A DNA stretch of 64,000 nucleotides, taken from positions 798,006 through 862,005 of the forward strand of contig CAWHHS010000006.1 in assembly GCA_963829195.1 (NCBI GenBank), given 5' to 3'. The notes beneath the pieces are model-generated. The model saw only the letters and a program-made list of their open reading frames with translations. It had not been told where the DNA came from and did not search any database. Positions 1 to 64,000 of this stretch are shown here, in pieces. The position numbers and the translations under genes are program-made. Each line of letters opens with the position of its first letter. The stretch's first letter is position 1. Source of the stretch: an uncultured Actinomycetes bacterium (GTDB lineage Bacteria > Actinomycetota > Acidimicrobiia > IMCC26256 > PALSA-610).

Positions 1-1
1 G

Positions 2-712
2 AACACCATCGTGGGCGTCGAGGCGTTCCTGCGATGGGAGCATCCCGGGCGCGGCTTCCTCCGCGCCGGTGAGTTCCTCGAGATCGCGGAACAGAACGGC
101 GCGATCGTCCCCATCGGCACGTGGGCGATACGCGCCGCGTGCATACAGGCCCGGCGTTGGCGCGATGCCGGCTGGCCCGGCTGGATGTCGGTGAACCTGT
201 CCGCCCGCGAGCTCGCCGAACCCGGACTCGCGCGTTCGGTCGCAACCATCCTCGCCGAGACCGGCGTCGAATCCGACCGCCTGTGGATCGAGTTGGCCGA
301 GTGCGTCCTCATGCGCGCGAGCGGTTCGGCCACCCGCGAGCTGCGAGCGATCCAGGAGCTCGGCGTGCACATCGGCGTCGACGACTTCGGCACCGGGCAT
401 GCTCCGCTGTCGAAGCTACAGGAGCTCCCCGCCGACTTCCTCAAGATCGACCGCGGCTTCGTTGCGAACATGACGTCCGACGGTCAAGCCCACACGGCGG
501 GTTGTGACATGGTCGCCGCGCTCGTCCAGATCGGCAGCACGCTCGGCCTGTCCGTGATCGCCGAAGGCATCGAGAGCGCCCTCCAGACCGAACTGCTCAT
601 GGAGACCGGCTGCCAGTACGGCCAGGGCGAGCTCCTCGCGTACCCGAGCCCGTCGCGCGCGGCGCCGGCGGCGCGGTCCCGCGTCGTCGGCCTCACGACG
701 GCGACGCGATGA
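2..712 (+). CDS. EAL-domain c-di-GMP phosphodiesterase, C-terminal part (5' end outside window)
   Basis: Frame is open to the window edge. Ordered EAL-family motifs: VEAFLRWEHP / SVNLS / WIELAE / DDFGTG / LKIDRGF / AEGIES / GQG. Confidence 0.85.
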   Translation, partial: NTIVGVEAFLRWEHPGRGFLRAGEFLEIAEQNGAIVPIGTWAIRAACIQARRWRDAGWPGWMSVNLSARELAEPGLARSVATILAETGVESDRLWIELAECVLMRASGSATRELRAIQELGVHIGVDDFGTGHAPLSKLQELPADFLKIDRGFVANMTSDGQAHTAGCDMVAALVQIGSTLGLSVIAEGIESALQTELLMETGCQYGQGELLAYPSPSRAAPAARSRVVGLTTATR

Positions 713-1524
713 CCGCGCGACGTGCGCTGTTCGGAAGCGCGCGTGGCGTTGCCGACGCTCCGCCGCGGTCGATCGGACTGCAGAGCGATCTGACGCGCGC
801 GGTCTCCGGGAACGAGCTGCGGCTCGACTTCCAGCCCATCGTCGCACTCGAGACGGAGGCGGTCGTCGGCTACGAAGCCCTCGTGCGCTGGCAGCACCCG
901 GCCCGAGGGCGCCTCGCGCCGGCCGACTTCCTCGCGCTCGCGCAGTGCAGCGACGTCGGCGCCGAGATCGACGACTGGGTCCTCGTCGAAGGCTGCCGGC
1001 AGGGAGCGACGTGGGCGGGCGCGGGGTACCCGACCAGCATCAACGTGAACGTCACGCCGGCGCGGTTCGCGGCCGCCGGATTCGTCGACCGCGTCGAACA
1101 CGCGATTCGTCTCACGGGGATCGAACCGGCACGACTCGTCGTCGAGATCACCGAGTGGAGCATCCTCGGCGATGTCGGAGCCGCGCGCGCCACCCTCGAG
1201 GATCTCAACGCCATCGGCGTGCGGGTCGCGCTCGACGACTTCGGCACCGGCTACTCGTCGCTCGCCGACATGGCCGAGCTCCCCGTCGACGAGCTGAAGA
1301 TCGACGCCAGCTTCGTCGCGGGCCTCGGGTTCGACCGGGTCCGCACGGCGATCGTGCGCGCGATCGTCGGGCTCGGGAGCGAGCTCGACATCATCGTCGT
1401 CGCCGAGGGCGTCGAGGACTCGAGCCGCGCGTTCGCGTTGCGCGCGCTCGGGTGCGAGTTCGGTCAGGGATTCCATTTCGGCCGGCCCGAACCGGGCTCG
1501 GCGTTGTTCAGGAGCGGGCAATGA
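709..1524 (+). CDS. EAL-domain protein (stand-alone c-di-GMP phosphodiesterase)
   Basis: Motifs YEALVRWQHP / NVNVT / VVEITEW / DDFGTGYSS / LKIDASF / AEGVED / GQGF. ATGA start/stop overlap with the upstream EAL gene. Confidence 0.85.
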   Translation: MTARRALFGSARGVADAPPRSIGLQSDLTRAVSGNELRLDFQPIVALETEAVVGYEALVRWQHPARGRLAPADFLALAQCSDVGAEIDDWVLVEGCRQGATWAGAGYPTSINVNVTPARFAAAGFVDRVEHAIRLTGIEPARLVVEITEWSILGDVGAARATLEDLNAIGVRVALDDFGTGYSSLADMAELPVDELKIDASFVAGLGFDRVRTAIVRAIVGLGSELDIIVVAEGVEDSSRAFALRALGCEFGQGFHFGRPEPGSALFRSGQ

Positions 1525-2303
1525 GCAGCAACAAACTCGACGTCGCATTCGTACGCGGGACCGGCGACGACCTGACACTCTCGGTACTCGGCAGCTTCCA
1601 ATTCCGCGCCGGTGACACCTCGCCGGCGCTCCCGTCGGGATCGCAGCGCCTCCTGGCGCTGCTCGCGCTCCGCGATCGGTCCGTGACGCGGCCGATGCTC
1701 GCGGGCACGCTGTGGCCCGAGTCGACGGAGCAGCACGCGTCCGCGAGCCTGCGCTCGGCGCTGACCCGGTTGCGGGGCGAGGCCCGCAACGCGGTCGACA
1801 TCGCCGATCTCGACATCAACCTGGCTTCGGGGGTGATCGTCGACATCCGGGACTCGAAGCGATTCGCGCACCGGCTCCTGGAGCCGAACGCGCCGCGCCT
1901 CGAGCCGGACGCGACCGCGGCCGCGGTCGCGTCGTTGTCGGCCGACCTCCTGCCCGACTGGTACGAGGACTGGGTGCTGATCGAGACCGCGGAATGGCGC
2001 CAGCTCCGCCTCCACGCGCTGGAGGCGATGGCCGATCACCTCGCGGCCGAGGGTCGTTGGGCCGAAGCGATCACCGCCGCGCAGGCCGCGATCCGCGGTG
2101 AGCCGTTGCGGGAGACCTCGCACGCGGCGTTGATCCGCGTCTTCCTCGCCGAGGGGAACCAGGCCGAGGCACTGAGCCACTACGACCACTACCGGGCGTT
2201 GCTCAACGACGAGCTCCGGCTCGAACCGACCGAGCGGCTCTCCGGGCTCGTGAAGAACCTGGGCCGCCGCCACGGCGACCCGTCGAGCCAGCGTGCCGGT
2301 TGA
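1521..2303 (+). CDS. SARP/AfsR-type transcriptional regulator (winged helix + BTAD)
   Basis: ATG 1521 overlaps the EAL stop (ATGA). N-terminal wHTH (LSVLGSFQFRAGD...SQRLLALLAL...RSALTRLR), then BTAD helices (DWYEDWVLIETAEWRQLRLHALEAMADHL...ALIRVFLAEGNQAEALSHYDHYRALLNDELRLEP). Confidence 0.75.
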   Translation: MSSNKLDVAFVRGTGDDLTLSVLGSFQFRAGDTSPALPSGSQRLLALLALRDRSVTRPMLAGTLWPESTEQHASASLRSALTRLRGEARNAVDIADLDINLASGVIVDIRDSKRFAHRLLEPNAPRLEPDATAAAVASLSADLLPDWYEDWVLIETAEWRQLRLHALEAMADHLAAEGRWAEAITAAQAAIRGEPLRETSHAALIRVFLAEGNQAEALSHYDHYRALLNDELRLEPTERLSGLVKNLGRRHGDPSSQRAG

Positions 2304-2318
2304 CCCTCCGGGTGTGGT

Positions 2319-2939
2319 TCAGCCCGCGAGTACCCGTTCCAGCTCGGGGCGGATCTCGAACAGGATCTGACTGACCCGGGATTCGGAGATCCCGAGCGCG
2401 GATCCGATCTCGTCCATCTTCACGCCGGCCATGCGCTGCGAGATGATCCAGCGGGTGCGCTCCGGCATCCGCTTGGTCGCGTACGCAAAGGCGTCGGCCG
2501 CGTCGACCTCGGCGAACGCCGGATCGCCCTCGCCGACGGCTTCGAGCCGGAGGTCGAGCACGTCGGCGTCGTTGATGTTCGAGCGGCGCTCGAAGTTCTT
2601 GCCGCTCGGTCGGCCCGAGCGGCGGCGCATCGCGTCGATCAGGCGGAACTTCAGATTGCGGTTCACGTACTTGAGCCACGGCGACGCCGGGCGGTACGTG
2701 TCGGCGAGATTCAACAGCCCGGCCAAGGCTTCCGCCTCGATTTCCTCGCGGAGGCCGAAGATGCCGTGATCTCGGCAGTACGTGCTGACGATCAACTTGG
2801 CGAGGGGGATCGCCTCTTCGACGAGCTCGTTGCGACGGGAGACGGCCGCGGCGCTGAGATCAGCGGCGCGGATGTCTTCGGCGACGTCGAGAACGGCGAG
2901 CTCCGTGACGTCGATGGCGGGAACGGTTCGAGAACGCAT
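2319..2939 (-). CDS. sigma-70 family RNA polymerase sigma factor (short, group 3/4-like)
   Basis: Region-2-like LAGLLNLADTYRP...YVNRNLKFRLIDAMRR and region-4 HTH MDEIGSALGISESRVSQILFEIRPELERVL. 206 aa with no region 1. Confidence 0.75.
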   Translation of the reverse strand: MRSRTVPAIDVTELAVLDVAEDIRAADLSAAAVSRRNELVEEAIPLAKLIVSTYCRDHGIFGLREEIEAEALAGLLNLADTYRPASPWLKYVNRNLKFRLIDAMRRRSGRPSGKNFERRSNINDADVLDLRLEAVGEGDPAFAEVDAADAFAYATKRMPERTRWIISQRMAGVKMDEIGSALGISESRVSQILFEIRPELERVLAG

Positions 2940-3068
2940 ACGACCAGACCCTGGCGTGATCGCGACACTCGCACTCTGCGAGGCGGTGACATCACGTTGG
3001 TCCGCGTCGTGTGACGAAGGCGTGACCTGACCGTCACCGCCCCCGAGGCCGCCGGGCGCCCGATGGGG

Positions 3069-3419
3069 CTAGGTGTACTTGCTGCAGTCGTAGGTCGTCT
3101 CGGCGACCACCTTCCCGTTGTCGAGGTAGCGCACGACGACCTGCTGCGCGGGGCGCACGATCGGCTTCAGCAATGCCGGCGGCTGGCATGCGTCCTTGAG
3201 CCGCGCGCTCGACAACTTCTGCAACGTCCCCACCGCGGCCGCGGTCACGGTTCGCGTCGAGACGCCCGCGGCCCGAGCGGCACTCACGTCGACGTTGACC
3301 GTCGCGTTCGGCTTGCGGAACGGTGAGCCCGTGTACTGCGGCCGGAACGAGACCGGCAGCAACGCCCAGACGTACAGCAGCCCCGGGAGCATCACGGCGT
3401 AACGCGCGACCTTCTTCAC
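3069..3419 (-). CDS. hypothetical small membrane-anchored/secreted protein
   Basis: GTG 3419 gives a basic N-terminus plus hydrophobic span (VKKVARYAVMLPGLLYVWALLPV), then a soluble part. No family recognised. The ORF-track start 3545 would overlap the upstream gene. Confidence 0.4.
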   Translation of the reverse strand: MKKVARYAVMLPGLLYVWALLPVSFRPQYTGSPFRKPNATVNVDVSAARAAGVSTRTVTAAAVGTLQKLSSARLKDACQPPALLKPIVRPAQQVVVRYLDNGKVVAETTYDCSKYT

Positions 3420-3484
3420 CGCGCCAGTGTCCCATCCGGGAGCGCCGGAGTTGGTGGCAAACGCGTTTCGTGCCCGCCGCGTCC

Positions 3485-4156
3485 CTACAGTTGCCGGCGA
3501 TGAGACGGGCCGAACGTCACGCCGCACCGGCGACGATCGGGGCACTCACGCGCCGCGACCGTCGGCGGGAGTCGGTGCTCGCCCGCAAGGTCGACACCGC
3601 CTACCGGGAGATGGCGGCCGCGTCGTCGCGGCGCCGCCGGCGGCACCACCTCCGGGAGGCACGGCGTCACGAACGTGCGCTGAGCGCGCATCGGCGCCGT
3701 CCGCAGAGCCTCCTGGCCGGGCTTGCGGTCGTGCTCGCGCTCATCCTCGGCGCGACCGTGCTCACGCGCGCGTCGCTCACGCTCGGTGTCGCGCTCGCCG
3801 CGGTGCTCGCAGTCGACCTCGGCGTGCTCCGATGGCGCCGGCGCGCGCTCCGGTCGTCCTAGGCGCTGAAATCGGCGGCGCGGTGGACGCGTCCGCCGCA
3901 GCGATCGCCGTTCGCGCTCGCTCAATCCGCCCCACACCCCGTGCGCGACCTTGAGTCGCATCGCGAAGTCGAGGCACTCGCGCCGGACCGGGCAGATCGC
4001 GCACACGGCCTTCGCGTCGCGCACCGACTCACCGCGCGCCGGGAAGAAGTCGACCTCGCCCGCGCAGCTGACGCACTGCGCGTGCTGCTGCCACGCGGGC
4101 GCGACATCCTCGGCCGCGAACGCCGCGGTCAGGTCGGTATCGGGGCGTACTCGCAT
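3485..4156 (-). CDS. WhiB-like (Wbl) protein with long Arg/Glu-rich C-terminal extension
   Basis: From ATG 4156: Cys4 core QCVSC...AKAVCAICPVRRECLDFA and GVWGG turn. The frame stays open about 140 more codons to the stop at 3485. The extension could be real or an indel artefact. Confidence 0.65.
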   Translation of the reverse strand: MRVRPDTDLTAAFAAEDVAPAWQQHAQCVSCAGEVDFFPARGESVRDAKAVCAICPVRRECLDFAMRLKVAHGVWGGLSERERRSLRRTRPPRRRFQRLGRPERAPAPSEHAEVDCEHRGERDTERERRAREHGRAEDEREHDRKPGQEALRTAPMRAQRTFVTPCLPEVVPPAAPRRRGRHLPVGGVDLAGEHRLPPTVAARECPDRRRCGVTFGPSHRRQL

Positions 4157-4491
4157 GGGGGGATTGTCACTCCGCCGGCCTGTGCGAAAAAAGTGGATAA
4201 CCGTGTGACTTGCCTGTTGATAAACCCCGCCGGAACCCACAGCCGCCGGCGACCAGGGCCGATCCCCGCCGGGCCCCCGATGGCGAGCGTCCAAGGCACG
4301 CGTCTACACGCATTCCTCACGTTGTTCACAGCTGACTTTCATGAACGCCGTGAATACTGCCGCCAAGACTCGGATCTCGGTCGGTTCCCTCGCACCCCGC
4401 CCCGCTGGGGGCCGGCCGAGGCCGAGCAACCAACTCGGTTCGCCCCGATCCCCTCCCCCATGCGCGGCTCCGGCCGCGGGCAGGAACCCCA

Positions 4492-4749
4492 GTGCAGGAC
4501 ATTCCCGAGGAATTCGCGTGGATGCTGCGAGCCGAGTGCCGGGGCGCGGACACCCGCGAGTTCTTCCCGTCGAACGGGCTCGGTGTCGAAGCCGCGCAAC
4601 AGATCTGCCGCACCTGCCCCGTCGCCGCCGAATGCCTCGAGTACGCGCTCGAGCATCGCATCGAGCAGGGCGTGTGGGGCGGCGCGTCCGAACGCGAGCG
4701 GCGGCGCATCCTGCGCCAACGCCGCCGGGCCGCCTCGGTCAACAACTGA
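4492..4749 (+). CDS. WhiB family transcriptional regulator
   Basis: 85 aa. AECRGADTREFFP...AQQICRTCPVAAECLEYALE...GVWGGASERERRRI: canonical Cys4, GVWGG and basic tail. Divergent from the other Wbl gene. Confidence 0.9.
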   Translation: MQDIPEEFAWMLRAECRGADTREFFPSNGLGVEAAQQICRTCPVAAECLEYALEHRIEQGVWGGASERERRRILRQRRRAASVNN

Positions 4750-4804
4750 ACACGCGGGTACGTGAGCGCGCACGCGCGTACGCCAGGCGCTCGGACCCGA
4801 TCGT

Positions 4805-5482
4805 TCAGACGCCGGTACCGCGGAGCTGGTCGACGAGAAAGCGGTTGAGCAACCGGATCGTCGGAGACGGCATCGGGTCGAACTGGATGCCGACGTGCGC
4901 GCCCGTCGCGTTCGTCCACGTGCGCACGACGAGACCGGAGAAGGGCACACGGTCGTCGTTGAGCGAGAGCTCGAGGGTCAGTGGCGTTCCGATCGGCAGG
5001 TTCAACGAGGTGCGGATCGCGCATCCCGACGACGAGAGGTCGACGACGTCGCTCTCGAACTCGACGACACCGGAGTCCGATGCGCTCACCGTCACCGACG
5101 CGACGAGATCGACCCGCAGGCGGGGCGCGAGCCTTCGTTCGCTCTCTTGCGACGCGTCCCGGCGCACGATGCGCATGAGTGAGCCGCTCGCCGCGAGCAC
5201 CTGCGCCTTCCCGCTCACGAGCCGGTCACCTTCACCGATCACGAGCGTGACGGTGTCGCGCTCGCGGAACCGGCCGTCGACGATCGTCCAGCCCCGCAAG
5301 CCGACGAGGCGGTCGCTCACGTAGGTGACCTGGGCGCGCCAGACGTCGCCGACCGCGGATTCGACGCTCACGACCGTGGAGACGGTGAGCGGACGCGGGA
5401 CACCCGTCGGCGCGAACCCGCTCGAACGCCGCACCGGGACCGCCATCAGGAGGATGATCGACAGAACCGGCGCTCGCGCCAC
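4805..5482 (-). CDS. PilZ-domain protein (YcgR-like length)
   Basis: C-terminal PilZ motifs RLAPRLR (RxxxR) and DLSSSG (D/NxSxxG). The N-terminal ~110 aa is unassigned. Confidence 0.7.
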   Translation of the reverse strand: MARAPVLSIILLMAVPVRRSSGFAPTGVPRPLTVSTVVSVESAVGDVWRAQVTYVSDRLVGLRGWTIVDGRFRERDTVTLVIGEGDRLVSGKAQVLAASGSLMRIVRRDASQESERRLAPRLRVDLVASVTVSASDSGVVEFESDVVDLSSSGCAIRTSLNLPIGTPLTLELSLNDDRVPFSGLVVRTWTNATGAHVGIQFDPMPSPTIRLLNRFLVDQLRGTGV

Positions 5483-5622
5483 AGCCGCGCGACGCGACGG
5501 TGACGATGTTCACGCGGTTCGCGCCGCGGCCGACGGCGCGCGAATGTGATCTTCGTCTCACGACCTTGCCCCGGCCGCCCGCCCGGTCAAGCGCAACCCG
5601 GCCGGTTGTCGTACCACTCGGC

Positions 5623-6045
5623 ATGGCAATCGCTCCCCTCTCGGTTCCCGCCGCCGTGCGCCCCGGCGGGCGGCGCGTCCTGTTCGCCGACGACGACGCG
5701 GGAATGCGGGCCATCGTCCTGATGAACCTCCAGGCCGAGGGCTTCGAGGTCACCGCCGTCGAAGACGGGCTCGTCGCGCTCGACGAGGCGCGACGCCTCC
5801 TGCCCGACCTGATCGTGCTCGACGTGATGATGCCCGGCCAGGACGGTTTCGAGGTGCTGCGCGAGTTGAAGGCCTCTCCCGACACGCTCGCGATCCCGGT
5901 CGTGATGCTCACCGCGAAGGCGACCGACGCCGACGTGTGGGAAGGCTGGAAATCGGGCGCCGACTACTACATGACCAAGCCCTTCAACCCCGACGACCTC
6001 GCACGTTTCGCCCGCCACGTCCTCGGGTTCGGCGACCTCTCGTGA
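5623..6045 (+). CDS. single-domain response regulator (CheY-like receiver)
   Basis: VLFADDD...LPDLIVLDVMMPGQDG...PVVMLTAKA...YMTKPF with no output domain. ATG 5623 preferred over ORF-track start 5500, which adds an Arg/Pro-rich leader. Confidence 0.85.
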   Translation: MAIAPLSVPAAVRPGGRRVLFADDDAGMRAIVLMNLQAEGFEVTAVEDGLVALDEARRLLPDLIVLDVMMPGQDGFEVLRELKASPDTLAIPVVMLTAKATDADVWEGWKSGADYYMTKPFNPDDLARFARHVLGFGDLS

Positions 6046-6159
6046 ACGCACTCGGGCAGCGGACGGTCACGCACGGGCCGCATCGCCGCGTCCGGCGCCG
6101 CGCTCGCGCTCGTCGCGGTCGGCCTCGTCGTCGCGCCCGCCGGCCTCGCGGTCGCGCAA

Positions 6160-7602
6160 GTGCCGCCCGCTTCCGGCAAAGCGGCGGCCGGTACCTCCCG
6201 GGCCGTCATCGTCGAGGCGACCTCGGCGGGCGAAGCGGCACGGGCGGTGGAGACGGTCGGCGGCCACGTCGACCTCGCACTCCCGATCATCGCCGGGGTC
6301 GCCGCGCACCTGAGCCCGGGCGCGCTCGCGACCCTCGAGGCCGATCCGGCGGTGCGCGTCGCGCCCGACGCCGACCTGCACCCCACCAGCGCGTCGTTCG
6401 CCGCCGCGGCCGCGGACACCCAGATCAACGCGATCGACCCGCCGGCCGACTGGTCGCCCGACGCCGGCCGCGGCGTCGGCGTCGCGCTGGTCGACACCGG
6501 GGTCGCCGATACGCCCGACCTCCGCGGCAGCCGCCTGGTGCGCGGTCCCGACCTGTCGGGCGAGGGCGACGGTATCGACCACTTCGGCCACGGCACGTTC
6601 ATGGCCGGGCTCATCGCCGGCGACGGCACCGCGAGCGCGGGCGCGCAGACGCGGCACTTCGGTGTCGCCCCGGGCGCGACCCTCGTCTCGGTGAAGGTCG
6701 CGGGCGCCGACGGGTCGTCGACGGTCTCGCGCGTGATCGCGGGAATCGGCTGGGTCGTCACCCACCGGGACACGTACGGCATCGACGTGCTCAACCTGTC
6801 GTTCGGCGTCGACGCGCCGATGCCGTACGTCTTCAATCCGCTGTCGGCCGCGGTCGAGGCGGCATGGGCGTCGGGCATCACGGTGGTCGCGGCGGCCGGC
6901 AACGACGGCGACGGCCACGTGACGTCACCGGGCAGCGATCCGTACGTCATCACGGTCGGCGCGGCCGACACCGCCGGGACCACCGCGACCGCCGACGACA
7001 CGGTGCCGGCGTGGTCGGGCCGCCAGACGTTCTTCAACCTGTTCGCCAAGCCCGACGTCGTCGCACCCGGGGTCTCGGTGGTCTCGCTCCGGGCGCCCGG
7101 ATCGACCGTCGACGTCACGCATCCCGAAGGCCGCGTCGGCGCCGTCTACTTCCGCGGGAGCGGAACGTCGATGAGCACCGCGCTCGTGGCGGGCGCGGCG
7201 GCGCTGCTCGTCGCGCATCATCCGGGCGCGACCCCCGACGACGTGAAGGGCGCGCTCGTCGACGGCGCCACCCAAATCGCAGGCGGGCGCGAGATCGACA
7301 TCGCGCGGGCCGACCGTGCCGACGCCCGCCCGGGCTGGTGGCAGCACTTCCCGGTCGCGTTCGGCGGCCTCGGGCGCGGGTTCGAGGACGCGATGCCATG
7401 GGCGATGACCCGCTGGACGGCGACCCGCTGGGCCATGACGCGCTGGACGGCGACCCGTTGGGCCATGACCCGCTGGACCGACGCGGAGTGGGAGGCGGCG
7501 GCGTGGACGTCGACCCGCTGGGAATCGACCCGCTGGGAATCGACCCGCTGGGCGGCGACCCGCTGGGCGGCCGAAGCCTGGCCCTCGACGAGCTGGGGAT
7601 AG
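6160..7602 (+). CDS. S8 (subtilisin-like) serine peptidase with C-terminal Trp-pentad repeat tail
   Basis: Catalytic contexts VALVDTGV (D), HGTFMAGLIAG (H), GTSMSTALVAGAAALL (S). The same frame 6064-6159 reads a signal peptide (RSRTGRIAASGAALALVAVGLVVAPAGLAVAQ) but has no ATG/GTG/TTG. The true start is probably GTG 6042 plus an indel (see finding). Confidence 0.85.
   Translation: MPPASGKAAAGTSRAVIVEATSAGEAARAVETVGGHVDLALPIIAGVAAHLSPGALATLEADPAVRVAPDADLHPTSASFAAAAADTQINAIDPPADWSPDAGRGVGVALVDTGVADTPDLRGSRLVRGPDLSGEGDGIDHFGHGTFMAGLIAGDGTASAGAQTRHFGVAPGATLVSVKVAGADGSSTVSRVIAGIGWVVTHRDTYGIDVLNLSFGVDAPMPYVFNPLSAAVEAAWASGITVVAAAGNDGDGHVTSPGSDPYVITVGAADTAGTTATADDTVPAWSGRQTFFNLFAKPDVVAPGVSVVSLRAPGSTVDVTHPEGRVGAVYFRGSGTSMSTALVAGAAALLVAHHPGATPDDVKGALVDGATQIAGGREIDIARADRADARPGWWQHFPVAFGGLGRGFEDAMPWAMTRWTATRWAMTRWTATRWAMTRWTDAEWEAAAWTSTRWESTRWESTRWAATRWAAEAWPSTSWG
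7399..7599 (+). repeat. 13 tandem 15-nt units encoding W-x4 pentads
   Basis: WAMTR WTATR WAMTR WTATR WAMTR WTDAE WEAAA WTSTR WESTR WESTR WAATR WAAEA WPSTS WG. Read directly from the S8 frame. Confidence 0.9.
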
Positions 7603-7606
7603 GCCC

Positions 7607-9590
7607 GTGTCGACCGGGCGACCGAAGCGGATCGAGCGCCGGGTCGGCGCGCTGATCGGCGCGCAACTCGCGTGCGCGGCCGGCTTCGCGGTCCTGGCCG
7701 GCCGGCGCGGCGAGGCGTTCGGCGCCGTGGGTGCGGTGGCGACCTTGGCATTGGCGTTCGCGCTCGCGGGCTTCTTCGCGATGTCCCTCGAGTTCCACCG
7801 CCACCGCCTGACCATCACGCTCGCCGAGGCGGTGCTCGCGGTCGGCTTCTTTGCGGCCGGGCCCGTCGGGCTCGCGATCGCGGCCGCGGCCGGCGAAGGC
7901 GTGAACATGATCGTGCAGCGCCACTCGCCACTCAAGATCGCGTTCAACGTCTCCAACCGGCTGGTCGCGACCACGGCGGCGGGAGTCGCGTTCGCCGCGC
8001 TCGGTCGCAACGACGTGCACGACGCGACCGCGTGGGGCGCGGCGCTCGGCGCCGCGCTGTGCTTCTCGATCCTCGACGTGGCGTCGACGGCCGCGGTCCT
8101 GTCCATCGTCGAGGAGACCCGGTTCCACAACGTGTTCGTCCGCTCCGCGACGACGGGCCTCCTGGCGACCGTCACCGCCGCGCCGGTCGGACTCGTGGCG
8201 CTCGACCTCTTCGCGCACGGGCCCCTCGTGCCGTTGCTGCTCGCGCCGATCGCCGCCGCGGTCGCGCTCAACGCCGGGTACGCGGTGTCGCAGCGCGACG
8301 AACACCTGCGCTTCGAGCGTCTCTACGAGTCGTCGGCCCGTGCCACCGGACTCGTCGCGCTGGACGACTCGCTGCGCGCGCTGGCCGCCGAGACACGATC
8401 GCTCGGGACGGGATTCGCGGCCCTGTGCTGTACGACCGACGGCTCGGGCCCGTGGCGCGGCGCCGTCGCCGACGACCGCGGCGAACGGATCGCGGCGGAA
8501 GGAGTCGTCGCCGACGCGATCGCCCTCGCGGAACGCATCGGCAACCGCGAGATCGACGCGACGGCCTCGGACGAGGTCGCGCGGCATGTCGCCCGGAGCG
8601 AAGAGCGCCGTCGTGGCGACGGCCGCGCACGAGACCAGCCGCGTCGTGCTGGTCGTGCTCCGCGAAGGTCTCTCCAACTCGGGCGCGCGCAGCCGGGTCG
8701 AGACACTGAGTGCCTTCTCGAACAGTGCCGCACTGATCGTCTCGAACGCGTTGCTGCACGAGGAGCGCGCAGTCGCACTCGCACGGCAGGTCGACCTCAA
8801 CCGGCAGAAGGGCGACTTCGTCGCCGCCGTCTCGCACGAGCTGCGCACGCCGCTCGCGGTGATGCTCGGTTCGGTGCACACGCTCGAGCGGCTCGACGGA
8901 CGCATGACCGACGAGCAACGTTCGCAGCTGTTCGACATGACCGTCGAGCAGGGTGGCCGGCTGCAGCGTCTCATCGACGAGCTCCTCCTCGTCGCCGCGG
9001 CCGAGCACGCGGAGGTCCAGCTGCAGTACGAGCCGATCGAGATCGCGGAGCTGTTCGCGTCGGTCACCGCGGCGACGGCGACGTCGACCGGGCACCGCGT
9101 CGAATGGTCGGCCGGCCGCGCCGGCACCGTCGTCTCCGACCGCTCGAAGGTCGAGCGGATCCTGCTCAACCTCGTCGAGAACGCGGCGAAGTACGCACCC
9201 GGCGAGCGCATCGAGCTCGGGGCGGCGGTCGGCGGGAGCGAGGTGCACCTGTCGGTCGTCGACCACGGCCCGGGGATCCCGGAGAACGACCGCGACCGCG
9301 TGTTCGAGCGCTTCGTGCAACTCGACCAGTCGTCGACGCGCCGCCAGGGTGGGACGGGCCTCGGCCTGCACCTCTGCCGCCGGCTGGCCGAGCTCGTCGG
9401 CGCCCGCACGACCCTCACCGAGACGCCCGGCGGCGGTTGCACGTTCACGCTTTCCCTGCCCGAGCGGCCGCACGCCGCGCCCGTCGTGACCCGGGCGCCT
9501 GACGCGCACCGCCCGGCTCCGCAACCCGTGACGGCGGTGCGCGCCCGCCCGGCCGAGCTCGCGCGCCTGCGCCCGGAGTCTGTGCGATGA
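7607..9590 (+). CDS. membrane sensor histidine kinase (polytopic N-domain, GAF-like, HisKA, HATPase); one frame break
   Basis: Frame of 7607: multi-TM region then a GAF-like stretch. Frame of 8340: H-box AAVSHELRTPL, N-box LLNLVENAAKYAP, DHGPGIP, GGTGLGLHLCR. The frames join near 8585-8600 (...DEVARHV | PGAKSAVVATAAHETSRVVLVVL). Confidence 0.75.
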
Positions 9591-10504
9591 TCCGCGACCT
9601 CCGCACCGCCCAGTGGCGACCCGAGGCCACACCCGTGTCCCGGTCGCTCGCGTTCGCCCGCGCGGACATCGCTCGCGCGGCCACGGAGGCGGCGCGCGGC
9701 GCGGCGGCCCGCACCGATCGGGCGATGACGATCGCCGTCACGGCCCCGCGTTCGATCACGTGCAAGCGCGGTCTCGCCGCGCACCTCGCCGCGCACCTCG
9801 CCGCCCGCGTCACCGACGGCGGCTCGTCGGTGTGCATCGTCGACGCCGATCTCGACTCGCGTGACGTCGGCGTCCGCTTCGGGATCGAGGCACCGACGTT
9901 GCTCGAGGTCGCCAACGACCTTTCGGTCCGCGACGGACGCGTCGGGCTCTCGGAGAGGATCGCCCGCATCGATCCACCCGGCCTGCACGTGCTGCCGACC
10001 CGGCTCCCGCAGAGCGCGCTCGTGCCGCTGCTGCACAGCAAGACCACCGCGATGCTCGCGTCGCTGCGCACTGCGTTCGACTATGTGGTCGTCGACGCGC
10101 CGGTCGCCGCCGGGCTCGGAACCTACGACTGGGAACGCACCCTCCTCCGTCAGGTCGACGTCCTGCTCGTCGCGGTGACGGCGGAGTCGTCGGCGCTCGG
10201 CAGCGTCTTGCGTTACCTCAACGCCGTCGCGGCGGCGAAGAACAAAGGTGCGGTCGCGCCGACCTTCGATGCCCACGTCGTGCTCACGGGTCGCGACGAG
10301 GACGGCACGCGGGAGCTGTTGTCCGAACGCGACATCGAGCGCAAGCTGAGCGGGATCCCCGTCATCGCGTCGGTGCCGCAGCTCTGGGGCCGCCAGCGGC
10401 CCGAGACGCCGCTCGACCTCGGTTTCCACGCCGGTCTGCACCGCGACTTCACCACGATCATCGACTACGTCACCCACGACCCGCGCGGAGGTCGCGTGCG
10501 CTGA
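9587..10504 (+). CDS. ParA/MinD/CpaE-like protein with degenerate Walker A
   Basis: VCIVDADLDSRDVG...YVVVDAP...DVLLVAVTAE pattern of the MinD/ParA fold. The P-loop position reads VTAPRSITCKRGLAAHL. ATGA overlap with the kinase stop. 12-nt tandem duplication at 9773-9796 (AAHL AAHL). Confidence 0.55.
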   Translation: MIRDLRTAQWRPEATPVSRSLAFARADIARAATEAARGAAARTDRAMTIAVTAPRSITCKRGLAAHLAAHLAARVTDGGSSVCIVDADLDSRDVGVRFGIEAPTLLEVANDLSVRDGRVGLSERIARIDPPGLHVLPTRLPQSALVPLLHSKTTAMLASLRTAFDYVVVDAPVAAGLGTYDWERTLLRQVDVLLVAVTAESSALGSVLRYLNAVAAAKNKGAVAPTFDAHVVLTGRDEDGTRELLSERDIERKLSGIPVIASVPQLWGRQRPETPLDLGFHAGLHRDFTTIIDYVTHDPRGGRVR

Positions 10505-10516
10505 CCGAGCTCGACG

Positions 10517-10792
10517 TCAGGGCGCGCGACGCGTGCGGGGCGTCGAATCCGTGGCGCGCGTGATCGCGCGGCGGACGACCGGGTCCTCACGGCTGAAGCG
10601 GCTCGCGTCGCGTACCGCCCGCATCTCGCGCAGCGCCCCGAAGCACTCGTCGAGCTCGCGCTCGACGACCCGCAACCGGTTCTGGTCGGCGGCCGAGAGG
10701 CCGAAGCTGCTCCCGGAACGGGTGAACAGCGTTGTGCGCTCCCCTGCGAGGCGGGCAACGGAACGCTCAAGGCTACCGCGGTCGACATTCAT
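10517..10792 (-). CDS. DUF2630-like small protein
   Basis: 91 aa. GLSAADQNRLRVVERELDECFGALREMRAVRDA resembles the DUF2630 signature (..ELDQCWDLLRQRRA..) as I remember it. Confidence 0.55.
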   Translation of the reverse strand: MNVDRGSLERSVARLAGERTTLFTRSGSSFGLSAADQNRLRVVERELDECFGALREMRAVRDASRFSREDPVVRRAITRATDSTPRTRRAP

Positions 10793-10843
10793 TTCACGAG
10801 CTCCTTGATTGCCAGATTCGGGCGAGTTGGCGAAGGTGAACGG

Positions 10844-11149
10844 TCAGTGCCGTGCGCGGGTCACCCGGTGACCGCCGCGCCGCGCGGGTGCGCCGGGCTC
10901 GGTCGCGGGTGCGGGCGCCGGCGGCTGCGCCGCCGGTTCTCCGCCGACGCGGTACAGACGTTTGCCGTCGACCGCGCCGTAGTACACGTCGCCGGTGCGG
11001 TGCGCGAGCGTCGCGCCCGATTCCGCGGCGATCAGCCAGCCGTGCGACTCGTGCGCCCAGAGGTGATCGTCGCCGGCGCGGAAGAAGTCACGTCGACCGG
11101 GTGCGTACGCGACCAGTGTGTCGTCGTCGGCCGTGTAGAGGAACCGCAT
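10844..11149 (-). CDS. hypothetical protein
   Basis: ATG 11149 (MRFLYTADDDTLVAYAPGRRDFFRAGDDHLWAHESHGW...). Compositionally coding, with a Pro/Ala-rich tail. No family recognised. Confidence 0.4.
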   Translation of the reverse strand: MRFLYTADDDTLVAYAPGRRDFFRAGDDHLWAHESHGWLIAAESGATLAHRTGDVYYGAVDGKRLYRVGGEPAAQPPAPAPATEPGAPARRGGHRVTRARH

Positions 11150-11231
11150 CAGATGACTCCTCGGGTCGTTTGCCGCCGCATCCCTACATCTTAGCACTCG
11201 GATACCGGAATCTGATTGCTAGTGTTGGTGC

Positions 11232-11570
11232 GTGTCGCAGTGGAGCTTTCTGACGAACCACGCCCGCGCGCTCCTGTGCATCGCCCGTGCGCCCGATCTG
11301 CGGCTGCGCGACCTCGCGGCCGAGCTCGGGATCACCGAACGCAGCGCGTACGCCATCGTCGCCGACCTCGCGGACGCCGGCTACGTGCTGAAGGAGCGCG
11401 ACGGGCGGCGCAACCGTTACTCGATCCAGCACCACATGCCGCTCCCCGACACGGCCGGTCGCGAGCGAACGGTGGGCGAGGTCCTCGATCTCCTCGTGGG
11501 CGCGCCCGCGCGCCGGGGCGGAGTGCGGCGGCGCAACTCCCGCTCAGGAATTCCCGCACGCAAGCCGTAG
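11232..11570 (+). CDS. winged-helix (ArsR/MarR-like) transcriptional regulator
   Basis: LRLRDLAAELGITERSAYAIVADLADAGYVLKERDGRRNRY. Confidence 0.65.
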   Translation: MSQWSFLTNHARALLCIARAPDLRLRDLAAELGITERSAYAIVADLADAGYVLKERDGRRNRYSIQHHMPLPDTAGRERTVGEVLDLLVGAPARRGGVRRRNSRSGIPARKP

Positions 11571-11635
11571 AGTGAGACAGGCTTCTTCGCCGGGCAGATG
11601 GTTCGCCGACCGAGGCTCGGATCGGTCGTGTACAC

Positions 11636-12337
11636 ATGGATGGGTCGCCCGTCGTCGAGCGCCCGATGCTCGTCGCCGCGCCGGGTGGTGACGGCGTCGC
11701 CGCCGAGTCACTGTCGAAGCTGCGGATCCTCGAAGCCGTGGGCCGGCGGTCGCTTCCGTCGTTGATCGAAGCCACGATCATCCCCGCGGTGCTGCTCTAC
11801 GTCTTCTTCGTCACGCTGGGGCCGACACCGGCGATGCTCGCCGTCCTCGTGTGGTCCTACGGCGCGGTGTTGCGCCGCCTCGTCGGCGGTCACACCATCC
11901 CGGGCGTCCTGCAACTCGCGGTCGTCGGCCTGACGGTGCGCACGATCGTCGGCATCCTCAGCGGCACGTTCATGTATTTCCTGCAGCCCGTCGCGACCAC
12001 GGTCGCGCTCGCGCTCGTGTTCCTCGGCTCGCTCACCTTCGGGCGGCCGATGATCGCGCGCATGGCCTCCGACTTCTGTCCGCTGTCGCCCGAGATCGCT
12101 TGCCGTCCGGGAGTGGTCCGCCTGTTCAGCGGACTCACGCTGATGTGGGCGGGCGTGCATCTCCTCAGCGCCGCGACGACGTTCACACTGCTCGTCAGCC
12201 TGCCGACCACCACCTTCGTCGCGGTGCGGACGTTCGTCAGCTTCGGCATCACCGTCAGCGCGATCGTGCTGACGGTCTCGTGGTCACTGCGGACGGCCCG
12301 GGCCGAAGACCTCGTCTTCGCGCGCGTCGCGCTCTAA
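11636..12337 (+). CDS. polytopic membrane protein, family not assigned
   Basis: 233 aa with about 6 hydrophobic spans (IIPAVLLYVFFVTLG..., LQLAVVGLTVRTIVGIL..., TLMWAGVHLLSAATTFTLLV...). Confidence 0.6.
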   Translation: MDGSPVVERPMLVAAPGGDGVAAESLSKLRILEAVGRRSLPSLIEATIIPAVLLYVFFVTLGPTPAMLAVLVWSYGAVLRRLVGGHTIPGVLQLAVVGLTVRTIVGILSGTFMYFLQPVATTVALALVFLGSLTFGRPMIARMASDFCPLSPEIACRPGVVRLFSGLTLMWAGVHLLSAATTFTLLVSLPTTTFVAVRTFVSFGITVSAIVLTVSWSLRTARAEDLVFARVAL

Positions 12338-12369
12338 CTTCACGCCGGAGCCGCGGCGGAGGAGTACGA

Positions 12370-12717
12370 GTGCCGGTGCCATGCGTGCAAATTCAGTTCT
12401 CGATCGACGACGCCGGACGCGGCGACGCGATCGCAACGGACCTGTTGCGACACCGTCTGGTCGCGTGCGCGCAGCGCGTCGGCCCGATGACGAGCCGGTA
12501 CTGGTGGAACGGTTCGATCGACGAGACCGCGGAGTGGTTGTTCCTCTGCAAGACGACGGCCGATCAGCTGGCCGCGGCGACGGAGCGCATCCGCGCACTG
12601 CATCCGTACGACGTTCCGGAGATCATCGCGACGGAGATCAGCGCCGGACATCCTCCGTATCTCGACTGGATCGCCGCGCAGACGAGCGCCGCTCCGGGCC
12701 CGACCGAACACGGCTGA
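12370..12717 (+). CDS. cutA: divalent-cation tolerance protein CutA
   Basis: VACAQRVGPMTSRYWWNGSIDETAEWLFLCKTT...IRALHPYDVPEIIA (CutA1 YxWxG and HPYxxPE motifs). Start is one of GTG 12370/12376/12385. Confidence 0.75.
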   Translation: MPVPCVQIQFSIDDAGRGDAIATDLLRHRLVACAQRVGPMTSRYWWNGSIDETAEWLFLCKTTADQLAAATERIRALHPYDVPEIIATEISAGHPPYLDWIAAQTSAAPGPTEHG

Positions 12718-12726
12718 CCGAGCGGG

Positions 12727-13835
12727 TCAAACCCGCCGGGGTCCGAACGCCGCGCGCTCGTACGCCGCGAGGTGACCGTCGATCGTCGTCGCGAGGTCGT
12801 ACCGGCTCGCCCGTTCGAGCGCGGCGTGGCGGAGCCGGGCCCGCTCGGCGGGGTCGTGGAGGAGCTCGTCGAGCGCGGCGGCCAACGCGCCGGCATCGCC
12901 GGGCGGGAAGAGCCGGGCCGCGTCGCCCACCAGTTCGACGTGCGCGGGGATCGCGCTCGCGACGACGGGCCGACCGTGCGCGAGGGCCTCGAGCACCGTC
13001 AGACCGAAGCCCTCGTAGACCGACGCGTTCACGATGACGTCGGCATCGCGGTAGAGCTGGTCGAGCTCGGTATCGGACACGCGACCGAGCAGCGCGACGC
13101 CGGGACGGGCGAGCCCGGCGGCCGCCTTCTTCCCGAGCCATCCCGGCGGGCCCGCGACGACGAGCGTCAGGTTCGGTACGCGTGCGCGCAGCCGTTCGAA
13201 CGCGGCGACGACCGTCGCATGACCCTTGCGCGGCTCGACGGTGCCGGCGACGAGCAGGTACGGCGAGCGCACGCCGCGTCGCTCGAGCTGTTCGCGCGTT
13301 TCCCACGCCGGAAGGTGGTCCCGCGCGCCGACCGCGAGCGGAACGACATGGATGCGACCGGCGTCGAACCCTTCGCGGACGAGCTCGTCGCGTGTGAACG
13401 CGGACGGCGCGACGATCGCAGCCGCCTCCGCCGCGCGATCGCGAGGCCGATCTCGTGGAAGCGGAGCCCGTGGGGCGTGAACGCCTCCGGATGGCGGAGG
13501 AACGCGACATCGTTGACCGTGACGACGAGCGGCGCCGACGCGGGCGGCACCGCGAGGCTGGGCGCATGGCACACGTCGACGCGCAGGTCGATGCGGTGCC
13601 GCCGGTAACGGTTCCAGACCTCGTAGCGCCAGCGCGGTGCGCCCGGTCCGAGGCTGCGGAACTCCACCGCGCTCCCGAGACGCGCGTCCAGTGCACTCCG
13701 GGCGCGCCGCGGGCCGGACGCGAACGCGACCACGTCGGCATGGCGCGGCAGTTCACCGCACAGCATCTCCGTCACCCGCCCGATACCGCCGGGGATGCCT
13801 TGGAGGAGCTGGCCGACGTGGACGCCGACCCGCAA
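12727..13835 (-). CDS. GT-B glycosyltransferase (family 4-like); one frame break
   Basis: C-terminal half with VNASVYEGFGLTVLEALAHGRPVV in the frame ending at 12727. N-terminal half (GIPGGIGRVTE...PLVVTVNDVAFLRHPE) is in another frame. Join near 13430-13445. Start uncertain: TTG 13835, or up to 13964. Confidence 0.7.
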
Positions 13836-14010
13836 TCGCGGCCGGCGATCGGGATCGGTCAATCGATGCACGACCTCATGACGCTGCACGATGTACAGAC
13901 GTTTCAGGAGCGGCGCCGGGATCCACGACTTTCGAAGTTCGCGGCCGATTCGGATTTCCCGCACACAGCCGTCGCGTGCCGCGAAGACCCGGCCGCGCGC
14001 CGTGTGCGAC

Positions 14011-14778
14011 TCAGGTGACGCGCGTCGCGAAGACGGCGAGGCGATGGTCGTGCGTGCCGATGCCCTTGCGGAACGTACCCGCGCACGTCACCAGGGTCAG
14101 GTGGGCGAGGCCGTCCTTGGAGGATTGGGGCGTCGTCCCCGCGACCGGGCCTGCGCCGTAGATCTCGGTGAGCACGGACCGTTGCGTCGTCTGGTCGAGC
14201 GTGAACGAGGTCGAACCCGTCACGCGGAAGCGCACGTCGAGCCCGGTACGGGTGTCGTGCACGACGACGGCGTCGCCCGGCCGCATCCGGTCGATGTGCT
14301 CGAACACGCCCTGGGTTCCGGCCGGGCCGTCGATGTGGCCGGCGATCAACGCCGTGCTCGCGACGCCCGGTACCGCGCTCCCCCGGTACCAGAACGCCTC
14401 CTCCCACACGGGGTCACCGACCGGACCCTCGGGCGCGTCCATCACGTCGCCGGGGGTCACCCCGACGCCGAGCACGGCGGCCGAGACCCCGAGTGCGGGG
14501 ATCTCCAACAACAACGGCACCGGCACCGGTCCGGCCCGCACGTCGAGCCCGGCCGCGAACAACGCGGCGGGGACCGGCAGGCCGGGCCCGGGACCTCGTG
14601 ACACGCGCCCACCCGTCGCAGGGAGGACGGTCGCCGGCGCGGGCGCGACCGCGCGGCCGCGCGCCGTGCTGCCGCCACACGCCGCGACGCAGGCGATGCC
14701 GACGAGAATCAGCGTCGGCGCCTTCGCGATCGTGAGCCGGCACGACGTCGTGCGCGCCGGTCTCCGGCGCGCACCCAT
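14011..14778 (-). CDS. class F-type sortase
   Basis: N-terminal anchor MGARRRPARTT...LILVGIACVAAC, catalytic His context LIAGHIDG, Cys motif HLTLVTCAG, Arg context HRLAVFA. Confidence 0.8.
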   Translation of the reverse strand: MGARRRPARTTSCRLTIAKAPTLILVGIACVAACGGSTARGRAVAPAPATVLPATGGRVSRGPGPGLPVPAALFAAGLDVRAGPVPVPLLLEIPALGVSAAVLGVGVTPGDVMDAPEGPVGDPVWEEAFWYRGSAVPGVASTALIAGHIDGPAGTQGVFEHIDRMRPGDAVVVHDTRTGLDVRFRVTGSTSFTLDQTTQRSVLTEIYGAGPVAGTTPQSSKDGLAHLTLVTCAGTFRKGIGTHDHRLAVFATRVT

Positions 14779-14795
14779 GCGTTTCCGCGTCCGGT

Positions 14796-15852
14796 TCAGC
14801 GTCCGGTCCGCGCCGACGCGGCCACCGATCGCAGGCGGCGCCGGGCGACGAAGCCCACGCTCGCGAGGCCACCGGCACCGATCAACGCGACCGCGGGCCA
14901 CGGGAACCGGTGCGCGGGCAACGGCGCGACACCCGTACGCGGCGGCCCGACGACGCCGACGGTGAGGCCGAGGGTCGTGGTCGTGACCCCGCCGGGCACG
15001 GTCGTGACACCGCCGGCGACCGTCGACGTCGTCGCGCCACCGGGAACCGTGCCGGCGGGGACCGTCGTCGCCCCGGCGCCGGGGACGGTCGTCGCGCGGC
15101 GCGGAGACCGCGCACGTCGGCGCGTCGAACGTGTCGTCGATGAGGGTGACCGAACCGGTCTGGGCGAGCGCGCGCCCGTGGACGGTGACGCTGTCGCCGA
15201 GACTGATCGACGTCTGCGCCAGGATGTTGCCGCGGAAGACCGAGCCCGCGTTCAACGTGGCCGAGCTCCCCACCTGCCAGAAGACGTTGCACTCCTGCGC
15301 GCCGTTGATCAGGTTCACCGAACTGCCGACGCCGGCGGTGAGCGACGAGTCCGTCTGGATGATGAACACCGTGCTCGGGATCGTTCGCGGCGTCGAACGT
15401 GACGGTGCCGGTCAGCAACAACGCGCCGTGGGTCGAGGCGTCGTACACGCCGCCGGGCAAGCGTGAGCCCGGTGAGATCGGCCGGCTCGGTGGCGGTCAC
15501 GCCGCGGTTCATCGCGTTGGTGTACGCGGTCGTGAGATCGCTTTGGCCCTGCGCCGGCCGCGGCGTTGTTGTCGTCGGTCGTGGCGGGGGGTTCGACGGT
15601 GCCGTTCGGCGCGCCGCCGAATCCGGTGATCGACGAGCCGGGCGACACACCCAGACTCTCGTGCAGCACCGATGGGCCGGTGTTCGTCACCGACTCGCCA
15701 CCGAGCACGGAGTAGTTCGCCGCGGTCGCCATCGGCACCGTCGGGACGATCGCCGCGCTCGCGGTCGTGGCGGACATGAGGAGCGCGGCGGCGGGAAGCG
15801 CGAGGGCGCTCACCAGCGCGCCGCGGCGGGAGACGGAAGGACGACACACCAT
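14796..15852 (-). pseudogene. DUF3494 (ice-binding-like) secreted protein with C-terminal sorting signal; at least 4 frame breaks
   Basis: Pieces in successive frames:
- Signal peptide plus AANYSVLGGESVTNTGPS.
- AQGQSDLTTAYTNAMNRGVTATEPADLTGLTL.
- PGGVYDASTHGALLLTGTVTFDAANDPE.
- FIIQTDSSLTAGVGSSVNLINGAQECNVFWQVGSSATL...GRALAQTGSVTL.
- Thr/Pro/Gly linker plus hydrophobic tail ...AVALIGAGGLASVGFVARRR.
Breaks near 15550, 15460, 15370 and 15095, each in the +1 direction. Confidence 0.75.
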
Positions 15853-16017
15853 GTCAACTCGTTTCGATCGTGGACGGACCAAGGGCGGTGCCCGAGGTCC
15901 CTTCGTCAAGTCCCGCGCCGAATCCGACCCCGGCCCGAGCGTTTCCGTCCGGCGGCGCCCGGTGCCCGGGCGCCGCACTTCGGGCGCGCCCGGGCGCGGG
16001 CACGCCAGAATGCTGCG

Positions 16018-17151
16018 GTGAGTCCTGCGCCGATCCCGGCCCGACCGGCACCGTCGGAGCCGGCGATCCTCGTGAATCCGGGCCGGCGGCACGACGCCGG
16101 TCGGGCCGCGCCCGGCCGCGACGCGGTCGAATTCCACCGCCGGCTGCCCGGCTACGCGCCGACCCGGGTGGTCGACGCGCCGGCCCTGGCCGCGGAGCTC
16201 GGGCTGTCCGGGTTGAGCGTCAAGGACGAGTCGCACCGGCTCGGCCTTCCCGCGTTCAAGATCCTCGGCGCGTCATGGGCGGTGTACCGGTTGCTGATCC
16301 GCCGCCTCGGCCACGAGCCGGCGTGGCGCGATCTCGGCGAGCTGCGCGCCGCGCTCGCACCACTCGGGGTGCTCACGCTCGTTGCCGCGACCGACGGGAA
16401 CCACGGCCGGGCCGTCGCCCACATGGCCGCGCTCCTCGGCTACCCGGCGCGCATCCTCGTCCCCGCGGGCACGGCCCCGGCGCGGATCGCGGGCATCGAG
16501 GCGGAAGGCGCGTCGGTCACGGTCGTCGACGGCACCTACGACGACGCGGTACGCGCCTCGGCTGCACTCGCAGCCGAGCGCACGCTGGTCGTTTCCGACA
16601 CGTCGTGGGACGGGTACACCGAGATCCCGCGCACGGTCATCGACGGCTACGAGACGATCTTCGCCGAGAGCGATGCACAACTCGCCGACCCGCCCGAGGT
16701 CGTCGTCGTGCCGATGGGTGTCGGCGCGCTCGCGGCCGCGGTCGTGCGGCATTACGCGGCGCACACGACCGTCGTGGTCGTCGAGCCCCGGACCGCGGCG
16801 TGCGGCCTGCGCTCGGCCGAGGCGGGCCGGCCCGTCGAGGTGCCGGGCCCGCACGACTCGATCATGGCCGGCTGCAACTGCGGGCGCGTCTCGATCGTCG
16901 CGTGGCCGGAGGTCGCGGCCGGCACCGACGTGTTCGTCGCAGTCGACGACGCGGACGCGGAGAGGGCCATGCGCGACCTCGCCGGCGTTGGTGTGGTAGC
17001 GGGTGAGACCGGCGCGGCCGCGCTCGCCGGTCTGCGCGTCGCGGTGGCGGCCGGCGCGCCCGGCCTCACGGGCCGGCGCGCGCTCGTGTTGTGCACCGAG
17101 GGCGCGACCGACCCCGACGCGTACCGCCGGATCGTGGGGCACGCGCCGTGA
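16018..17151 (+). CDS. diaminopropionate ammonia-lyase-like PLP enzyme
   Basis: FHRRLPGYAPTRVV...VKDESHRLGLPAFKILGASWAV...ATDGNHGRAVA. Intact. GTG 16018 start. Confidence 0.75.
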   Translation: MSPAPIPARPAPSEPAILVNPGRRHDAGRAAPGRDAVEFHRRLPGYAPTRVVDAPALAAELGLSGLSVKDESHRLGLPAFKILGASWAVYRLLIRRLGHEPAWRDLGELRAALAPLGVLTLVAATDGNHGRAVAHMAALLGYPARILVPAGTAPARIAGIEAEGASVTVVDGTYDDAVRASAALAAERTLVVSDTSWDGYTEIPRTVIDGYETIFAESDAQLADPPEVVVVPMGVGALAAAVVRHYAAHTTVVVVEPRTAACGLRSAEAGRPVEVPGPHDSIMAGCNCGRVSIVAWPEVAAGTDVFVAVDDADAERAMRDLAGVGVVAGETGAAALAGLRVAVAAGAPGLTGRRALVLCTEGATDPDAYRRIVGHAP

Positions 17152-17191
17152 ACCGCACGGTCAGGCGACTCGCAGGGAGCAGCGCGCAACG

Positions 17192-18374
17192 ATGATCGAA
17201 CGGACTTTCGACGGCAGCACGACGGCACGCGACGCACTTCCCGCGGCCGTCGCCGGGTTGATCGACGCGCTCGACCAGATCGACGGCGAGGGCTGGTATC
17301 CCGTCATCGAGGTCGTCCGCCCGTGGTCGGCCCACAACCCGCACATCACCGGCGAGTTCGCGCGGCCCGGCGCCATCCGGAGGTATCTCGAACGCGAGCT
17401 GCGCGCGCTGCTCGAGCTCGGAGCCGCCGTCACCGTGCGCGCCTCGCGCCCGGCGACGGCGATCGACGATCCCGCCTTGCTGCGCGCGCTCGACGAGGTC
17501 GCGTGGGAGATGCGGGCGAAGAAGCTGTTCCTGTTCGCGCCCGAGCGGATGGCGCTCTCGATGGAACGGCTCGAGCACTACTGCGGAACCCCGGCGGAGT
17601 GGTTCCAGCGCTACGTCTTGTTCACGAACTACGCGATGCACGTCGAGGAGTTCCGCCGGCGTTTCCCCGACGCCGAAGGTCCGCAACGACCCGACGTGCA
17701 GATGCCGGCGTGGCATCGGCGAACCGCCGACCAGGACGGCATCACGATCATCGACATCGGGGTCGGGCCGAGCAACGCGAAGACGGTCACCGACCACCTC
17801 GCGGTGTTGCGGCCCGACGCGATGTTGATGATCGGCCACTGCGCCGGGCTGCGGAACCACCAGGACATCGGCGACTACGTCCTGGCCACCGCGTACCTGC
17901 GCGACGACCACATCCTCGACCACGCGCTACCGACCACCATCCCCGTGATCCCGAACCCGCGCCTCAACGGCTACCTGCTCGACGCGCTCGACACGCACGG
18001 CGCCCGCTACCGCATCGGCACCGTGCTCACGACCGCGAACCGCAACTGGGAGCTCGAGATCGAGGCGATGGAGCACACCTTCGAGCAGTCACGCGCGGTC
18101 GCAGTGGACATGGAATCCGCGACGATCGCGACCAACGGCTTCCGCTACCGGATCCCCGAGCGCGACGTTGCTGTGCATCTCCGACAAACCGCTGCACGGC
18201 GCCCCGAAGCTCGCGGCGCAGGCGAAGGCGTTCTACGACGCGAGCCGCCGCCCCCACCTCGAGATCGCGCTCGAGTGCATCGACCGGGTGCGGCGCGAAC
18301 ATCCGGGTGGCATCCCGAACGCCGACATCCGCAGCCCCGGCGAGCCGTTGTTCGGTGCGCCCGCGGTCGAGTGA
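17192..18374 (+). CDS. amn: AMP nucleosidase; one frame break
   Basis: FTNYAMHVEEF..., IIDIGVGPSNAKTVTDHLAVLRPDAMLMIGHCAGL, VDMESATIATNGFRYRIP, then (next frame) TLLCISDKPLHGAPKL. Break near 18155-18170. Confidence 0.7.
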
Positions 18375-18404
18375 GCGGAGCGCTCGCCGCGCGGTGGTCC
18401 TCGG

Positions 18405-19152
18405 TCAGGAGCTCCCGAGGCTGAAGCCGCCGAGCGAGATCTTGTTGCCGCCGCCTTCGGAGTCGTTCGGGAGGTAACGGGCGATCGCGGCCGCGAGGTT
18501 CGCGAGCGGCATCGTCTGCAGGAACACCTTGCCGGGACCGGTCAACTTGGCGAGGAACAACGCGTCCGCACCGAACAACATGTTCTTGATGCCCTTCACG
18601 CGTTCGATCTCGAACGCGACCGAGGCGTCGAACAGCCCGACGTGGCCGGGATGCACCTTCAACACCTCGCCCGCGGGAAGGTCGTACTCGACCACCTCGC
18701 CGTCGAGCTCGATCCACGCCGAACCCGTGCCGGAGACCTTCTGCAGGATGAATCCTTCGCCGCCGAAGAAGCCGGCGCCGAGCTTCTGCTGGAACCCGAT
18801 CTCGAGCGTCACACTCGGCAGCCCGCACAGATAGCCGCCGCGATGCACCATGTACTGGTTCGTACCGTCGAGCTCGATCGGCTTGATGTGCCCGGGAACT
18901 TTCGTGGCGAACGCGACGAGGCCCGGCGCCCCGACCGCGCTGTACTCGGTCATGAAGAGGGTGCCGCCCGAGATCGCACGCTTCACCGCGCCGAACACGC
19001 CCTTCGATCCGGCCGTGCCGCCCGCGGCGGTGTGCAGCTCGGATCGCGCTGGTCATCCAGGAGAGCTCACCGCCCTCGGCGACGACCGACTCTCCGGCCT
19101 GGAGAGTCATCTCGAGGACCGGCATGGTCGTCCCGATGATCTTGTGGTCCAT
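18405..19152 (-). CDS. AIM24/TIGR00266-family protein; one frame break
   Basis: MDHKIIGTTMPVLEMTLQAGESVVAEGGELSWM, then (next frame) FGAVKRAISGGTLFMTEY...FGGEGFILQKVSGTGSAWIELDG...VFLQTMP. Break near 19030. Confidence 0.75.
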
Positions 19153-19280
19153 TGCCCGCCTCCCGCACACGCCCGATGATCGGTTCCCTTATCGGCCATC
19201 CTCCCGCGTCCTCGGAGGATTCCGGTGGACCTGGCGCGCGGCGGAGAACCACGCAACGCGGTCGTCGGGTGCGGAGCGGG

Positions 19281-20081
19281 TCACGGTTTGAGGACGACCG
19301 CAGCCTCCGGCGTCGCGACACGGAACGTGAAGGTCTCCTCGATGTAGAGGTGCACGTTCACGGCGTCGTGGTGGTCGTAGCCGAGCGAGAGATCCTCGCC
19401 CGACTCGAAGAGGAAGTCGCCGCCGCGCAGGCTCAGCACGACCGCGCCCTTGACGCCCGGCGCCCAGACGATCGGGCCCCCGAGGATCTCCCGTAGGTGA
19501 TCGAAGACGATCAGGCCACCGTTCTCGGTCGTCTCCACGACACCGGTGTAACCGTCGGGACCGAGCGCGAGACCGTACGGACCGCTCACTCCCGCGGACA
19601 GCAACGTCTCGACCGCCTTCGCGACGTGCTTCGGGTAGTCGGCGTACTTCTTCCCCGACCCGATCGCAGGCAGCGCGGCCGCATCGGAAATCCCGGCGAT
19701 CCCGGCGGCCTTCCATCCGTGGAACACCGCGACGTTCTCCGCCTCCGCGATGCGGCGCGCCGCGGCGTCGACCGCGCCGAAGTCGAGATCCACCGCGCCG
19801 CGGTCGAGGTCGCGCAACTCGGAACGCGCGACGGTGAAGTCGGCCCGCAGCTCGACGAGCGGGAGCACGCGCCGTTGCGCGGCACGCAGCCCCGGTGCGG
19901 GCGCCTCGACCGGCGCGACGCGCCCGAGATCGACAGCCGAGCGCTCCCAGCCGCCGGGACCGTTGAAGTCGACGAGGCGGCGCGCGGCGAGACCGGGGAG
20001 CAGCCGCTGTTGCACCTCGCGGTCGAGCTCGCGCCAACCCTCGTCGCTGATCGGCGCGTACTCGCGCAGCAGGTGGTTCAT
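19281..20081 (-). CDS. family 1 encapsulin shell protein (linocin M18-like)
   Basis: 266 aa. MNHLLREYAPISDEGWRELD..., VFHGWKAAGI, GPYGLALGPDGY, VWAPGVKGAVVLSLRGGDF, GEDLSLGY. ATGA overlap with the cargo gene stop. Confidence 0.85.
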   Translation of the reverse strand: MNHLLREYAPISDEGWRELDREVQQRLLPGLAARRLVDFNGPGGWERSAVDLGRVAPVEAPAPGLRAAQRRVLPLVELRADFTVARSELRDLDRGAVDLDFGAVDAAARRIAEAENVAVFHGWKAAGIAGISDAAALPAIGSGKKYADYPKHVAKAVETLLSAGVSGPYGLALGPDGYTGVVETTENGGLIVFDHLREILGGPIVWAPGVKGAVVLSLRGGDFLFESGEDLSLGYDHHDAVNVHLYIEETFTFRVATPEAAVVLKP

Positions 20082-20468
20082 CGCCGGTCTCCCTTCAGGC
20101 TGCCGATGCCGAGCGAACCCGCGGTGCCCTCGCGGTCGCCGCCACCTCCCGAGCCGTCGTTCGCCTCCGCCCCGGCTTCGACCTCGAGGACCGAACTCGA
20201 CGTGAACAGGTAGGTGCGGAGGTGGCGATCCAACGCGGGATCGTGGCGGCGCAGCCACTCGAGGGTCATCGCCGCGTGTTCCTTCTCCTCGTCGCGGTTG
20301 TGGGCGAGGATGCGGGCGAGCTCACCGTCGGTCGTCGCGTCGACGCGTTGCGCGTACCAGTCGACGGCTTCGAGCTCCTCCTGTATCGACGCGAGCCGCG
20401 CGATGCCGGTCGACGGTCTCGGTCGTCAGCCGGTCGGCCGGTTCGTGCAGTCCTGCGCTTTGCGCCAT
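20078..20468 (-). CDS. encapsulated ferritin (EncFtn) cargo with C-terminal targeting peptide; one frame break
   Basis: MAQSAGLHEPADRLTTETVDRHRA | LASIQEELEAVDWYAQRVDATTDGELARILAHNRDEEKEHAAMTLEWLRRHDP...GTAGSLGIGSLKGDRR. A single extra nucleotide near 20397. SLGIGSLK is the canonical encapsulin cargo-loading motif. Confidence 0.8.
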
Positions 20469-20471
20469 GTT

Positions 20472-20527
20472 CGGGCTTCCTTCTGTGTCCGGCTTCTGTG
20501 TCCGGCTTCTGTGTGCGGCTTCCGCGT
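20472..20527. repeat. about 4 tandem copies of a 13-bp unit (plus strand CCGGCTTCTGTGT) immediately upstream of the EncFtn start
   Basis: Perfect copies at 20489-20501 and 20502-20514. Diverged copies at 20515-20527 (GCGGCTTCCGCGT) and 20472-20488. Confidence 0.85.
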
Positions 20528-20620
20528 GCCATGCGGTGTGATGCCGAGGCCTGGTTCTCTCTACCCGGATGGAACGTCCGCCCTAACATCGCTGAGAGGT
20601 TGCGACGAGGTGAACACTCG

Positions 20621-21016
20621 ATGGCGCCCACCGGCGCGGCGCCGGCGGCGCCGCGAGACTCACCGTTCATGGAGATCAACCTGTTCCGCAACGCGCGCGA
20701 CGCCGTGGACCTCGAGCCCGGCCAGGTGTTGTTCCACGAGGGCGAGGCGGGCGATTCGATGTTCGCGGTCGCCGAGGGCGAGCTCGAGCTCGCGCACAAG
20801 GGCAAGGTCGTCGACAGGATCGGCCCGGGCGGCATCCTCGGCGAGATGGCACTGATCGACGCGGTTCCCCGCAGCGCCACCGCGACCGCGACCCGTGCGT
20901 CACGCGTGGTGCGGGTCGACCAGGAGCACTTCGCGTACCTCGTGCAGGAGCACCCGACGTTCGCACTCCAGGTCATGACCGTGATGGCCGAACGACTCCG
21001 GCGCGCGAACGGCTGA
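20621..21016 (+). CDS. cyclic-nucleotide-binding domain protein (no DNA-binding domain)
   Basis: VLFHEGEAGDSMFAVAEGELEL...GPGGILGEMALIDAVPRSATATA (cNMP phosphate-binding cassette GEMAL..xPRSAT). 131 aa. Confidence 0.75.
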   Translation: MAPTGAAPAAPRDSPFMEINLFRNARDAVDLEPGQVLFHEGEAGDSMFAVAEGELELAHKGKVVDRIGPGGILGEMALIDAVPRSATATATRASRVVRVDQEHFAYLVQEHPTFALQVMTVMAERLRRANG

Positions 21017-21343
21017 AACACTGTCCGGGCGCCCACGACGTCCCGATACACCGCCGCGGGTAGTCCCGATCACCTGTATGACCGCAGATACAGTTCTGTA
21101 CGCCCATCGGAACGGCAGAGTTGTTGATCGCGCGGGCGGCGCGCACCGTGCACGCCGCAGTCGAGGAACTCGAACGCTGTAGCTCCCACGGTCGGGAGTC
21201 GCTTCCGAGACGCGGCGCATTCGGTCTTGGCTGTTCATCCAACGGTCCATGCCGATTGGGTGGACGGCGCGGGAAACGACCGACGGGGCATGCGGGCCGA
21301 AGCCGGGGATCGAGCGACTCGAGGCGCGCGAACGGCGACCCCG

Positions 21344-23323
21344 TTAGCGCGTACCGCTCAGCTGAGGTAGCCACCATTTCCAGACCACGACGGCGCCTGC
21401 GCTGCTGAGGTGTTGTTCGTCGGGGAGCCAGAGATGCACACCGCCGATGCTCTCGACGCGTCGGCCGTCGGGACACACGAGTGTTCGCCAATGAACGATC
21501 TGGACCTTCGGCATCGAGCGCGCGACTTCCGTATAGATCTGATTGAGCGCCGCGATGCGTCGCGGATCACTGCGTTCCGGGAGTGGGTTCGCGACGTCGC
21601 CGGTTCCGTAGCAGGGAACTTCGAAGAGAGACACGGTCCGCCCATCACTGGTCAGTACGTCGAGCGCCGTGCGCAATGCCGTCCGGTTCAGATCGGTCCA
21701 TGCAGTGGTACCGAAACGGACCACTCCTTCCGATGTCTGCTGATCGAGTAGCTCCCACGCGCCCGTCATGAGCGCCAGATGCGCACGGGGGTCGTTGTGC
21801 ATGGCGGCCTGCCATCGCTCCCGCCAACCGAGGCAGAACTTGGGGTTTGCGATCACCAGACCTTCACTGACGCGGTCGGTCGGGGTGACCGAACACCCGG
21901 CCTGGGCGTCGCCGCCGAGCGTGACGGGGACTTCGTCGGCGTGTTGCACTTGCCCGATCGCGAGCATGTACGCGGTGGAGTCGCCGAAGAGCTCGACGTG
22001 CATTGCGGCGGACGCTGGAAGCCCGGTGGGGACGTTTGGACCTTTGTGAGTGCTCGGCGCGGCGGTCCCGAAGGTTGCCGGAAGATCCGCGATATTGGTC
22101 GGTAGGAGTGGTCGGGGCGCGTCGACAGTCGCGACGAGGACGATCGCGGCGATCGTGAGGGTGCCGTAGTACGCGAAGGCAGCTCGACTCCCGGATCGGC
22201 GAGCCACCCTACCGGTGCGCAGCGGGCGTTCGACCAGACGGAACGACACCTCCGCGAGCACGAGCGACACGACCATCCGGACGGCGAAGAGTGACATTCC
22301 ATCGAAGCCGGACGACGGTGTCAGGAACACTCGTACCGGCCAGTGCCAGAGATAGATCGAATAGGAGCGCAACCCGATCGCGACGAGCCGGCGCACGCGC
22401 AGGCATCTCGAGATCAACGCGTTGGGCGCGGCGACGACGATTGCGACGACAAATGCGCTGAGCAACGCGAACAGGAGGAAGCCACCTCGGTACAAGGCAA
22501 GGGTCCGGAAGTTCGCCGCGCGCATGACGACGAGCATCGCGACCAGCGACGCAGCCGCGATAGGAGGCGCCGCGCGCGCGATCGCTCCGCTGGAGCGGAC
22601 CCAACCGCAGAATGCGGGCCACGTGCGGTCGGACCCCGCAAGGACACCCAACGCGACGCCGACGAGGAGGCCCATGGCGTGCGAGTCGCTGCCGAGGTAG
22701 GCGCGCGACGGGTCACCGCCCGGTGAAACCAGCACTCCCATCCACACAGTCGACGCGGCCGCCGCGAGAAGCGCGATCACCGCGACACGAACCGGATGAC
22801 CACGTACGGCACGCCGGCTCGCGAACATCACGAGTGGGAACACCATGTAGAACTGTTCTTCGACCGCGAGTGTCCACATGTGGAGAAACGGCGACGGTCT
22901 TTCGAGAGTCGCGAAGTAGCTGTTCTTGGTGAAGATCGTCACCCAGTTCTCGCAATAGAACAGCGCGCCGAGCGCCTCCGCGCGAATGTCGTGGACCTCT
23001 GCGCTCGACAGCTTCACGGCGGCAACGCACAACACCACCACGGTGACGGTCGCGAGCGCGGGAAGCAGGCGCCGGGCGCGCCGGGCCCAGAACTCGCCGA
23101 GCGACACCGTGCCCGATCGCCCGATCTCGCGGGTGGCGAGTCGCGCGATCAGGAAGCCCGATACCACGAAGAAGATGTCGACGCCGAGGAAGCCGGCGGG
23201 AAGAACCGACGGTGCGAAGTGGTACACGACGACGGCCGAGACCGCGATTGCGCGCGCGCCGTCGAGACCTCCAACATAGGCATCGGCTCCCGAGACCGGT
23301 GTTCGGGCGAAGTCAGCTCGCAC
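21344..23323 (-). CDS. acyltransferase-3 membrane domain fused to SGNH/GDSL-like domain (OafA-like O-acyltransferase)
   Basis: LDGARAIAVSAVVVYHF plus about 10 TM spans, then VELFGDSTAY... in the C-terminal soluble half. Intact 659-aa ORF. Confidence 0.8.
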   Translation of the reverse strand: MRADFARTPVSGADAYVGGLDGARAIAVSAVVVYHFAPSVLPAGFLGVDIFFVVSGFLIARLATREIGRSGTVSLGEFWARRARRLLPALATVTVVVLCVAAVKLSSAEVHDIRAEALGALFYCENWVTIFTKNSYFATLERPSPFLHMWTLAVEEQFYMVFPLVMFASRRAVRGHPVRVAVIALLAAAASTVWMGVLVSPGGDPSRAYLGSDSHAMGLLVGVALGVLAGSDRTWPAFCGWVRSSGAIARAAPPIAAASLVAMLVVMRAANFRTLALYRGGFLLFALLSAFVVAIVVAAPNALISRCLRVRRLVAIGLRSYSIYLWHWPVRVFLTPSSGFDGMSLFAVRMVVSLVLAEVSFRLVERPLRTGRVARRSGSRAAFAYYGTLTIAAIVLVATVDAPRPLLPTNIADLPATFGTAAPSTHKGPNVPTGLPASAAMHVELFGDSTAYMLAIGQVQHADEVPVTLGGDAQAGCSVTPTDRVSEGLVIANPKFCLGWRERWQAAMHNDPRAHLALMTGAWELLDQQTSEGVVRFGTTAWTDLNRTALRTALDVLTSDGRTVSLFEVPCYGTGDVANPLPERSDPRRIAALNQIYTEVARSMPKVQIVHWRTLVCPDGRRVESIGGVHLWLPDEQHLSSAGAVVVWKWWLPQLSGTR

Positions 23324-23647
23324 GGCGGCCGCGTCGAGGCATCATCTCGTCTCCTTCGCCGGATCGTCGGCCGTCTCGCGACGAAAGGCCGTCAAGATCA
23401 CGATCGACACACCGCGACGCGCTCATGAGCCGGGTTGCTCGTCCGCGCTCATCGCTCCGGCCGGTTCACCCATGGGTGACGGACTGCTCACGTTCGATAC
23501 ACGGTCGGAGTGCAGGCTGACTCCGGGGTTACGGGCGTTCATCGGTGACAGAACTGGTGACGGACGCATTGACGAACGGCCCATCGGGATGCCAATCCTC
23601 AGGCAAGCGGGCCTCAAGGGAGCCCCGTAGGAGGACGAGGAGGATTC

Positions 23648-24385
23648 ATGGTTACCCACGCCTCCATAGGCCGTGTCGTCCGCTCTGGTCTGCGCATTGT
23701 TCTCGCGGCGGTGATCCTCGGCAGCTGCAACATGTGGTACATGGTCGATCCTCATTTCGACGCGGCGACCATCTCGACGGCCCACAAAGACGTCTTCGTT
23801 CTCGCGTACGGCAGTCGATCCGGGACCGTCGAGGTGGCGGCACCCTCGGTGAACACGGGTAGCAACAACCGCGGTGTGTTCTGGCCTGCCGGGCAGACAC
23901 CGACCCGCGACGGAGAATCCTGCGCGCGGTGGAAAGCCGAGGACCACGGCACCGCGGTAGTCGCGAACATCCAAGAGGGCGCGGCCCTGCGCGTCCGCAC
24001 GAACACCAACGGTTCAGTCGACGCGATCACCGTGACCCGCAACGTCTGGTACGACGGATCGTGGATCTTCAACGTAAACATGTGGCACGTCACTGACACG
24101 TTCAACCCGGGCCTCACGACGGTGCTCGGCGCGAACCTGCACGCCGTGTTCGGAACCGATCCAAGACTGCCCTGGGACATGTGCGCCAAGGTCCAAGGAT
24201 CGAAGTTGACCTTCGTCGTGTGGCCATCTGGCCAGACGAGGCCGGAGTACGGCGACGTCACCCACGGCGGAACCGTCAGCCTGCCATCGAGCGAGGTCTA
24301 CGCCGGGCACTTCGGAAACTATGTCGGCCACCTCGCACCAGGCCAGAGCGTCGACTACGACCAGATAAAGATCACCACCAAGTGA
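23648..24385 (+). CDS. hypothetical secreted protein (no family recognised)
   Basis: Strong SD (GGAGGACGAGGAGGA) before ATG 23648. N-terminal hydrophobic span LRIVLAAVILGSC. 245 aa, lower-GC codon usage. Confidence 0.6.
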   Translation: MVTHASIGRVVRSGLRIVLAAVILGSCNMWYMVDPHFDAATISTAHKDVFVLAYGSRSGTVEVAAPSVNTGSNNRGVFWPAGQTPTRDGESCARWKAEDHGTAVVANIQEGAALRVRTNTNGSVDAITVTRNVWYDGSWIFNVNMWHVTDTFNPGLTTVLGANLHAVFGTDPRLPWDMCAKVQGSKLTFVVWPSGQTRPEYGDVTHGGTVSLPSSEVYAGHFGNYVGHLAPGQSVDYDQIKITTK

Positions 24386-24607
24386 AGCTCCGGCGAACCC
24401 GTCAGCGCACAAATCGTTCCCGCTCACAGCCGAACTCCGGCCAACACCGATCGGCAGTTGCGCCCGAGGGTTGATTCCCCATTCGCTTGCGAAGGTCGCG
24501 GCGCGAAGGTCGGCATGCTCGCAGTCGAATCGTGATCTTGACGCGGGCGAGCGCAGAAGATCAGGGCACATCAACGATGTCAACCAAAGTGGGGGCAGAC
24601 CCTTGCG

Positions 24608-25228
24608 TTACGCGAGCGGTGGAATTCCGATCATTTCGCGGAACTCGTCCGTGGTGTTCGTAACAGGAAACGGCTCGGGTGGGACCGGCATCCCGAGTCG
24701 TTCGCAGATCGGTTCCCAACCGTCACCGGGCGTCCATTCGAGCAACCGATCGGCGGGGACGTTGGCGCGCACGTTGTCGTTGTGGCGTACGAACGCGTCC
24801 ATCATCGCGGTCGGGTCGTCGAGGCGGTCACTGAATCGGTCACGTAGCATCTTGCGGACTGCGTCCATCCACGGCGCGACTTCGGGCGGCATGTTGTCGA
24901 ACGTCAAGAAGATCGTGTTGGTGGCGCTGCGGTACCACGCTTCGGGATCGCGGACCGACAACAGCACGAGCGCGTCGGGGTACGCGGCCGAGAGTTCGGG
25001 CCAGAAGGAACCGCCGGGCCAGTCGACAATGGCGCGGTAGCGGGCGAGCATGGCGGGCCAGTCGGCAGGGCGACCTTCGATAGCGTCGATCCACGCTGGA
25101 ATCTGGGAGGGGTCGCCCAGGATTTCGAGCATGTGGTGACAAGGCGCACCCAACAGCTGCTCCAAGGCGATCTTCAGTGAGTGGGTCCCCGTCCGTCCAA
25201 CGCCTGCACCTACCACTGCGAGTTCCAT
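24608..25228 (-). CDS. sulfotransferase-family protein
   Basis: MELAVVGAGVGRTGTHSLKIA (PAPS 5'-phosphosulfate-binding loop-like), ...LLSVRDPEAWYRS (3'-phosphate-binding-like). ATG 25228. Confidence 0.65.
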   Translation of the reverse strand: MELAVVGAGVGRTGTHSLKIALEQLLGAPCHHMLEILGDPSQIPAWIDAIEGRPADWPAMLARYRAIVDWPGGSFWPELSAAYPDALVLLSVRDPEAWYRSATNTIFLTFDNMPPEVAPWMDAVRKMLRDRFSDRLDDPTAMMDAFVRHNDNVRANVPADRLLEWTPGDGWEPICERLGMPVPPEPFPVTNTTDEFREMIGIPPLA

Positions 25229-25431
25229 CGTCGACTCCTTCGTTTGAAGCCGCACGGGAGCCGCGCGACTTGGCCTCGTCCTCTCGTATCGAGACCGCTC
25301 CGACCGTTCACCGGGTACATATCTCGCCCGAAGGCGACAATGGCAGCCCGCGCGCATCACTCGCCGCGTCACCCGTCATCTCCGGCCGCGTCTGGCTAGA
25401 TTCGGTGGCCTTCGGCGTCGGGGGGACGATC

Positions 25432-27097
25432 GTGAGCAATGGTCTGCGGACGCTGGGCGTCGCACTGGTCGCCGGCGGTCTCGCGGCGGCAACCCTCGCG
25501 TCGTGCTCGTCGTCGAGCCCCAAAGCCGCGGCACCGGCGGCGTCGTCGGCACCGACCTCGTCGACCGTCGCGGTACCGGCGCGGTGCGTCCCGCCCGCGC
25601 CGCAGGGCAACGGGTCCGCGGTGCGGGTCGCGGGCACGCCGTACGACTGGGTCCTGACCTCGTTCGACGGCACGAAGATCCGGCTGCACTGGTTTCTCGC
25701 ATCCGGCGCGACCGCGGCGCACCCGCATCCGACGGTGTTGATGGGCCCGGGGTGGGGTGAGTCGGGCGACACCAACACGACGAGCACGGGCCTGTTCGGC
25801 GCGCTGAACGTCGGCTCGCTCATGCAACACGGCTACAACGTGCTGACCTGGGACCCGCGCGGGTTCGGCCAGTCGAGCGGCACGGTCGAGACCGACAGCG
25901 CCGCGTACGAGGGGCGCGACGTCCAGGCGATGCTCGACTGGATCTCGAAGCAACCGGGCGTCGAGCTCGACGCGCCGCGCGACCCGAGGGTCGGGATGAC
26001 GGGCGCCTCCTACGGCGGCGGCATCCAGCTCGTCGTCGCCGCCATCGACTGCCGGGTCGACGCCATCGTCCCGACGATCGCGTGGCACTCGCTCACGACC
26101 AGTCTCTTCAAAGCCGAGACGCCGAAGAACGGATGGGCCGGACTCCTGTTCGCGCTGACGGCCGGTCATTCGGTCGACCCGCACATCATCGACGCGCACC
26201 AGGCGAGCATCACCACGGGTGTCGTGAGCGCGGCCGACCGGGCCTGGTTCGCCGGGCGTGGCCCCGCCGATCTCGTGAGCCGCATCAACGTGCCGACGCT
26301 GATCGTGCAGGGCACCGTCGACACGCTCTTCACGCTCGACGAAGGCATCACGAACTACGGGATCCTGCGTGGCCGCGGTGTGCCCGTCGCGATGATGTGG
26401 TTCTGCGGCGGTCACGGCGTGTGCCTCACGAACCCCGGTGACCTGACGCTGATCACCAAGGCGACGATCGCGTGGCTCGACCGGTACGTGAAGCGCGACA
26501 CGAACGTGGCAACGGGTCCGCGCTTCGAGTTCGTCGATCAGAACGGCGCGAGCTATACCGCTTCCGACTATCCGTTGCCGACGGGTGCGCCGATCACCGC
26601 CGTCGGCGCGGGCGCGCTCCGCCTCGTCGCCGACGGCGGCTCCGGTCCCGCGCACCCCGCCGCGGGCAACAAGGATCCGGTGGCGGGCGTCGCGAGCTCG
26701 ATCACTCCGGCCCGCGGCGACGACCGCGGTCGATCTGACCGTGACCGTCGCGAAGCCCGCAGTCGTCGTCGGTGCACCGCAGCTGACCTTGTCGTACAAG
26801 GGGACCGTCCCGGCCGGTGCACGCCCGACGCGCGTGTTCGCGCAGCTCGTCGACGACGCGACCGGCCTCGTCGTCGGCAACCAGATCACGCCGATCGCGG
26901 TCACGCTCGACGGCGCGGCCCACCAGGTGTCGGTCCCGCTCGAGGACATCGCGTTCACCGCGCACGCGGGCGCGCGCCTGACGCTTCAACTCGTCGCGAC
27001 CACCGTCGCGTACGCGCCGCCGCGCCTCGGTGGCGTCGTCCAGTTCGAGCGGATCGCCCTGTCGCTGCCGGTCGCGTCCGGCCTCACCCCCAAGTAG
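25432..27097 (+). CDS. secreted alpha/beta hydrolase, CocE/NonD (S15 X-Pro dipeptidyl-peptidase)-like lipoprotein; one frame break
   Basis: Lipobox-like LAAATLASCSS. GFGQSSG, nucleophile elbow GASYGG, PTLIVQGTVD. C-terminal beta domain continues in the next frame (AATTAVDLTVTVAKP...QLVATTVAY). Break near 26705. Confidence 0.7.
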
Positions 27098-27165
27098 GCC
27101 GACGCCCGGCTCCGGGCCGCCACTCTTACACTGCCCGCGTGTCCGAACCGCGGCCGACCCGAACG

Positions 27166-28256
27166 ATGAAGCCGGTCGAGCTCGGTGCGCAACGACCGCG
27201 TGGCCGACGCCGGTACCTGATCATCGCCGCGATCGTCGGAGTGGTCGCGTTGGCGAGCGTGCTCGTCGCCGCGGGCTCGAAGCCAACGCGATCTCCGGAC
27301 CGGTCGACACGTCGAACCTCCCGCGCAACGGTCCGGCGCCAACCCTGATCGCGAAGGGCTGGATCAATTCCGCGCCGCTGACCCGGACCGCGCTCGCGGG
27401 AAAGGTCGTGCTGTACGACTTCTGGACCTATTCGTGCATCAACTGCGTACGCACGCTGCCCTACATCCGCGCCTGGTACGACCGGTACCGCGCCGACGGC
27501 CTCGTCATCGTCGGCGTGCACTCCCCCGAGTTCGACTTCGAGAAGGTGCACAACAACGTCGCGGCCGCGGTCAAACGCCTCGACGTGACGTGGCCCGTCG
27601 CGCTCGACGACAACGAGACGATCTGGAAGTCGTTCGACAACCATTATTGGCCCGCCGACTACGTCGCCGACCGCACCGGCGAGCTTCGCTACTCGCACTT
27701 CGGCGAGGGCGACTACGACAACACCGAGAACGTCCTGCGCACGTTGCTCGGCGTCGCCCCGTCGTCGCCGCGCGCGGACAAGGGCGTGAAGGCCGAAACG
27801 GCGTCGGGCCAGAGCGTGAACCAGGAGACGTACCTCGACGTGCAGCACCAGCAGATCGGCGCGCAGCCCGGTGTGCACAGGTACACCGCCGGCGCCACTC
27901 AGACGCAGCCGGGTTCGGTCACGCTCACGGGCACGTGGAACGGCGCGGACGAGAAGATCACCGCCGCGGCTCCCGGCGCGACGATCGCGCTCGGCGTGCA
28001 CGCCCAGTCGGTGAACCTCGTGCTCGCGACCGCCACGGGCCAACCGCTCGACGCGATCGTGACGCTCGACGGGCGACCCGTTCCGGTCGCCGACCGCGGC
28101 TCCGACATCACCGTCGACGCCACGGGCCGGACCGTCGTACGCGTCGTCGCGCCGAACATGTACCGCCTCGTGCTCGCGCCCGGGGTCGAGGATCATCAGC
28201 TCTCCGTCGTGGCGGAGCAGCCCGGGCTCGAGGCCTACGATTTCACGTTCGGGTAG
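27166..28256 (+). CDS. membrane-anchored thioredoxin-like protein with DipZ-type C-terminal domain; one frame break
   Basis: TM anchor YLIIAAIVGVVALASVLVAAG, then (other frame) FWTYSCINCVRTLP (CxxC), GVHSPEFDFE, WPALYV-like NHYWPADYVADRTG, and a long beta-rich C-terminus. Break near 27290. Confidence 0.7.
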
Positions 28257-28280
28257 GACCCTCGTGACGCCGGGCCGCAC

Positions 28281-28994
28281 ATGAGCAACACGGTGACGCA
28301 GGTCGTCGCGCTGTTCGGCGCCGGGGTCGCCTCGTTCCTCGCCCCGTGCATCGTCCCGCTCGTCCCCGCGTACCTCGGGATCATCGTCGGCGAGATCGGT
28401 GACGCGCACGATCCCGCGCGCGCCGTCCCCGCGACGCTGCTGTTCATCGCCGGGTTTACGACCGTGTTCGCCGGATTGGGAGCGACCGCCGGCCTGCTCG
28501 GCTCGTCGCTGTCGACGTTCCAGACGTCGGTGCGCATCGGCGGCGGCATCGTCATCGCGGTGATGGGACTCGCGTTGCTGGGCGTGCTGCGGGGCCCGTT
28601 CGCGCGCGAGCGGCGCCTCATCCCGACGCTTCCCAAGGTCACCGGCGTCGTGCGGCCGTACGTGGTCGGAGTCGCGTTCGGCGCGGGGTGGAGCCCGTGT
28701 GTCGGTCCATTGCTCGCCGCCGCGCTCACGATCGCGGCGCGTTCGCAGGAGGTCGGGCGCGGCACACTGCTGCTCAGCGCGTACGCGGCCGGGATCGGCG
28801 TGCCCTTCCTGCTGGCCGCGCTCGGGCTGGCGTCCTCACCGGCGCTGGCCGAGCGGTTGCGGCGCGCGGGCCCGCGCCTGGAACGGATCGCGGGCTTCCT
28901 GCTCGTCGGGCTCGGGGTCCTGCTGTTCACCGACACCTACGTGCATCTCACGTCGTACCTCGCGTGCTTCGTGCCCGCCGTGCACGGCCTCTGA
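28281..28994 (+). CDS. ccdA: cytochrome c biogenesis / thiol-disulfide transporter CcdA (DsbD core)
   Basis: GAGVASFLAPCIVPLVPAYLG and GAGWSPCVGPLLAAAL: the two conserved Cys-containing TM motifs. Confidence 0.85.
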   Translation: MSNTVTQVVALFGAGVASFLAPCIVPLVPAYLGIIVGEIGDAHDPARAVPATLLFIAGFTTVFAGLGATAGLLGSSLSTFQTSVRIGGGIVIAVMGLALLGVLRGPFARERRLIPTLPKVTGVVRPYVVGVAFGAGWSPCVGPLLAAALTIAARSQEVGRGTLLLSAYAAGIGVPFLLAALGLASSPALAERLRRAGPRLERIAGFLLVGLGVLLFTDTYVHLTSYLACFVPAVHGL

Positions 28995-29002
28995 CGCCCA
29001 AC

Positions 29003-29134
29003 ACCCTGCCAACAGTTGTCAGCGTTACTGGCGCGTGGAACCACTTACCCTGCCAACAGTTGTCAGCGTTACTGGCGCGTGGAACCACTTACCCTGCCAA
29101 CTGTTGTCAGCGTAAGTGGCGCGTGGAACCTCGG
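29003..29134. repeat. 3 tandem copies of a 44-bp unit in the convergent ccdA/modC intergenic space
   Basis: Unit ACCCTGCCAACAGTTGTCAGCGTTACTGGCGCGTGGAACCACTT. Identical at 29003-29046 and 29047-29090. The third copy (29091-29134) differs at about 7 positions. Confidence 0.9.
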
Positions 29135-29143
29135 ACCGTGCCG

Positions 29144-30194
29144 TCACGCGGGGTGCACCTCGACCTCGGTCGCCTTCACCGCCGCCCACACCGGCGCCCC
29201 CTCGACGAGGCCGAACGCGGCGACGGCCGCGGGCGTGACCTCCGCGACGATCGGCATCGCCCCCGCGACCCGAACGCGCACTCGACTCCCACTGCGCTCG
29301 AGCGCCGCCACGACGCCCGGCCAGACGTTGCGCGCGCTCCCCTCCGGCTGCGCGCGGTGCAGCACGACCGAGTGCGGCGCGATGATCGCTATCACGTCAC
29401 CGTGGTATTCGTCGGCCGTGGTCACGACCTCCGCTCCGATGTGGACGCGGTCACCGTCGGCCCGGCCGCGATAGAGGTTCACGCCCGCGAGCTCAGCCAC
29501 GTACGGCGACTTCGGCCGGTTCAGCACGTCGTCGGGCCGGCCCTGCTGCACTACGCGGCCGGCCTCTACGATGAGCAGGCGATCGGCGAGGGTCACCGCG
29601 TCGATCGGGTCATGGGTCACGAGGACGCGAGCACCCGCGAACCGTGCGAGCGCCGCCCGGAGGTGCCGGCGCGTCTCGACGCGAGTCTGCACGTCGAGCG
29701 CGGCGAGCGGTTCGTCGAGCAACAAGAGGGCCGGCTCGGTCGCGAGGGCGCGCGCCAGCGCCACGCGTTGCGCCTGCCCGCCCGAGAGCGCGCCCGGCCG
29801 TGCCGCCGGATCGACGCCCGCGTCCATCTCCGCGAGCAACGCGCCCGCCCGAGCGCGCGCGACCTTGCGCATCTCGCCGCGCTCGCGCAGGCCGAACGCC
29901 ACGTTGTCGAGGGCGCTGAGGTGCGCGAACAGCAGGTAGTCCTGGAAGACGACACCGACCGAACGTCGCTCGGGCGGCACGAACCGGCCCGTCGCAGGAT
30001 CGTCGACGACGGTGCCGTCGATCGAGATGCAGCCGTCGTCGATCGGTAGGAGTCCCGTCGAGCGCGCGCAACAACGTGGTCTTGCCCGCACCGTTCGGCC
30101 CGAGCACCGCGAGAAGCTCGCCGTCGGCCACCGCGAGCTCGACGTCGAGCGAGAACGGGCCGACCGAGACCCGGACGGCGGCGTCGACGCTCAC
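29144..30194 (-). CDS. modC: molybdate ABC transporter ATP-binding protein ModC with C-terminal TOBE-like domain; one frame break
   Basis: GPNGAGKTTLLRAL (Walker A) in one frame. LSGGQAQRVALARAL, LLLLDEP, VTHD and the TOBE-like tail in the frame ending at 29144. Break near 30055. GTGA overlap with the modB stop. Confidence 0.8.
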
Positions 30195-31010
30195 AGCGCG
30201 GAGAGCCAGCGGTCGCGCAGGCTGAGGAGTACGAGCAGCGAGACCGCGACGAGCACGAGGCTCAACACGATCGCCGCGTCGGAGTTCGCACCCTCGAACG
30301 TGGTGTAGATGAACAACGGCAACGTCTGGGTCTTGCCCTGCGGCGTTGCCCGCGAACATGATCGTCGCGCCGAACTCGCCGAGCGCGCGCGCCCAGCACA
30401 ACACCGCGCCGGCCACGAGCGACGGCCGGATCATCGGCAGCGTGACCCGCCGGAAGACGCTGAGCCGGGAGGCGCCGAGCGTGCGCGCCGCGTCCTCGAA
30501 GCGCCGATCCGCCGAACGGAACGCGGCTTCGACGGTGAGCACGAGGAAGGGCATCGACACGAACGCCTCCGCCACCACCGCGCCCAGGACGTGGAACGGG
30601 AGATGGACTCCGACCCGGTCGAGGTACTGACCGACCAGACCGTGCCGACCGAGCGCGAGCAGCAGGGCAACGCCGCCGACGACGGGCGGCAGGACCATCG
30701 GCAGCAGGGTGAGCGCGCGCACGACGCTGCGACCCGGGTACGCGACGCGGGCCTGCACCCAGGCGAGCGGCACGCCGAAGACGAGTGCGATCGCGGTCGC
30801 CGCGAGCGACGTCTCCAGCGAGAGCCACAGCGCACTGCGCGCCTGACCGCTCGAGAGAATCTTCCAGGTCGTCGACCACGGCGCGCGCCAGACGAGACCG
30901 GCGAGCGGTACGACGAAGAAGAGCGCGGCCAGGCCCGCACCGATCACGACGACGGCCGGCGCCCCCGATGGCGATCGCCGGCGGCGGTTCTGCGTCGCGG
31001 TTCGGCTCAT
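30191..31010 (-). CDS. modB: molybdate ABC transporter permease ModB; one frame break
   Basis: ...EAAFRSADRRFEDAARTLGASRLSVFRRVTLP (EAA loop), FGATIMFAGNAAG | KTQTLPLFIYTTFEG... Break near 30335. Confidence 0.8.
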
Positions 31011-31012
31011 AC

Positions 31013-31825
31013 TCAGCTCGGCGCCAGGAAGCCTCTCGCCTGCAAGGCGTGCTGGCCCGACCCGCTGACGATCTCGTCGACGAAAGCCTCGGCGGCCGCC
31101 AGGTTCTTCGACGCCTTCACGACTGCGATCGGATACGTCGCGATCTCGTTCTGGCTGTCGGGGATCACGACGCCCTCGACCTTGCTCCCCGCGGCCTTCA
31201 CGTCGGTGACGTAGACAACGACCGCGTCGGCATCACCCGAGGTTAGCTTCGCGAGGGTCGACTTCACGTCGAGCTCGTTCGATGCCGGCTTCGGGGCCGC
31301 CAGCCCGGCTTCCTGGAATGCGAGGCGCGCGTAGTTCCCGGCGGGCACCGACGGATCCTCGAGCACGAGCGTCACGCCGGGCTTTTCGAGGTCGGCCAGG
31401 CTCGTGATGTGCTTCGGGTTCCCCGGCGCAACCGCGATCTCGAGCTTGTTGCGCGCGAACGTCTTCGGCGTCTCGACCAGTCCGGCCGTCACGAGCTTCT
31501 GCATGTTCTTCTGGTCGGCCGACGCGAACACGTCGGCCGGGGCGCCGTTCTGGATCTGGGTGACGAGCATCTGCGAACCCGCGAATTCGTTCGTCAGCGT
31601 CAACGCCGGGTCGCTCATCTTCAACGCGGCCTTCTCGTCGTCGAACGCCTCGGTGAGCGACGCGGCCGCGAACACCGTCAGCGAGCCGGTGAGCTTCGCC
31701 GGGGTCGCGCCGGAGACCGTGGTCGGCGCCGAGCCCGACGACTTGCTGCTGCTCCCGCAGGCCGCCGCGACCAACGCGAAGCAGACCAGAACGATCGCGC
31801 CCCGACGCGGAGACGTGCGCACCAT
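31013..31825 (-). CDS. modA: molybdate-binding periplasmic lipoprotein ModA
   Basis: Lipobox LVAAACGSS, TVFAAASL, ADVFASAD, IATYPIAVV. Intact. Confidence 0.85.
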   Translation of the reverse strand: MVRTSPRRGAIVLVCFALVAAACGSSSKSSGSAPTTVSGATPAKLTGSLTVFAAASLTEAFDDEKAALKMSDPALTLTNEFAGSQMLVTQIQNGAPADVFASADQKNMQKLVTAGLVETPKTFARNKLEIAVAPGNPKHITSLADLEKPGVTLVLEDPSVPAGNYARLAFQEAGLAAPKPASNELDVKSTLAKLTSGDADAVVVYVTDVKAAGSKVEGVVIPDSQNEIATYPIAVVKASKNLAAAEAFVDEIVSGSGQHALQARGFLAPS

Positions 31826-31956
31826 CGGAGAACCCCCGGACCTCGAACGGACTGGACTAGTCGAAATGAGACTATCTGGCCGAACGGTCCGCCGCCGTCC
31901 CCCGGCCCGCCGGCCGCGGGTACCATCCCGCCGGACCGAAACGTGGAGGTGTCGTC

Positions 31957-33420
31957 GTGAGAGTGCACGAGAAGCTGTTCATCGGGGGCGAGTGGGTGGA
32001 TCCGGCGACGGACGCCGTCATCGACGTCATCTCGCCCCACACCGAGGAGATCGTCGGTCGCGTTCCCGACGCGTCGAACGCCGATGTCGACCGCGCCGTC
32101 GCGACCGCGCGCGCCACGCTCGACGACGGCGACTGGCCGCGGCTCGCACCCGAGGAGCGCATCGCGGCGGTGCAGCGCTTCGCCGAGGTCTACGCCGGGC
32201 GGCTCGGCGACATGGCCGACATCATCACCGAGGAGATGGGCTCGCCGATCTCGTTCTCGCAGCTGGGCCAGTCGGCCGCGGCGTGGATGATCATCAACAC
32301 GTTCGTCGGCATCGCCCAGCAGTTCCCGTGGGAGGACACCCGCACCGGCATGCTCGGCACGGATGTGATCGTCCGCCACGAGCCCGTCGGGGTGGTCGCC
32401 GGCATCGTGCCGTGGAACGTTCCCCAGTTCGTCACGATCGCCAAACTCGTGCCCGCGCTGTTGACGGGCTGCTCGATCGTGCTCAAGCCCGCGCCCGAGA
32501 CCCCGCTCGACTCGTACCTCATGGCCGAGCTCCTCGTCGAGGCCGGGATCCCGAAGGGTGTCGTCTCGATCCTGCCCGCGGGCCGCGAGGTCGGTGAGCA
32601 CCTCGTACGCCACCCCGGGATCGACAAGGTCGCGTTCACCGGCTCGACCGCCGCAGGCCGGCGCATCGCCGCCATCTGCGGCGAGCAGCTCAAGCGCGTC
32701 AGCCTCGAGCTCGGCGGGAAGTCGGCCGCGATCATCCTCGACGACGCCGACCTCGCGGCGACGGTCGAAGGTCTGAAGACGGCGTCGCTCATGAACAACG
32801 GCCAGGCGTGCGTCGCGCAGACGCGCATCCTCGCGAGCCGCAGCCGTTACGACGAGGTCGTCGACGCGGTGTCGGCGATGGTCGGCTCGCTCGCGGTCGG
32901 CGACCCGGCCGATGCGGCAACCGAGATCGGCCCGCTCGTCGCCAAGCGTCAACAGGAACGCGTCGAGAAGTACATCGCGCTCGGCCAGGAGGAAGGCGCG
33001 CGGGTGACGGTCGGCGGCAACGGCCTTCCGCCCGGCATCGACCGCGGTTGGTATGTGCAACCGACCGTGTTCGCCAACGCCACGAACGACATGCGGATCG
33101 CGCGCGAGGAGATCTTCGGACCCGTCCTGACCGTCATCCCCTACGACGACGTGCGCGACGCGGTCCGGATCGCGAACGACAGCGAGTACGGGCTCGCGGG
33201 CTCGGTCTGGACCGCCGACGTCGAACAGGGTCTCGACATCGCGCGGCGCGTCCGCACCGGCACCTACGCCGTCAACCAGTACACGATGGACTTCGTCGCA
33301 CCGTTCGGCGGCTACAAGGCATCGGGTATCGGGCGCGAGTTCGGCAAAGAGGGGCTCGAGCACTACATCGAGCTCAAGACGATCGTGCCGCCGGGTGGCG
33401 GCATCACCGCCGCAGGCTGA
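31957..33420 (+). CDS. NAD(P)-dependent aldehyde dehydrogenase
   Basis: Intact 487 aa. VPWNVPQF, FTGSTAAG, ELGGKSA, NNGQACVAQTR (catalytic Cys), EEIFGPV. Confidence 0.9.
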   Translation: MRVHEKLFIGGEWVDPATDAVIDVISPHTEEIVGRVPDASNADVDRAVATARATLDDGDWPRLAPEERIAAVQRFAEVYAGRLGDMADIITEEMGSPISFSQLGQSAAAWMIINTFVGIAQQFPWEDTRTGMLGTDVIVRHEPVGVVAGIVPWNVPQFVTIAKLVPALLTGCSIVLKPAPETPLDSYLMAELLVEAGIPKGVVSILPAGREVGEHLVRHPGIDKVAFTGSTAAGRRIAAICGEQLKRVSLELGGKSAAIILDDADLAATVEGLKTASLMNNGQACVAQTRILASRSRYDEVVDAVSAMVGSLAVGDPADAATEIGPLVAKRQQERVEKYIALGQEEGARVTVGGNGLPPGIDRGWYVQPTVFANATNDMRIAREEIFGPVLTVIPYDDVRDAVRIANDSEYGLAGSVWTADVEQGLDIARRVRTGTYAVNQYTMDFVAPFGGYKASGIGREFGKEGLEHYIELKTIVPPGGGITAAG

Positions 33421-33423
33421 CCG

Positions 33424-33831
33424 TTACGAACGAGGCGGAGGCGAGAGCGCCGCGACCGGGTCGACGTAGGTCTTCAGTTCGATCACGTTGCCACTCGGGT
33501 CGAGGAGCTTCGCCTTCGTCTGTTCGCGCGGCGTTCCCGCGTCGTCCGTGGTGACGGGGCTGACGAACTCGACCCCGCGTGCCTCGACGCGGGCCAACAG
33601 CGCGTCGAACGCGTCGGCGCCGAGCGTCACTCCGAAGTGGTGCACGCCGCGTTCGTCGGGCGCGCGTACCTGTCCGGGCGCGTCGTGCAGCGTCACCTGC
33701 ATGCCGAAGAACCAGACGTCGGCGAAGTCGCCCTGCACGCGACCGAGCCCGCAACCGAGCGTCTCGACGTAGAAGTCGATGCTCTCCGCCAGATCGCGGA
33801 CGGGGATCGACAAGTGCAGCATCGGTTCCAC
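33424..33831 (-). CDS. VOC/glyoxalase-family protein
   Basis: MLHLSIPVRDLAESIDFYVETLG...HHFGVTL...DPSGNVIELK. Confidence 0.75.
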   Translation of the reverse strand: MEPMLHLSIPVRDLAESIDFYVETLGCGLGRVQGDFADVWFFGMQVTLHDAPGQVRAPDERGVHHFGVTLGADAFDALLARVEARGVEFVSPVTTDDAGTPREQTKAKLLDPSGNVIELKTYVDPVAALSPPPRS

Positions 33832-33872
33832 CGACCGGAGCCTACGAACGCGCGCCCGGCCGGCGCGCCGAT

Positions 33873-34952
33873 TTACGCGAAGACCACGGTGCGGCGTTCC
33901 GCGGCCGATCGGCGCATCCCGTCGAGCACGACCATGTCGGCGACGCCGTCTTCGAACGTCGCCGGCGCGGGCCCGGGCGGCGGTTCGGTGCCTTCGATAC
34001 GGGCGCGGAAGTGCTCGGCCAACCGCGTGTACGGGCCGAGGTCGAAGCCGTGCCCGGTCATCTGCTCGTACGCGGTGGTGAGGAGCTCGGGCGGCGGCGA
34101 GGCCGGCGGCGCAGTGCGCAGGTCGTCAGGGATGTCGAGCCGGCGGGCACCGCGCGCGTCGGCGACGCGCACCGTGTCCCCGACGCCTTCGATCCATGCC
34201 GTGCCCCGCGTGCCCACCACCCGCGTCTCGATGAGCATCGGGCCGCGGTCGGCGGCGGTGCTCTGCATGACACCCGCGACCCCGGAACGCGTCCGGAAGT
34301 GCACGACGAAACCGTCGTCGGCCGTGGTGCGGCGCGCGATGCGGACGACCGCGGCCGTGACGGCCTCGAACTCGCCGAGCGTGACGCGGATCTGATCGAT
34401 GACCTGTGAACCGTGCGCCCCGAGCCACCCGCCGCCCTGCGCCGCATCGGCCCACCATTCCGGGAGGCGGGCGTCGGCGTCGGACGAGCATCGGCACGTG
34501 CAGCACGAACATCGCGAGCCGGGGATCGCCGACAGCGCCCGTCGCGCGATCGCCCGGGCGAGGAGCGCCTGGCCGGTGTCGAAGCGGAATTCCGTACCGA
34601 GGAGGTGCACGACCCCGGCGTGACGGGCCGCGGCCAGCATCGTGCGTCCTTCGGTCGCGTCGCGCGCGAACGGCTTCTCGCACAGCACGTGCTTGCCCTT
34701 GCGCAACGCGTGCAGCACGAGCGGCGCGTGCGTGTTCGGCGGCGTGGCGACGGTGACGGCATCCGCTCCGGGTAAGGCGAGCGCGTCGTCGAACGACGTG
34801 CACGCGCGCGGCACGCCGACGGCTTCCGCCCGCCGTGCCGTCTTGTCGGGATCACGCCCGACGAGCGCGACGACGTCGAGACCCGCGCCGCGCAGCGCCG
34901 GGACATGGGTCAGACACCCGAAGCCGGTACCCACGACGACGACACCGGTCAC
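33873..34952 (-). CDS. Gfo/Idh/MocA-family oxidoreductase (paralog 2)
   Basis: VVVVGTGFGCLTHVPAL, HVLCEKPFARD. GTGA overlap with the paralog-1 stop. The ORF is open, but a ~60-nt internal stretch reads better in another frame when compared with paralog 1 (see finding). Confidence 0.75.
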   Translation of the reverse strand: MTGVVVVGTGFGCLTHVPALRGAGLDVVALVGRDPDKTARRAEAVGVPRACTSFDDALALPGADAVTVATPPNTHAPLVLHALRKGKHVLCEKPFARDATEGRTMLAAARHAGVVHLLGTEFRFDTGQALLARAIARRALSAIPGSRCSCCTCRCSSDADARLPEWWADAAQGGGWLGAHGSQVIDQIRVTLGEFEAVTAAVVRIARRTTADDGFVVHFRTRSGVAGVMQSTAADRGPMLIETRVVGTRGTAWIEGVGDTVRVADARGARRLDIPDDLRTAPPASPPPELLTTAYEQMTGHGFDLGPYTRLAEHFRARIEGTEPPPGPAPATFEDGVADMVVLDGMRRSAAERRTVVFA

Positions 34953-36029
34953 TTCGCGACCTCGATCGAACGGCCTTCCCGCGCCGATCGCCGGATCGCG
35001 TCGAGCACGTTCATGGTCGCGACGCCGTCGGCGAACGTCGCCGGCACCGGATCGTCGGGCATGGGCCGGCCCTCGATGCGAGCGAGGAACCGCTCGGCGA
35101 GGCGCGTGTACGGGCCGAGGTCGAGGCCGGTCGAGTGCAGCAGGTCGTACGCGCTCGACGAGGAGATCGGCGGGCGGCGGATCGGGCGCGCCGACCGCGA
35201 GATCGGCCGGCGCGGGGACGTCGCGGGTGCCGCCCGCGTCCGCGACCTGTACCCGGTCGCCTTCCGCCCACGCGGTCCCGTCCGTACCGGCGACCCGGGT
35301 CGCGAACAGCATCGGCCCGCGATCGCTCGCGACGCTCTGCATGAAGCCGACACAACCGTCCCGCAGCTGGAAATGCGCGAGGTACGCGTCCTCCGCCGTC
35401 CACGGGTGGTCGCCGACGTGCGGCAGGCTCGCGCTCACGGTCGCGAACTCGCCGAGCGTGCTGCGGATCTGGTCGATCACGTGCGACGCCTGCGCGCCGA
35501 GCCAACCGCCGCCCTGATCCGCGTCGCTCCACCAGCCCGGCACCTCGACGTCGGGCCCGGCAAGGAGTGGGATGTGCAACAGGAACGTCGCCAGGCGCGG
35601 CGCACCGATGGCTCCGCCCCGGATCGTGCGGGCCAGCAGGGCCTGGCCCGGCGCGAAACGGAACTCGGTGCCGAGGAAATGCACGACACCCGCCTGTTCC
35701 GCCGCCGCGAGCACGGCGCGGGCTTCGGCCGCGTCGCGCGTGAAGGGCTTCTCGCACAGCACGTGCTTGCCCGCCTCCACGGCCTCGAGACACAGGTCGG
35801 CGTGGGTGTGCGGCGGCGTCGCGATCGTCACCGCGTCGACACCGGGAACCCGCAGTGCGTCGGCGAGGCTCGTGCACGCGTGGGGGATCTCGAACCGCGC
35901 GGCGCGCGCCGCTGTCTTGTCGGCGTCACGGCCGACGAGCGCATGCACCTCGAACCCGGCCGCACGCAGCGCGCGGACGTGGGTGAGGCAGCCGAATCCC
36001 GTGCCGACGACCGCGGCGCCGGTGCTCAC
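34949..36029 (-). CDS. Gfo/Idh/MocA-family oxidoreductase (paralog 1); one frame break
   Basis: AAVVGTGFGCLTHVRAL, HVLCEKPFTRD. The C-terminus (LGPYTRLAERFLARIEG...IRRSAREGRSIEVAK) is in the frame ending at 34949. Break near 35160. GTGA overlap with the upstream CMD gene. Confidence 0.75.
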
Positions 36030-36550
36030 GCGGGGATGCCCGCCGCGTTCGCGACCATCGAGAGCATCGTGTACTGGCCGACGACGAACAGGATCTCGAC
36101 CAGCGCCGGTGCGTCGTAGGCCCCGGCGAGCACCGACCAGGTCGCGTCGCTCACGTCGCGGTCCCGGAGCAGCTCGTCGGCCGCGGTGAGCAGCGCCCGC
36201 TCGACCGCCGTCCACCCCTCCGCCGTGACGGACCCGCGCACCCGCGCGATCTCGTCTTCGGTCAGACCGGCCTCGCGCGCGTAGTCGGCGTGCTCGACCC
36301 ATTCGAACTCCGAACCGCAGTTCGACGCGGCCCGCAACGCCAAGAGCTCGTGATCACGGTGTGGGAGCACGCCGTTCAGCGCGAGTGCGGCGGCCCAACC
36401 GAGGAACGGGGCGAGCAGCTCGGGCCGGCGCGCGAGCACCGCCATCGTGCGCGCCGGTTCCTTCCCCGGCGGCGCGATCAACCCGAGCAACTCGCGCACG
36501 TCGGCTCGTAACTCGTCGGGCCGTGGCACTGCAATGCGAACGCCGTGCAT
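36026..36550 (-). CDS. carboxymuconolactone decarboxylase (AhpD-like) family protein
   Basis: ...LPHRDHELLALRAASNCGSEFEWVEH...LVEILFVVGQYTML. Confidence 0.7.
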   Translation of the reverse strand: MHGVRIAVPRPDELRADVRELLGLIAPPGKEPARTMAVLARRPELLAPFLGWAAALALNGVLPHRDHELLALRAASNCGSEFEWVEHADYAREAGLTEDEIARVRGSVTAEGWTAVERALLTAADELLRDRDVSDATWSVLAGAYDAPALVEILFVVGQYTMLSMVANAAGIPA

Positions 36551-36639
36551 CGTCTCTCCCTCCGGTCATTTCCGTCATCGGATCGGCGGCGCGCACCCGA
36601 GCGCTTCCAGCGCCGCGCCCGTCCTTCGTCACCGCCGGA

Positions 36640-38097
36640 TTATCGCATCCGCCCGGGCGACCCGACCCGGAAGACGAGCGGCCGCGACACTCCTATCCGT
36701 TGCGGGGCTCGATCAGCTTCGGAAGCCGCCCCGCCGCGAGCGCGGTCACGGCCGCGACGCCCGCGCACAGCGCGAAACGCGACGGTGGGCGCCGTGCCGG
36801 GCGCCCACGCGAGCGAGGCCCCGGCGGCCACGATCGCGCCCACGACGCCCGTGCCGAGGGCGACACCGAGCGTGTCGCACAACTGGAGCGACGCGCTGGC
36901 CGCGCCCTCCGCGCCCTCGGGTGCGCCCGAGAGCACGACGAGCGAGAGCGGCGCGTAGGACAGCCCCATCCCGAGCCCGGCGACACCCCACGCGAGCACG
37001 GCCCCGGCCGCCGGGAGCGCGGCCTGCGCGACGGCGATCATGATGCCGATTCCGGCGACGATCAGGAGCATCCCCGAACGCACGAATCGCTGCGGGCCGA
37101 CGCGCTGCACCAGACGCTCCTGCATCCACGCTCCGACCGTCCACGTCAGCGTCGCGACGGTGAGCGCGAGTCCGCCGAGCGCGATGCTCTCGCGGCGGAC
37201 CGACGTGACGGTGAACGCGACGTACGCGTCGGTCCCGAAGAACGCGAAGGTCGCGAGGCCGCGCAACGCGACCGCGGCGGGCAGCCCGCGTTCGAGACGG
37301 TGCGTCCCCGGCGGAACGAGATGCAGGAACGCGCGCGCGGCCACGATGAGCCCGACGACGACGAGGACGGGGGTCGCGATCAACGAATGCGCGGACGCGC
37401 CCGCGAGCACCAGACCGGCGCCGATCACGAGCACGACGGCGTCGCCGCGCCGATCGACCGGCTCCGCGCCGCCGGGCGGCCCGATCAGGTGCAGTGCGCG
37501 CGTCGTCGTCAACGCCGCGAAGGCGACGAGCGGCAGCAACCCGAGGAACACCCAGCGCCACCCGAACGCCTCGGCCACCGCGCCGCTGATCGCAGGGCCG
37601 ATCAGCCCGGGCAGCACCCACGCGGTCGACAGCACCGCGAACATGCGCGGCCGCAACTCGAGCGGGTACGAACGCCCGATCGCGACGTACGCGACCGCCG
37701 GGATCGCACCGGCGCCGATTCCCTGTACGGCCCGCGCGACGACGAGCGCGGCCATCGTCGGTGCGAGCCCACCGGCGCCGAGACCGACGGCGAACAGGAC
37801 GAGACCGAACATGAACGGGCGCGCCGGCCCGGAGCGATCGGCGGCGCGGCCCGCGGCGACGACGCCGAAGAGGTTCCCGAGGAAAAACGCGCTGAAGATC
37901 CAACCGAGCAGGCCGATGTCGTGCAGGTCGTCGTTGATCACCTTCACGATGGTCGCGACCGCGAGCCCCTCGAAGCCGACGAGCGTGATGGTGAAGAAGA
38001 GCCCGAGCGTCAGCGCGCGCCGGCCCGGTGCCAACACGCCGTCCGCGGTGACCTTGCCCGCGACGCCCGATGCCGTTCCGTCGTCGTCGATTTGCAC
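36640..38097 (-). CDS. MFS transporter (about 14-TM drug:H+ antiporter-like)
   Basis: GTG 38097 after an AT-rich spacer. GRAADRSGPARPF (motif A-like), many TM spans. The 626-aa ORF-track entry fuses it to the upstream small gene. Confidence 0.8.
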   Translation of the reverse strand: MQIDDDGTASGVAGKVTADGVLAPGRRALTLGLFFTITLVGFEGLAVATIVKVINDDLHDIGLLGWIFSAFFLGNLFGVVAAGRAADRSGPARPFMFGLVLFAVGLGAGGLAPTMAALVVARAVQGIGAGAIPAVAYVAIGRSYPLELRPRMFAVLSTAWVLPGLIGPAISGAVAEAFGWRWVFLGLLPLVAFAALTTTRALHLIGPPGGAEPVDRRGDAVVLVIGAGLVLAGASAHSLIATPVLVVVGLIVAARAFLHLVPPGTHRLERGLPAAVALRGLATFAFFGTDAYVAFTVTSVRRESIALGGLALTVATLTWTVGAWMQERLVQRVGPQRFVRSGMLLIVAGIGIMIAVAQAALPAAGAVLAWGVAGLGMGLSYAPLSLVVLSGAPEGAEGAASASLQLCDTLGVALGTGVVGAIVAAGASLAWAPGTAPTVAFRAVRGRRGRDRARGGAASEADRAPQRIGVSRPLVFRVGSPGRMR

Positions 38098-38143
38098 AAG
38101 TATATGGTTGCTGAAATCCCCTGTGCCCGGCCCGCGGGCGCGC

Positions 38144-38520
38144 TCAAGGGTTGAGCGAGGTCCCCGGGGGCGCCTGGCGGGACTCGGTCCACCGCACGCC
38201 GTCCCACCACCGCAGGGCCGCACCACCGCCGGGGTCGGGATACCAACCCGCGGGCGGCGCGAGCGGGCCGGGCGCGCCCGCGTAGGGCGCGCGGCCGACG
38301 CGATACCGAGGACCGCATCGCGCTTGGCGAACTGCCAGACGAGCGCACCGATGAGACCGGCCAGGACCACGATGAGGACCCAGGTCACCTTTTCACTCTG
38401 CGCCGCCCGGAACTGCTGCTCCGGAATGCGTGCGACCTCGACGATCTTGAGCACCCAGAACACGAAGCCGAAGATCCAGACGCCGAAGAAGAAGAGGAAG
38501 AAGAACCCGCCGAGAATCAC
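38144..38520 (-). CDS. small membrane protein: PLDc_N-like N-terminus + DUF2510-like C-terminus; one frame break
   Basis: MILGGFFFLFFFGVWIFGFVFWVLKIVEVARIPE...KVTWVLIVVLAGLIGALVWQF, then (other frame) PAGWYPDPGGGAALRWWDGVRWTE...stop 38144. Break near 38295. Confidence 0.6.
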
Positions 38521-38559
38521 GGCGTCATCCTCTCACGCCGCGGGCCGGCCCGCGACCGG

Positions 38560-40118
38560 TCACCCGCGCGGTCGGTCGCCGCCGACGATCCCGGTCACGG
38601 TGCGCGGACGGGGCGTCGCCACCAACGGCCAGGGCATCTCGCGCTCGGCCGCGAGCGCGACGTCGAAGAGCAGGTCGTCGGCGTGATGGCGGGCGAGGAC
38701 CTGCATGCCGACGGGGAGCCCGCCGACGTCGCCGCTCGGGATCGACACCGCGGGATTGCCGTAGATGTTCGAGATGATCGTGAGCGCGCCCATGTGGACG
38801 AGGTCGGGGAAACGCTCCGACACGACGTCGAGCATCGCCGACGGCAGCCTGGGGAACGCCGCGCCCGCGAACCGCACGCCCCCCATGGCGGCGCGAAAGC
38901 CCAGCTGCGCGAACCGGTTCGACTTGGCCCAGTCGATGAAGCTCGCCGACGAGCTGCTCAGCGCGGCGTCGGCCGCGAACGCGGGCCCGGGATTGGTCGC
39001 GGCGATGACGAAGTCGACCTCGTCGAACGCAGCCGCCATCGCCTCGTTGGCGCGCATGCGTTGTTCCTCGGCGACGGCCGCGGTGTGCAGGTTGTACATC
39101 GACTGCGCGAGCAGGAGCCCGACCGTCAGCTCGTCGGTCAGCTCCGCCGCGCAGCGCGGCCACCGGTCGCCGAGATCGGCGAGCAGTGTCGCGAGGTTGC
39201 CCATCATCCACTGCGCCGCGAGGTTCGGCACGTCGATGTCGAGATCGACCTCGATCATCCCGGTTGCGGCAATCAGCGTCGCGGCCGACGCGCGCAGGTG
39301 GTCCTCGACGCCCGGCTCGAGCGTGCCCGCCGCCGAGCGCGGGAACGACCGCGACGCGCCGGCCCGCGAGGTCGTTCGCACCGAGACCGGCTTCCCATCC
39401 CGGTCGAGCGGGCAGGCTCCACGGATCGCGCGCGTCGTAACCGGCGCACACGTCGAAGTACCGCGCCGCGTCGCGTACCGATCGCGCGAGACAGCCGAGC
39501 ACGATCGTGCCGGGCCGGAAGTATGCGTGCGGACCGCGCGGGATCCGGCCGTAGGTGCCCTTCATCCCGACGAGGCCCGTGTACCCGGCGGGGATGCGGA
39601 TCGATCCCCCGCCGTCGCCACCGGTCGCGAGCGGGACGAGCCCGCCGACGACCGCGGCCGCGCTCCCGCCCGAGGAACCGCCGACCGTCCGGCCGTACCG
39701 CCAGGGGTTGTGGGTGACGCCGTTCAACTTCGTGACGCTCACGTTGAGGCCGCCGAACTCGCTCGCGGTCGTGAGGCCGACGGGAACCGCACCGCCCCCG
39801 CCGAGCAGGCGCTCGACGACGGTGCTCGTGTGGTTCGCGACGCGATCGCGGAAGACCAGCGACCCTTCGGTCTGCGGCCAGCCGGCGACCGGTTCGAGCT
39901 CCTTCACGCCGACGGGAACACCACCGAACGGAAGGGCGACGTCGGCGTGCTCGACCGCCTTCGCGCGCCCGTTCCTCGTCGACGAACGAGAAGCAGTTGA
40001 GGTCGCTGCGCGCGATCGCGGCCAGCGTCGCTTCGAGCTCCTCGCGGGGCGAGCGTTCGCGCCGGCGGAACGCGTCGACGAGCGAACTGGCGTCGCCGGC
40101 CCAGGTGTCGCCACTCAT
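38560..40118 (-). pseudogene. amidase-signature (AS) family amidase; 2 frame breaks
   Basis: MSGDTWAGDASSLVDAFRRRERSPREELEA..., then GVPVGVKE...GGSSGGSAAAVVGG...ATGGDGGGSIRIPA (AS Ser-cisSer-Lys core), then a C-terminal third ending at 38560. Breaks near 39960 and 39340, both +1. ATGA overlap with the EcfS stop. Confidence 0.75.
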
Positions 40119-40936
40119 GGGCCGATGATGCCATCGGGCGCCGCGCCCGCGCCCGTCGACCGCGCCCGCTTCGGGCCGGAACTCGACGGGCGCCCGGAAC
40201 GAGGCCCGCCGCGCCGCCCGCCGGAAGGTCGCGAGCGCGGCGGGACCGAGCAGCAGGATGCAGCCGAGGTTGGTGATCGCGCGGCCGGTGTCCCAGCCGA
40301 GCGAGGTGGTCGCGTCGAACAGGAGGTAACGGTGCAGCTGGGTCGCGAAGGCGGCACCGGGCAGGTACGCGATCGAGCTACCGGGATCGACCGAGAACGG
40401 CCAGAACTGCAGATTGAGCATGAAGCCGAAGAAGTAGCCGGCGAGCACGCCGTACGCGGCCAGCATCGCGAGCTCGCGCTTCCCCGGCACTGCGGCAGGA
40501 GGCCGGCGAACATCCCGACCCACGCACAGCCGAACATCTGGTACGGCATCCACGGCCCGACACCACCGGTGATGATCGCCGACGCGAACAGCGACGTGCA
40601 GCCGAGCGTGAACCCGAAGCCCGGACCGAAGACGCGGCCTGCGAACACGAGGGTGAAGAAGACGAGCTCGATGCCGGCCGTACCCGCGCCCAGCGGACGC
40701 AGTGCCGCGTTGAGTGCCGACAACACGCCGAGCATCGCCAGCGCCTTCGCGTCGATGCCGCCGTCGGCGATCTCCGCGAACACGACCGCCAGCACGAGCA
40801 ACAGGAGGACGCCGAACATGAGCGGCGCCGTATACGCACTGCCGAACTTGCCCGGCGCGAGCACGAAGGGCCACAAGAAGCACACGAAGCCGACCAACGT
40901 CGCGAGCGCGGCGGCGGCGACCGAACGGCGCTGCAT
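40115..40936 (-). pseudogene. ECF transporter S (substrate-capture) component, specificity unknown; at least 2 frame breaks
   Basis: Frame-1 piece: six-TM-type sequence LATLVGFVCFLWPF...GIELVFFTLVFAGRVFGPGFGF...GPWMPYQMFGCAWVGMFAGLL. Piece in a second frame: AVPGKRELAMLAAYGVLAGYFFGFMLNLQFWPFS. The length from ATG 40936 to the stop at 40115 is a multiple of 3, so the shifts compensate. Confidence 0.65.
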
Positions 40937-41006
40937 GCGGATGACCGCGCGCCCACGGCGCGTTCCGCGTGCGCGTGCGTCCGGCCGGGGCTCGCCGCGG
41001 TCGCCG

Positions 41007-42639
41007 TCACCGCAGCACCGCCCGTTCGAGCGCGAGAGCGACCTGTTCGACGGTCAGGTACGGCGAGCGGGGCGAGGATCTTCGCGACCTGGGGCGCGAA
41101 CGCGGGCGACGAGACGACGACGTCGGCCGTCGGCCCGTCGGCGACGATGTCGCCCTCGGCCATCACGACGACCCGATCGGCCGCGGACGCGACGAACTCG
41201 ACGTCGTGGGTCGCGACGACCACGGCCCGGCCTTCGGCTGCGAGCCCGTCGACGATCCGCACGAGCGCGCGCTTGGCTTCGTAGTCGAGCCCGCGGGTCG
41301 GCTCGTCGAGCAGCACGACCGGCGGCGCGGCGCGCAGTTGCACGGCGAGCACGAGCGCGAGCCGTTGCCCCTCCGAGAGGTCGCGCGGGTGCAGCGCGTC
41401 GGGGATACCCGGGCGCGAGCCGGTCGAGCAGCGCGCGCGCCGGCGGCGACGACGAGTCGTGCGATTCGGCGTCGGCCTGGTCGCAACTCGGCGCGGACGG
41501 TCTCCAGGTAGAGCAGGTCGGCCGGGGTCTGCGGGCACGAGACCGACGAGCGCGCGCGCGCCCGCGCGGCGGAGAGCGTCTTCGGATCGCTCCCGCCGAC
41601 GTCGACGATGCCGCTCTGACGTTTGCCCGAACCCTGGATCGCCCAGAGCAACGACGACTTCCCGGAGCCGTTGCGCCCCATCAGCGCGGTCACCTCGCCC
41701 GCGGCGAGATCGAGATCGACGCCGCGCACCGCGACGACGTCGCCGTACCGCACGACGATCCTGCGGCAGCGACACGACGGTGCGGTTCGTGCGAACCCGG
41801 GCGGGCACCGGGGCCGGCGGGTCCGGTGCGAGGACGCCGCGCAGGTCGCTCGGCGCAGCGCGCCGTGCGTCGCGCACCGACAACGGCAACGGTTCCCAGC
41901 GCGCCAGCCGGCCGAGCTCGACGACCGGCGGCGCCACCGTCGTGGTCGCGAACATCGCGGCCGGCGGGCCTTCGGTCACGGTGCCGTCACCGGCGAGATG
42001 CACGACCCGGTCGGCGTACTGCACGACCCGTTCGAGCCGGTGCTCGGCCAGCACGACCGTGACGCCGAGGTCGTGCACCAGCCGGGTGATCGCCGCGAGC
42101 ACCTCCTCGGCCGCGGTCGGGTCGAGCGCCGAGGTCGGCTCGTCGAGCACGAGCACGCGCGGGTGCGGCGTGAGCACTGCGCCGATCGCGACCCGCTGCT
42201 GCTGACCGCCCGAGATCTCGTGCAGCGCGCGGTAGCGCAGCTCCGCGAGCCCGAGCAGGTCGAGCGTCTCCTCGACGCGCTTGCGCATCACGGCGGGCGC
42301 GACCGCGAGCTGCTCCATGCCGTAGGCGAGCTCCTCCTCGACGGTGTCGGTGACGAAACCCGCCAGCGGATCCTGACCGACGACACCGACGATGTCGGCG
42401 AGCTCGCGCGGCGGGTGCGTCGCCGTATCGCGGCCGCCGACGGTGACCCGACCTTCGAGCAGCCCGCCGGTGAAGTGCGGGACGAGACCGTTGATCGCGC
42501 CGAGGAGCGTCGACTTGCCCGCACCGGTGCGCCCGACGACGAGGCACAGCTCGCCTTCGGCAATGTGCAGATTCACGTCGCGCAGCACCGGCGCGGGAGC
42601 GTCGGTGTACGTGATGCTGACGCGGTCGAAGTCGATCAT
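41007..42639 (-). pseudogene. ECF transporter duplicated ATPase (EcfA-EcfA' fusion); at least 5 frame breaks
   Basis: First cassette is intact: GRTGAGKSTLL, SGGQQQRVAIG, VLVLDEPTS, AEHR. The second cassette is split across frames: GRNGSGKSSLL / LVGLVP / QTPADLLYLETV / LSEGQRLALVLAV, VVLLDEPT, ATHD / YLTVEQVALALERAVLR-stop. Confidence 0.8.
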
Positions 42640-43830
42640 GCCGGCACGCCCGCGCGTTCGAGCTCCGGGGCCGACTCGGCCGGCGGCTGCGGTCGGGGCG
42701 GAACTTCGTGGCGGTGTGGTCGCGGCGGCGGGGGCGCGACGATGCCGGCGAGCGCGGCGACGAGGATCGCGACCGTCGGGACGATCGGCAGCGCAGGGAA
42801 ATGCAGCGGGGAGAACGACGGGTTCAGGTCGGCCGCGCCGAACTGTGTGCTCGCGTACAGGAGCGTCGCGGTCACGAGGCCGCAGCCGGCGACGATCCAC
42901 TCCGGCGCGCGCCAGGGATCGGGGCGGTAGTTGCTGCGCGTCACGCGGCGGCCTCCGAGCGAGAGCCCCGCGCAACAGAGCGCCGCGCCCACGAGGATCG
43001 TGGGAAGACCGAGCGCGCGCGGCGAGGTGCTGTCGAGCAGGCCGTAGGCACCCGCGGCACAGGCCGAGCATGCCGGCGAGCATCAGCACCGCGGTGATCC
43101 GGCGCGTGGTCCGGGTCGCGGTTCCCGTGCGCCCGTAGCCGCGCGAGTCCATCGCCGCGGCGAGCAGCATCGATCGTTCGAGCGCGTCCTCGAGCACCGG
43201 GATGGCGATGCTGCGCAACGCGCGCAGTCCCTTGCTCCGGCCCGCGCGCAACCGCCGCGCGCGCGTCACCCGCTGGACGCTCTCGACGAGCTGGGGCGCG
43301 ACACTGATCGCGATGACGACGGCGACGCCGAGCTCGTAGAGCGCGCCGGGCAGCACGCGCAGGGCCCGCTTCGGGTTCGCGAGCGCGTTCGCGGCGCCGA
43401 TGCAGCAGATGAGCGTGCCCAGTCGCAGCCCGTCGGCGGCCGCCGAGAGCGTTGCCTCCAACGACACCGCCCCACCGATCCGGACACCCGAGTACCAGCT
43501 CGGGGTCGAGACCTGCGGCAGCCGGAAGAGCACGTGGTCACCGGGCGCGATCCCGGAGCCGAACACCGAACGGAACGCGACGCGGAGGGCGATCACGACG
43601 ACGCCGAGCACGAGGTAGTACTTGAAGGCTCGCGCCCAGGGTGCTTCCGTGCGCCGGCTCACCACCACGAACGCCAGGACACCGAGGACGAGCGCCAGCA
43701 GCAACGGGTTGGTGGTTCGGTTCACCGCGACCGCGAGCCCGAGCGCCCAGATCCACCATGCGATCGGGTGGAGCGCACGCGGGAGCCGCTGGGCGTCGCT
43801 CAACGCGTACGCGCGCGGCGAGGCGGTCAC
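42636..43830 (-). CDS. ECF transporter T component (EcfT/CbiQ family); one frame break
   Basis: HPIAWWIWALGLAVAV..., RALRVLPGALYELGVAVVIAISVAPQLVESVQRVTRARRLRAG (coupling-helix Arg motifs). The C-terminus is in the frame of 42636..42992. Break near 43040. GTGA overlap upstream and ATGA downstream. Confidence 0.75.
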
Positions 43831-44801
43831 GCTTCCGCCCGGCGGCGCCGGACCGAGACCGCGGCGGCCGCCCCGCCCAACCCGGCGATCAACCCGAGCG
43901 CGATCACCAGCGGAAACGCCGAACCCGCCGACGCACCGCCGCGCGGCGCCGGTTGCGCGTCGACGATCTTCGGGCTCGACGCGGCGAGCGCGGCCGATCG
44001 CGCGCCGGCGGTGGGCGCGATCGTCGTCGACAATGCGGACGCGACACTCGGCGCCGCGCTTCGCTTCGTACCGGCGGTCGACGTCGACGTCGTGCCGGTT
44101 CCGGCGATGCCACCCGCCCGCGTGCTGCCCGTGGTCACGGAACCCGACGGAGACGGACCCGATGCCACGGACGCGCCGGCCGGGTTCATCGGGTGCGCCG
44201 TCGTCGGCGGCGTGGTCGCACGCGTGGACGCGGTGGTGTGCGGCACCGTGACGGGTTCGGTGTTCTCGGCACGAACCGCGTCGGGACCGAACGTCGGGGG
44301 CGACGGCCCCGCGGTCCCGGCCGCACCCCCGAACGTCCACAGCTCCACCGCGCCCGCCTGCGGGACGTCGCTCATCGCGCCGCGGGGGCTGTAGGTCCAT
44401 GCGCGCTGCCCGGCCGGTGCGACCCAGAACGCCCAGGACGCGTTCGCGGGCGGCGTGAGAACGCACCGGTCGTCCGAGGGTGTCGGGTACTGCGTCCCGT
44501 TCCCGAACGCCGCGTTGCCGACGCGACACACGAACCCGGGCCCGTCGTGCACGTCGCCGCTGGTGACGAAGCCCGCCGCGTGCAGCAGCGCATAGCCGCT
44601 CGCCGCACGCACGCCGCAACCGCGCACGACCGGCCCGCCGAAATGCGAGAAGTCGACCGCGACGATGGTGCCGATCTGCGTGCTGCAGTTCCCGATCGGA
44701 TCGGCGCCGGCGGCCACGACGCTCGCCGCCGTGATCACACCACCGAGCACGATCATCACCATCATCAGTGCGGCCGCGCCACCGCGGCGGAGCGCGTTCA
44801 C
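43827..44801 (-). CDS. membrane-anchored DUF4430-like (transcobalamin beta-domain-like) protein
   Basis: Intact. N-terminal TM AAALMMVMIVLGGVITAASVV. Then VDFSHFGG...GYALLHAAGF...GFVCRVG...CVLTPPANASWAFWVAP...WTYSPRGA...AVELWTF. A Thr/Ser/Pro linker follows, then a C-terminal TM plus RRRR. Confidence 0.65.
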   Translation of the reverse strand: MNALRRGGAAALMMVMIVLGGVITAASVVAAGADPIGNCSTQIGTIVAVDFSHFGGPVVRGCGVRAASGYALLHAAGFVTSGDVHDGPGFVCRVGNAAFGNGTQYPTPSDDRCVLTPPANASWAFWVAPAGQRAWTYSPRGAMSDVPQAGAVELWTFGGAAGTAGPSPPTFGPDAVRAENTEPVTVPHTTASTRATTPPTTAHPMNPAGASVASGPSPSGSVTTGSTRAGGIAGTGTTSTSTAGTKRSAAPSVASALSTTIAPTAGARSAALAASSPKIVDAQPAPRGGASAGSAFPLVIALGLIAGLGGAAAAVSVRRRRAEA

Positions 44802-46121
44802 GGTCCGTCCGGGCCGCGGCGCCGGCGCGTCGCGAACGTCAGGCTCGTGCCCACGACGAGCAGCACGACCACCACCACAGCCGCGGCCGCGGCATCGGTC
44901 CCCGTCGCGGGCAGCGTCGCCGGCGGGACGGTCGACGCGGGCGGCGTGGGTACTGACGCAGGCGCCACGCGAACCGTTGTCGTCGACGACACCGGCGGCC
45001 GCGTCACCGTCGTCGTGGAGACCGCGGTCGTAGAGGTCGAGCCGCCGCCATCCGGCGCTCGACGTGACGTCGTCGGACAATGTTCCGAACGACGTGCCGA
45101 CGAAGCCGCCGACGACCTGGGCCGACGCGCGCACGTCCGAGCCGGACTGGCCGGCCCCGACGTCGAACCCGCCGTCGGCGTTCTGCTCGCCGGCGAGGAA
45201 CGAGGCGGCCTTTGCGATCTGCGTCGCGTACCTCGGGCCCGCGAGCGAGAGCCCTTGGATGGCGAGCGCGGCAGAGTTGGTCGACTCCCCCGCCGTCCCG
45301 GTGAATCCGCCGTCGCTTCGCTGTCGTTGCGCGATCCACGTCTCGGCCTTCGTCACCGCCGCGGTCGCGGCCGGATCGGTGCCGACGAGCGCGAGCGCCA
45401 TCGCGGCCATCGCGGTGCTGTCGACATCCGCGTCACCGGTCGACGGCAGGAGGCTGGGCCACGCGCCGTCACTGTTCTGCAGGGTCTCGAGATACGCGAT
45501 CGCCGGCGCGGCACCCGCGTGGTCGCCGGCGCGGAGTTGCGCGATGATCCCCGACGCCTGCGCGAACGTCGACGTCGCGAACAGGAAGTTCCCCGGCGCG
45601 CTGCACCCGTTGGCGACGTCGGCCGTCGTGCAGATGATCCCGTCGAGCGCGGCGATCAGGTCGTGACCGCCGAAGTGACGGGGATCGAAGCCCGTCGCTT
45701 CGGCCAGCAATGCTTCTTTGCCGATCGAACCACCCGTGGCGAACGCGGTACCGATGCCCGTCCAGTCGTTCACCGATTGTCCCGACGGGTCCTTCGTCGC
45801 GTGATCGAGGAGGTCGACGACCTTCCTCAGCGTCGGGTTGTCGGTCCCGGCCGCGGCGAGCGCGAACGCGCCGTCGACGGTCAGACCGAAATCCGCGAAC
45901 CCGGGGAACGACTCGTAGTAGCCGTCCGTGCCGAGGCTCGTCCCGTCGTGCACGCCGTTCGCGCCCGTCGTCGTGGTGAGGTAGTGCACGGCCGCGGCAA
46001 GGTTCGGGGTCGGCGCCGCGGATGCGGGTGCGGCGACACCGAGCACGAGACCGAGCGCGACGATCACGCCCGCCCCGACGCCGCGCCGCTCGAACCTTGC
46101 CGGTGTGCCACCTCTGTACAT
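44798..46121 (-). CDS. LPATG-anchored alpha/alpha-toroid (prenyltransferase/squalene-cyclase repeat-like) surface protein; one frame break
   Basis: Signal peptide GVIVALGLVLGVAAPASA. Repeats QNSDGAWPS, RQRSDGGFTG, EQNADGGFDV. Then (next frame) a Thr/Pro linker ...ATLPATGTDAAAAAVVVVVLLVVGTSLTFATRRRR. Break near 45065. GGAG SD before ATG 46121. Confidence 0.7.
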
Positions 46122-46170
46122 CTCCGCACCCTTCGCTGGTGTCGACCGTGGCGTCGCGCCCGGACCGCGC

Positions 46171-47686
46171 CTACTTCCCCCGCCGGATCTGCCCGGGCGT
46201 CTTCGACGGTGTCGCGGCCGCGCCGAACGCCCACGCGTCGATGCTGCCGAGCGGCGGCACGTAGGTCGCCGCGCCGGTCGTCGCGTAGGTCCACGTCGTC
46301 GCACCGGCGAGCGCGTGGTAGTAGCTCCAGTACGCGGTCGACGGCGGCGTCGACACGCACGCCTGCTGCGCGGGCGACGGCAGGTCGTCGATACGGCAGA
46401 TGAACGCGAAGCCGTAGTGGGTCGTCCCCGCGGGCGTGAAGCCCGCGTTCTGCAGCGCGGCGAGCCCCGACGACTGCTTCCCGGGCGCGCAACGCGTCTG
46501 CACGCCGAGGTTGAACGCGGTGAAGTCGACGCTCACGGTCACGCCCGTCCGCTTCGGGCAGCGGCCCGCGGTTCCGGCGAGCGCGGTCGGACGCGACGCG
46601 TCGGCGCCGCGGCACGACACCGACGGCACACGCGTCGACGGTGTCGAGGCCGCGAGCGGGAACGTGTGCAGCGCGGCCGCGGGCACGGCCTGCACCGTCG
46701 CGAACGTGTTCGGGCGTGCGGCTGCCGGGGAAGAAGAACGCGCCGCGCGCGTCGACGGGATCCGTGCAGCCGAGCTGGAAGCTCCGCAGCGCGGCCATCG
46801 CCGCGCCCGGCCCGGCGTGCTCGGCCAGCAGCGCCTGGATCGTCAGCGCGGTCGAATCGGGATCCGACGGCTGGCCCGGCGCGGCGAGGAACGGGTAACC
46901 GCCGTCGGCCGATTCGATGCCGTGCAGTGCCGTGAGCACGCGGTGCGCCTTCGGAAAGCGTCCGTACGCGGCGAGTCCCTGCACGGCCATCGACGTGCTG
47001 TTCGTGTCGGGACCCGCGAACGTGTCGGGGTCGGCGGCCGGGCACGGAACGGACACGTCCGCCCGGTACGACGTCCACAGGCCGTTGTCGCACTGTTGCG
47101 CCTCGAGCCAGGCCAACGCGTTCGTGACGCGGTGCTCCCCGACCCCGGCGGCTGCGAGCGCCGCGAGCGCGACCCCCTCGCGGAACGATCCGTCGAACGA
47201 CGGGTCGGCGGACCCGAAGAGACCCGCATCCGAGCCGGAGGTGCGCTCGGTGGCGAGCAGCCGGTCGACGAGGTCGTTCTGCGGCAGCCGGCCGCCGAAG
47301 CGGTGCGGGTCCTGTCCCGACGCGACGGCGGCCATGACGACGTAGCCGAGCAGCGCCGGATCGTCGTTCCCGTCGGAGCCCTGCAGGTTCCCGAGTTGCG
47401 TCTGCAAGAACGCGATCGCGTGGCGGGCCTGGACCGCGCCGACGCCCGCCGCGTGCAAGCCGAGCACCGCGTAGGCGGTGTCGCTCACGTCGGCCGCGCC
47501 GAACGAAACGAGATGACCGCCGTTCGCGTCGATCTGGCGGGCGAGATACGCGGCACCGACGCGGGCCGAGTTCGCCGGCGGTGCGGGGGCGACGGCGGCC
47601 GCCGTGGCCGAGGGCGGCTCGGAAGCGAGCAACCCGCAGCTCAGGGCGACGCTGATCGCAAGTGTGGTGAGTCTTCCGGTGAGCAC
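46171..47686 (-). CDS. secreted alpha/alpha-toroid + DUF4430-like fusion (full transcobalamin-like architecture); one frame break
   Basis: GTG 47686 after an AGGGGGA SD. Signal peptide LTTLAISVALSCGLLAS. Repeats QIDANGGHL, QQCDNGLW, IESADGGYP. Then (next frame) VSVDFTAFNLG...GLAALQNAGF...GFAFICRIDDLP...CVSTPPSTAYWSYYHA...WTYATTGA...SIDAWAF. Break near 46720. Confidence 0.7.
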
Positions 47687-47760
47687 CTGATCCCCCTTGA
47701 CGGTGGGAACGGCGAGAGGCACCCGCGCGGTTCCCGCCCCGTCTCGAGGAGGGGGATCGC
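47684..47760 (-). promoter_or_regulatory. putative SD-sequestering helix (riboswitch expression platform)
   Basis: Minus-strand GATCCCCCT (47758-47750) is perfectly complementary to AGGGGGATC (47697-47689), which contains the SD 2 nt upstream of GTG 47686. Confidence 0.5.
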
Positions 47761-47779
47761 CCAGGCTCCGACGCGCAGT

Positions 47780-47940
47780 CCACGGCGTTTATACGGAGCC
47801 CGTTCCCGCAGGCATTCCGGCTCGCCCATCTCGCGATGGGCCTACGGCTGCGGGTCAGCGCCGGACTTGGACCGGCTTCCCCCGCGAGAACGTGCGTCGC
47901 GGAACGTAGCACAGCACCCGGCCGCCGGCATCACCCCGAT
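47780..47940 (-). promoter_or_regulatory. cobalamin (B12) riboswitch-like aptamer
   Basis: The minus strand reads GGGGAAGCCGGTCCAAGTCCGGCGCTGACCCGCAGCCGTAGG, then GAGCCGGAATGCCTGC (47823-47808). These match the conserved core and B12 box as I remember the consensus. It lies in the 293-nt gap upstream of the operon. Confidence 0.65.
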
Positions 47941-47979
47941 CGGGACCGCCCGGCCGCGTGTTCGGCAACCTCGCCCCCG

Positions 47980-48590
47980 CTATTTCGCGCGGGACTTCGC
48001 CTTGGCGCCGTTGGTGCCGGACGGCAGGGCCGGCATCGCGTCGCGCAACTCCTCGACCGCACCGCACAGAGCGTCGACCTTGCGTTCCAACGACGCCAAG
48101 CGGTCGTCGCCGTGCGCGCCGGCACCGTTCCCGGCCGGCGGCCGCCGCGCACAACTGCTCGTGACACTGCCGGAGGCACGCGCGCGGTGTCGCGCTCTTC
48201 GGCGATGTAGCGGCCGAGCAGTTCCCCGGTCGCGATGTCGATCGAGTGATCGCGGAAGAAGTCGTCGAAGATGTCGGGTTCGTCGCCGCGGTCGAGGCGG
48301 TGGAGCTTCAGTGCCTCCATCTTCTCGAGATCCGAGCAGTCGGAGGTGACGAGCGCGATCGCCTTCGCATTCTCCTCGGCACCTTTCGGGCGCACGTCGT
48401 AGCCCAGTTCGTTGATACGGCGTGCGAACGACATCGCGTGCTCGCCTTCGCGTGCCGCCACCTTGCGCAGCACGGCGCGGACGTCGTCGCTCGGCGTCAC
48501 TTCGGCCCACGCGCAGAGATATGAGTGCGCATTGCCCTCGGCATTGGCGATCGCGTTCAGCAGCCCGAGGTAGGTCGGCTTGTCACTCAT
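47980..48590 (-). CDS. ferritin-like/rubrerythrin-like domain protein; one frame break
   Basis: MSDKPTYLGLLNAIANAEGNAHSYLCAWAEV...LRKVAAREGEHAMSFARRINELGY. Coiled C-terminus (LASLERKVDALCGAVEELRDAM) is in the frame ending at 47980. Break near 48175. Confidence 0.55.
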
Positions 48591-48669
48591 CGTGCGCCTC
48601 CGTCGTCGAATGCCCGCAGACCACGCTCGCGCCGATCGCCGCCGCGTGCAAAGAGGGCCCGACGCCGGC

Positions 48670-50846
48670 TCAGCCGGCGGCCCGGAGCCGGAGGCGGACC
48701 CAGCCCGCGTCGCCGACGTCGACCGCAACCTCCCAGCGGCCGCGGTCGTCGCGGGTCACGGGGACCTCCGAGGAACCGCCGCCCGGCGCCCGGCACTCCG
48801 CCGCGATCGCGCGCCGGACCAGCCCGCGACCCGCACCCGTTCGCCCGCGCCGAGCACGGTGACGACGACTCCTTGTCGGTCACGGTGACGTCGGCGATGC
48901 GGGTATCGCCCGCGCACACGTACACGCCCGGATCGCCGAGCACCGCGATCTCCCCCGCGAGCACGGGCGCGAGGATCCGGTAGTCCCATCCAGCCGGCAC
49001 GAGCGCGACGTCGTAGCCAGCGTCGGCGGCCAACACGTCGACCGCGCCGGTGCGCCAGTCGAACACCGCGACCGCGTCGGCCTCGGGCGCGTCTTCGCCG
49101 AGACTCGCCAACTCGACCCGCGTCGTGCCCGCCGCGCCGTCCATCCCGACGTTGGTCGTGACGACGTAGCCCCATTGTCCCGCCGAATGACACGTGTCGC
49201 GCGGACGCGACGAGCAACGCGCCCGTCCACACCGGCGCGTCGAACATCGCCCGGTCGATCGCGGCAATCGGGAACGTCGGGCCGCACGAGCACGCCGTCG
49301 GCGCGGCACGTCCGCCGGATGAGATCGACGTCGGCCTCGCCGATCCGGTCGCCGACGCCCACCGGTCCCGCCGAGAGCGCCGCGAGCAACGCCTCGACCT
49401 CGCGGGTCGCCGAACCCGCCGCGGAATGGAACACGTCCTTGTACGGCCACAGGCCGAGCGCGCGGGCCATGGCGTTGTTGTGCAGGAACCACGCCCACAA
49501 CACTTCGGGACCGACGAGGTAACCGTGGTCGCCGCTCGTGCGGATCGACGTGACGTTGCGCAGCCGGCTCGTCTCCGCGAAGTCGGCCGGGCGAGGCCAT
49601 GCACCACTGCGCGTGCAGGTTCCGCGCGCCGAGCCCGGCGTCGATCCCCTCCTGCCACGCCGCGGCGCGGCCCGGCGCGCGCAGTTGGCGCACGCCGAGG
49701 AAACATTCGATCAACCAGTCGTGCTCGAAGACCTCGACGCCCCAACTCACGGCCTGGTCGAGCAACCGTTCGTAGAGCTCGCCGTCCCTCGGGTGCGCGC
49801 GGTCGCCGTCGACCCACGTCGCGAACTCGTCGACGTAGGGCGACTGCGACGAGAGGTGCCGGCAGTGCACGGTCAACGGCCGGCGACCGAGCCGCTCGCG
49901 CAACGATGCGCACACCGTCGGGCAGCACGTCGGCGCGCGCCTCCCAGCGGACCATGCCGGTCGGCGGGACGACCCACTCGTCGGTGTCGAACGGGCGCAG
50001 CACCTCGTGCGGGTACCACCACGAGTCGAGTTGCACCGATCCGACCGGCAGGCCGCGCGCTTCGAGGTCGTCGACCGCGGCGACGACCGTGGAAGCCGCG
50101 TCGAGGCCGGGTTCGGTCCGGTACCAGTACGCGCTGCCGTTGTCGGTCCAGTACGACACCCGCGTCCCGAGCGTGTCGGCGTCGCGATCGGGAGCGGACA
50201 CACCCGACCTCGCGCGCAAGAGGCGGGCCCAGCGCGCGTAGCAGTCGCGCGCGCCGTTCCCGGCGATCACCGCGAGCTCGGTGGTGAATCCGGCGTCGAC
50301 GGCGTCGATGTCGCCGTGCCAGCCCACGCGCAGACCCGAACCGGCCTGTTCCTTGCCCGCGGGCACGCCGATCACCTGCTCGTGGAACGCACCGAGCGGC
50401 GCGAGCAGGATGGTGCGACCGTCGGGCGCGACCAGACCGAGCGGCATCACCACCGCGGGCCGGAAGGGCAGCAGCCGCCAGCGCGAAGCGCGGCATCACT
50501 GAAGACCGGCAGCGCGAACTCCGTGTACTGATGGCCGAACGCGCGCATTCCTACGGGCGCGCCGCCCTCGGCTCGGCGGTCGGGCTCGAAGTGCCACACG
50601 ACCGCAGGTGACGCGAAGTCGCCCGTCGCGAGCCCGCGCGGCGCAGTGCGTCGCGCGCAGCCGCAGCACGAGCACGGGTTCGTCGCCGTCGCCGAGCGCG
50701 CGCACGTCGCCGACGATCGCGTCGCTCGGTGTGACGACGCGGCCGGGCCCGAGCCAGTCCGACTCTCCCCAACCGATACGCACGTGGCCGTCACCCGCCA
50801 CGACGGCACGCAACGGTCCCGCGCGCAACGCGACGGATTCGGGCAT
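48670..50846 (-). pseudogene. glycoside hydrolase, GH36/Sip1 (raffinose-synthase)-like; at least 5 frame breaks
   Basis: Pieces: MPESVALRAGPLRAVVAGDGHVRIGW...; VVWHFEPDRR...GHQYTEFALPVF; SYWTDNGSAYWY...VQLDSWWYPHE; WGVEVFEHDWL; LWPYKDVFHS...ALLAALSAGPVGVGDRIG; VAVFDW...GWDYRILAPV. Family call is tentative. Confidence 0.5.
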
Positions 50847-51709
50847 CAGCGGGCGGCGAACTCGAGCAGCTGCGGCGCGAGCAGCGGCCACCGTTCGAAG
50901 AGGCGCGCCGGTGCCGCTGCGCGCCGCGTCGCTGCGCTCGATCCACTCCCGGTCACCCCACGGCGGCTCGACGAGCTGCGAGCCGGGGATCAGCCGGTGC
51001 AGCAGCTCCGACGTCGCGCGCGTGTGGTACGGGTCGCTCGCGCCGCTGCGGAAGACGAGCGTCGGGATCGTCGAAGTCGGGCGAGCGCGGCGTCGGGCAG
51101 GCCCGGCAACGTCGCGTTCGGGTCGGGGCAGTACACGAGCATCCACCGTTCGAGCGTCTCGATGAACTCGCGCGGATCGAGTGCGAGGAAGCGTTCGCGG
51201 TTGCCCGGGATTGCGTTCGAGCACCTCCGCCCATTCCGGGAGCTCGACGACCGCCTTCCATCCCGTCCTGCCACGCGGCCCGGATCGACTCGCCGCAGTA
51301 GACGATCGCGAGCGTCAACAGCCCGAACGGGCCGCCGGAGATCCACCACACGCCGAGCTTCGACACGACGTCGCGGATGGCGGGCGGCCGCGAGCAGCGA
51401 CACGCGCGCGCCGCCGGATCCGCCGACGACGACCGCGGGCGCGAGGTCGAGCGCGCGGAGCAGGCCGGCGAGCCGAGTCGGCCTGCATCTCCGACTCCGA
51501 CGCCCCGTCGAAGCAGATGTCGGACTCGCCGGTGTTCGGGCGGTCCCAGATCACGACGCGCTGCCCGTGCGCGGCCAGCGGCCTCGGCGAGCTCCCGCAC
51601 GCCGGGCGCCTCCTTGGTGAAGCGGCCGCCCGGCGTCACGATCCACGGGCCGGCCCTCGCCGACGATCTCGTACGCGATCGCCGTGCCGTCGATCTCGAC
51701 CGTCGCCAT
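50846..51709 (-). pseudogene. alpha/beta-fold hydrolase; at least 7 frame breaks
   Basis: MATVEIDGTAIAYEIVGEGRP / WIVTPGG / VIWDRPNTGESD / VVVGGSGGARVSLLAAARHP / WWISGGPFG... / PTLVFRSGASDPYHTRA / PLFERWPLLAPQLLEFAAR-stop, spread over all three frames. TGATG junction with the GH gene. Confidence 0.6.
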
Positions 51710-51781
51710 GCGTCGCGCGACTGTATAGTCGGGTCGTCGGACCGTGCGCCGCAGCGCTGCGCATGCAGCCGCGGAGGGAAG

Positions 51782-53334
51782 TTGAGCAAGCGCCGGCTCG
51801 GCGAGACTGCCCGTGATGACGGCGTCGACGCTCCCGTCGTGGCCCACTGGGTCGACGGCAAGCTCGTCGAGGGATCGCCGCACGCGCACGGGTGAGGTCT
51901 TCGACCCCGCGACCGGCCGGCGTGACGAAGCACGTCGCGTTCGCGTCCGCCGACGAGGTCGACGCCGCGGTCGACGTCGCGACCGAGCGCGTTCGCGGCG
52001 TGGCGCGACGTCGTCGCTCGCGGAGCGCATCAAGCATCCTGTTCCGGTTCCGCGACCTGCTCGACCGACGCGTCCGACGAGCTCGCGGCGATCATCACCG
52101 CCGAGCACGGCAAGGTGCCGAGCGACGCGCGCGGCGAGGTCGCGCGCGGGCTCGAGGTCGTGGAGTTCGCGTGCGGGATGCCGCAACTGCTCAAGGGCGA
52201 CTTCTCCGAAGGCGTGTCGGCGCGGGTCGACGTGACCTCGATGCGCCAGCCGCTCGGCGTCGTCGCGATCATCAGCCCGTTCAACTTCCCCGCGATGGTG
52301 CCGTGCTGGTTCTTCCCGATCGCGATCGCGGCCGGCAACACGGTGATCCTCAAGCCGAGCGAGAAGGACCCGTCGGCGGCGAACTGGCTCGCCGAGCTGT
52401 GGGCCGAGGCGGGACTGCCGGCCGGCGTGTTCAACGTCGTGCACGGCGACAAGGTCGCGGTCGACCGGCTGCTCGAGCACCCGGGGGTCAAGGCGGTCTC
52501 GTTCGTCGGGTCGACGCCGATCGCGCGCTACGTCTACGAGACCGCGACGCGTTTCGGCAAGCGGGTCCAGGCGCTCGGCGGCGCGAAGAACCACATGGTC
52601 GTGTTGCCCGACGCCGACCTCGACCTCGCGGCCGACTCCGCGGTCAACGCGGGCTTCGGTTCGGCGGGCGAGCGGTGCATGGCGATCTCGGCCGTCGTCG
52701 CGGTCGGTGCGACCGCCGACGAGCTCGTCGCGAAGATCGCGGAGCGCATCGGCGGGCTGACGGTGGGCGACGGCCGCGCCGGGCGCCGACATGGGTCCGC
52801 TCATCACCGCGCGCGCATCTCGACAAGGTCACGTCGTACCTCGACGCCGGCGTGAAGGCCGGCGCGACGCTCGTCGTCGACGGCCGGGAGCACCCGAGTT
52901 CGACGGCGAACCGGCCGGGTTCTGGTTGGGCCCGACGCTCTTCGACCACGTCACCGCCGACATGGACCTCTACACCGACGAGATCTTCGGCCCGGTGTTG
53001 TCGGTGGTGCGGGTCGACACCTACGACGACGCGCTCGACCTCGTGAACGCCAACCCCTACGGCAACGGCGCCGCGATCTTCACCAACGACGGCGGCGCGG
53101 CGCGCCGCTTCCAGAACGAGGTCGAGGTGGGGATGGTCGGGATCAACGTGCCGATCCCCGTTCCCGTCGCGTACTACTCGCTTCGGCGGCTGGAAGAGCT
53201 CGCTGTTCGGGGACACGCACGCGTACGGCCCCGACGGCGTGCACTTCTTCACCCGTGTCGCAAAGTCGTGACCAGCCGCTGGCTCGACCCGAGTCACGGC
53301 GGCGCTCAACCTCGGCTTCCCGCAGAACCGATAG
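51782..53334 (+). pseudogene. mmsA: methylmalonate-semialdehyde dehydrogenase (CoA-acylating)-like ALDH; at least 10 frame breaks
   Basis: GGAGGGAA SD plus TTG 51782. Pieces: VAHWVDGKLVEGS / RTGEVFDPATGR / [17 protein letters not shown] / AFAAWRDV / ILFRFRDLL / [14 protein letters not shown]...[13 protein letters not shown]...GERCMAIS... / MGPLIT / [10 protein letters not shown] / FWLGPTLFDHV...EIFGPVLSVV...PVPVAYYS / [16 protein letters not shown] / VVTSRWLDP. Confidence 0.75.
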
Positions 53335-53369
53335 ACCCAACTCCGAACCGACGACACGAGGGGATTCGC

Positions 53370-54550
53370 ATGCCGCTTCCGCTGGACCAGGTCAAGGTCG
53401 TCGACGCCGACACCCACATGACCGAACGGCACGACCTCTGGACGAGCCGCGCGCCGGCCAGGTTCAAGGATCGGGTGCCGCACGTCACCCAGGTCGACGG
53501 CGCGGCGACCTGGGTCGTCGAAGGCGACGTCGTGCTCGGACGCGCCGGCGCGGGCGGTGTCGTCGACAAGCACGGCAAGAAGGGCCGCTCGTTCGAAGGC
53601 CTCTACGAATGGGAGATCGAGCAGGGGCACGCCGGCCGGCCACGACCCCGCCGCCCGCATGCAGCCTGCTCGACGAGATCGGGATCTGGGCGCAGATCGT
53701 GTTCCCGGGCGTCGTCGGTCTCGGCGGCCAGAACGCTCGGCGACCTCGTGAAGGACACCGCGCTGCGCGACCTCTGCCTCGAGATCTTCAACGACGCGAA
53801 CGCCGAGCTCCAGGCCGAGTCCGGCAACCGGCTGCTGCCGATGGCGATCCTCCCCGCGTGGGACATCGACGCGTGCGTCCGCGAGGTGCGAGCGCGCCAA
53901 GAGCCTCGGCCTGCGCGGCGTGAACCTCACGTCCGACCCGCAGGACCTCGGCTCGCCCGACCTCGCGAACCGCGGCCTGGGACCCGGTGTGGGACGCGTG
54001 CAGCTCGCTCGAGATGCCGGTGCACTTCCACATCGGTGCGAGCCTCACGACGATGAACTTCTTCGGCGCGTACCCGTGGGATTCGCACGACGACGACACG
54101 AAGCTCGCGATCGGCGGCGCGCTCGCTGTTCATCGGGAACGCGCGTGTCGTCGTCAACATGATCTGCTCGGGGATGTTCGACCGCTACCCGACGCTCGAA
54201 GGTCGTGTCGGTCGAGAGCGGCACCGGCTGGATCCCGTTCATCCTGGAAGCGCTCGACTACGAGATGGACGAGAACGCGCCGCAGGCCAAGGCCGCGGAT
54301 GTCGATGCTGCCGTCGGAGTACTTCAAGCAGAACATCTACGCGACCACGTGGTTCGAGCACCGGAACCTGGCCGCGCTCGATCGAATCGGTCGGCGAGGA
54401 CAACATCATGTTCGAGACCGACTTCCCGCACCCGACGTGCCTGTACCCCGACCCGTTGAAGACCGCCGAGCACAACCTCGCCGGACCTGCAGCCCCGAGG
54501 TGCAGCGCAAGATCCTCGGCGAGAACGCCGCCAAGCTCTACAAGCTCTAG
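53370..54550 (+). pseudogene. amidohydrolase-2 (ACMSD-like metal-dependent hydrolase/decarboxylase) family; about 10 frame breaks
   Basis: VVDADTHMTE (HxH-type start), LLDEIGIWAQIVFPG, LCLEIFNDANAEL, LGLRGVNLTSDP, LEMPVHFHIG, MICSGMFDRYPTL, SVESGTGWIPF, MLPSEYFKQNIYATTWFE, IMFETDFPHP, QRKILGENAAKLYKL. The coding frame steps 0,1,2,0,1,2,0,1,2,0,2. Confidence 0.75.
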
Positions 54551-55979
54551 TTGCGGTTCGACACCAGCTACGACGCGGTCGTCGTGGGCGCGGGCCCGAA
54601 CGGTCTGGTCGCGGCGGCGGAGATGGCCGCGGCGGGGCGGCGCGTGCTCGTGCTCGAGTCGGCGCCCGAGATCGGCGGCGGCACGCGCTCGAAGGAGCTC
54701 ACGCTCCCCGGTTTCGTGCACGACGTGTGCTCGGCCATCCACCCGCTCGCGGTCGCGTCCCCGGCACTCCGAGCGCTTCCCCTCGCGGAGTACGGCGTCG
54801 AGTGGATCCACCCCGACGTCCCGCTCGCGCATCCGCTCGACGGAGGTCGCGTCGCGCTCCTCGAACGTTCCGTCGACGCGACCGCGGCGCAGTTCGGGCG
54901 CGACGCGCCCGCGTACCGCCGCCTCGTCCGGCCCTTCGTCGCCGCGGGCGACGCGCTCGCCGAGGGCCTGCTCGCACCGCTCGCCCTGCCGCCGCGCCAT
55001 CCGCTCCTTCTGGCCCGCTACGGCGCGATCGGCATCCGATCGGCGACGAGCGTGACGCGCCGGTTCGAGACCGACGAACCGGCGGCCCTGTTCGCGGGCC
55101 TGGCCGGCCACGCGATGCTCACGTTGCAGTCACCGCTCACCTCCGGGCTCGGGCTGTTCCTCGCCACCCTCGCCCACCACGGGGGCTGGCCGCTGGCGAA
55201 GGGCGGCTCGGCTGCGCTGAGTGCCGCGCTCGGCGCGATCGTCGTCGCACGGGGCGGAACCATCGAGTGCGACCGGACGGTGACGTCGCTGCGCGACCTT
55301 CCGCGGGCGCGGGTCACGCTGCTCGACCTTACGCCCCGCCAGCTTCTTGCGATCGACGACGGCCGCCTCCCGCCGCGGTATCGCCGCACACTCGCGCGCT
55401 ATCGATACGGACCCGGCGTGTTCAAGGTCGACTGGGCGCTCGACGGTCCGGTGCCGTGGACCAACACGGCCGTCGGGCGCGCCGCGACCGTGCACCTCGG
55501 CGGCACCGCGGCCGAGATCGCGGCGTCGGAGCTCGACATCGGCCGGGGCCGCAATCCCGAACGCCCGTACACCTTGTTCGTCCAGCCGTCCTTGTTCGAT
55601 CCCGGCCGGGCGCCCGCGGGCCGGCACACCGCGTGGGCGTACTGCCACGTTCCCGCCGGCTCCGCCGTCGACCGGACCGACGCGATCGAGGCTCAGGTCG
55701 AGCGCTTCGCGCCGGGATTCCGCGACCGCATCGCCGGCCGTCACGTCATGGGCCCGGCCGCGATGGAGCGCTACGACGCGAACTACGTCGGCGGCGACAT
55801 CAACGGCGGCGTCTTGGACGTGCGCCAGTTCCTCGCCCGCCCGCGCCTCGGCTTGCACCCGTGGGCGACACCGGTGCCGCGGCATGTACCTGTGCTCGTC
55901 GTCGACCCCACCCGGAGGTGGCGTCCACGGCATGTGCGGTTGGCACGCGGCGCAGCTCGCGCTGCGCCGAGATCGTTGA
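54551..55979 (+). CDS. FAD-dependent oxidoreductase, phytoene-desaturase (CrtI)-like; one frame break
   Basis: [30 protein letters not shown] (Rossmann GxGxxG). The C-terminus [23 protein letters not shown] is in the next frame. Break near 55880. TTG start abuts the upstream stop. Confidence 0.75.
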
Positions 55980-56165
55980 ACCCGTCGAACGGTCTCGGCG
56001 GCCTCATACGAAGGCACGCGAGCCCGCCGAATCGCGGCGAATGCCGGACAACGCCCCGGACTCCCGGTGTGACAGTCGTCGAAACGCATTGCGGTCTCTC
56101 GCCGACTGTCCGTACGATTCGGTAGGGACACAGGCCGCGTCGGGCCGGAGGGCGGGGGTTTCGAG

Positions 56166-57661
56166 ATGTTCGGGTCAGGTTTCACGCGTCGCCCGGTAAG
56201 GCCGCGCACACTCGCACGCGTCGTGTCGGTCGTCACCCTCCTCGCGGCGCCGCTCGCGATCAGTACCTGGGCCGAAGCGACCCCGACCCCGACCCCGGCC
56301 GCCGCACCGGTCTCGTGCGCGCCGGCCGCGGCCCGACCGAGCGCCGTCGCGGTCGGCATCCAGTGGGCCGTACGTACCACCGGTGCGTGCGCGAGCCCGA
56401 CCGCCGGCGCCCGCACCGCCGGGGGCGGGACTCCGCCGAGCCCCTCGTTCCGCGGCTCGCCGCCCCTGCGCTTCCACAGTGGCCCCGTCACCGGGACGAC
56501 CAAGCCGGGTGAGCTCACGGTGACGCCCGTCTACTGGGTGCCGACGGGAAGCTCGCTCACGATCCCCGCGCAGTACAAGACCCTGCTCAACCGGTTCGTC
56601 GCCGACGTCGCGCACGACAGCAACAAGGCAACGAACGTCTTCTCCGCGTTGAAGCAGTACACGAACTCGGGTGGCGCGAAGCTGCACTACCTGATCCACG
56701 CGGGTACGCCGATCGTCGACACCGACGCGTTCCCGGCGGGCGGATGCACCGCCGACACGGGCGCGATCTACTCGGACAACACGCACTACTCGGTTTGCAT
56801 CACCAACAGCCAGCTCCTCCACGAGGCGTCGGTGTTCACGACCGCGCACGGCCTGCCGAACACCGACCTCGCGCACCTCTACGTGTATTACATGCCCAAG
56901 GGCGTCGAGACGTGCTTCACGCGCGACGAACGGCGCGCACGGCGGCACCTGCAGCATCAACGTCAACGGGGGCTTCTGCGGGTACCACGCGTTCAGCGCA
57001 CCCCCGCTCGTCGCCAACCTGAGCTACGCGGTAGTGGACTCCCCGCTCGGCTGGACGTGCAGCTCCGACGCGGGATCGAACACCGGCGGGAACCAGTCAC
57101 CGAACGCGAACATCGACGCCGACACCGAGATCAGTATCTCGAGCCACGAGCTCAACGAGACGATCACCGATCCCGAAGGCTCGGCCTGGTACGACTCGTC
57201 CGGGAACGAGAACGGCGACGACTGCGCGTACATCTACGGCGACAGCAGCTCGTTCGGCGGTGCGGCCGGCGCGCTCTACAACCAGACGATCAACGGCCAC
57301 CACTACTTCGTCCAGGAAGAGCTCAGCAACGACGACTACGCCGCGAACAGCGTCGTTCGCGTGCGTCCAGAGCGAGGACACCGTGTCGGTGACACCGGCG
57401 GCGGGCGTCGCGTCCACGCCCGTGACCGTCACCGGCTCCGGCTTCGCGGTCGGCGAGTCGGTCAAGGTCACGTACACGACCGGGCTCGCCGCCCCGAAGA
57501 CCGTGACGCTGTGTACGCGGACCGCGAGCGCGACCGGCACGATCAGCTGTTCGGCCGCGATCCCGTCCGCGGGCACCGCGGGCTCAGTCGGTGTCCACAA
57601 GATCCAGGCGCGGGGCGCCATCACGAAGCGGCACCCGACCGTCGACTTCACGCTCAGCTGA
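56166..57661 (+). pseudogene. secreted protein of unknown family with C-terminal Ig-like (IPT/TIG-type) domain; 2 frame breaks
   Basis: Signal peptide VVSVVTLLAAPLAISTWAEA. Conserved-looking core VTPVYWVP...ALKQYTN..., CSINVNGGFCGYHAF, HELNETITDPEG. Tail VSVTPAAGVASTPVTVTGSGFAVGESVKVTY. Breaks near 56930 and 57345. Confidence 0.5.
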
Positions 57662-57699
57662 CGAACGGGCGGCGGGAGCCGTCGGTCGGACTGACAGAC

Positions 57700-58448
57700 T
57701 GGGCACCTGCATCACCGCAAGGGACTGCCGGACGAGTGGGTCGACATCGTCGACGAGCACGTCGCGCTGTGGCGCCGCGCTCGACGACCGAGGAGCGCGA
57801 GATCCTGGAGGCGGACAGCGACTGGCTCTTGCGCCACAAGCACTGGGAGGCCGCGCACGGTTTCGAGCTCGACGACGTCATCACGGTGACGATCGCGATG
57901 CAGGCCGCGCTGCTCGTGCTGCGGCTCGACGTCGACGATTACCGTGAGGTCGGCGCGATCGTGGTCTACCCGACCGCGATGCAGTCGCGCGGCGAGTACG
58001 CGGGCCCGGCGCCGCGGCACGGTGACGGACGGCGTCGTCCCGGTGCTCGGCGAGGCGCACGACCGGCACGGCCCGGTGTTGCTCGCCTGGGACCAGGCGC
58101 ACGCCGCCGCGCGCACTCCCGGCCGCGGCCACAACGTCGTGTTCCACGAGTTCGCGCACAAGCTCGACATGCTCGACGCGACCCTCGACGGCACTCCGCC
58201 GCTGCCCCGCGGCGAGACCCGGTCGCGGTGGGTCGAGGTGTGCACGGAGGCGTACACGGCGTTGCGGAACGGGATCGCCCGGCCGCCACTCCAGCCCTAC
58301 GGCGCGACCAACCCGGCCGAGTTCTTCGCGGTCGCGACCGAGGCGTTCTTCGACGTCCCCGAGCTTCTCGCGCGCAACGAACCGCAGCTGTACGAGGTGC
58401 TCGGCGATTTACTACCGCCAGGACCCCGCGGCGAGACCGCGCCGGTAG
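57700..58448 (+). pseudogene. MtfA-like zinc peptidase (M90 family); at least 3 frame breaks, start not located
   Basis: GLPDEWVDIVDEHVALWRR / LDD / EEREILEADSDWLLRHKHWEAAHGFEL...VVYP / GEAHDRHGPVLLAWD...VVFHEFAHKLD (HExxH)...NPAEFFAVATEAFF / YYRQDPAARPRR-stop 58448. Confidence 0.6.
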
Positions 58449-58475
58449 CCGGTCGGCGCGTCGCCGGTCAGGCGC

Positions 58476-59873
58476 TCAGATCTCGAGCGGCTCGTACCCG
58501 AGCTGCTCGATGAGCGACGCGAGGTTGCCGGACGCGACTCCCTTGCGGACGCGGCGCACGAAGAACCAGCGTCATCATGAGGAGGCTGCCGAGGGCGCCG
58601 GCGATCGACCCGATCTCGACCCGCAGGAACAACTGGTGGCTCACGACGGCTGTGGTCGCCGCGAACGTGACGAGGCCGACCAGCCACGCGTACATCGTGA
58701 ACGCGTGCCCGGAAAGGGCGATGAGCGCCTGCGACATCGTGAGCGAGAGGATGAACAGACCGCTGCCGCACGCGAGCAGCGCGACGTCGCGCCGCCCGAG
58801 GTTGAACTTCGCGCCGAACAACATCCGGCCTACCGTCGGTCCACCGATCCATCCGGCCACGACGCCGAGCACGCCGATCGCGAGCACCACGTAGACGAGG
58901 CGGCGAACGCCGACGCGGAACTCGTCGTTGCGGCCCGCGCTGACCATCGACGTGAGCCCGGGCAGCAGCGCGGCCTGGACCGCCTGGAACAACACGATCG
59001 GGATGCGGGAGAGGAACAGTCCGACGATGAAGTCGGCGACTGCGGTGCGTTGGTTCGGCTTGGCGAGCACCTTGCGCGCCGATGAACGGGGCGTAGCCGA
59101 GCACCTGCGCGAACAGCGAGCCGCCGAGGAGGTACCCGAGGTTGGCCGAGATCTCACCGAACGGCGCGGGCGGGCCCGGAAGCATCAAGTCCGGTGACGG
59201 CCCCGCAACGCGATCGCGGTGGCGAGCAACGGCGGGATCGCGAGGCAGAGCCCGAACCACACGGGGTTCTTGGCGCCGACGAGCGCGAGCGGGATGCACG
59301 GCGCGAGGCGCAGCAGTGCCTCCGCCGCCATGCTCACGCCGTACGCACCGAAGTTCCCGGTGCCGGCGAAGGCGCCGCGCGCGAGGTATTCGATCGCGAA
59401 GGTGAACAACGCGACGACGAGGCAGATGACGAGCCCGGGATGGCCGGCGAACTGGTGGGAGACGAACGGGGTCGTGAACGCGACCGACGACCACGACGAG
59501 GGCGATGAGCACCGCGAACCCGCCGCCGAGGGGGCTCGCCCGCCGCACGATCGGCGCGCCGCCGATGCCGTGCACCCTCCGCGCGGCCATCGCCCGGCCG
59601 AGCTCCTGCTCGAGCGGCAGGAAGATGCCCGGCGCGAGCACGAACACGACGACCCAGAGCGTGTTGAGCGCGCCGTAGTCGAGCTTGTTGAGACCCCGGA
59701 ACGCGAGGATCTGGAAGGCGTAGGTGGCCAGCCCGGCGATGACGAGGCCCGCACCCGACCGCGAACGTGCCCTCGGGAACCGGCGCCCGGGCGGCGAGCC
59801 GCCGCCCGCGCTCGAGGCGCGACAACGCCGGTGATGCGGTCACCCCGCCGGGATGGGGATCGTTCGTCTCCAT
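58476..59873 (-). pseudogene. polysaccharide/oligosaccharide flippase-like (MOP superfamily) membrane protein; at least 4 frame breaks
   Basis: ATG 59873 (METNDPH...). TM-rich pieces in three frames (VFVLAPGIFLPLEQELGRA; FAGHPGLVICLVVALFTFAIEYLARGAF; FIVGLFLSRIPIVLFQAVQAALLP...; tail FFVRRVRKGVASGNLASLIEQLGYEPLEI-stop 58476). Family call is tentative. Confidence 0.45.
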
Positions 59874-59978
59874 CGAAGCCAACGGTTGAGCTCGCTCTCG
59901 CCTTGCCGAGGGGGCGTCATCGGAATCCAGGTCCACGACGCTACGCGAATCGGCGATGCGCGCCCGGCCGCGGTCATC

Positions 59979-60350
59979 CTAGATGACGGTCCCCCCGGAT
60001 CTCAGGTGCGCAGCGGTCAGGAAGCGCCGGAGACGATCGGCGCGAACCCGCTGGAGGGCGACGGGCGCGACGGCCGGCGCCGGCTGGTAGAGCCCGCCTC
60101 CGCCGTCGTCGCTCGGGACCGGCGGGACCGTCGCCGTCGCACCTTGTGACGCCGATGCCGACGACCCCGACGCCGTCGTCCCCGTCTTCACCCCGGCCGC
60201 GGGCCGGCCGACGTGCGCGGCGAGACCCGCAAAGGCGCCGGTCCCGGCCAGGGCGCCGGCCATGGTCCAGCGGGTGATCGCGGAGATGCGATGGAGCCCC
60301 GCATCACGGTTGGTCCGGGAGAACCGGGTCGTCTTCATGGCACCGATCAT
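59979..60350 (-). CDS. hypothetical small membrane-anchored protein
   Basis: TM WTMAGALAGTGAFAGLAA followed by a Ser/Thr/Ala/Pro-rich region. No family recognised. C-terminus uncertain. Confidence 0.3.
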   Translation of the reverse strand: MIGAMKTTRFSRTNRDAGLHRISAITRWTMAGALAGTGAFAGLAAHVGRPAAGVKTGTTASGSSASASQGATATVPPVPSDDGGGGLYQPAPAVAPVALQRVRADRLRRFLTAAHLRSGGTVI

Positions 60351-60466
60351 CGTCGAGAACGATGTGAGCTTCCTCGCGATTGGGTGTGAGGGAGCCGAGC
60401 ATCGGGTTAGGGCCTCGCCAAGGCGCCGTTCCCCGCCTCTAACCTCGCGGAGTCCACACTCGCCCG

Positions 60467-61612
60467 TTGATGGCCCCGGCGCGGACCGCGCACCGAAAGA
60501 GACGACGCGTTGTGCTCGCGCTCCTGCTGGCGCTGATCGCGATTCCCACGTGGTCGCTCGCGCGAGTCCTGACGGCGAGCAACAGCGACCCGCTCGGCGC
60601 CCGGGCAGTCGAATGGGCTCGTGACCACCAACTCGGTGGCGTGGTCGGGTCCGTCGAGCGCATCTGGTACTCGCACCACCAGCCCCCGAAGGGCGGCACG
60701 CCGAAACAGGGAATTCCCAAGGCCCCGGCCCAAGCGACGCCGACCACGACGCGGGCGGCAGGCGTGCCGGTCGAGTCCACCGCGCCGCCGAACGTGCAAC
60801 CGCTCGTCGCCACGCCGCTCCCTGGTGAGGGCATCTGGCAGCCGAGCGGCAGGAACGTCGGCGGCCGGCCCGCCTTGTGGATCACCTACCTTCGCCCGGA
60901 TCCGGTGCACACGAGCCTGCTCGCCGGTCTCGCGCGTCTCGACATGACGCGACTGCGGGCGACGCTGCACGCCGGCACCCAATTGCCGGGCGGGAGCGGA
61001 TGGCTGCACGGCGCCGAGGTCGCGGCGGCGGACTATCCCACGGCGATCGCCGCGTTCAACAGCGGGTTCCGCCTCGACAACAGCGGGGGCGGGTACTACG
61101 CGGAAGGCCGCACCGTGCGCCCGCTCATCCCCGGGCGGGCATCGCTCGTCACCTACGCCGACGGTCACGTCGACATCGGCGTCTGGGGCGGCGACGCAAC
61201 GATGACCTCGTCCGTGACCGCGGTACGCCAGAACCTCTCGCTGATCGTCGACAACGGCGCCGTAACTCCCGGCGTCGCCACCGAGAGCAGCGCGCAGTGG
61301 GGCGGCACGGTCGGCAACCGGATCTACGTGTGGCGATCAGGGGTGGGAGTCGACGCGCACGGGAACCTCGTCTACGCCGCGGGCCCGGGCCTCGACGTCG
61401 CGACCCTCGCCGAGTTGCTGCGCCGGGCCGGGTGCGTGCGGGCCATGGAGCTCGACATCAATACGTCGTGGGTGTCGTTCACCGTCTTCGCGCCCGGCCC
61501 CGCGCCCGGCGGACTGCACGGCACGAACCTGTTGTCGACCATGGTCCGGCCCGGCGACCGCTACCTGTCCGCCGGAACCCGCGACTTCGTCGAGGTCGAC
61601 GCCCGCCGCTGA
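60467..61612 (+). CDS. phosphodiester glycosidase family protein (DUF2233/NAGPA-like), membrane-anchored
   Basis: Intact 381 aa. Anchor VVLALLLALIAIPTW. ...AAFNSGFRLDNSGGGYY...VRQNLSLIVDNG...RSGVGVDAHGNLVYAAG...AMELDINTSW. Confidence 0.7.
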   Translation: MMAPARTAHRKRRRVVLALLLALIAIPTWSLARVLTASNSDPLGARAVEWARDHQLGGVVGSVERIWYSHHQPPKGGTPKQGIPKAPAQATPTTTRAAGVPVESTAPPNVQPLVATPLPGEGIWQPSGRNVGGRPALWITYLRPDPVHTSLLAGLARLDMTRLRATLHAGTQLPGGSGWLHGAEVAAADYPTAIAAFNSGFRLDNSGGGYYAEGRTVRPLIPGRASLVTYADGHVDIGVWGGDATMTSSVTAVRQNLSLIVDNGAVTPGVATESSAQWGGTVGNRIYVWRSGVGVDAHGNLVYAAGPGLDVATLAELLRRAGCVRAMELDINTSWVSFTVFAPGPAPGGLHGTNLLSTMVRPGDRYLSAGTRDFVEVDARR

Positions 61613-61715
61613 CCGGCACCGACCGCGTCACCGACGGCTCTCCGACCCCGCCGCGCACGACCGGGCCGGAGAGCGCATCGCATCGTTTTCGTTCGGGCCC
61701 GCCTCGTTCCCGCGC

Positions 61716-61880
61716 TCACGCGCGGACGTCGACGGAACCTCCCTTGCTGCCGTCGTTGTCGCCGTCCGAGTCGCTTCCGACCGCGACGGGCGCGGACGTG
61801 CGCGCCGGCGCGGCCGCGGCGGCCGGAGGACTGACCTGGGGGACGTAAGCGGCACCTGAGCTGACCGCGGAGATACTCAT
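61716..61880 (-). CDS. small protein, possibly YjfB-like
   Basis: GGAAGGA SD 9 nt before ATG 61880. 54 aa: MSISAVSSGAAYVPQ...KGGSVDVRA. N- and C-termini resemble B. subtilis YjfB (MDIAALS...GGNIDIKL) from memory only. Confidence 0.3.
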   Translation of the reverse strand: MSISAVSSGAAYVPQVSPPAAAAAPARTSAPVAVGSDSDGDNDGSKGGSVDVRA

Positions 61881-62009
61881 GTCGGGATGTCCTTCCGTGG
61901 GTACCGACGATTGTCGGCAGCTCGTCATCGGCGCGCCCGGGCCATACCCTGCGTGCATTCGCGGCTTCCGGTGACAACCTTTGCCCAACGCTGAACTTCG
62001 GGCGCGGAC

Positions 62010-62633
62010 TCAGCGCGGGTGCAGGTGTTGCCAGGCGTGCGCCCAGCTCAGCGAGACGATCGCGAGCGTGACGCCGACGACGACGGCCGCGGCGACGATC
62101 CCGAACCGGGCGGAGGCGCCGGGCGCTGCCGCGCGCTGCGATCTCCGCCAGTCGGCGAACGCCAGCGCGGGTGTCTCCAGTGCGTGGCCGAGCACGTGCA
62201 CCGTCATCGCGCCGAACCACAGCACAAAGCTCGCCTTGTGCGCGAACACCACGAAGCTCGAGCCCTTGGCGAGCACGGCGGCGATACCGGTCGCCAACAC
62301 CGCAACCGTGAGCACGGTCACCACCGGGCCCAACAGCCGCAAAATGATCGGCGGGGGCCCCTTCTCGACGTAATCGCGTTGTCCCCGGTAGTAGCGAGCG
62401 AACCGGTAGGTGGTGCTGGCGACCTTCGCGGTTGCGAACGCGACGAGCAGCATCCCGACAACGACGTGGACGACGATCAGCTGGTGGATGCGCGGGATCG
62501 TCACGCCCTCGACGAACAAGAGGACGAAGATCACCGCGCCGAGCGTGCCGGTGAGGCGCGCGTTCCCGGAGACGTTGGTCGACACCCGTGCATCTTGCAC
62601 GGGCGGACCATCGGAGAGCGGTCGCGCCGACAC
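62010..62633 (-). CDS. polytopic membrane protein with conserved His residues (family not assigned)
   Basis: 207 aa with 4-5 TM spans (LGAVIFVLLFVEGV; IVVHVVVGMLLVAFA; VVTVLTVAVLATGIAAV; SFVLWFGAMTVHVLGH; IVAAAVVVGVTLAIV). Confidence 0.55.
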   Translation of the reverse strand: MSARPLSDGPPVQDARVSTNVSGNARLTGTLGAVIFVLLFVEGVTIPRIHQLIVVHVVVGMLLVAFATAKVASTTYRFARYYRGQRDYVEKGPPPIILRLLGPVVTVLTVAVLATGIAAVLAKGSSFVVFAHKASFVLWFGAMTVHVLGHALETPALAFADWRRSQRAAAPGASARFGIVAAAVVVGVTLAIVSLSWAHAWQHLHPR

Positions 62634-62727
62634 ATCTTAACCTTCGCATTACCCCGGATACGGACGCGCTCCGGTCCGGACCGCGCGTTACCCATCGCTG
62701 ACCCGGCGGACCGTACGCTTGGGCGAG

Positions 62728-63920
62728 ATGAGATCAACACGATCCGGAAGTCGAGCGGCGGGCGCGGCATGCATCGTCGCACTCTTGTTGGCGTCGTGCG
62801 GTAGCGGCGGCGGGAAGAACGGCGCCGGCAAACGCGCCATCCTCGTCGACCGCACCGACAACCGGCGCTTCGCCGGGCGCGGCCTCGTCGTCGACCTCTG
62901 CGGTAACGGCGACCGCCACGGGGCGCGCGACATCTACGCCGCGGATCGCCCGAACGCGCTCTCTCCGGTCGTGAAGAACATCCGGCCCCTGGTGTACGTT
63001 CCGAATTCCCTCAGTAACACGGTCGATGTGATCGATCCGTTCACCGCGCAGGTGATCGATCAATTCGCGGTCGGCGTCTTGCCGCAGCACGTCGTCCCCG
63101 CCTGGGACCTGAAGACGTTGTACGTGACGAACGACCGCAGCAACACGCTGACGCCAATCGATCCTGCGACCGGGCAACCCGGCACGAACATTCCCGTCGA
63201 CGACCCGTACAACATGTACTTCACCCCCGACGGCAAGTACGCGATCGTGGTCGCCGAACGCCTCGAACGCCTCGACTTCCGCGACCCTCACACCTTCGCG
63301 CTCGTGAAGTCGGTGCACGTCGACTGTCTCGGCGTCGACCATCTCGACTTCTCCGCGGACGGCCGGTATCTCATCGCGAGTTGTGAGTTCTCGGGCAAGG
63401 TGCTGAAGCTCGATCTGGTCACGCAGACCCTGACCGGCATCATTCCCCTCCACGGCGGGAACTCAATGCCCCAGGACGTCAAGCTCGATCCGACGGGTCG
63501 CACGTTCTACGTCGCCGATAACGAGCGCGGCGGCGTGTACACGATCGACGGCGCCACCTTCACGGTCACGGGGTTCATACCGACGGGGGCCGGCGCGCAC
63601 GGCCTCTACGTGAGCCGCGACTCGAAGACGCTGTACGTCACCAACCGTAAGGCGGGCACGGTCTCGTTGCTCGACTTCGCGACGAACACCGTCGTGGGAC
63701 CTGGGTCATCCCCGGTGGCGGATCGCCCGACATGGGCGGCGTCTCCGCCGACGGCAAGGTGTTCTGGGTGTCGGGCCGTTACAACGGCGTCGTGTACGCG
63801 ATCGACACGACAACCGGCGCGCTGCTGCACAAGATCCAGGTCGGCTCCGGCCCGCACGGGCTCGCGGTCTTCCCTCAACCCGGACTCCACTCGCTCGGTC
63901 ACACCGGCGTCTACCGCTGA
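62728..63920 (+). CDS. YVTN-family beta-propeller lipoprotein; one frame break
   Basis: Absent from the ORF track because its first frame has no stop before the window end. Starts MRSTRSGSRAAGAACIVALLLASCGSGG (lipobox). Repeats: YVPNSLSNTVDVID, LYVTNDRSNTLTPID, FYVADNERGGVYTID, LYVTNRKAGTVSLLD. The last blade and stop are in the frame of 63732..63920. A -1 break lies at about 63697 (GGG run). Confidence 0.75.
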
Positions 63921-64000
63921 TCACCCGATGACGAGATCCCCGATCGACGCCGCGGCGCGTGCGCCGCCGCCTTCCGATGCTGTCGCGTGCGCGAGTCGCG

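Follow-up and report, generated by a model that had tools for sequence, protein, structure and literature searches.

A cobalamin riboswitch-led actinobacterial operon encoding transcobalamin-like surface proteins and an ECF transporter, a candidate system for corrinoid scavenging

Within the 64-kb window (the whole stretch of DNA analysed, 64,000 nucleotides), a cobalamin riboswitch on the minus strand is followed on its 3' side by seven co-directional genes, namely A, B, C, EcfT, a fused EcfA-A', an ECF S component, and an amidase. This is the riboswitch-led array that an earlier sequence-only reading had described. The four start/stop overlaps quoted there carry the tetranucleotides given (GTGA at 44801-44798 and 43830-43827, ATGA at 42639-42636 and 40118-40115), but the overlap between the S component and the amidase would need one further frame correction, the tail of the former and the N-terminus of the latter lying in one frame that is stop-free in between (ORF 39273..40883). 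Frame corrections were required in six of the seven genes, the ORF of gene C being intact, and at least 10 frame changes fall within the 9.4 kb of the locus. In the uncorrected sequence, B and C form a single read-through ORF (43827..46304), for which the public product is P0181 (764 aa); like P0003 (552 aa), it belongs to a set of public gene calls that are truncated or fused at this locus.

These frame changes could mean that the locus is a decaying pseudogene cluster whose frameshifts are real and whose system is non-functional in this organism, a possibility that we consider unlikely. Frame switches in coding DNA are equally dense across the entire window, GC3 stays at 0.85-0.98 before and after every shift, and no premature stops interrupt the alignment of the stitched proteins with their homologues. 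Furthermore, 'MFD' MAG assemblies are the source of many relatives, and several of these assemblies likewise give split tblastn matches, as expected if they carry indel errors. Because frame switches occur over the whole window, we read those at the locus as indel errors of the assembly, and function in this organism rests on that reading.

The riboswitch aptamer (47790..47931, minus strand) matches the full RF00174 model (positions 1-189) in cmscan with 45.1 bits and an E-value of 4.2e-8, above the gathering score of 31.5 bits, and is the sole Rfam match in the window. A custom riboswitch model (R1) scores it at 130 bits. The expression platform read from the sequence occupies 47687..47789 (minus strand). 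Here, the Shine-Dalgarno (SD) sequence AGGGGGAU lies at 47697-47690, 3 nt ahead of the GTG start of gene A at 47686, and a perfect anti-SD, AUCCCCCU, able to pair with it, lies at 47757-47750, 3' of the aptamer and 5' of the SD. The two are paired in the minimum free energy fold of the leader, whose z-score of -1.4 is not significant in an RNA as GC-rich as this one. This arrangement suggests B12-dependent sequestration of the gene A SD.

Gene A (46171..47686, minus strand; 1-nt insertion near 46711), delimited by frame plot, translations, and tblastn frames, encodes a signal peptide, an alpha/alpha toroid, a Cys-containing linker, and a beta domain of the SCO2322, beta-grasp type. As no anchor is present, its product is predicted to be secreted. 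Stitched A aligns end to end with homologues of 515-550 aa at up to 72% identity, and proteins of the A family share several conserved cysteines of disulfide type. Gene B (44798..46121, minus strand; frame shift near 45050), recognized from Pfam matches and its translation, encodes a signal peptide and an alpha/alpha toroid followed, as had been noticed before, by a Thr/Pro linker and a wall-sorting signal (LPATG at 44914-44900, then a hydrophobic stretch and RRRR, all read in frame 2). Given this LPATG sortase signal, the product was taken as wall-anchored; among homologues, the product name is 'LPXTG-motif cell wall-anchored protein' or 'prenyltransferase/squalene oxidase repeat-containing protein'. 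B matches the Pfam toroid families SQHop_cyclase_N (37.9 bits), SQHop_cyclase_C (36.1 bits), and Prenyltrans (30.4 bits), each over the cut-off, whereas A matches only weakly. Q-x2-[DN]GG[FWYH]-type repeats had been attributed to A, which holds no strict copy and three relaxed ones; two strict copies are present in B.

Gene C (43827..44801, minus strand), 975 nt in frame, encodes a hydrophobic N-terminal signal/anchor segment, a beta domain, a long low-complexity linker, and a C-terminal TM segment then RRRR, in agreement with the earlier description of TM segments at both ends; because of this C-terminal TM and RRRR, its product was taken as membrane-anchored. About 60 homologues of C were found, roughly 300 aa each and some with PF28005. 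A and C have paralogous beta domains (38% identical, E 3e-27), and between A and B the toroids share 26% identity (E 4e-5). On account of their signal peptides, LPATG, and TM tails, A, B, and C are all predicted to sit outside the cell.

Of the ECF genes, the T component EcfT (42636..43830, minus strand; frame shift near 43051 from tblastn frames) is of CbiQ type with a long C-terminal extension and matches PF02361 at 34.2 bits (cut-off 25), the orthologue in related locus L018 reaching 42 bits. The fused EcfA-A' ATPase (41007..42639, minus strand; stop at 41009-41007) has two ABC domains and at least four frameshifts, near 41820, 41481, 41408, and 41062; tblastn with the intact 566-aa orthologue from L018, which has two ABC_tran stretches and ECF_ATPase_1 and ECF_ATPase_2 matches, returned four HSPs across three frames. 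Both assignments had been made from the sequence before and hold. The S component (40115..40936, minus strand) scores 29.1-29.8 bits against PF12822 (cut-off 30.7), with a frame shift near 40483, and the frame leading to the amidase ATG has no stop. PF12822 is matched by 9 of 19 orthologues (best E 2.7e-10), and no sequence match to the S component was found among all PDB chain sequences.

We surveyed 80 related loci from Actinomycetes and Acidimicrobiia, including those of Streptomyces seoulensis and Kitasatospora fiedleri. A cobalamin riboswitch match lies directly upstream of the toroid gene, at 100-450 nt on the coding strand, in 79 of the 80, and the lone locus without one is cut by a contig end; the suggested linkage of homologous clusters to B12 riboswitches is thus seen across the family. 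Rfam itself confirms the riboswitch in the window and in L001, L005, L006, L015, L022, L036, L040, L082, and L083, and reports the same family just under threshold in L003 and L020. In loci with A apart from the B-C-ECF genes, be they tandem (L020, L023) or divergent (L007, L008, L010, L014, L016, L019, L082), both transcription units carry a riboswitch of their own. EcfT and the specific EcfA were found in 41 loci and S in 38, where the S orthologue (45-83% identical) follows EcfA-A'. Approximately 40% of loci with enough flanking sequence have no ECF genes within 10 kb. Fused and split forms both recur across the family; in many relatives, the toroid ORF ends just past the cysteine of the linker, with the beta domain encoded by a gene of its own. 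The amidase-signature enzyme (38560..40118, minus strand; Pfam Amidase E 1.8e-71; at least two frameshifts), previously counted as an operon member, has a homologue in one of the 80 loci, there on the opposite strand. It adjoins the operon and is outside the conserved module.

In agreement with the likeness suspected earlier, transcobalamin is the best PDB match by Foldseek for the AlphaFold (AF2) model of A (pLDDT 82; 7qbe_C, E 1.3e-6, approximately 498 aligned columns covering both domains). Further matches are rat and bovine transcobalamin as well as intrinsic factor. The E-values of terpene cyclases, including drimenyl-diphosphate synthase and squalene-hopene cyclases, are as good as that of transcobalamin, but these enzymes align over approximately 310 columns of the toroid only, and among PDB matches only transcobalamin and intrinsic factor align over both domains; TM-scores in this comparison are about 0.4-0.5, with an rmsd of 11 Å over both domains. 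For the model of C (pLDDT 83.5, pTM 0.81), the top match of the beta domain is 5no0, the beta domain of human transcobalamin in isolation (probability 0.99, TMt 0.58), at a modest E-value of 0.015. Transcobalamin or haptocorrin chains take up all of ranks 1-12, and rank 14 is intrinsic factor.

Sequence profiles gave a different picture. Apart from the toroid families, hmmscan returned no match to Cobalamin_bind (PF01122) in A, B, or C, and the label 'DUF4430-like' given to the beta domains of A and C finds no HMM support, with no PF14478 match even at E<=1; a human TCN2 control does match these families in the HMM search. The A family compared with TCN2 by hhalign gave a probability of 0.25%, and the beta-domain profile found no match among PDB sequences. 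Among PDB sequences, the A profile has a weak squalene-hopene cyclase match (E 8e-6). In keeping with non-enzymatic toroids, A and B lack a DxDD motif; at the position of the cyclase DVDD, the A family has a conserved DTNS, in which D, T, and S are invariant and N nearly so. Because the Cobalamin_bind and DUF4430 profiles do not match, the link to transcobalamin, as modelled, is one of fold only and not of sequence profile.

Given the leader riboswitch, the order of the genes, their predicted folds, the domain paralogy, and the near-universal riboswitch and frequent ECF linkage among relatives, we propose, with a probability of roughly 0.7, that the operon is a corrinoid (vitamin B12) scavenging and import system that is repressed when B12 is plentiful. 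In the B12-bound leader, pairing with the anti-SD would probably occupy the gene A ribosome-binding site, and transcription might perhaps also end, which would limit expression to B12 scarcity. Secreted A, with its alpha/alpha toroid and beta-grasp domain in transcobalamin order, may hold a single corrinoid in a clamp formed by its two domains. The toroid B, joined to the wall by sortase, and the membrane-tethered beta protein C would form a heterodimer, the same corrinoid binder as two surface chains. When intrinsic factor is cleaved, its alpha and beta fragments come together again on cobalamin, so a split form of this kind is plausible. The captured corrinoid would then be handed to the dedicated S component for import by EcfT and the fused EcfA-A' ATPase. 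Nevertheless, ECF transporters are not known to require extracytoplasmic binding proteins, and this counts against the proposal, as do the loci without ECF genes within 10 kb and the absent sequence-profile link to transcobalamin families. The modest E-value of the modelled C beta domain, the equal cyclase E-values for A, and the TM-scores and rmsd given above also count against it.

Alternatively, the ECF module might import cobalt or a small B12 precursor (DMB or alpha-ribazole), with the toroid and beta proteins being accessory or having an unrelated surface role. B12 riboswitches commonly control CbiMNQO cobalt importers, PF02361, which EcfT matches, is the CbiQ 'cobalt transport' family, and the S component belongs to a family without an assigned substrate. 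Yet neither CbiM nor CbiN occurs at the locus, the S component matches the generic ECF_trnsprt family and not CbiM, and the invariant riboswitch target is the toroid gene, which keeps its own riboswitch when apart from the ECF module. A two-domain transcobalamin-like clamp would also fit a large corrinoid better than an ion, and we regard this alternative as quite unlikely.

Import of another tetrapyrrole, e.g., heme, with corrinoids at most a side substrate, is suggested by lsa1836-1840 of Lactobacillus sakei, an ECF operon whose transcobalamin-like genes are split into alpha and beta; its deletion impairs heme uptake, and complementation rescues the mutant (bioRxiv 10.1101/864751). Likened by gene functions, its five members (S, fused A-A', T, beta-like, and an exported alpha-like protein modelled on transcobalamin) are those of B, C, EcfT, EcfA-A', and S here, an analogy that may count against B12 as the substrate. 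However, no riboswitch is reported there and the extra fused A is found only here. A cobalamin riboswitch leads every module transcription unit in 79 of 80 loci, a pattern that fits poorly with heme as the principal cargo, and no heme-related genes or regulators were seen beside the module in the tblastn survey; heme is therefore a very unlikely main substrate. That A and B are secreted terpene cyclases, prenyltransferases, or other alpha/alpha-toroid enzymes whose transcobalamin likeness is generic to toroids would suit public annotations ('terpene cyclase/mutase family' or 'prenyltransferase/squalene oxidase repeat-containing'), the equal Foldseek E-values, and the weak cyclase profile match, but is highly improbable in view of the absent DxDD, the export of both proteins, their fusion to or pairing with a beta-grasp domain whose best structural matches all belong to the transcobalamin family, the two-domain alignment of A, and a B12-riboswitch control without rationale for a terpenoid enzyme.

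The sequence-only reading was aware of no functional description of such genes. Descriptions exist, both for L. sakei and in Burroughs, Balaji, Iyer & Aravind 2007 (PMC1796856), so the novelty is lower than it assumed. The latter reported that Firmicutes and archaea have CbiO/CbiQ operons encoding SLBB (DUF4430) proteins, with signal peptides, Gram-positive anchors, fusions of the beta-grasp with an alpha/alpha toroid, another SLBB paralogue in the same operon, and adjacent genes for a CbiO-like ATPase and a CbiQ-like membrane protein, and predicted B12 scavenging for these bacterial transcobalamin-like systems. Every feature described there is also found at this locus, which would make our proposed corrinoid importer a sequence-divergent actinobacterial representative of the type predicted. 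It differs in its lineage (Actinomycetota), in a beta domain of a separate curated family (SCO2322, PF28005) missed by the DUF4430 HMM, and in the documented riboswitch link, the word 'riboswitch' occurring zero times in PMC1796856.

ECF-CbrT of Lactobacillus delbrueckii, which imports cobalamin and cobinamide, a role first predicted because its genomic context includes B12 genes and later verified (Santos et al. 2018, PMC5997447), is likewise an ECF-type importer with a B12-linked context. In contrast to the dedicated group I style operon here, it relies on a group II ECF module that is shared and works without an extracytoplasmic binding protein, and the S component here matches no PDB chain in a set that should include ECF-CbrT. 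Eukaryotic transcobalamin, intrinsic factor, and haptocorrin (PF01122 + DUF4430) provide the best structural matches of A and the C beta domain and are extracellular, as A, B, and C are predicted to be. The bacterial proteins differ from them in having no detectable sequence homology, several conserved disulfide-type cysteines, sortase or TM-tail anchoring in place of receptor-mediated endocytosis, and a coupling to an ECF importer and a riboswitch.

Most likely, with a probability that we put at about 0.7, the minus-strand operon serves corrinoid capture and ECF import under repression by B12. An Rfam scan of all 64 kb gave a single match at or above the gathering score, a minus-strand cobalamin riboswitch (RF00174) at 47790-47931 (45.1 bits against a gathering score of 31.5, E 4.2e-8, full-length model match), in agreement with the B12 riboswitch that the sequence-only reading had placed at the head of the operon. 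The observation and interpretation of that reading stand overall with four corrections, which concern the frameshifts, the amidase, the link to transcobalamin (structural only) and earlier descriptions of such systems. The GTG start of the first gene, A (47686), lies on the same strand, 104 nt past the end of the aptamer. An anti-SD (AUCCCCCU, 47757-47750, minus strand) and an SD (AGGGGGAU, 47697-47690, minus strand), read from the sequence like the start codon, are paired in the MFE fold of the leader. The window has a G+C content of 71%, and the fold energy of this expression platform is not unusual for such GC-rich RNA; as its z-score is only -1.4 (not significant), sequestration of the SD by the anti-SD in the leader of A is a step that we infer. 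A scan for terminators and promoters across the operon found none above shuffle expectation.

The riboswitch linkage extends to the relatives of the operon. The A alignment, used to scan a single genome for each GTDB species, yielded 80 related loci, all from Actinomycetes or Acidimicrobiia except one MAG labelled Burkholderiales. A covariance model built from eight Rfam-confirmed riboswitches matched the coding strand 100-450 nt ahead of the toroid gene in 79 of the 80, confirming by survey that homologous clusters are preceded by B12 riboswitches; the exception, L024, has merely ~100-130 nt of upstream sequence. For loci missed at the gathering score, the E-value mode of Rfam returned the RF00174 family just under threshold, and the remaining covariance-model matches likewise precede genes of the module. 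Where A and the genes for B, C, EcfT (T), the fused EcfA-A' (AA') and the S component (S) form separate units, each unit has its own riboswitch, either in tandem (L020, L023) or divergently (L007, L008, L010, L014, L016, L019). Cultured relatives with the module and an above-threshold RF00174 match are Streptomyces seoulensis, with a divergent pair, and Kitasatospora fiedleri (L083), with three riboswitches. This near-universal linkage, found per transcription unit, is new, as is the presence of the module in the tractable Streptomyces and Kitasatospora. Extra riboswitches also lie between the A-type and B-type genes of L020 (11560-11703) and L023 (11754-11882), and two copies (8865-8994 and 9810-9937) lie upstream of the toroid gene of L078.

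EcfT and a specific EcfA were found together in 41 of the 80 loci and S in 38. Architectures of the toroid proteins vary, comprising a fused toroid and beta domain, a toroid followed by a separate beta ORF, a toroid with LPXTG, and a toroid with other C-terminal domains. In L022, L024, L029, L035-L040, L042-L045, L053 and L063, the toroid ORF ends right after the invariant linker Cys (with '...LTPC' or '...KLTCPAH' before the stop), ~330 codons in, and the separate beta ORF comes next; genes have split or fused precisely at the linker between the domains. Riboswitch-led toroid proteins of Acidimicrobiia have other C-terminal modules (L046, L056, L057, L060, L070; L058, L064-L068, L076, L077, L079), one group showing repeats of the form 'GYWLVAADGGIFSFGDAAF' and another an apparently Ig-like tail ending in '...WKVLSITVS', and ECF genes were often not detected near these loci. 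The MAG contig labelled Burkholderiales (L022, CAZLEC010000220.1) contains a typical actinobacterial module of riboswitch, toroid, beta, T, AA' and S, with a riboswitch match of 67% GC, and is probably a binning contaminant under that label.

In the window, seven genes follow the riboswitch on one strand, and all four junction tetranucleotides quoted in the sequence-only reading are present. Gene order and junctions of the proposed seven-gene operon hold, but frameshifts interrupt six of the seven genes in the present sequence. According to GC3 frame plots, three-frame translations and tblastn with intact orthologues, A has a 1-nt insertion near 46711 and B a frame shift near 45050; by frame plot, translations and tblastn, EcfT has one shift, EcfA-A' at least four, S one and the amidase at least two. 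Uncorrected, B and C form a single read-through ORF and are treated so by the public gene call P0181 (764 aa), and the tail of S runs in frame into the amidase start, where the ATGA overlap would need one further correction. So many shifts in one operon could be real if the locus had undergone pseudogenisation in the source organism, a reading that we consider improbable. A Viterbi frame segmentation showed frame switching to be equally dense in coding DNA over the whole window, and pseudogenisation specific to the locus was rejected on this ground. Given the window-wide switching, the very high GC3 on either side of every shift, the stop-free alignment of the stitched proteins to homologues and the split tblastn matches in several of the relatives, many of which are 'MFD' MAG assemblies, we read the frame shifts as assembly indel errors. 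High-GC3 coding DNA of the window switches frame every few hundred bases, for example at 52066-55859 (plus strand), 48176-50478 (minus strand) and 33844-36503 (minus strand). This density suggests an indel-rich assembly, as a consequence of which public gene calls of the contig are truncated or fused (P0003, P0181).

In stitched A, a signal peptide is followed by a toroid, a linker containing Cys and a beta domain; the protein can be aligned over its whole length to more than 100 Actinomycetota homologues of 515-550 aa at up to 72% identity. A lipobox in A was rejected because the Cys of 'ALSC' is not conserved in the homologues. After frame correction, the C-terminus of B reads LPATG TDAAAAAVVVVVLLVVGTSLTFAT RRRR, that is, the LPXTG motif, hydrophobic stretch and basic tail of a sortase substrate; public names of B homologues include 'LPXTG-motif cell wall-anchored protein', and 10 related toroid proteins have LPXTG-type tails. 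C is an intact ORF of 324 aa whose C-terminal TM segment is followed by RRRR. All three proteins are predicted from their sequences to be exported. Between C and A the beta domains share 38% identity (E 3e-27); the toroid of A is distantly paralogous to that of B (26% identity, E 4e-5). Against the equivalog model for SCO2321 (NF053823), A scored 164.1 bits and B 61.7 bits, both under the curated cut-off of 300, and A and B would accordingly be relatives, not equivalogs, of the SCO2321 family membrane protein. The SCO2322 model (NF040672) gave 22.9 bits for A and 21.4 bits for C of L018, a locus with intact orthologues, compared with a cut-off of 85. Many A and C homologues have precomputed PF28005 matches, most of them weak. 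A search of 1.84 billion proteins with the beta domain gave 817 representatives at 50% identity (E ≤ 1e-3).

Members of the C family share a C-terminal module (window 43827-43990, alignment A2) made up of P-[KR]-I-V-D-A-x-P, ~10 residues, S-x-G-S-x-x-P, a TM segment and W-RRRR. Although not LPXTG, the module looks like a sorting signal; no known motif was recognised in it. Some homologues of the beta domain are 800-1200 aa long with the domain near the N-terminus (P0194, P0195, P0200, P0219, P0222, P0224, P0238, P0265), and may represent fusions to EcfT or EcfA or else gene calls that read through.

Profile searches divided the domain matches anticipated in the sequence-only reading: B lies above the cut-offs of SQHop_cyclase_N, SQHop_cyclase_C and Prenyltrans, whereas Cobalamin_bind and DUF4430 gave no match. 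Cobalamin_bind (PF01122) matched neither A nor B at E ≤ 0.01, nor three A homologues at E ≤ 1, and DUF4430 (PF14478) matched neither the beta domain of A nor that of C at E ≤ 1. Both models were present in the library searched, since the positive control, human TCN2, matched PF01122 with 394 bits and DUF4430 with 24.9 bits (cut-off 23.8). Furthermore, hhalign of the A family against human TCN2 gave no signal (probability 0.25%), and the beta-domain profile matched PDB sequences by its TM tail only, to an ErbB2 TM peptide, a spurious result.

The predicted folds, in contrast, support the transcobalamin-like character claimed for these proteins. Using Foldseek, the AF2 model of A (pLDDT 82) had transcobalamin as its top PDB match (E 1.3e-6) over ~498 columns, covering both domains. 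Rat and bovine transcobalamin and intrinsic factor came next, with transcobalamin and intrinsic factor spanning ~490-510 columns; terpene cyclases reached similar E-values, but over ~310 columns, the toroid alone. The predicted structure of A has the transcobalamin-type order, an alpha/alpha toroid and then a C-terminal beta-grasp. Transcobalamin-type proteins hold one corrinoid at the interface of these two domains, and A would be expected to do likewise. For the beta domain of C (pLDDT 83.5, pTM 0.81), the best match was 5no0, 'beta domain of human transcobalamin' (probability 0.99, E 0.015, TMt 0.58). The top 12 matches were all transcobalamin or haptocorrin chains and intrinsic factor ranked 14, followed by the DUF4430 structure 3u7z at rank 17 (E 0.39) and by generic ubiquitin-like beta-grasps at E ~1. 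In the model of C, strands 66-69 and 72-78 come after helices 42-48 and 56-59, an order of elements consistent with a beta-hairpin insert behind the beta-grasp helix, a feature of the transcobalamin-like SLBB clade (Burroughs et al. 2007). As regards the toroid enzymes, the catalytic motif DxDD of class II terpene cyclases (D.DD) occurs in neither A nor B, and 'DVDD' of squalene-hopene cyclase aligns to 'DTNS' of the A family, in which D, T and S are invariant and N nearly so. We conclude that A, B and C are predicted to fold like transcobalamin; the profile searches did not place them in the transcobalamin sequence families.

Downstream genes encode a dedicated (group I style) ECF module, in which T and two ABC ATPase domains adjoin S. 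EcfT belongs to the CbiQ family (PF02361; 34.2 bits in the window and 42 bits in L018, cut-off 25). The ATPase is a fused A-A' pair: its intact L018 orthologue (566 aa) shows two ABC_tran stretches along with matches to ECF_ATPase_1 and ECF_ATPase_2, and the window copy maps to this protein in four frame pieces. S falls just under the cut-off of ECF_trnsprt (PF12822; 29.1-29.8 bits against 30.7), and among 19 orthologues, nine match PF12822 (best E 2.7e-10) and two match ECF-ribofla_trS. Searches of S against all PDB chain sequences, a set that should include ECF-CbrT, by phmmer and with a 19-sequence profile gave no relevant match. No protein of the operon had a Pfam match to CbiM or CbiN. 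The amidase, counted as part of the system in the sequence-only reading, is not conserved and was rejected as a member, as a homologue was found in just one of the 80 loci. An ORF that resembles MFS-type transporters by translation (36640-38520) begins on the operon strand, ~40 nt past the stop of the amidase gene, and co-transcription with the operon is possible; the sole terminator-like hairpin there, at 38524-38508, is weak.

Such systems had been described before, a correction to the sequence-only reading, which was aware of no functional description. Bacterial beta-grasp proteins resembling transcobalamin were treated by Burroughs et al. 2007 (PMC1796856), who noted signal peptides or Gram-positive anchors, fusions to toroids, pairs of paralogues and CbiO/CbiQ as neighbours, and predicted a role in B12 scavenging. 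The window operon shows the same contextual signature: export or anchoring, a toroid fusion, a paralogous second SLBB protein and CbiO/CbiQ neighbours. In L. sakei, the lsa1836-1840 operon (bioRxiv 10.1101/864751) encodes S, AA', T, and beta-like and alpha-like proteins, a likeness to the window operon in gene set, taken from that paper's description; this only experiment on the Firmicute systems pointed to heme. The riboswitch linkage (79 of 80 loci) argues for a corrinoid substrate far more strongly than the evidence that existed for the Firmicute systems. ECF-CbrT (PMC5997447), the one proven ECF cobalamin importer, works without an external binder, and the window S component is not detectably homologous to its CbrT. 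The CbiMNQO cobalt importer captures its substrate with CbiM (and CbiN), for which the window operon gave no match. Literature searches for SCO2321-SCO2325 turned up nothing relevant, and those on cobalamin together with LPXTG, ECF and transcobalamin yielded no experimental study of the actinobacterial proteins. The window module is a sequence-divergent actinobacterial member of a previously predicted kind, and its B12 role is a prediction.

If B12-repressed corrinoid capture and import is what the operon provides, it would give a function to SCO2321/SCO2322 (PF28005), families named but unexplained in curated databases, correct many mis-annotations as 'prenyltransferase/squalene oxidase repeat' or 'terpene cyclase/mutase', and reveal the route by which many Actinomycetes and Acidimicrobiia of soil, Streptomyces and Kitasatospora among them, acquire B12. 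More tentatively, and with some doubt on our part, A might act as a secreted 'cobalophore' that relays corrinoids to B (wall alpha chain) and C (membrane beta chain) and from these to S, SCO2321/SCO2322 being a deep bacterial branch of transcobalamin and intrinsic factor that sequence methods missed. By the textbook rule, ECF transporters work without extracytoplasmic binding proteins; the system would test this rule and, were the relay true, would be the first ECF importer shown to depend on such proteins. A bacterial ancestry of animal transcobalamin and intrinsic factor has been proposed, and the system would open it to experiment.

Elsewhere in the window, a lower-GC island at 21000-25500 (62-66% GC against 71% for the window) has long intact ORFs without frame switches and may have been horizontally acquired. 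From translation alone, its 659-aa ORF at 21344-23323 is acyltransferase-3/SGNH-like, and that at 24608-25372 is possibly sulfotransferase-like.
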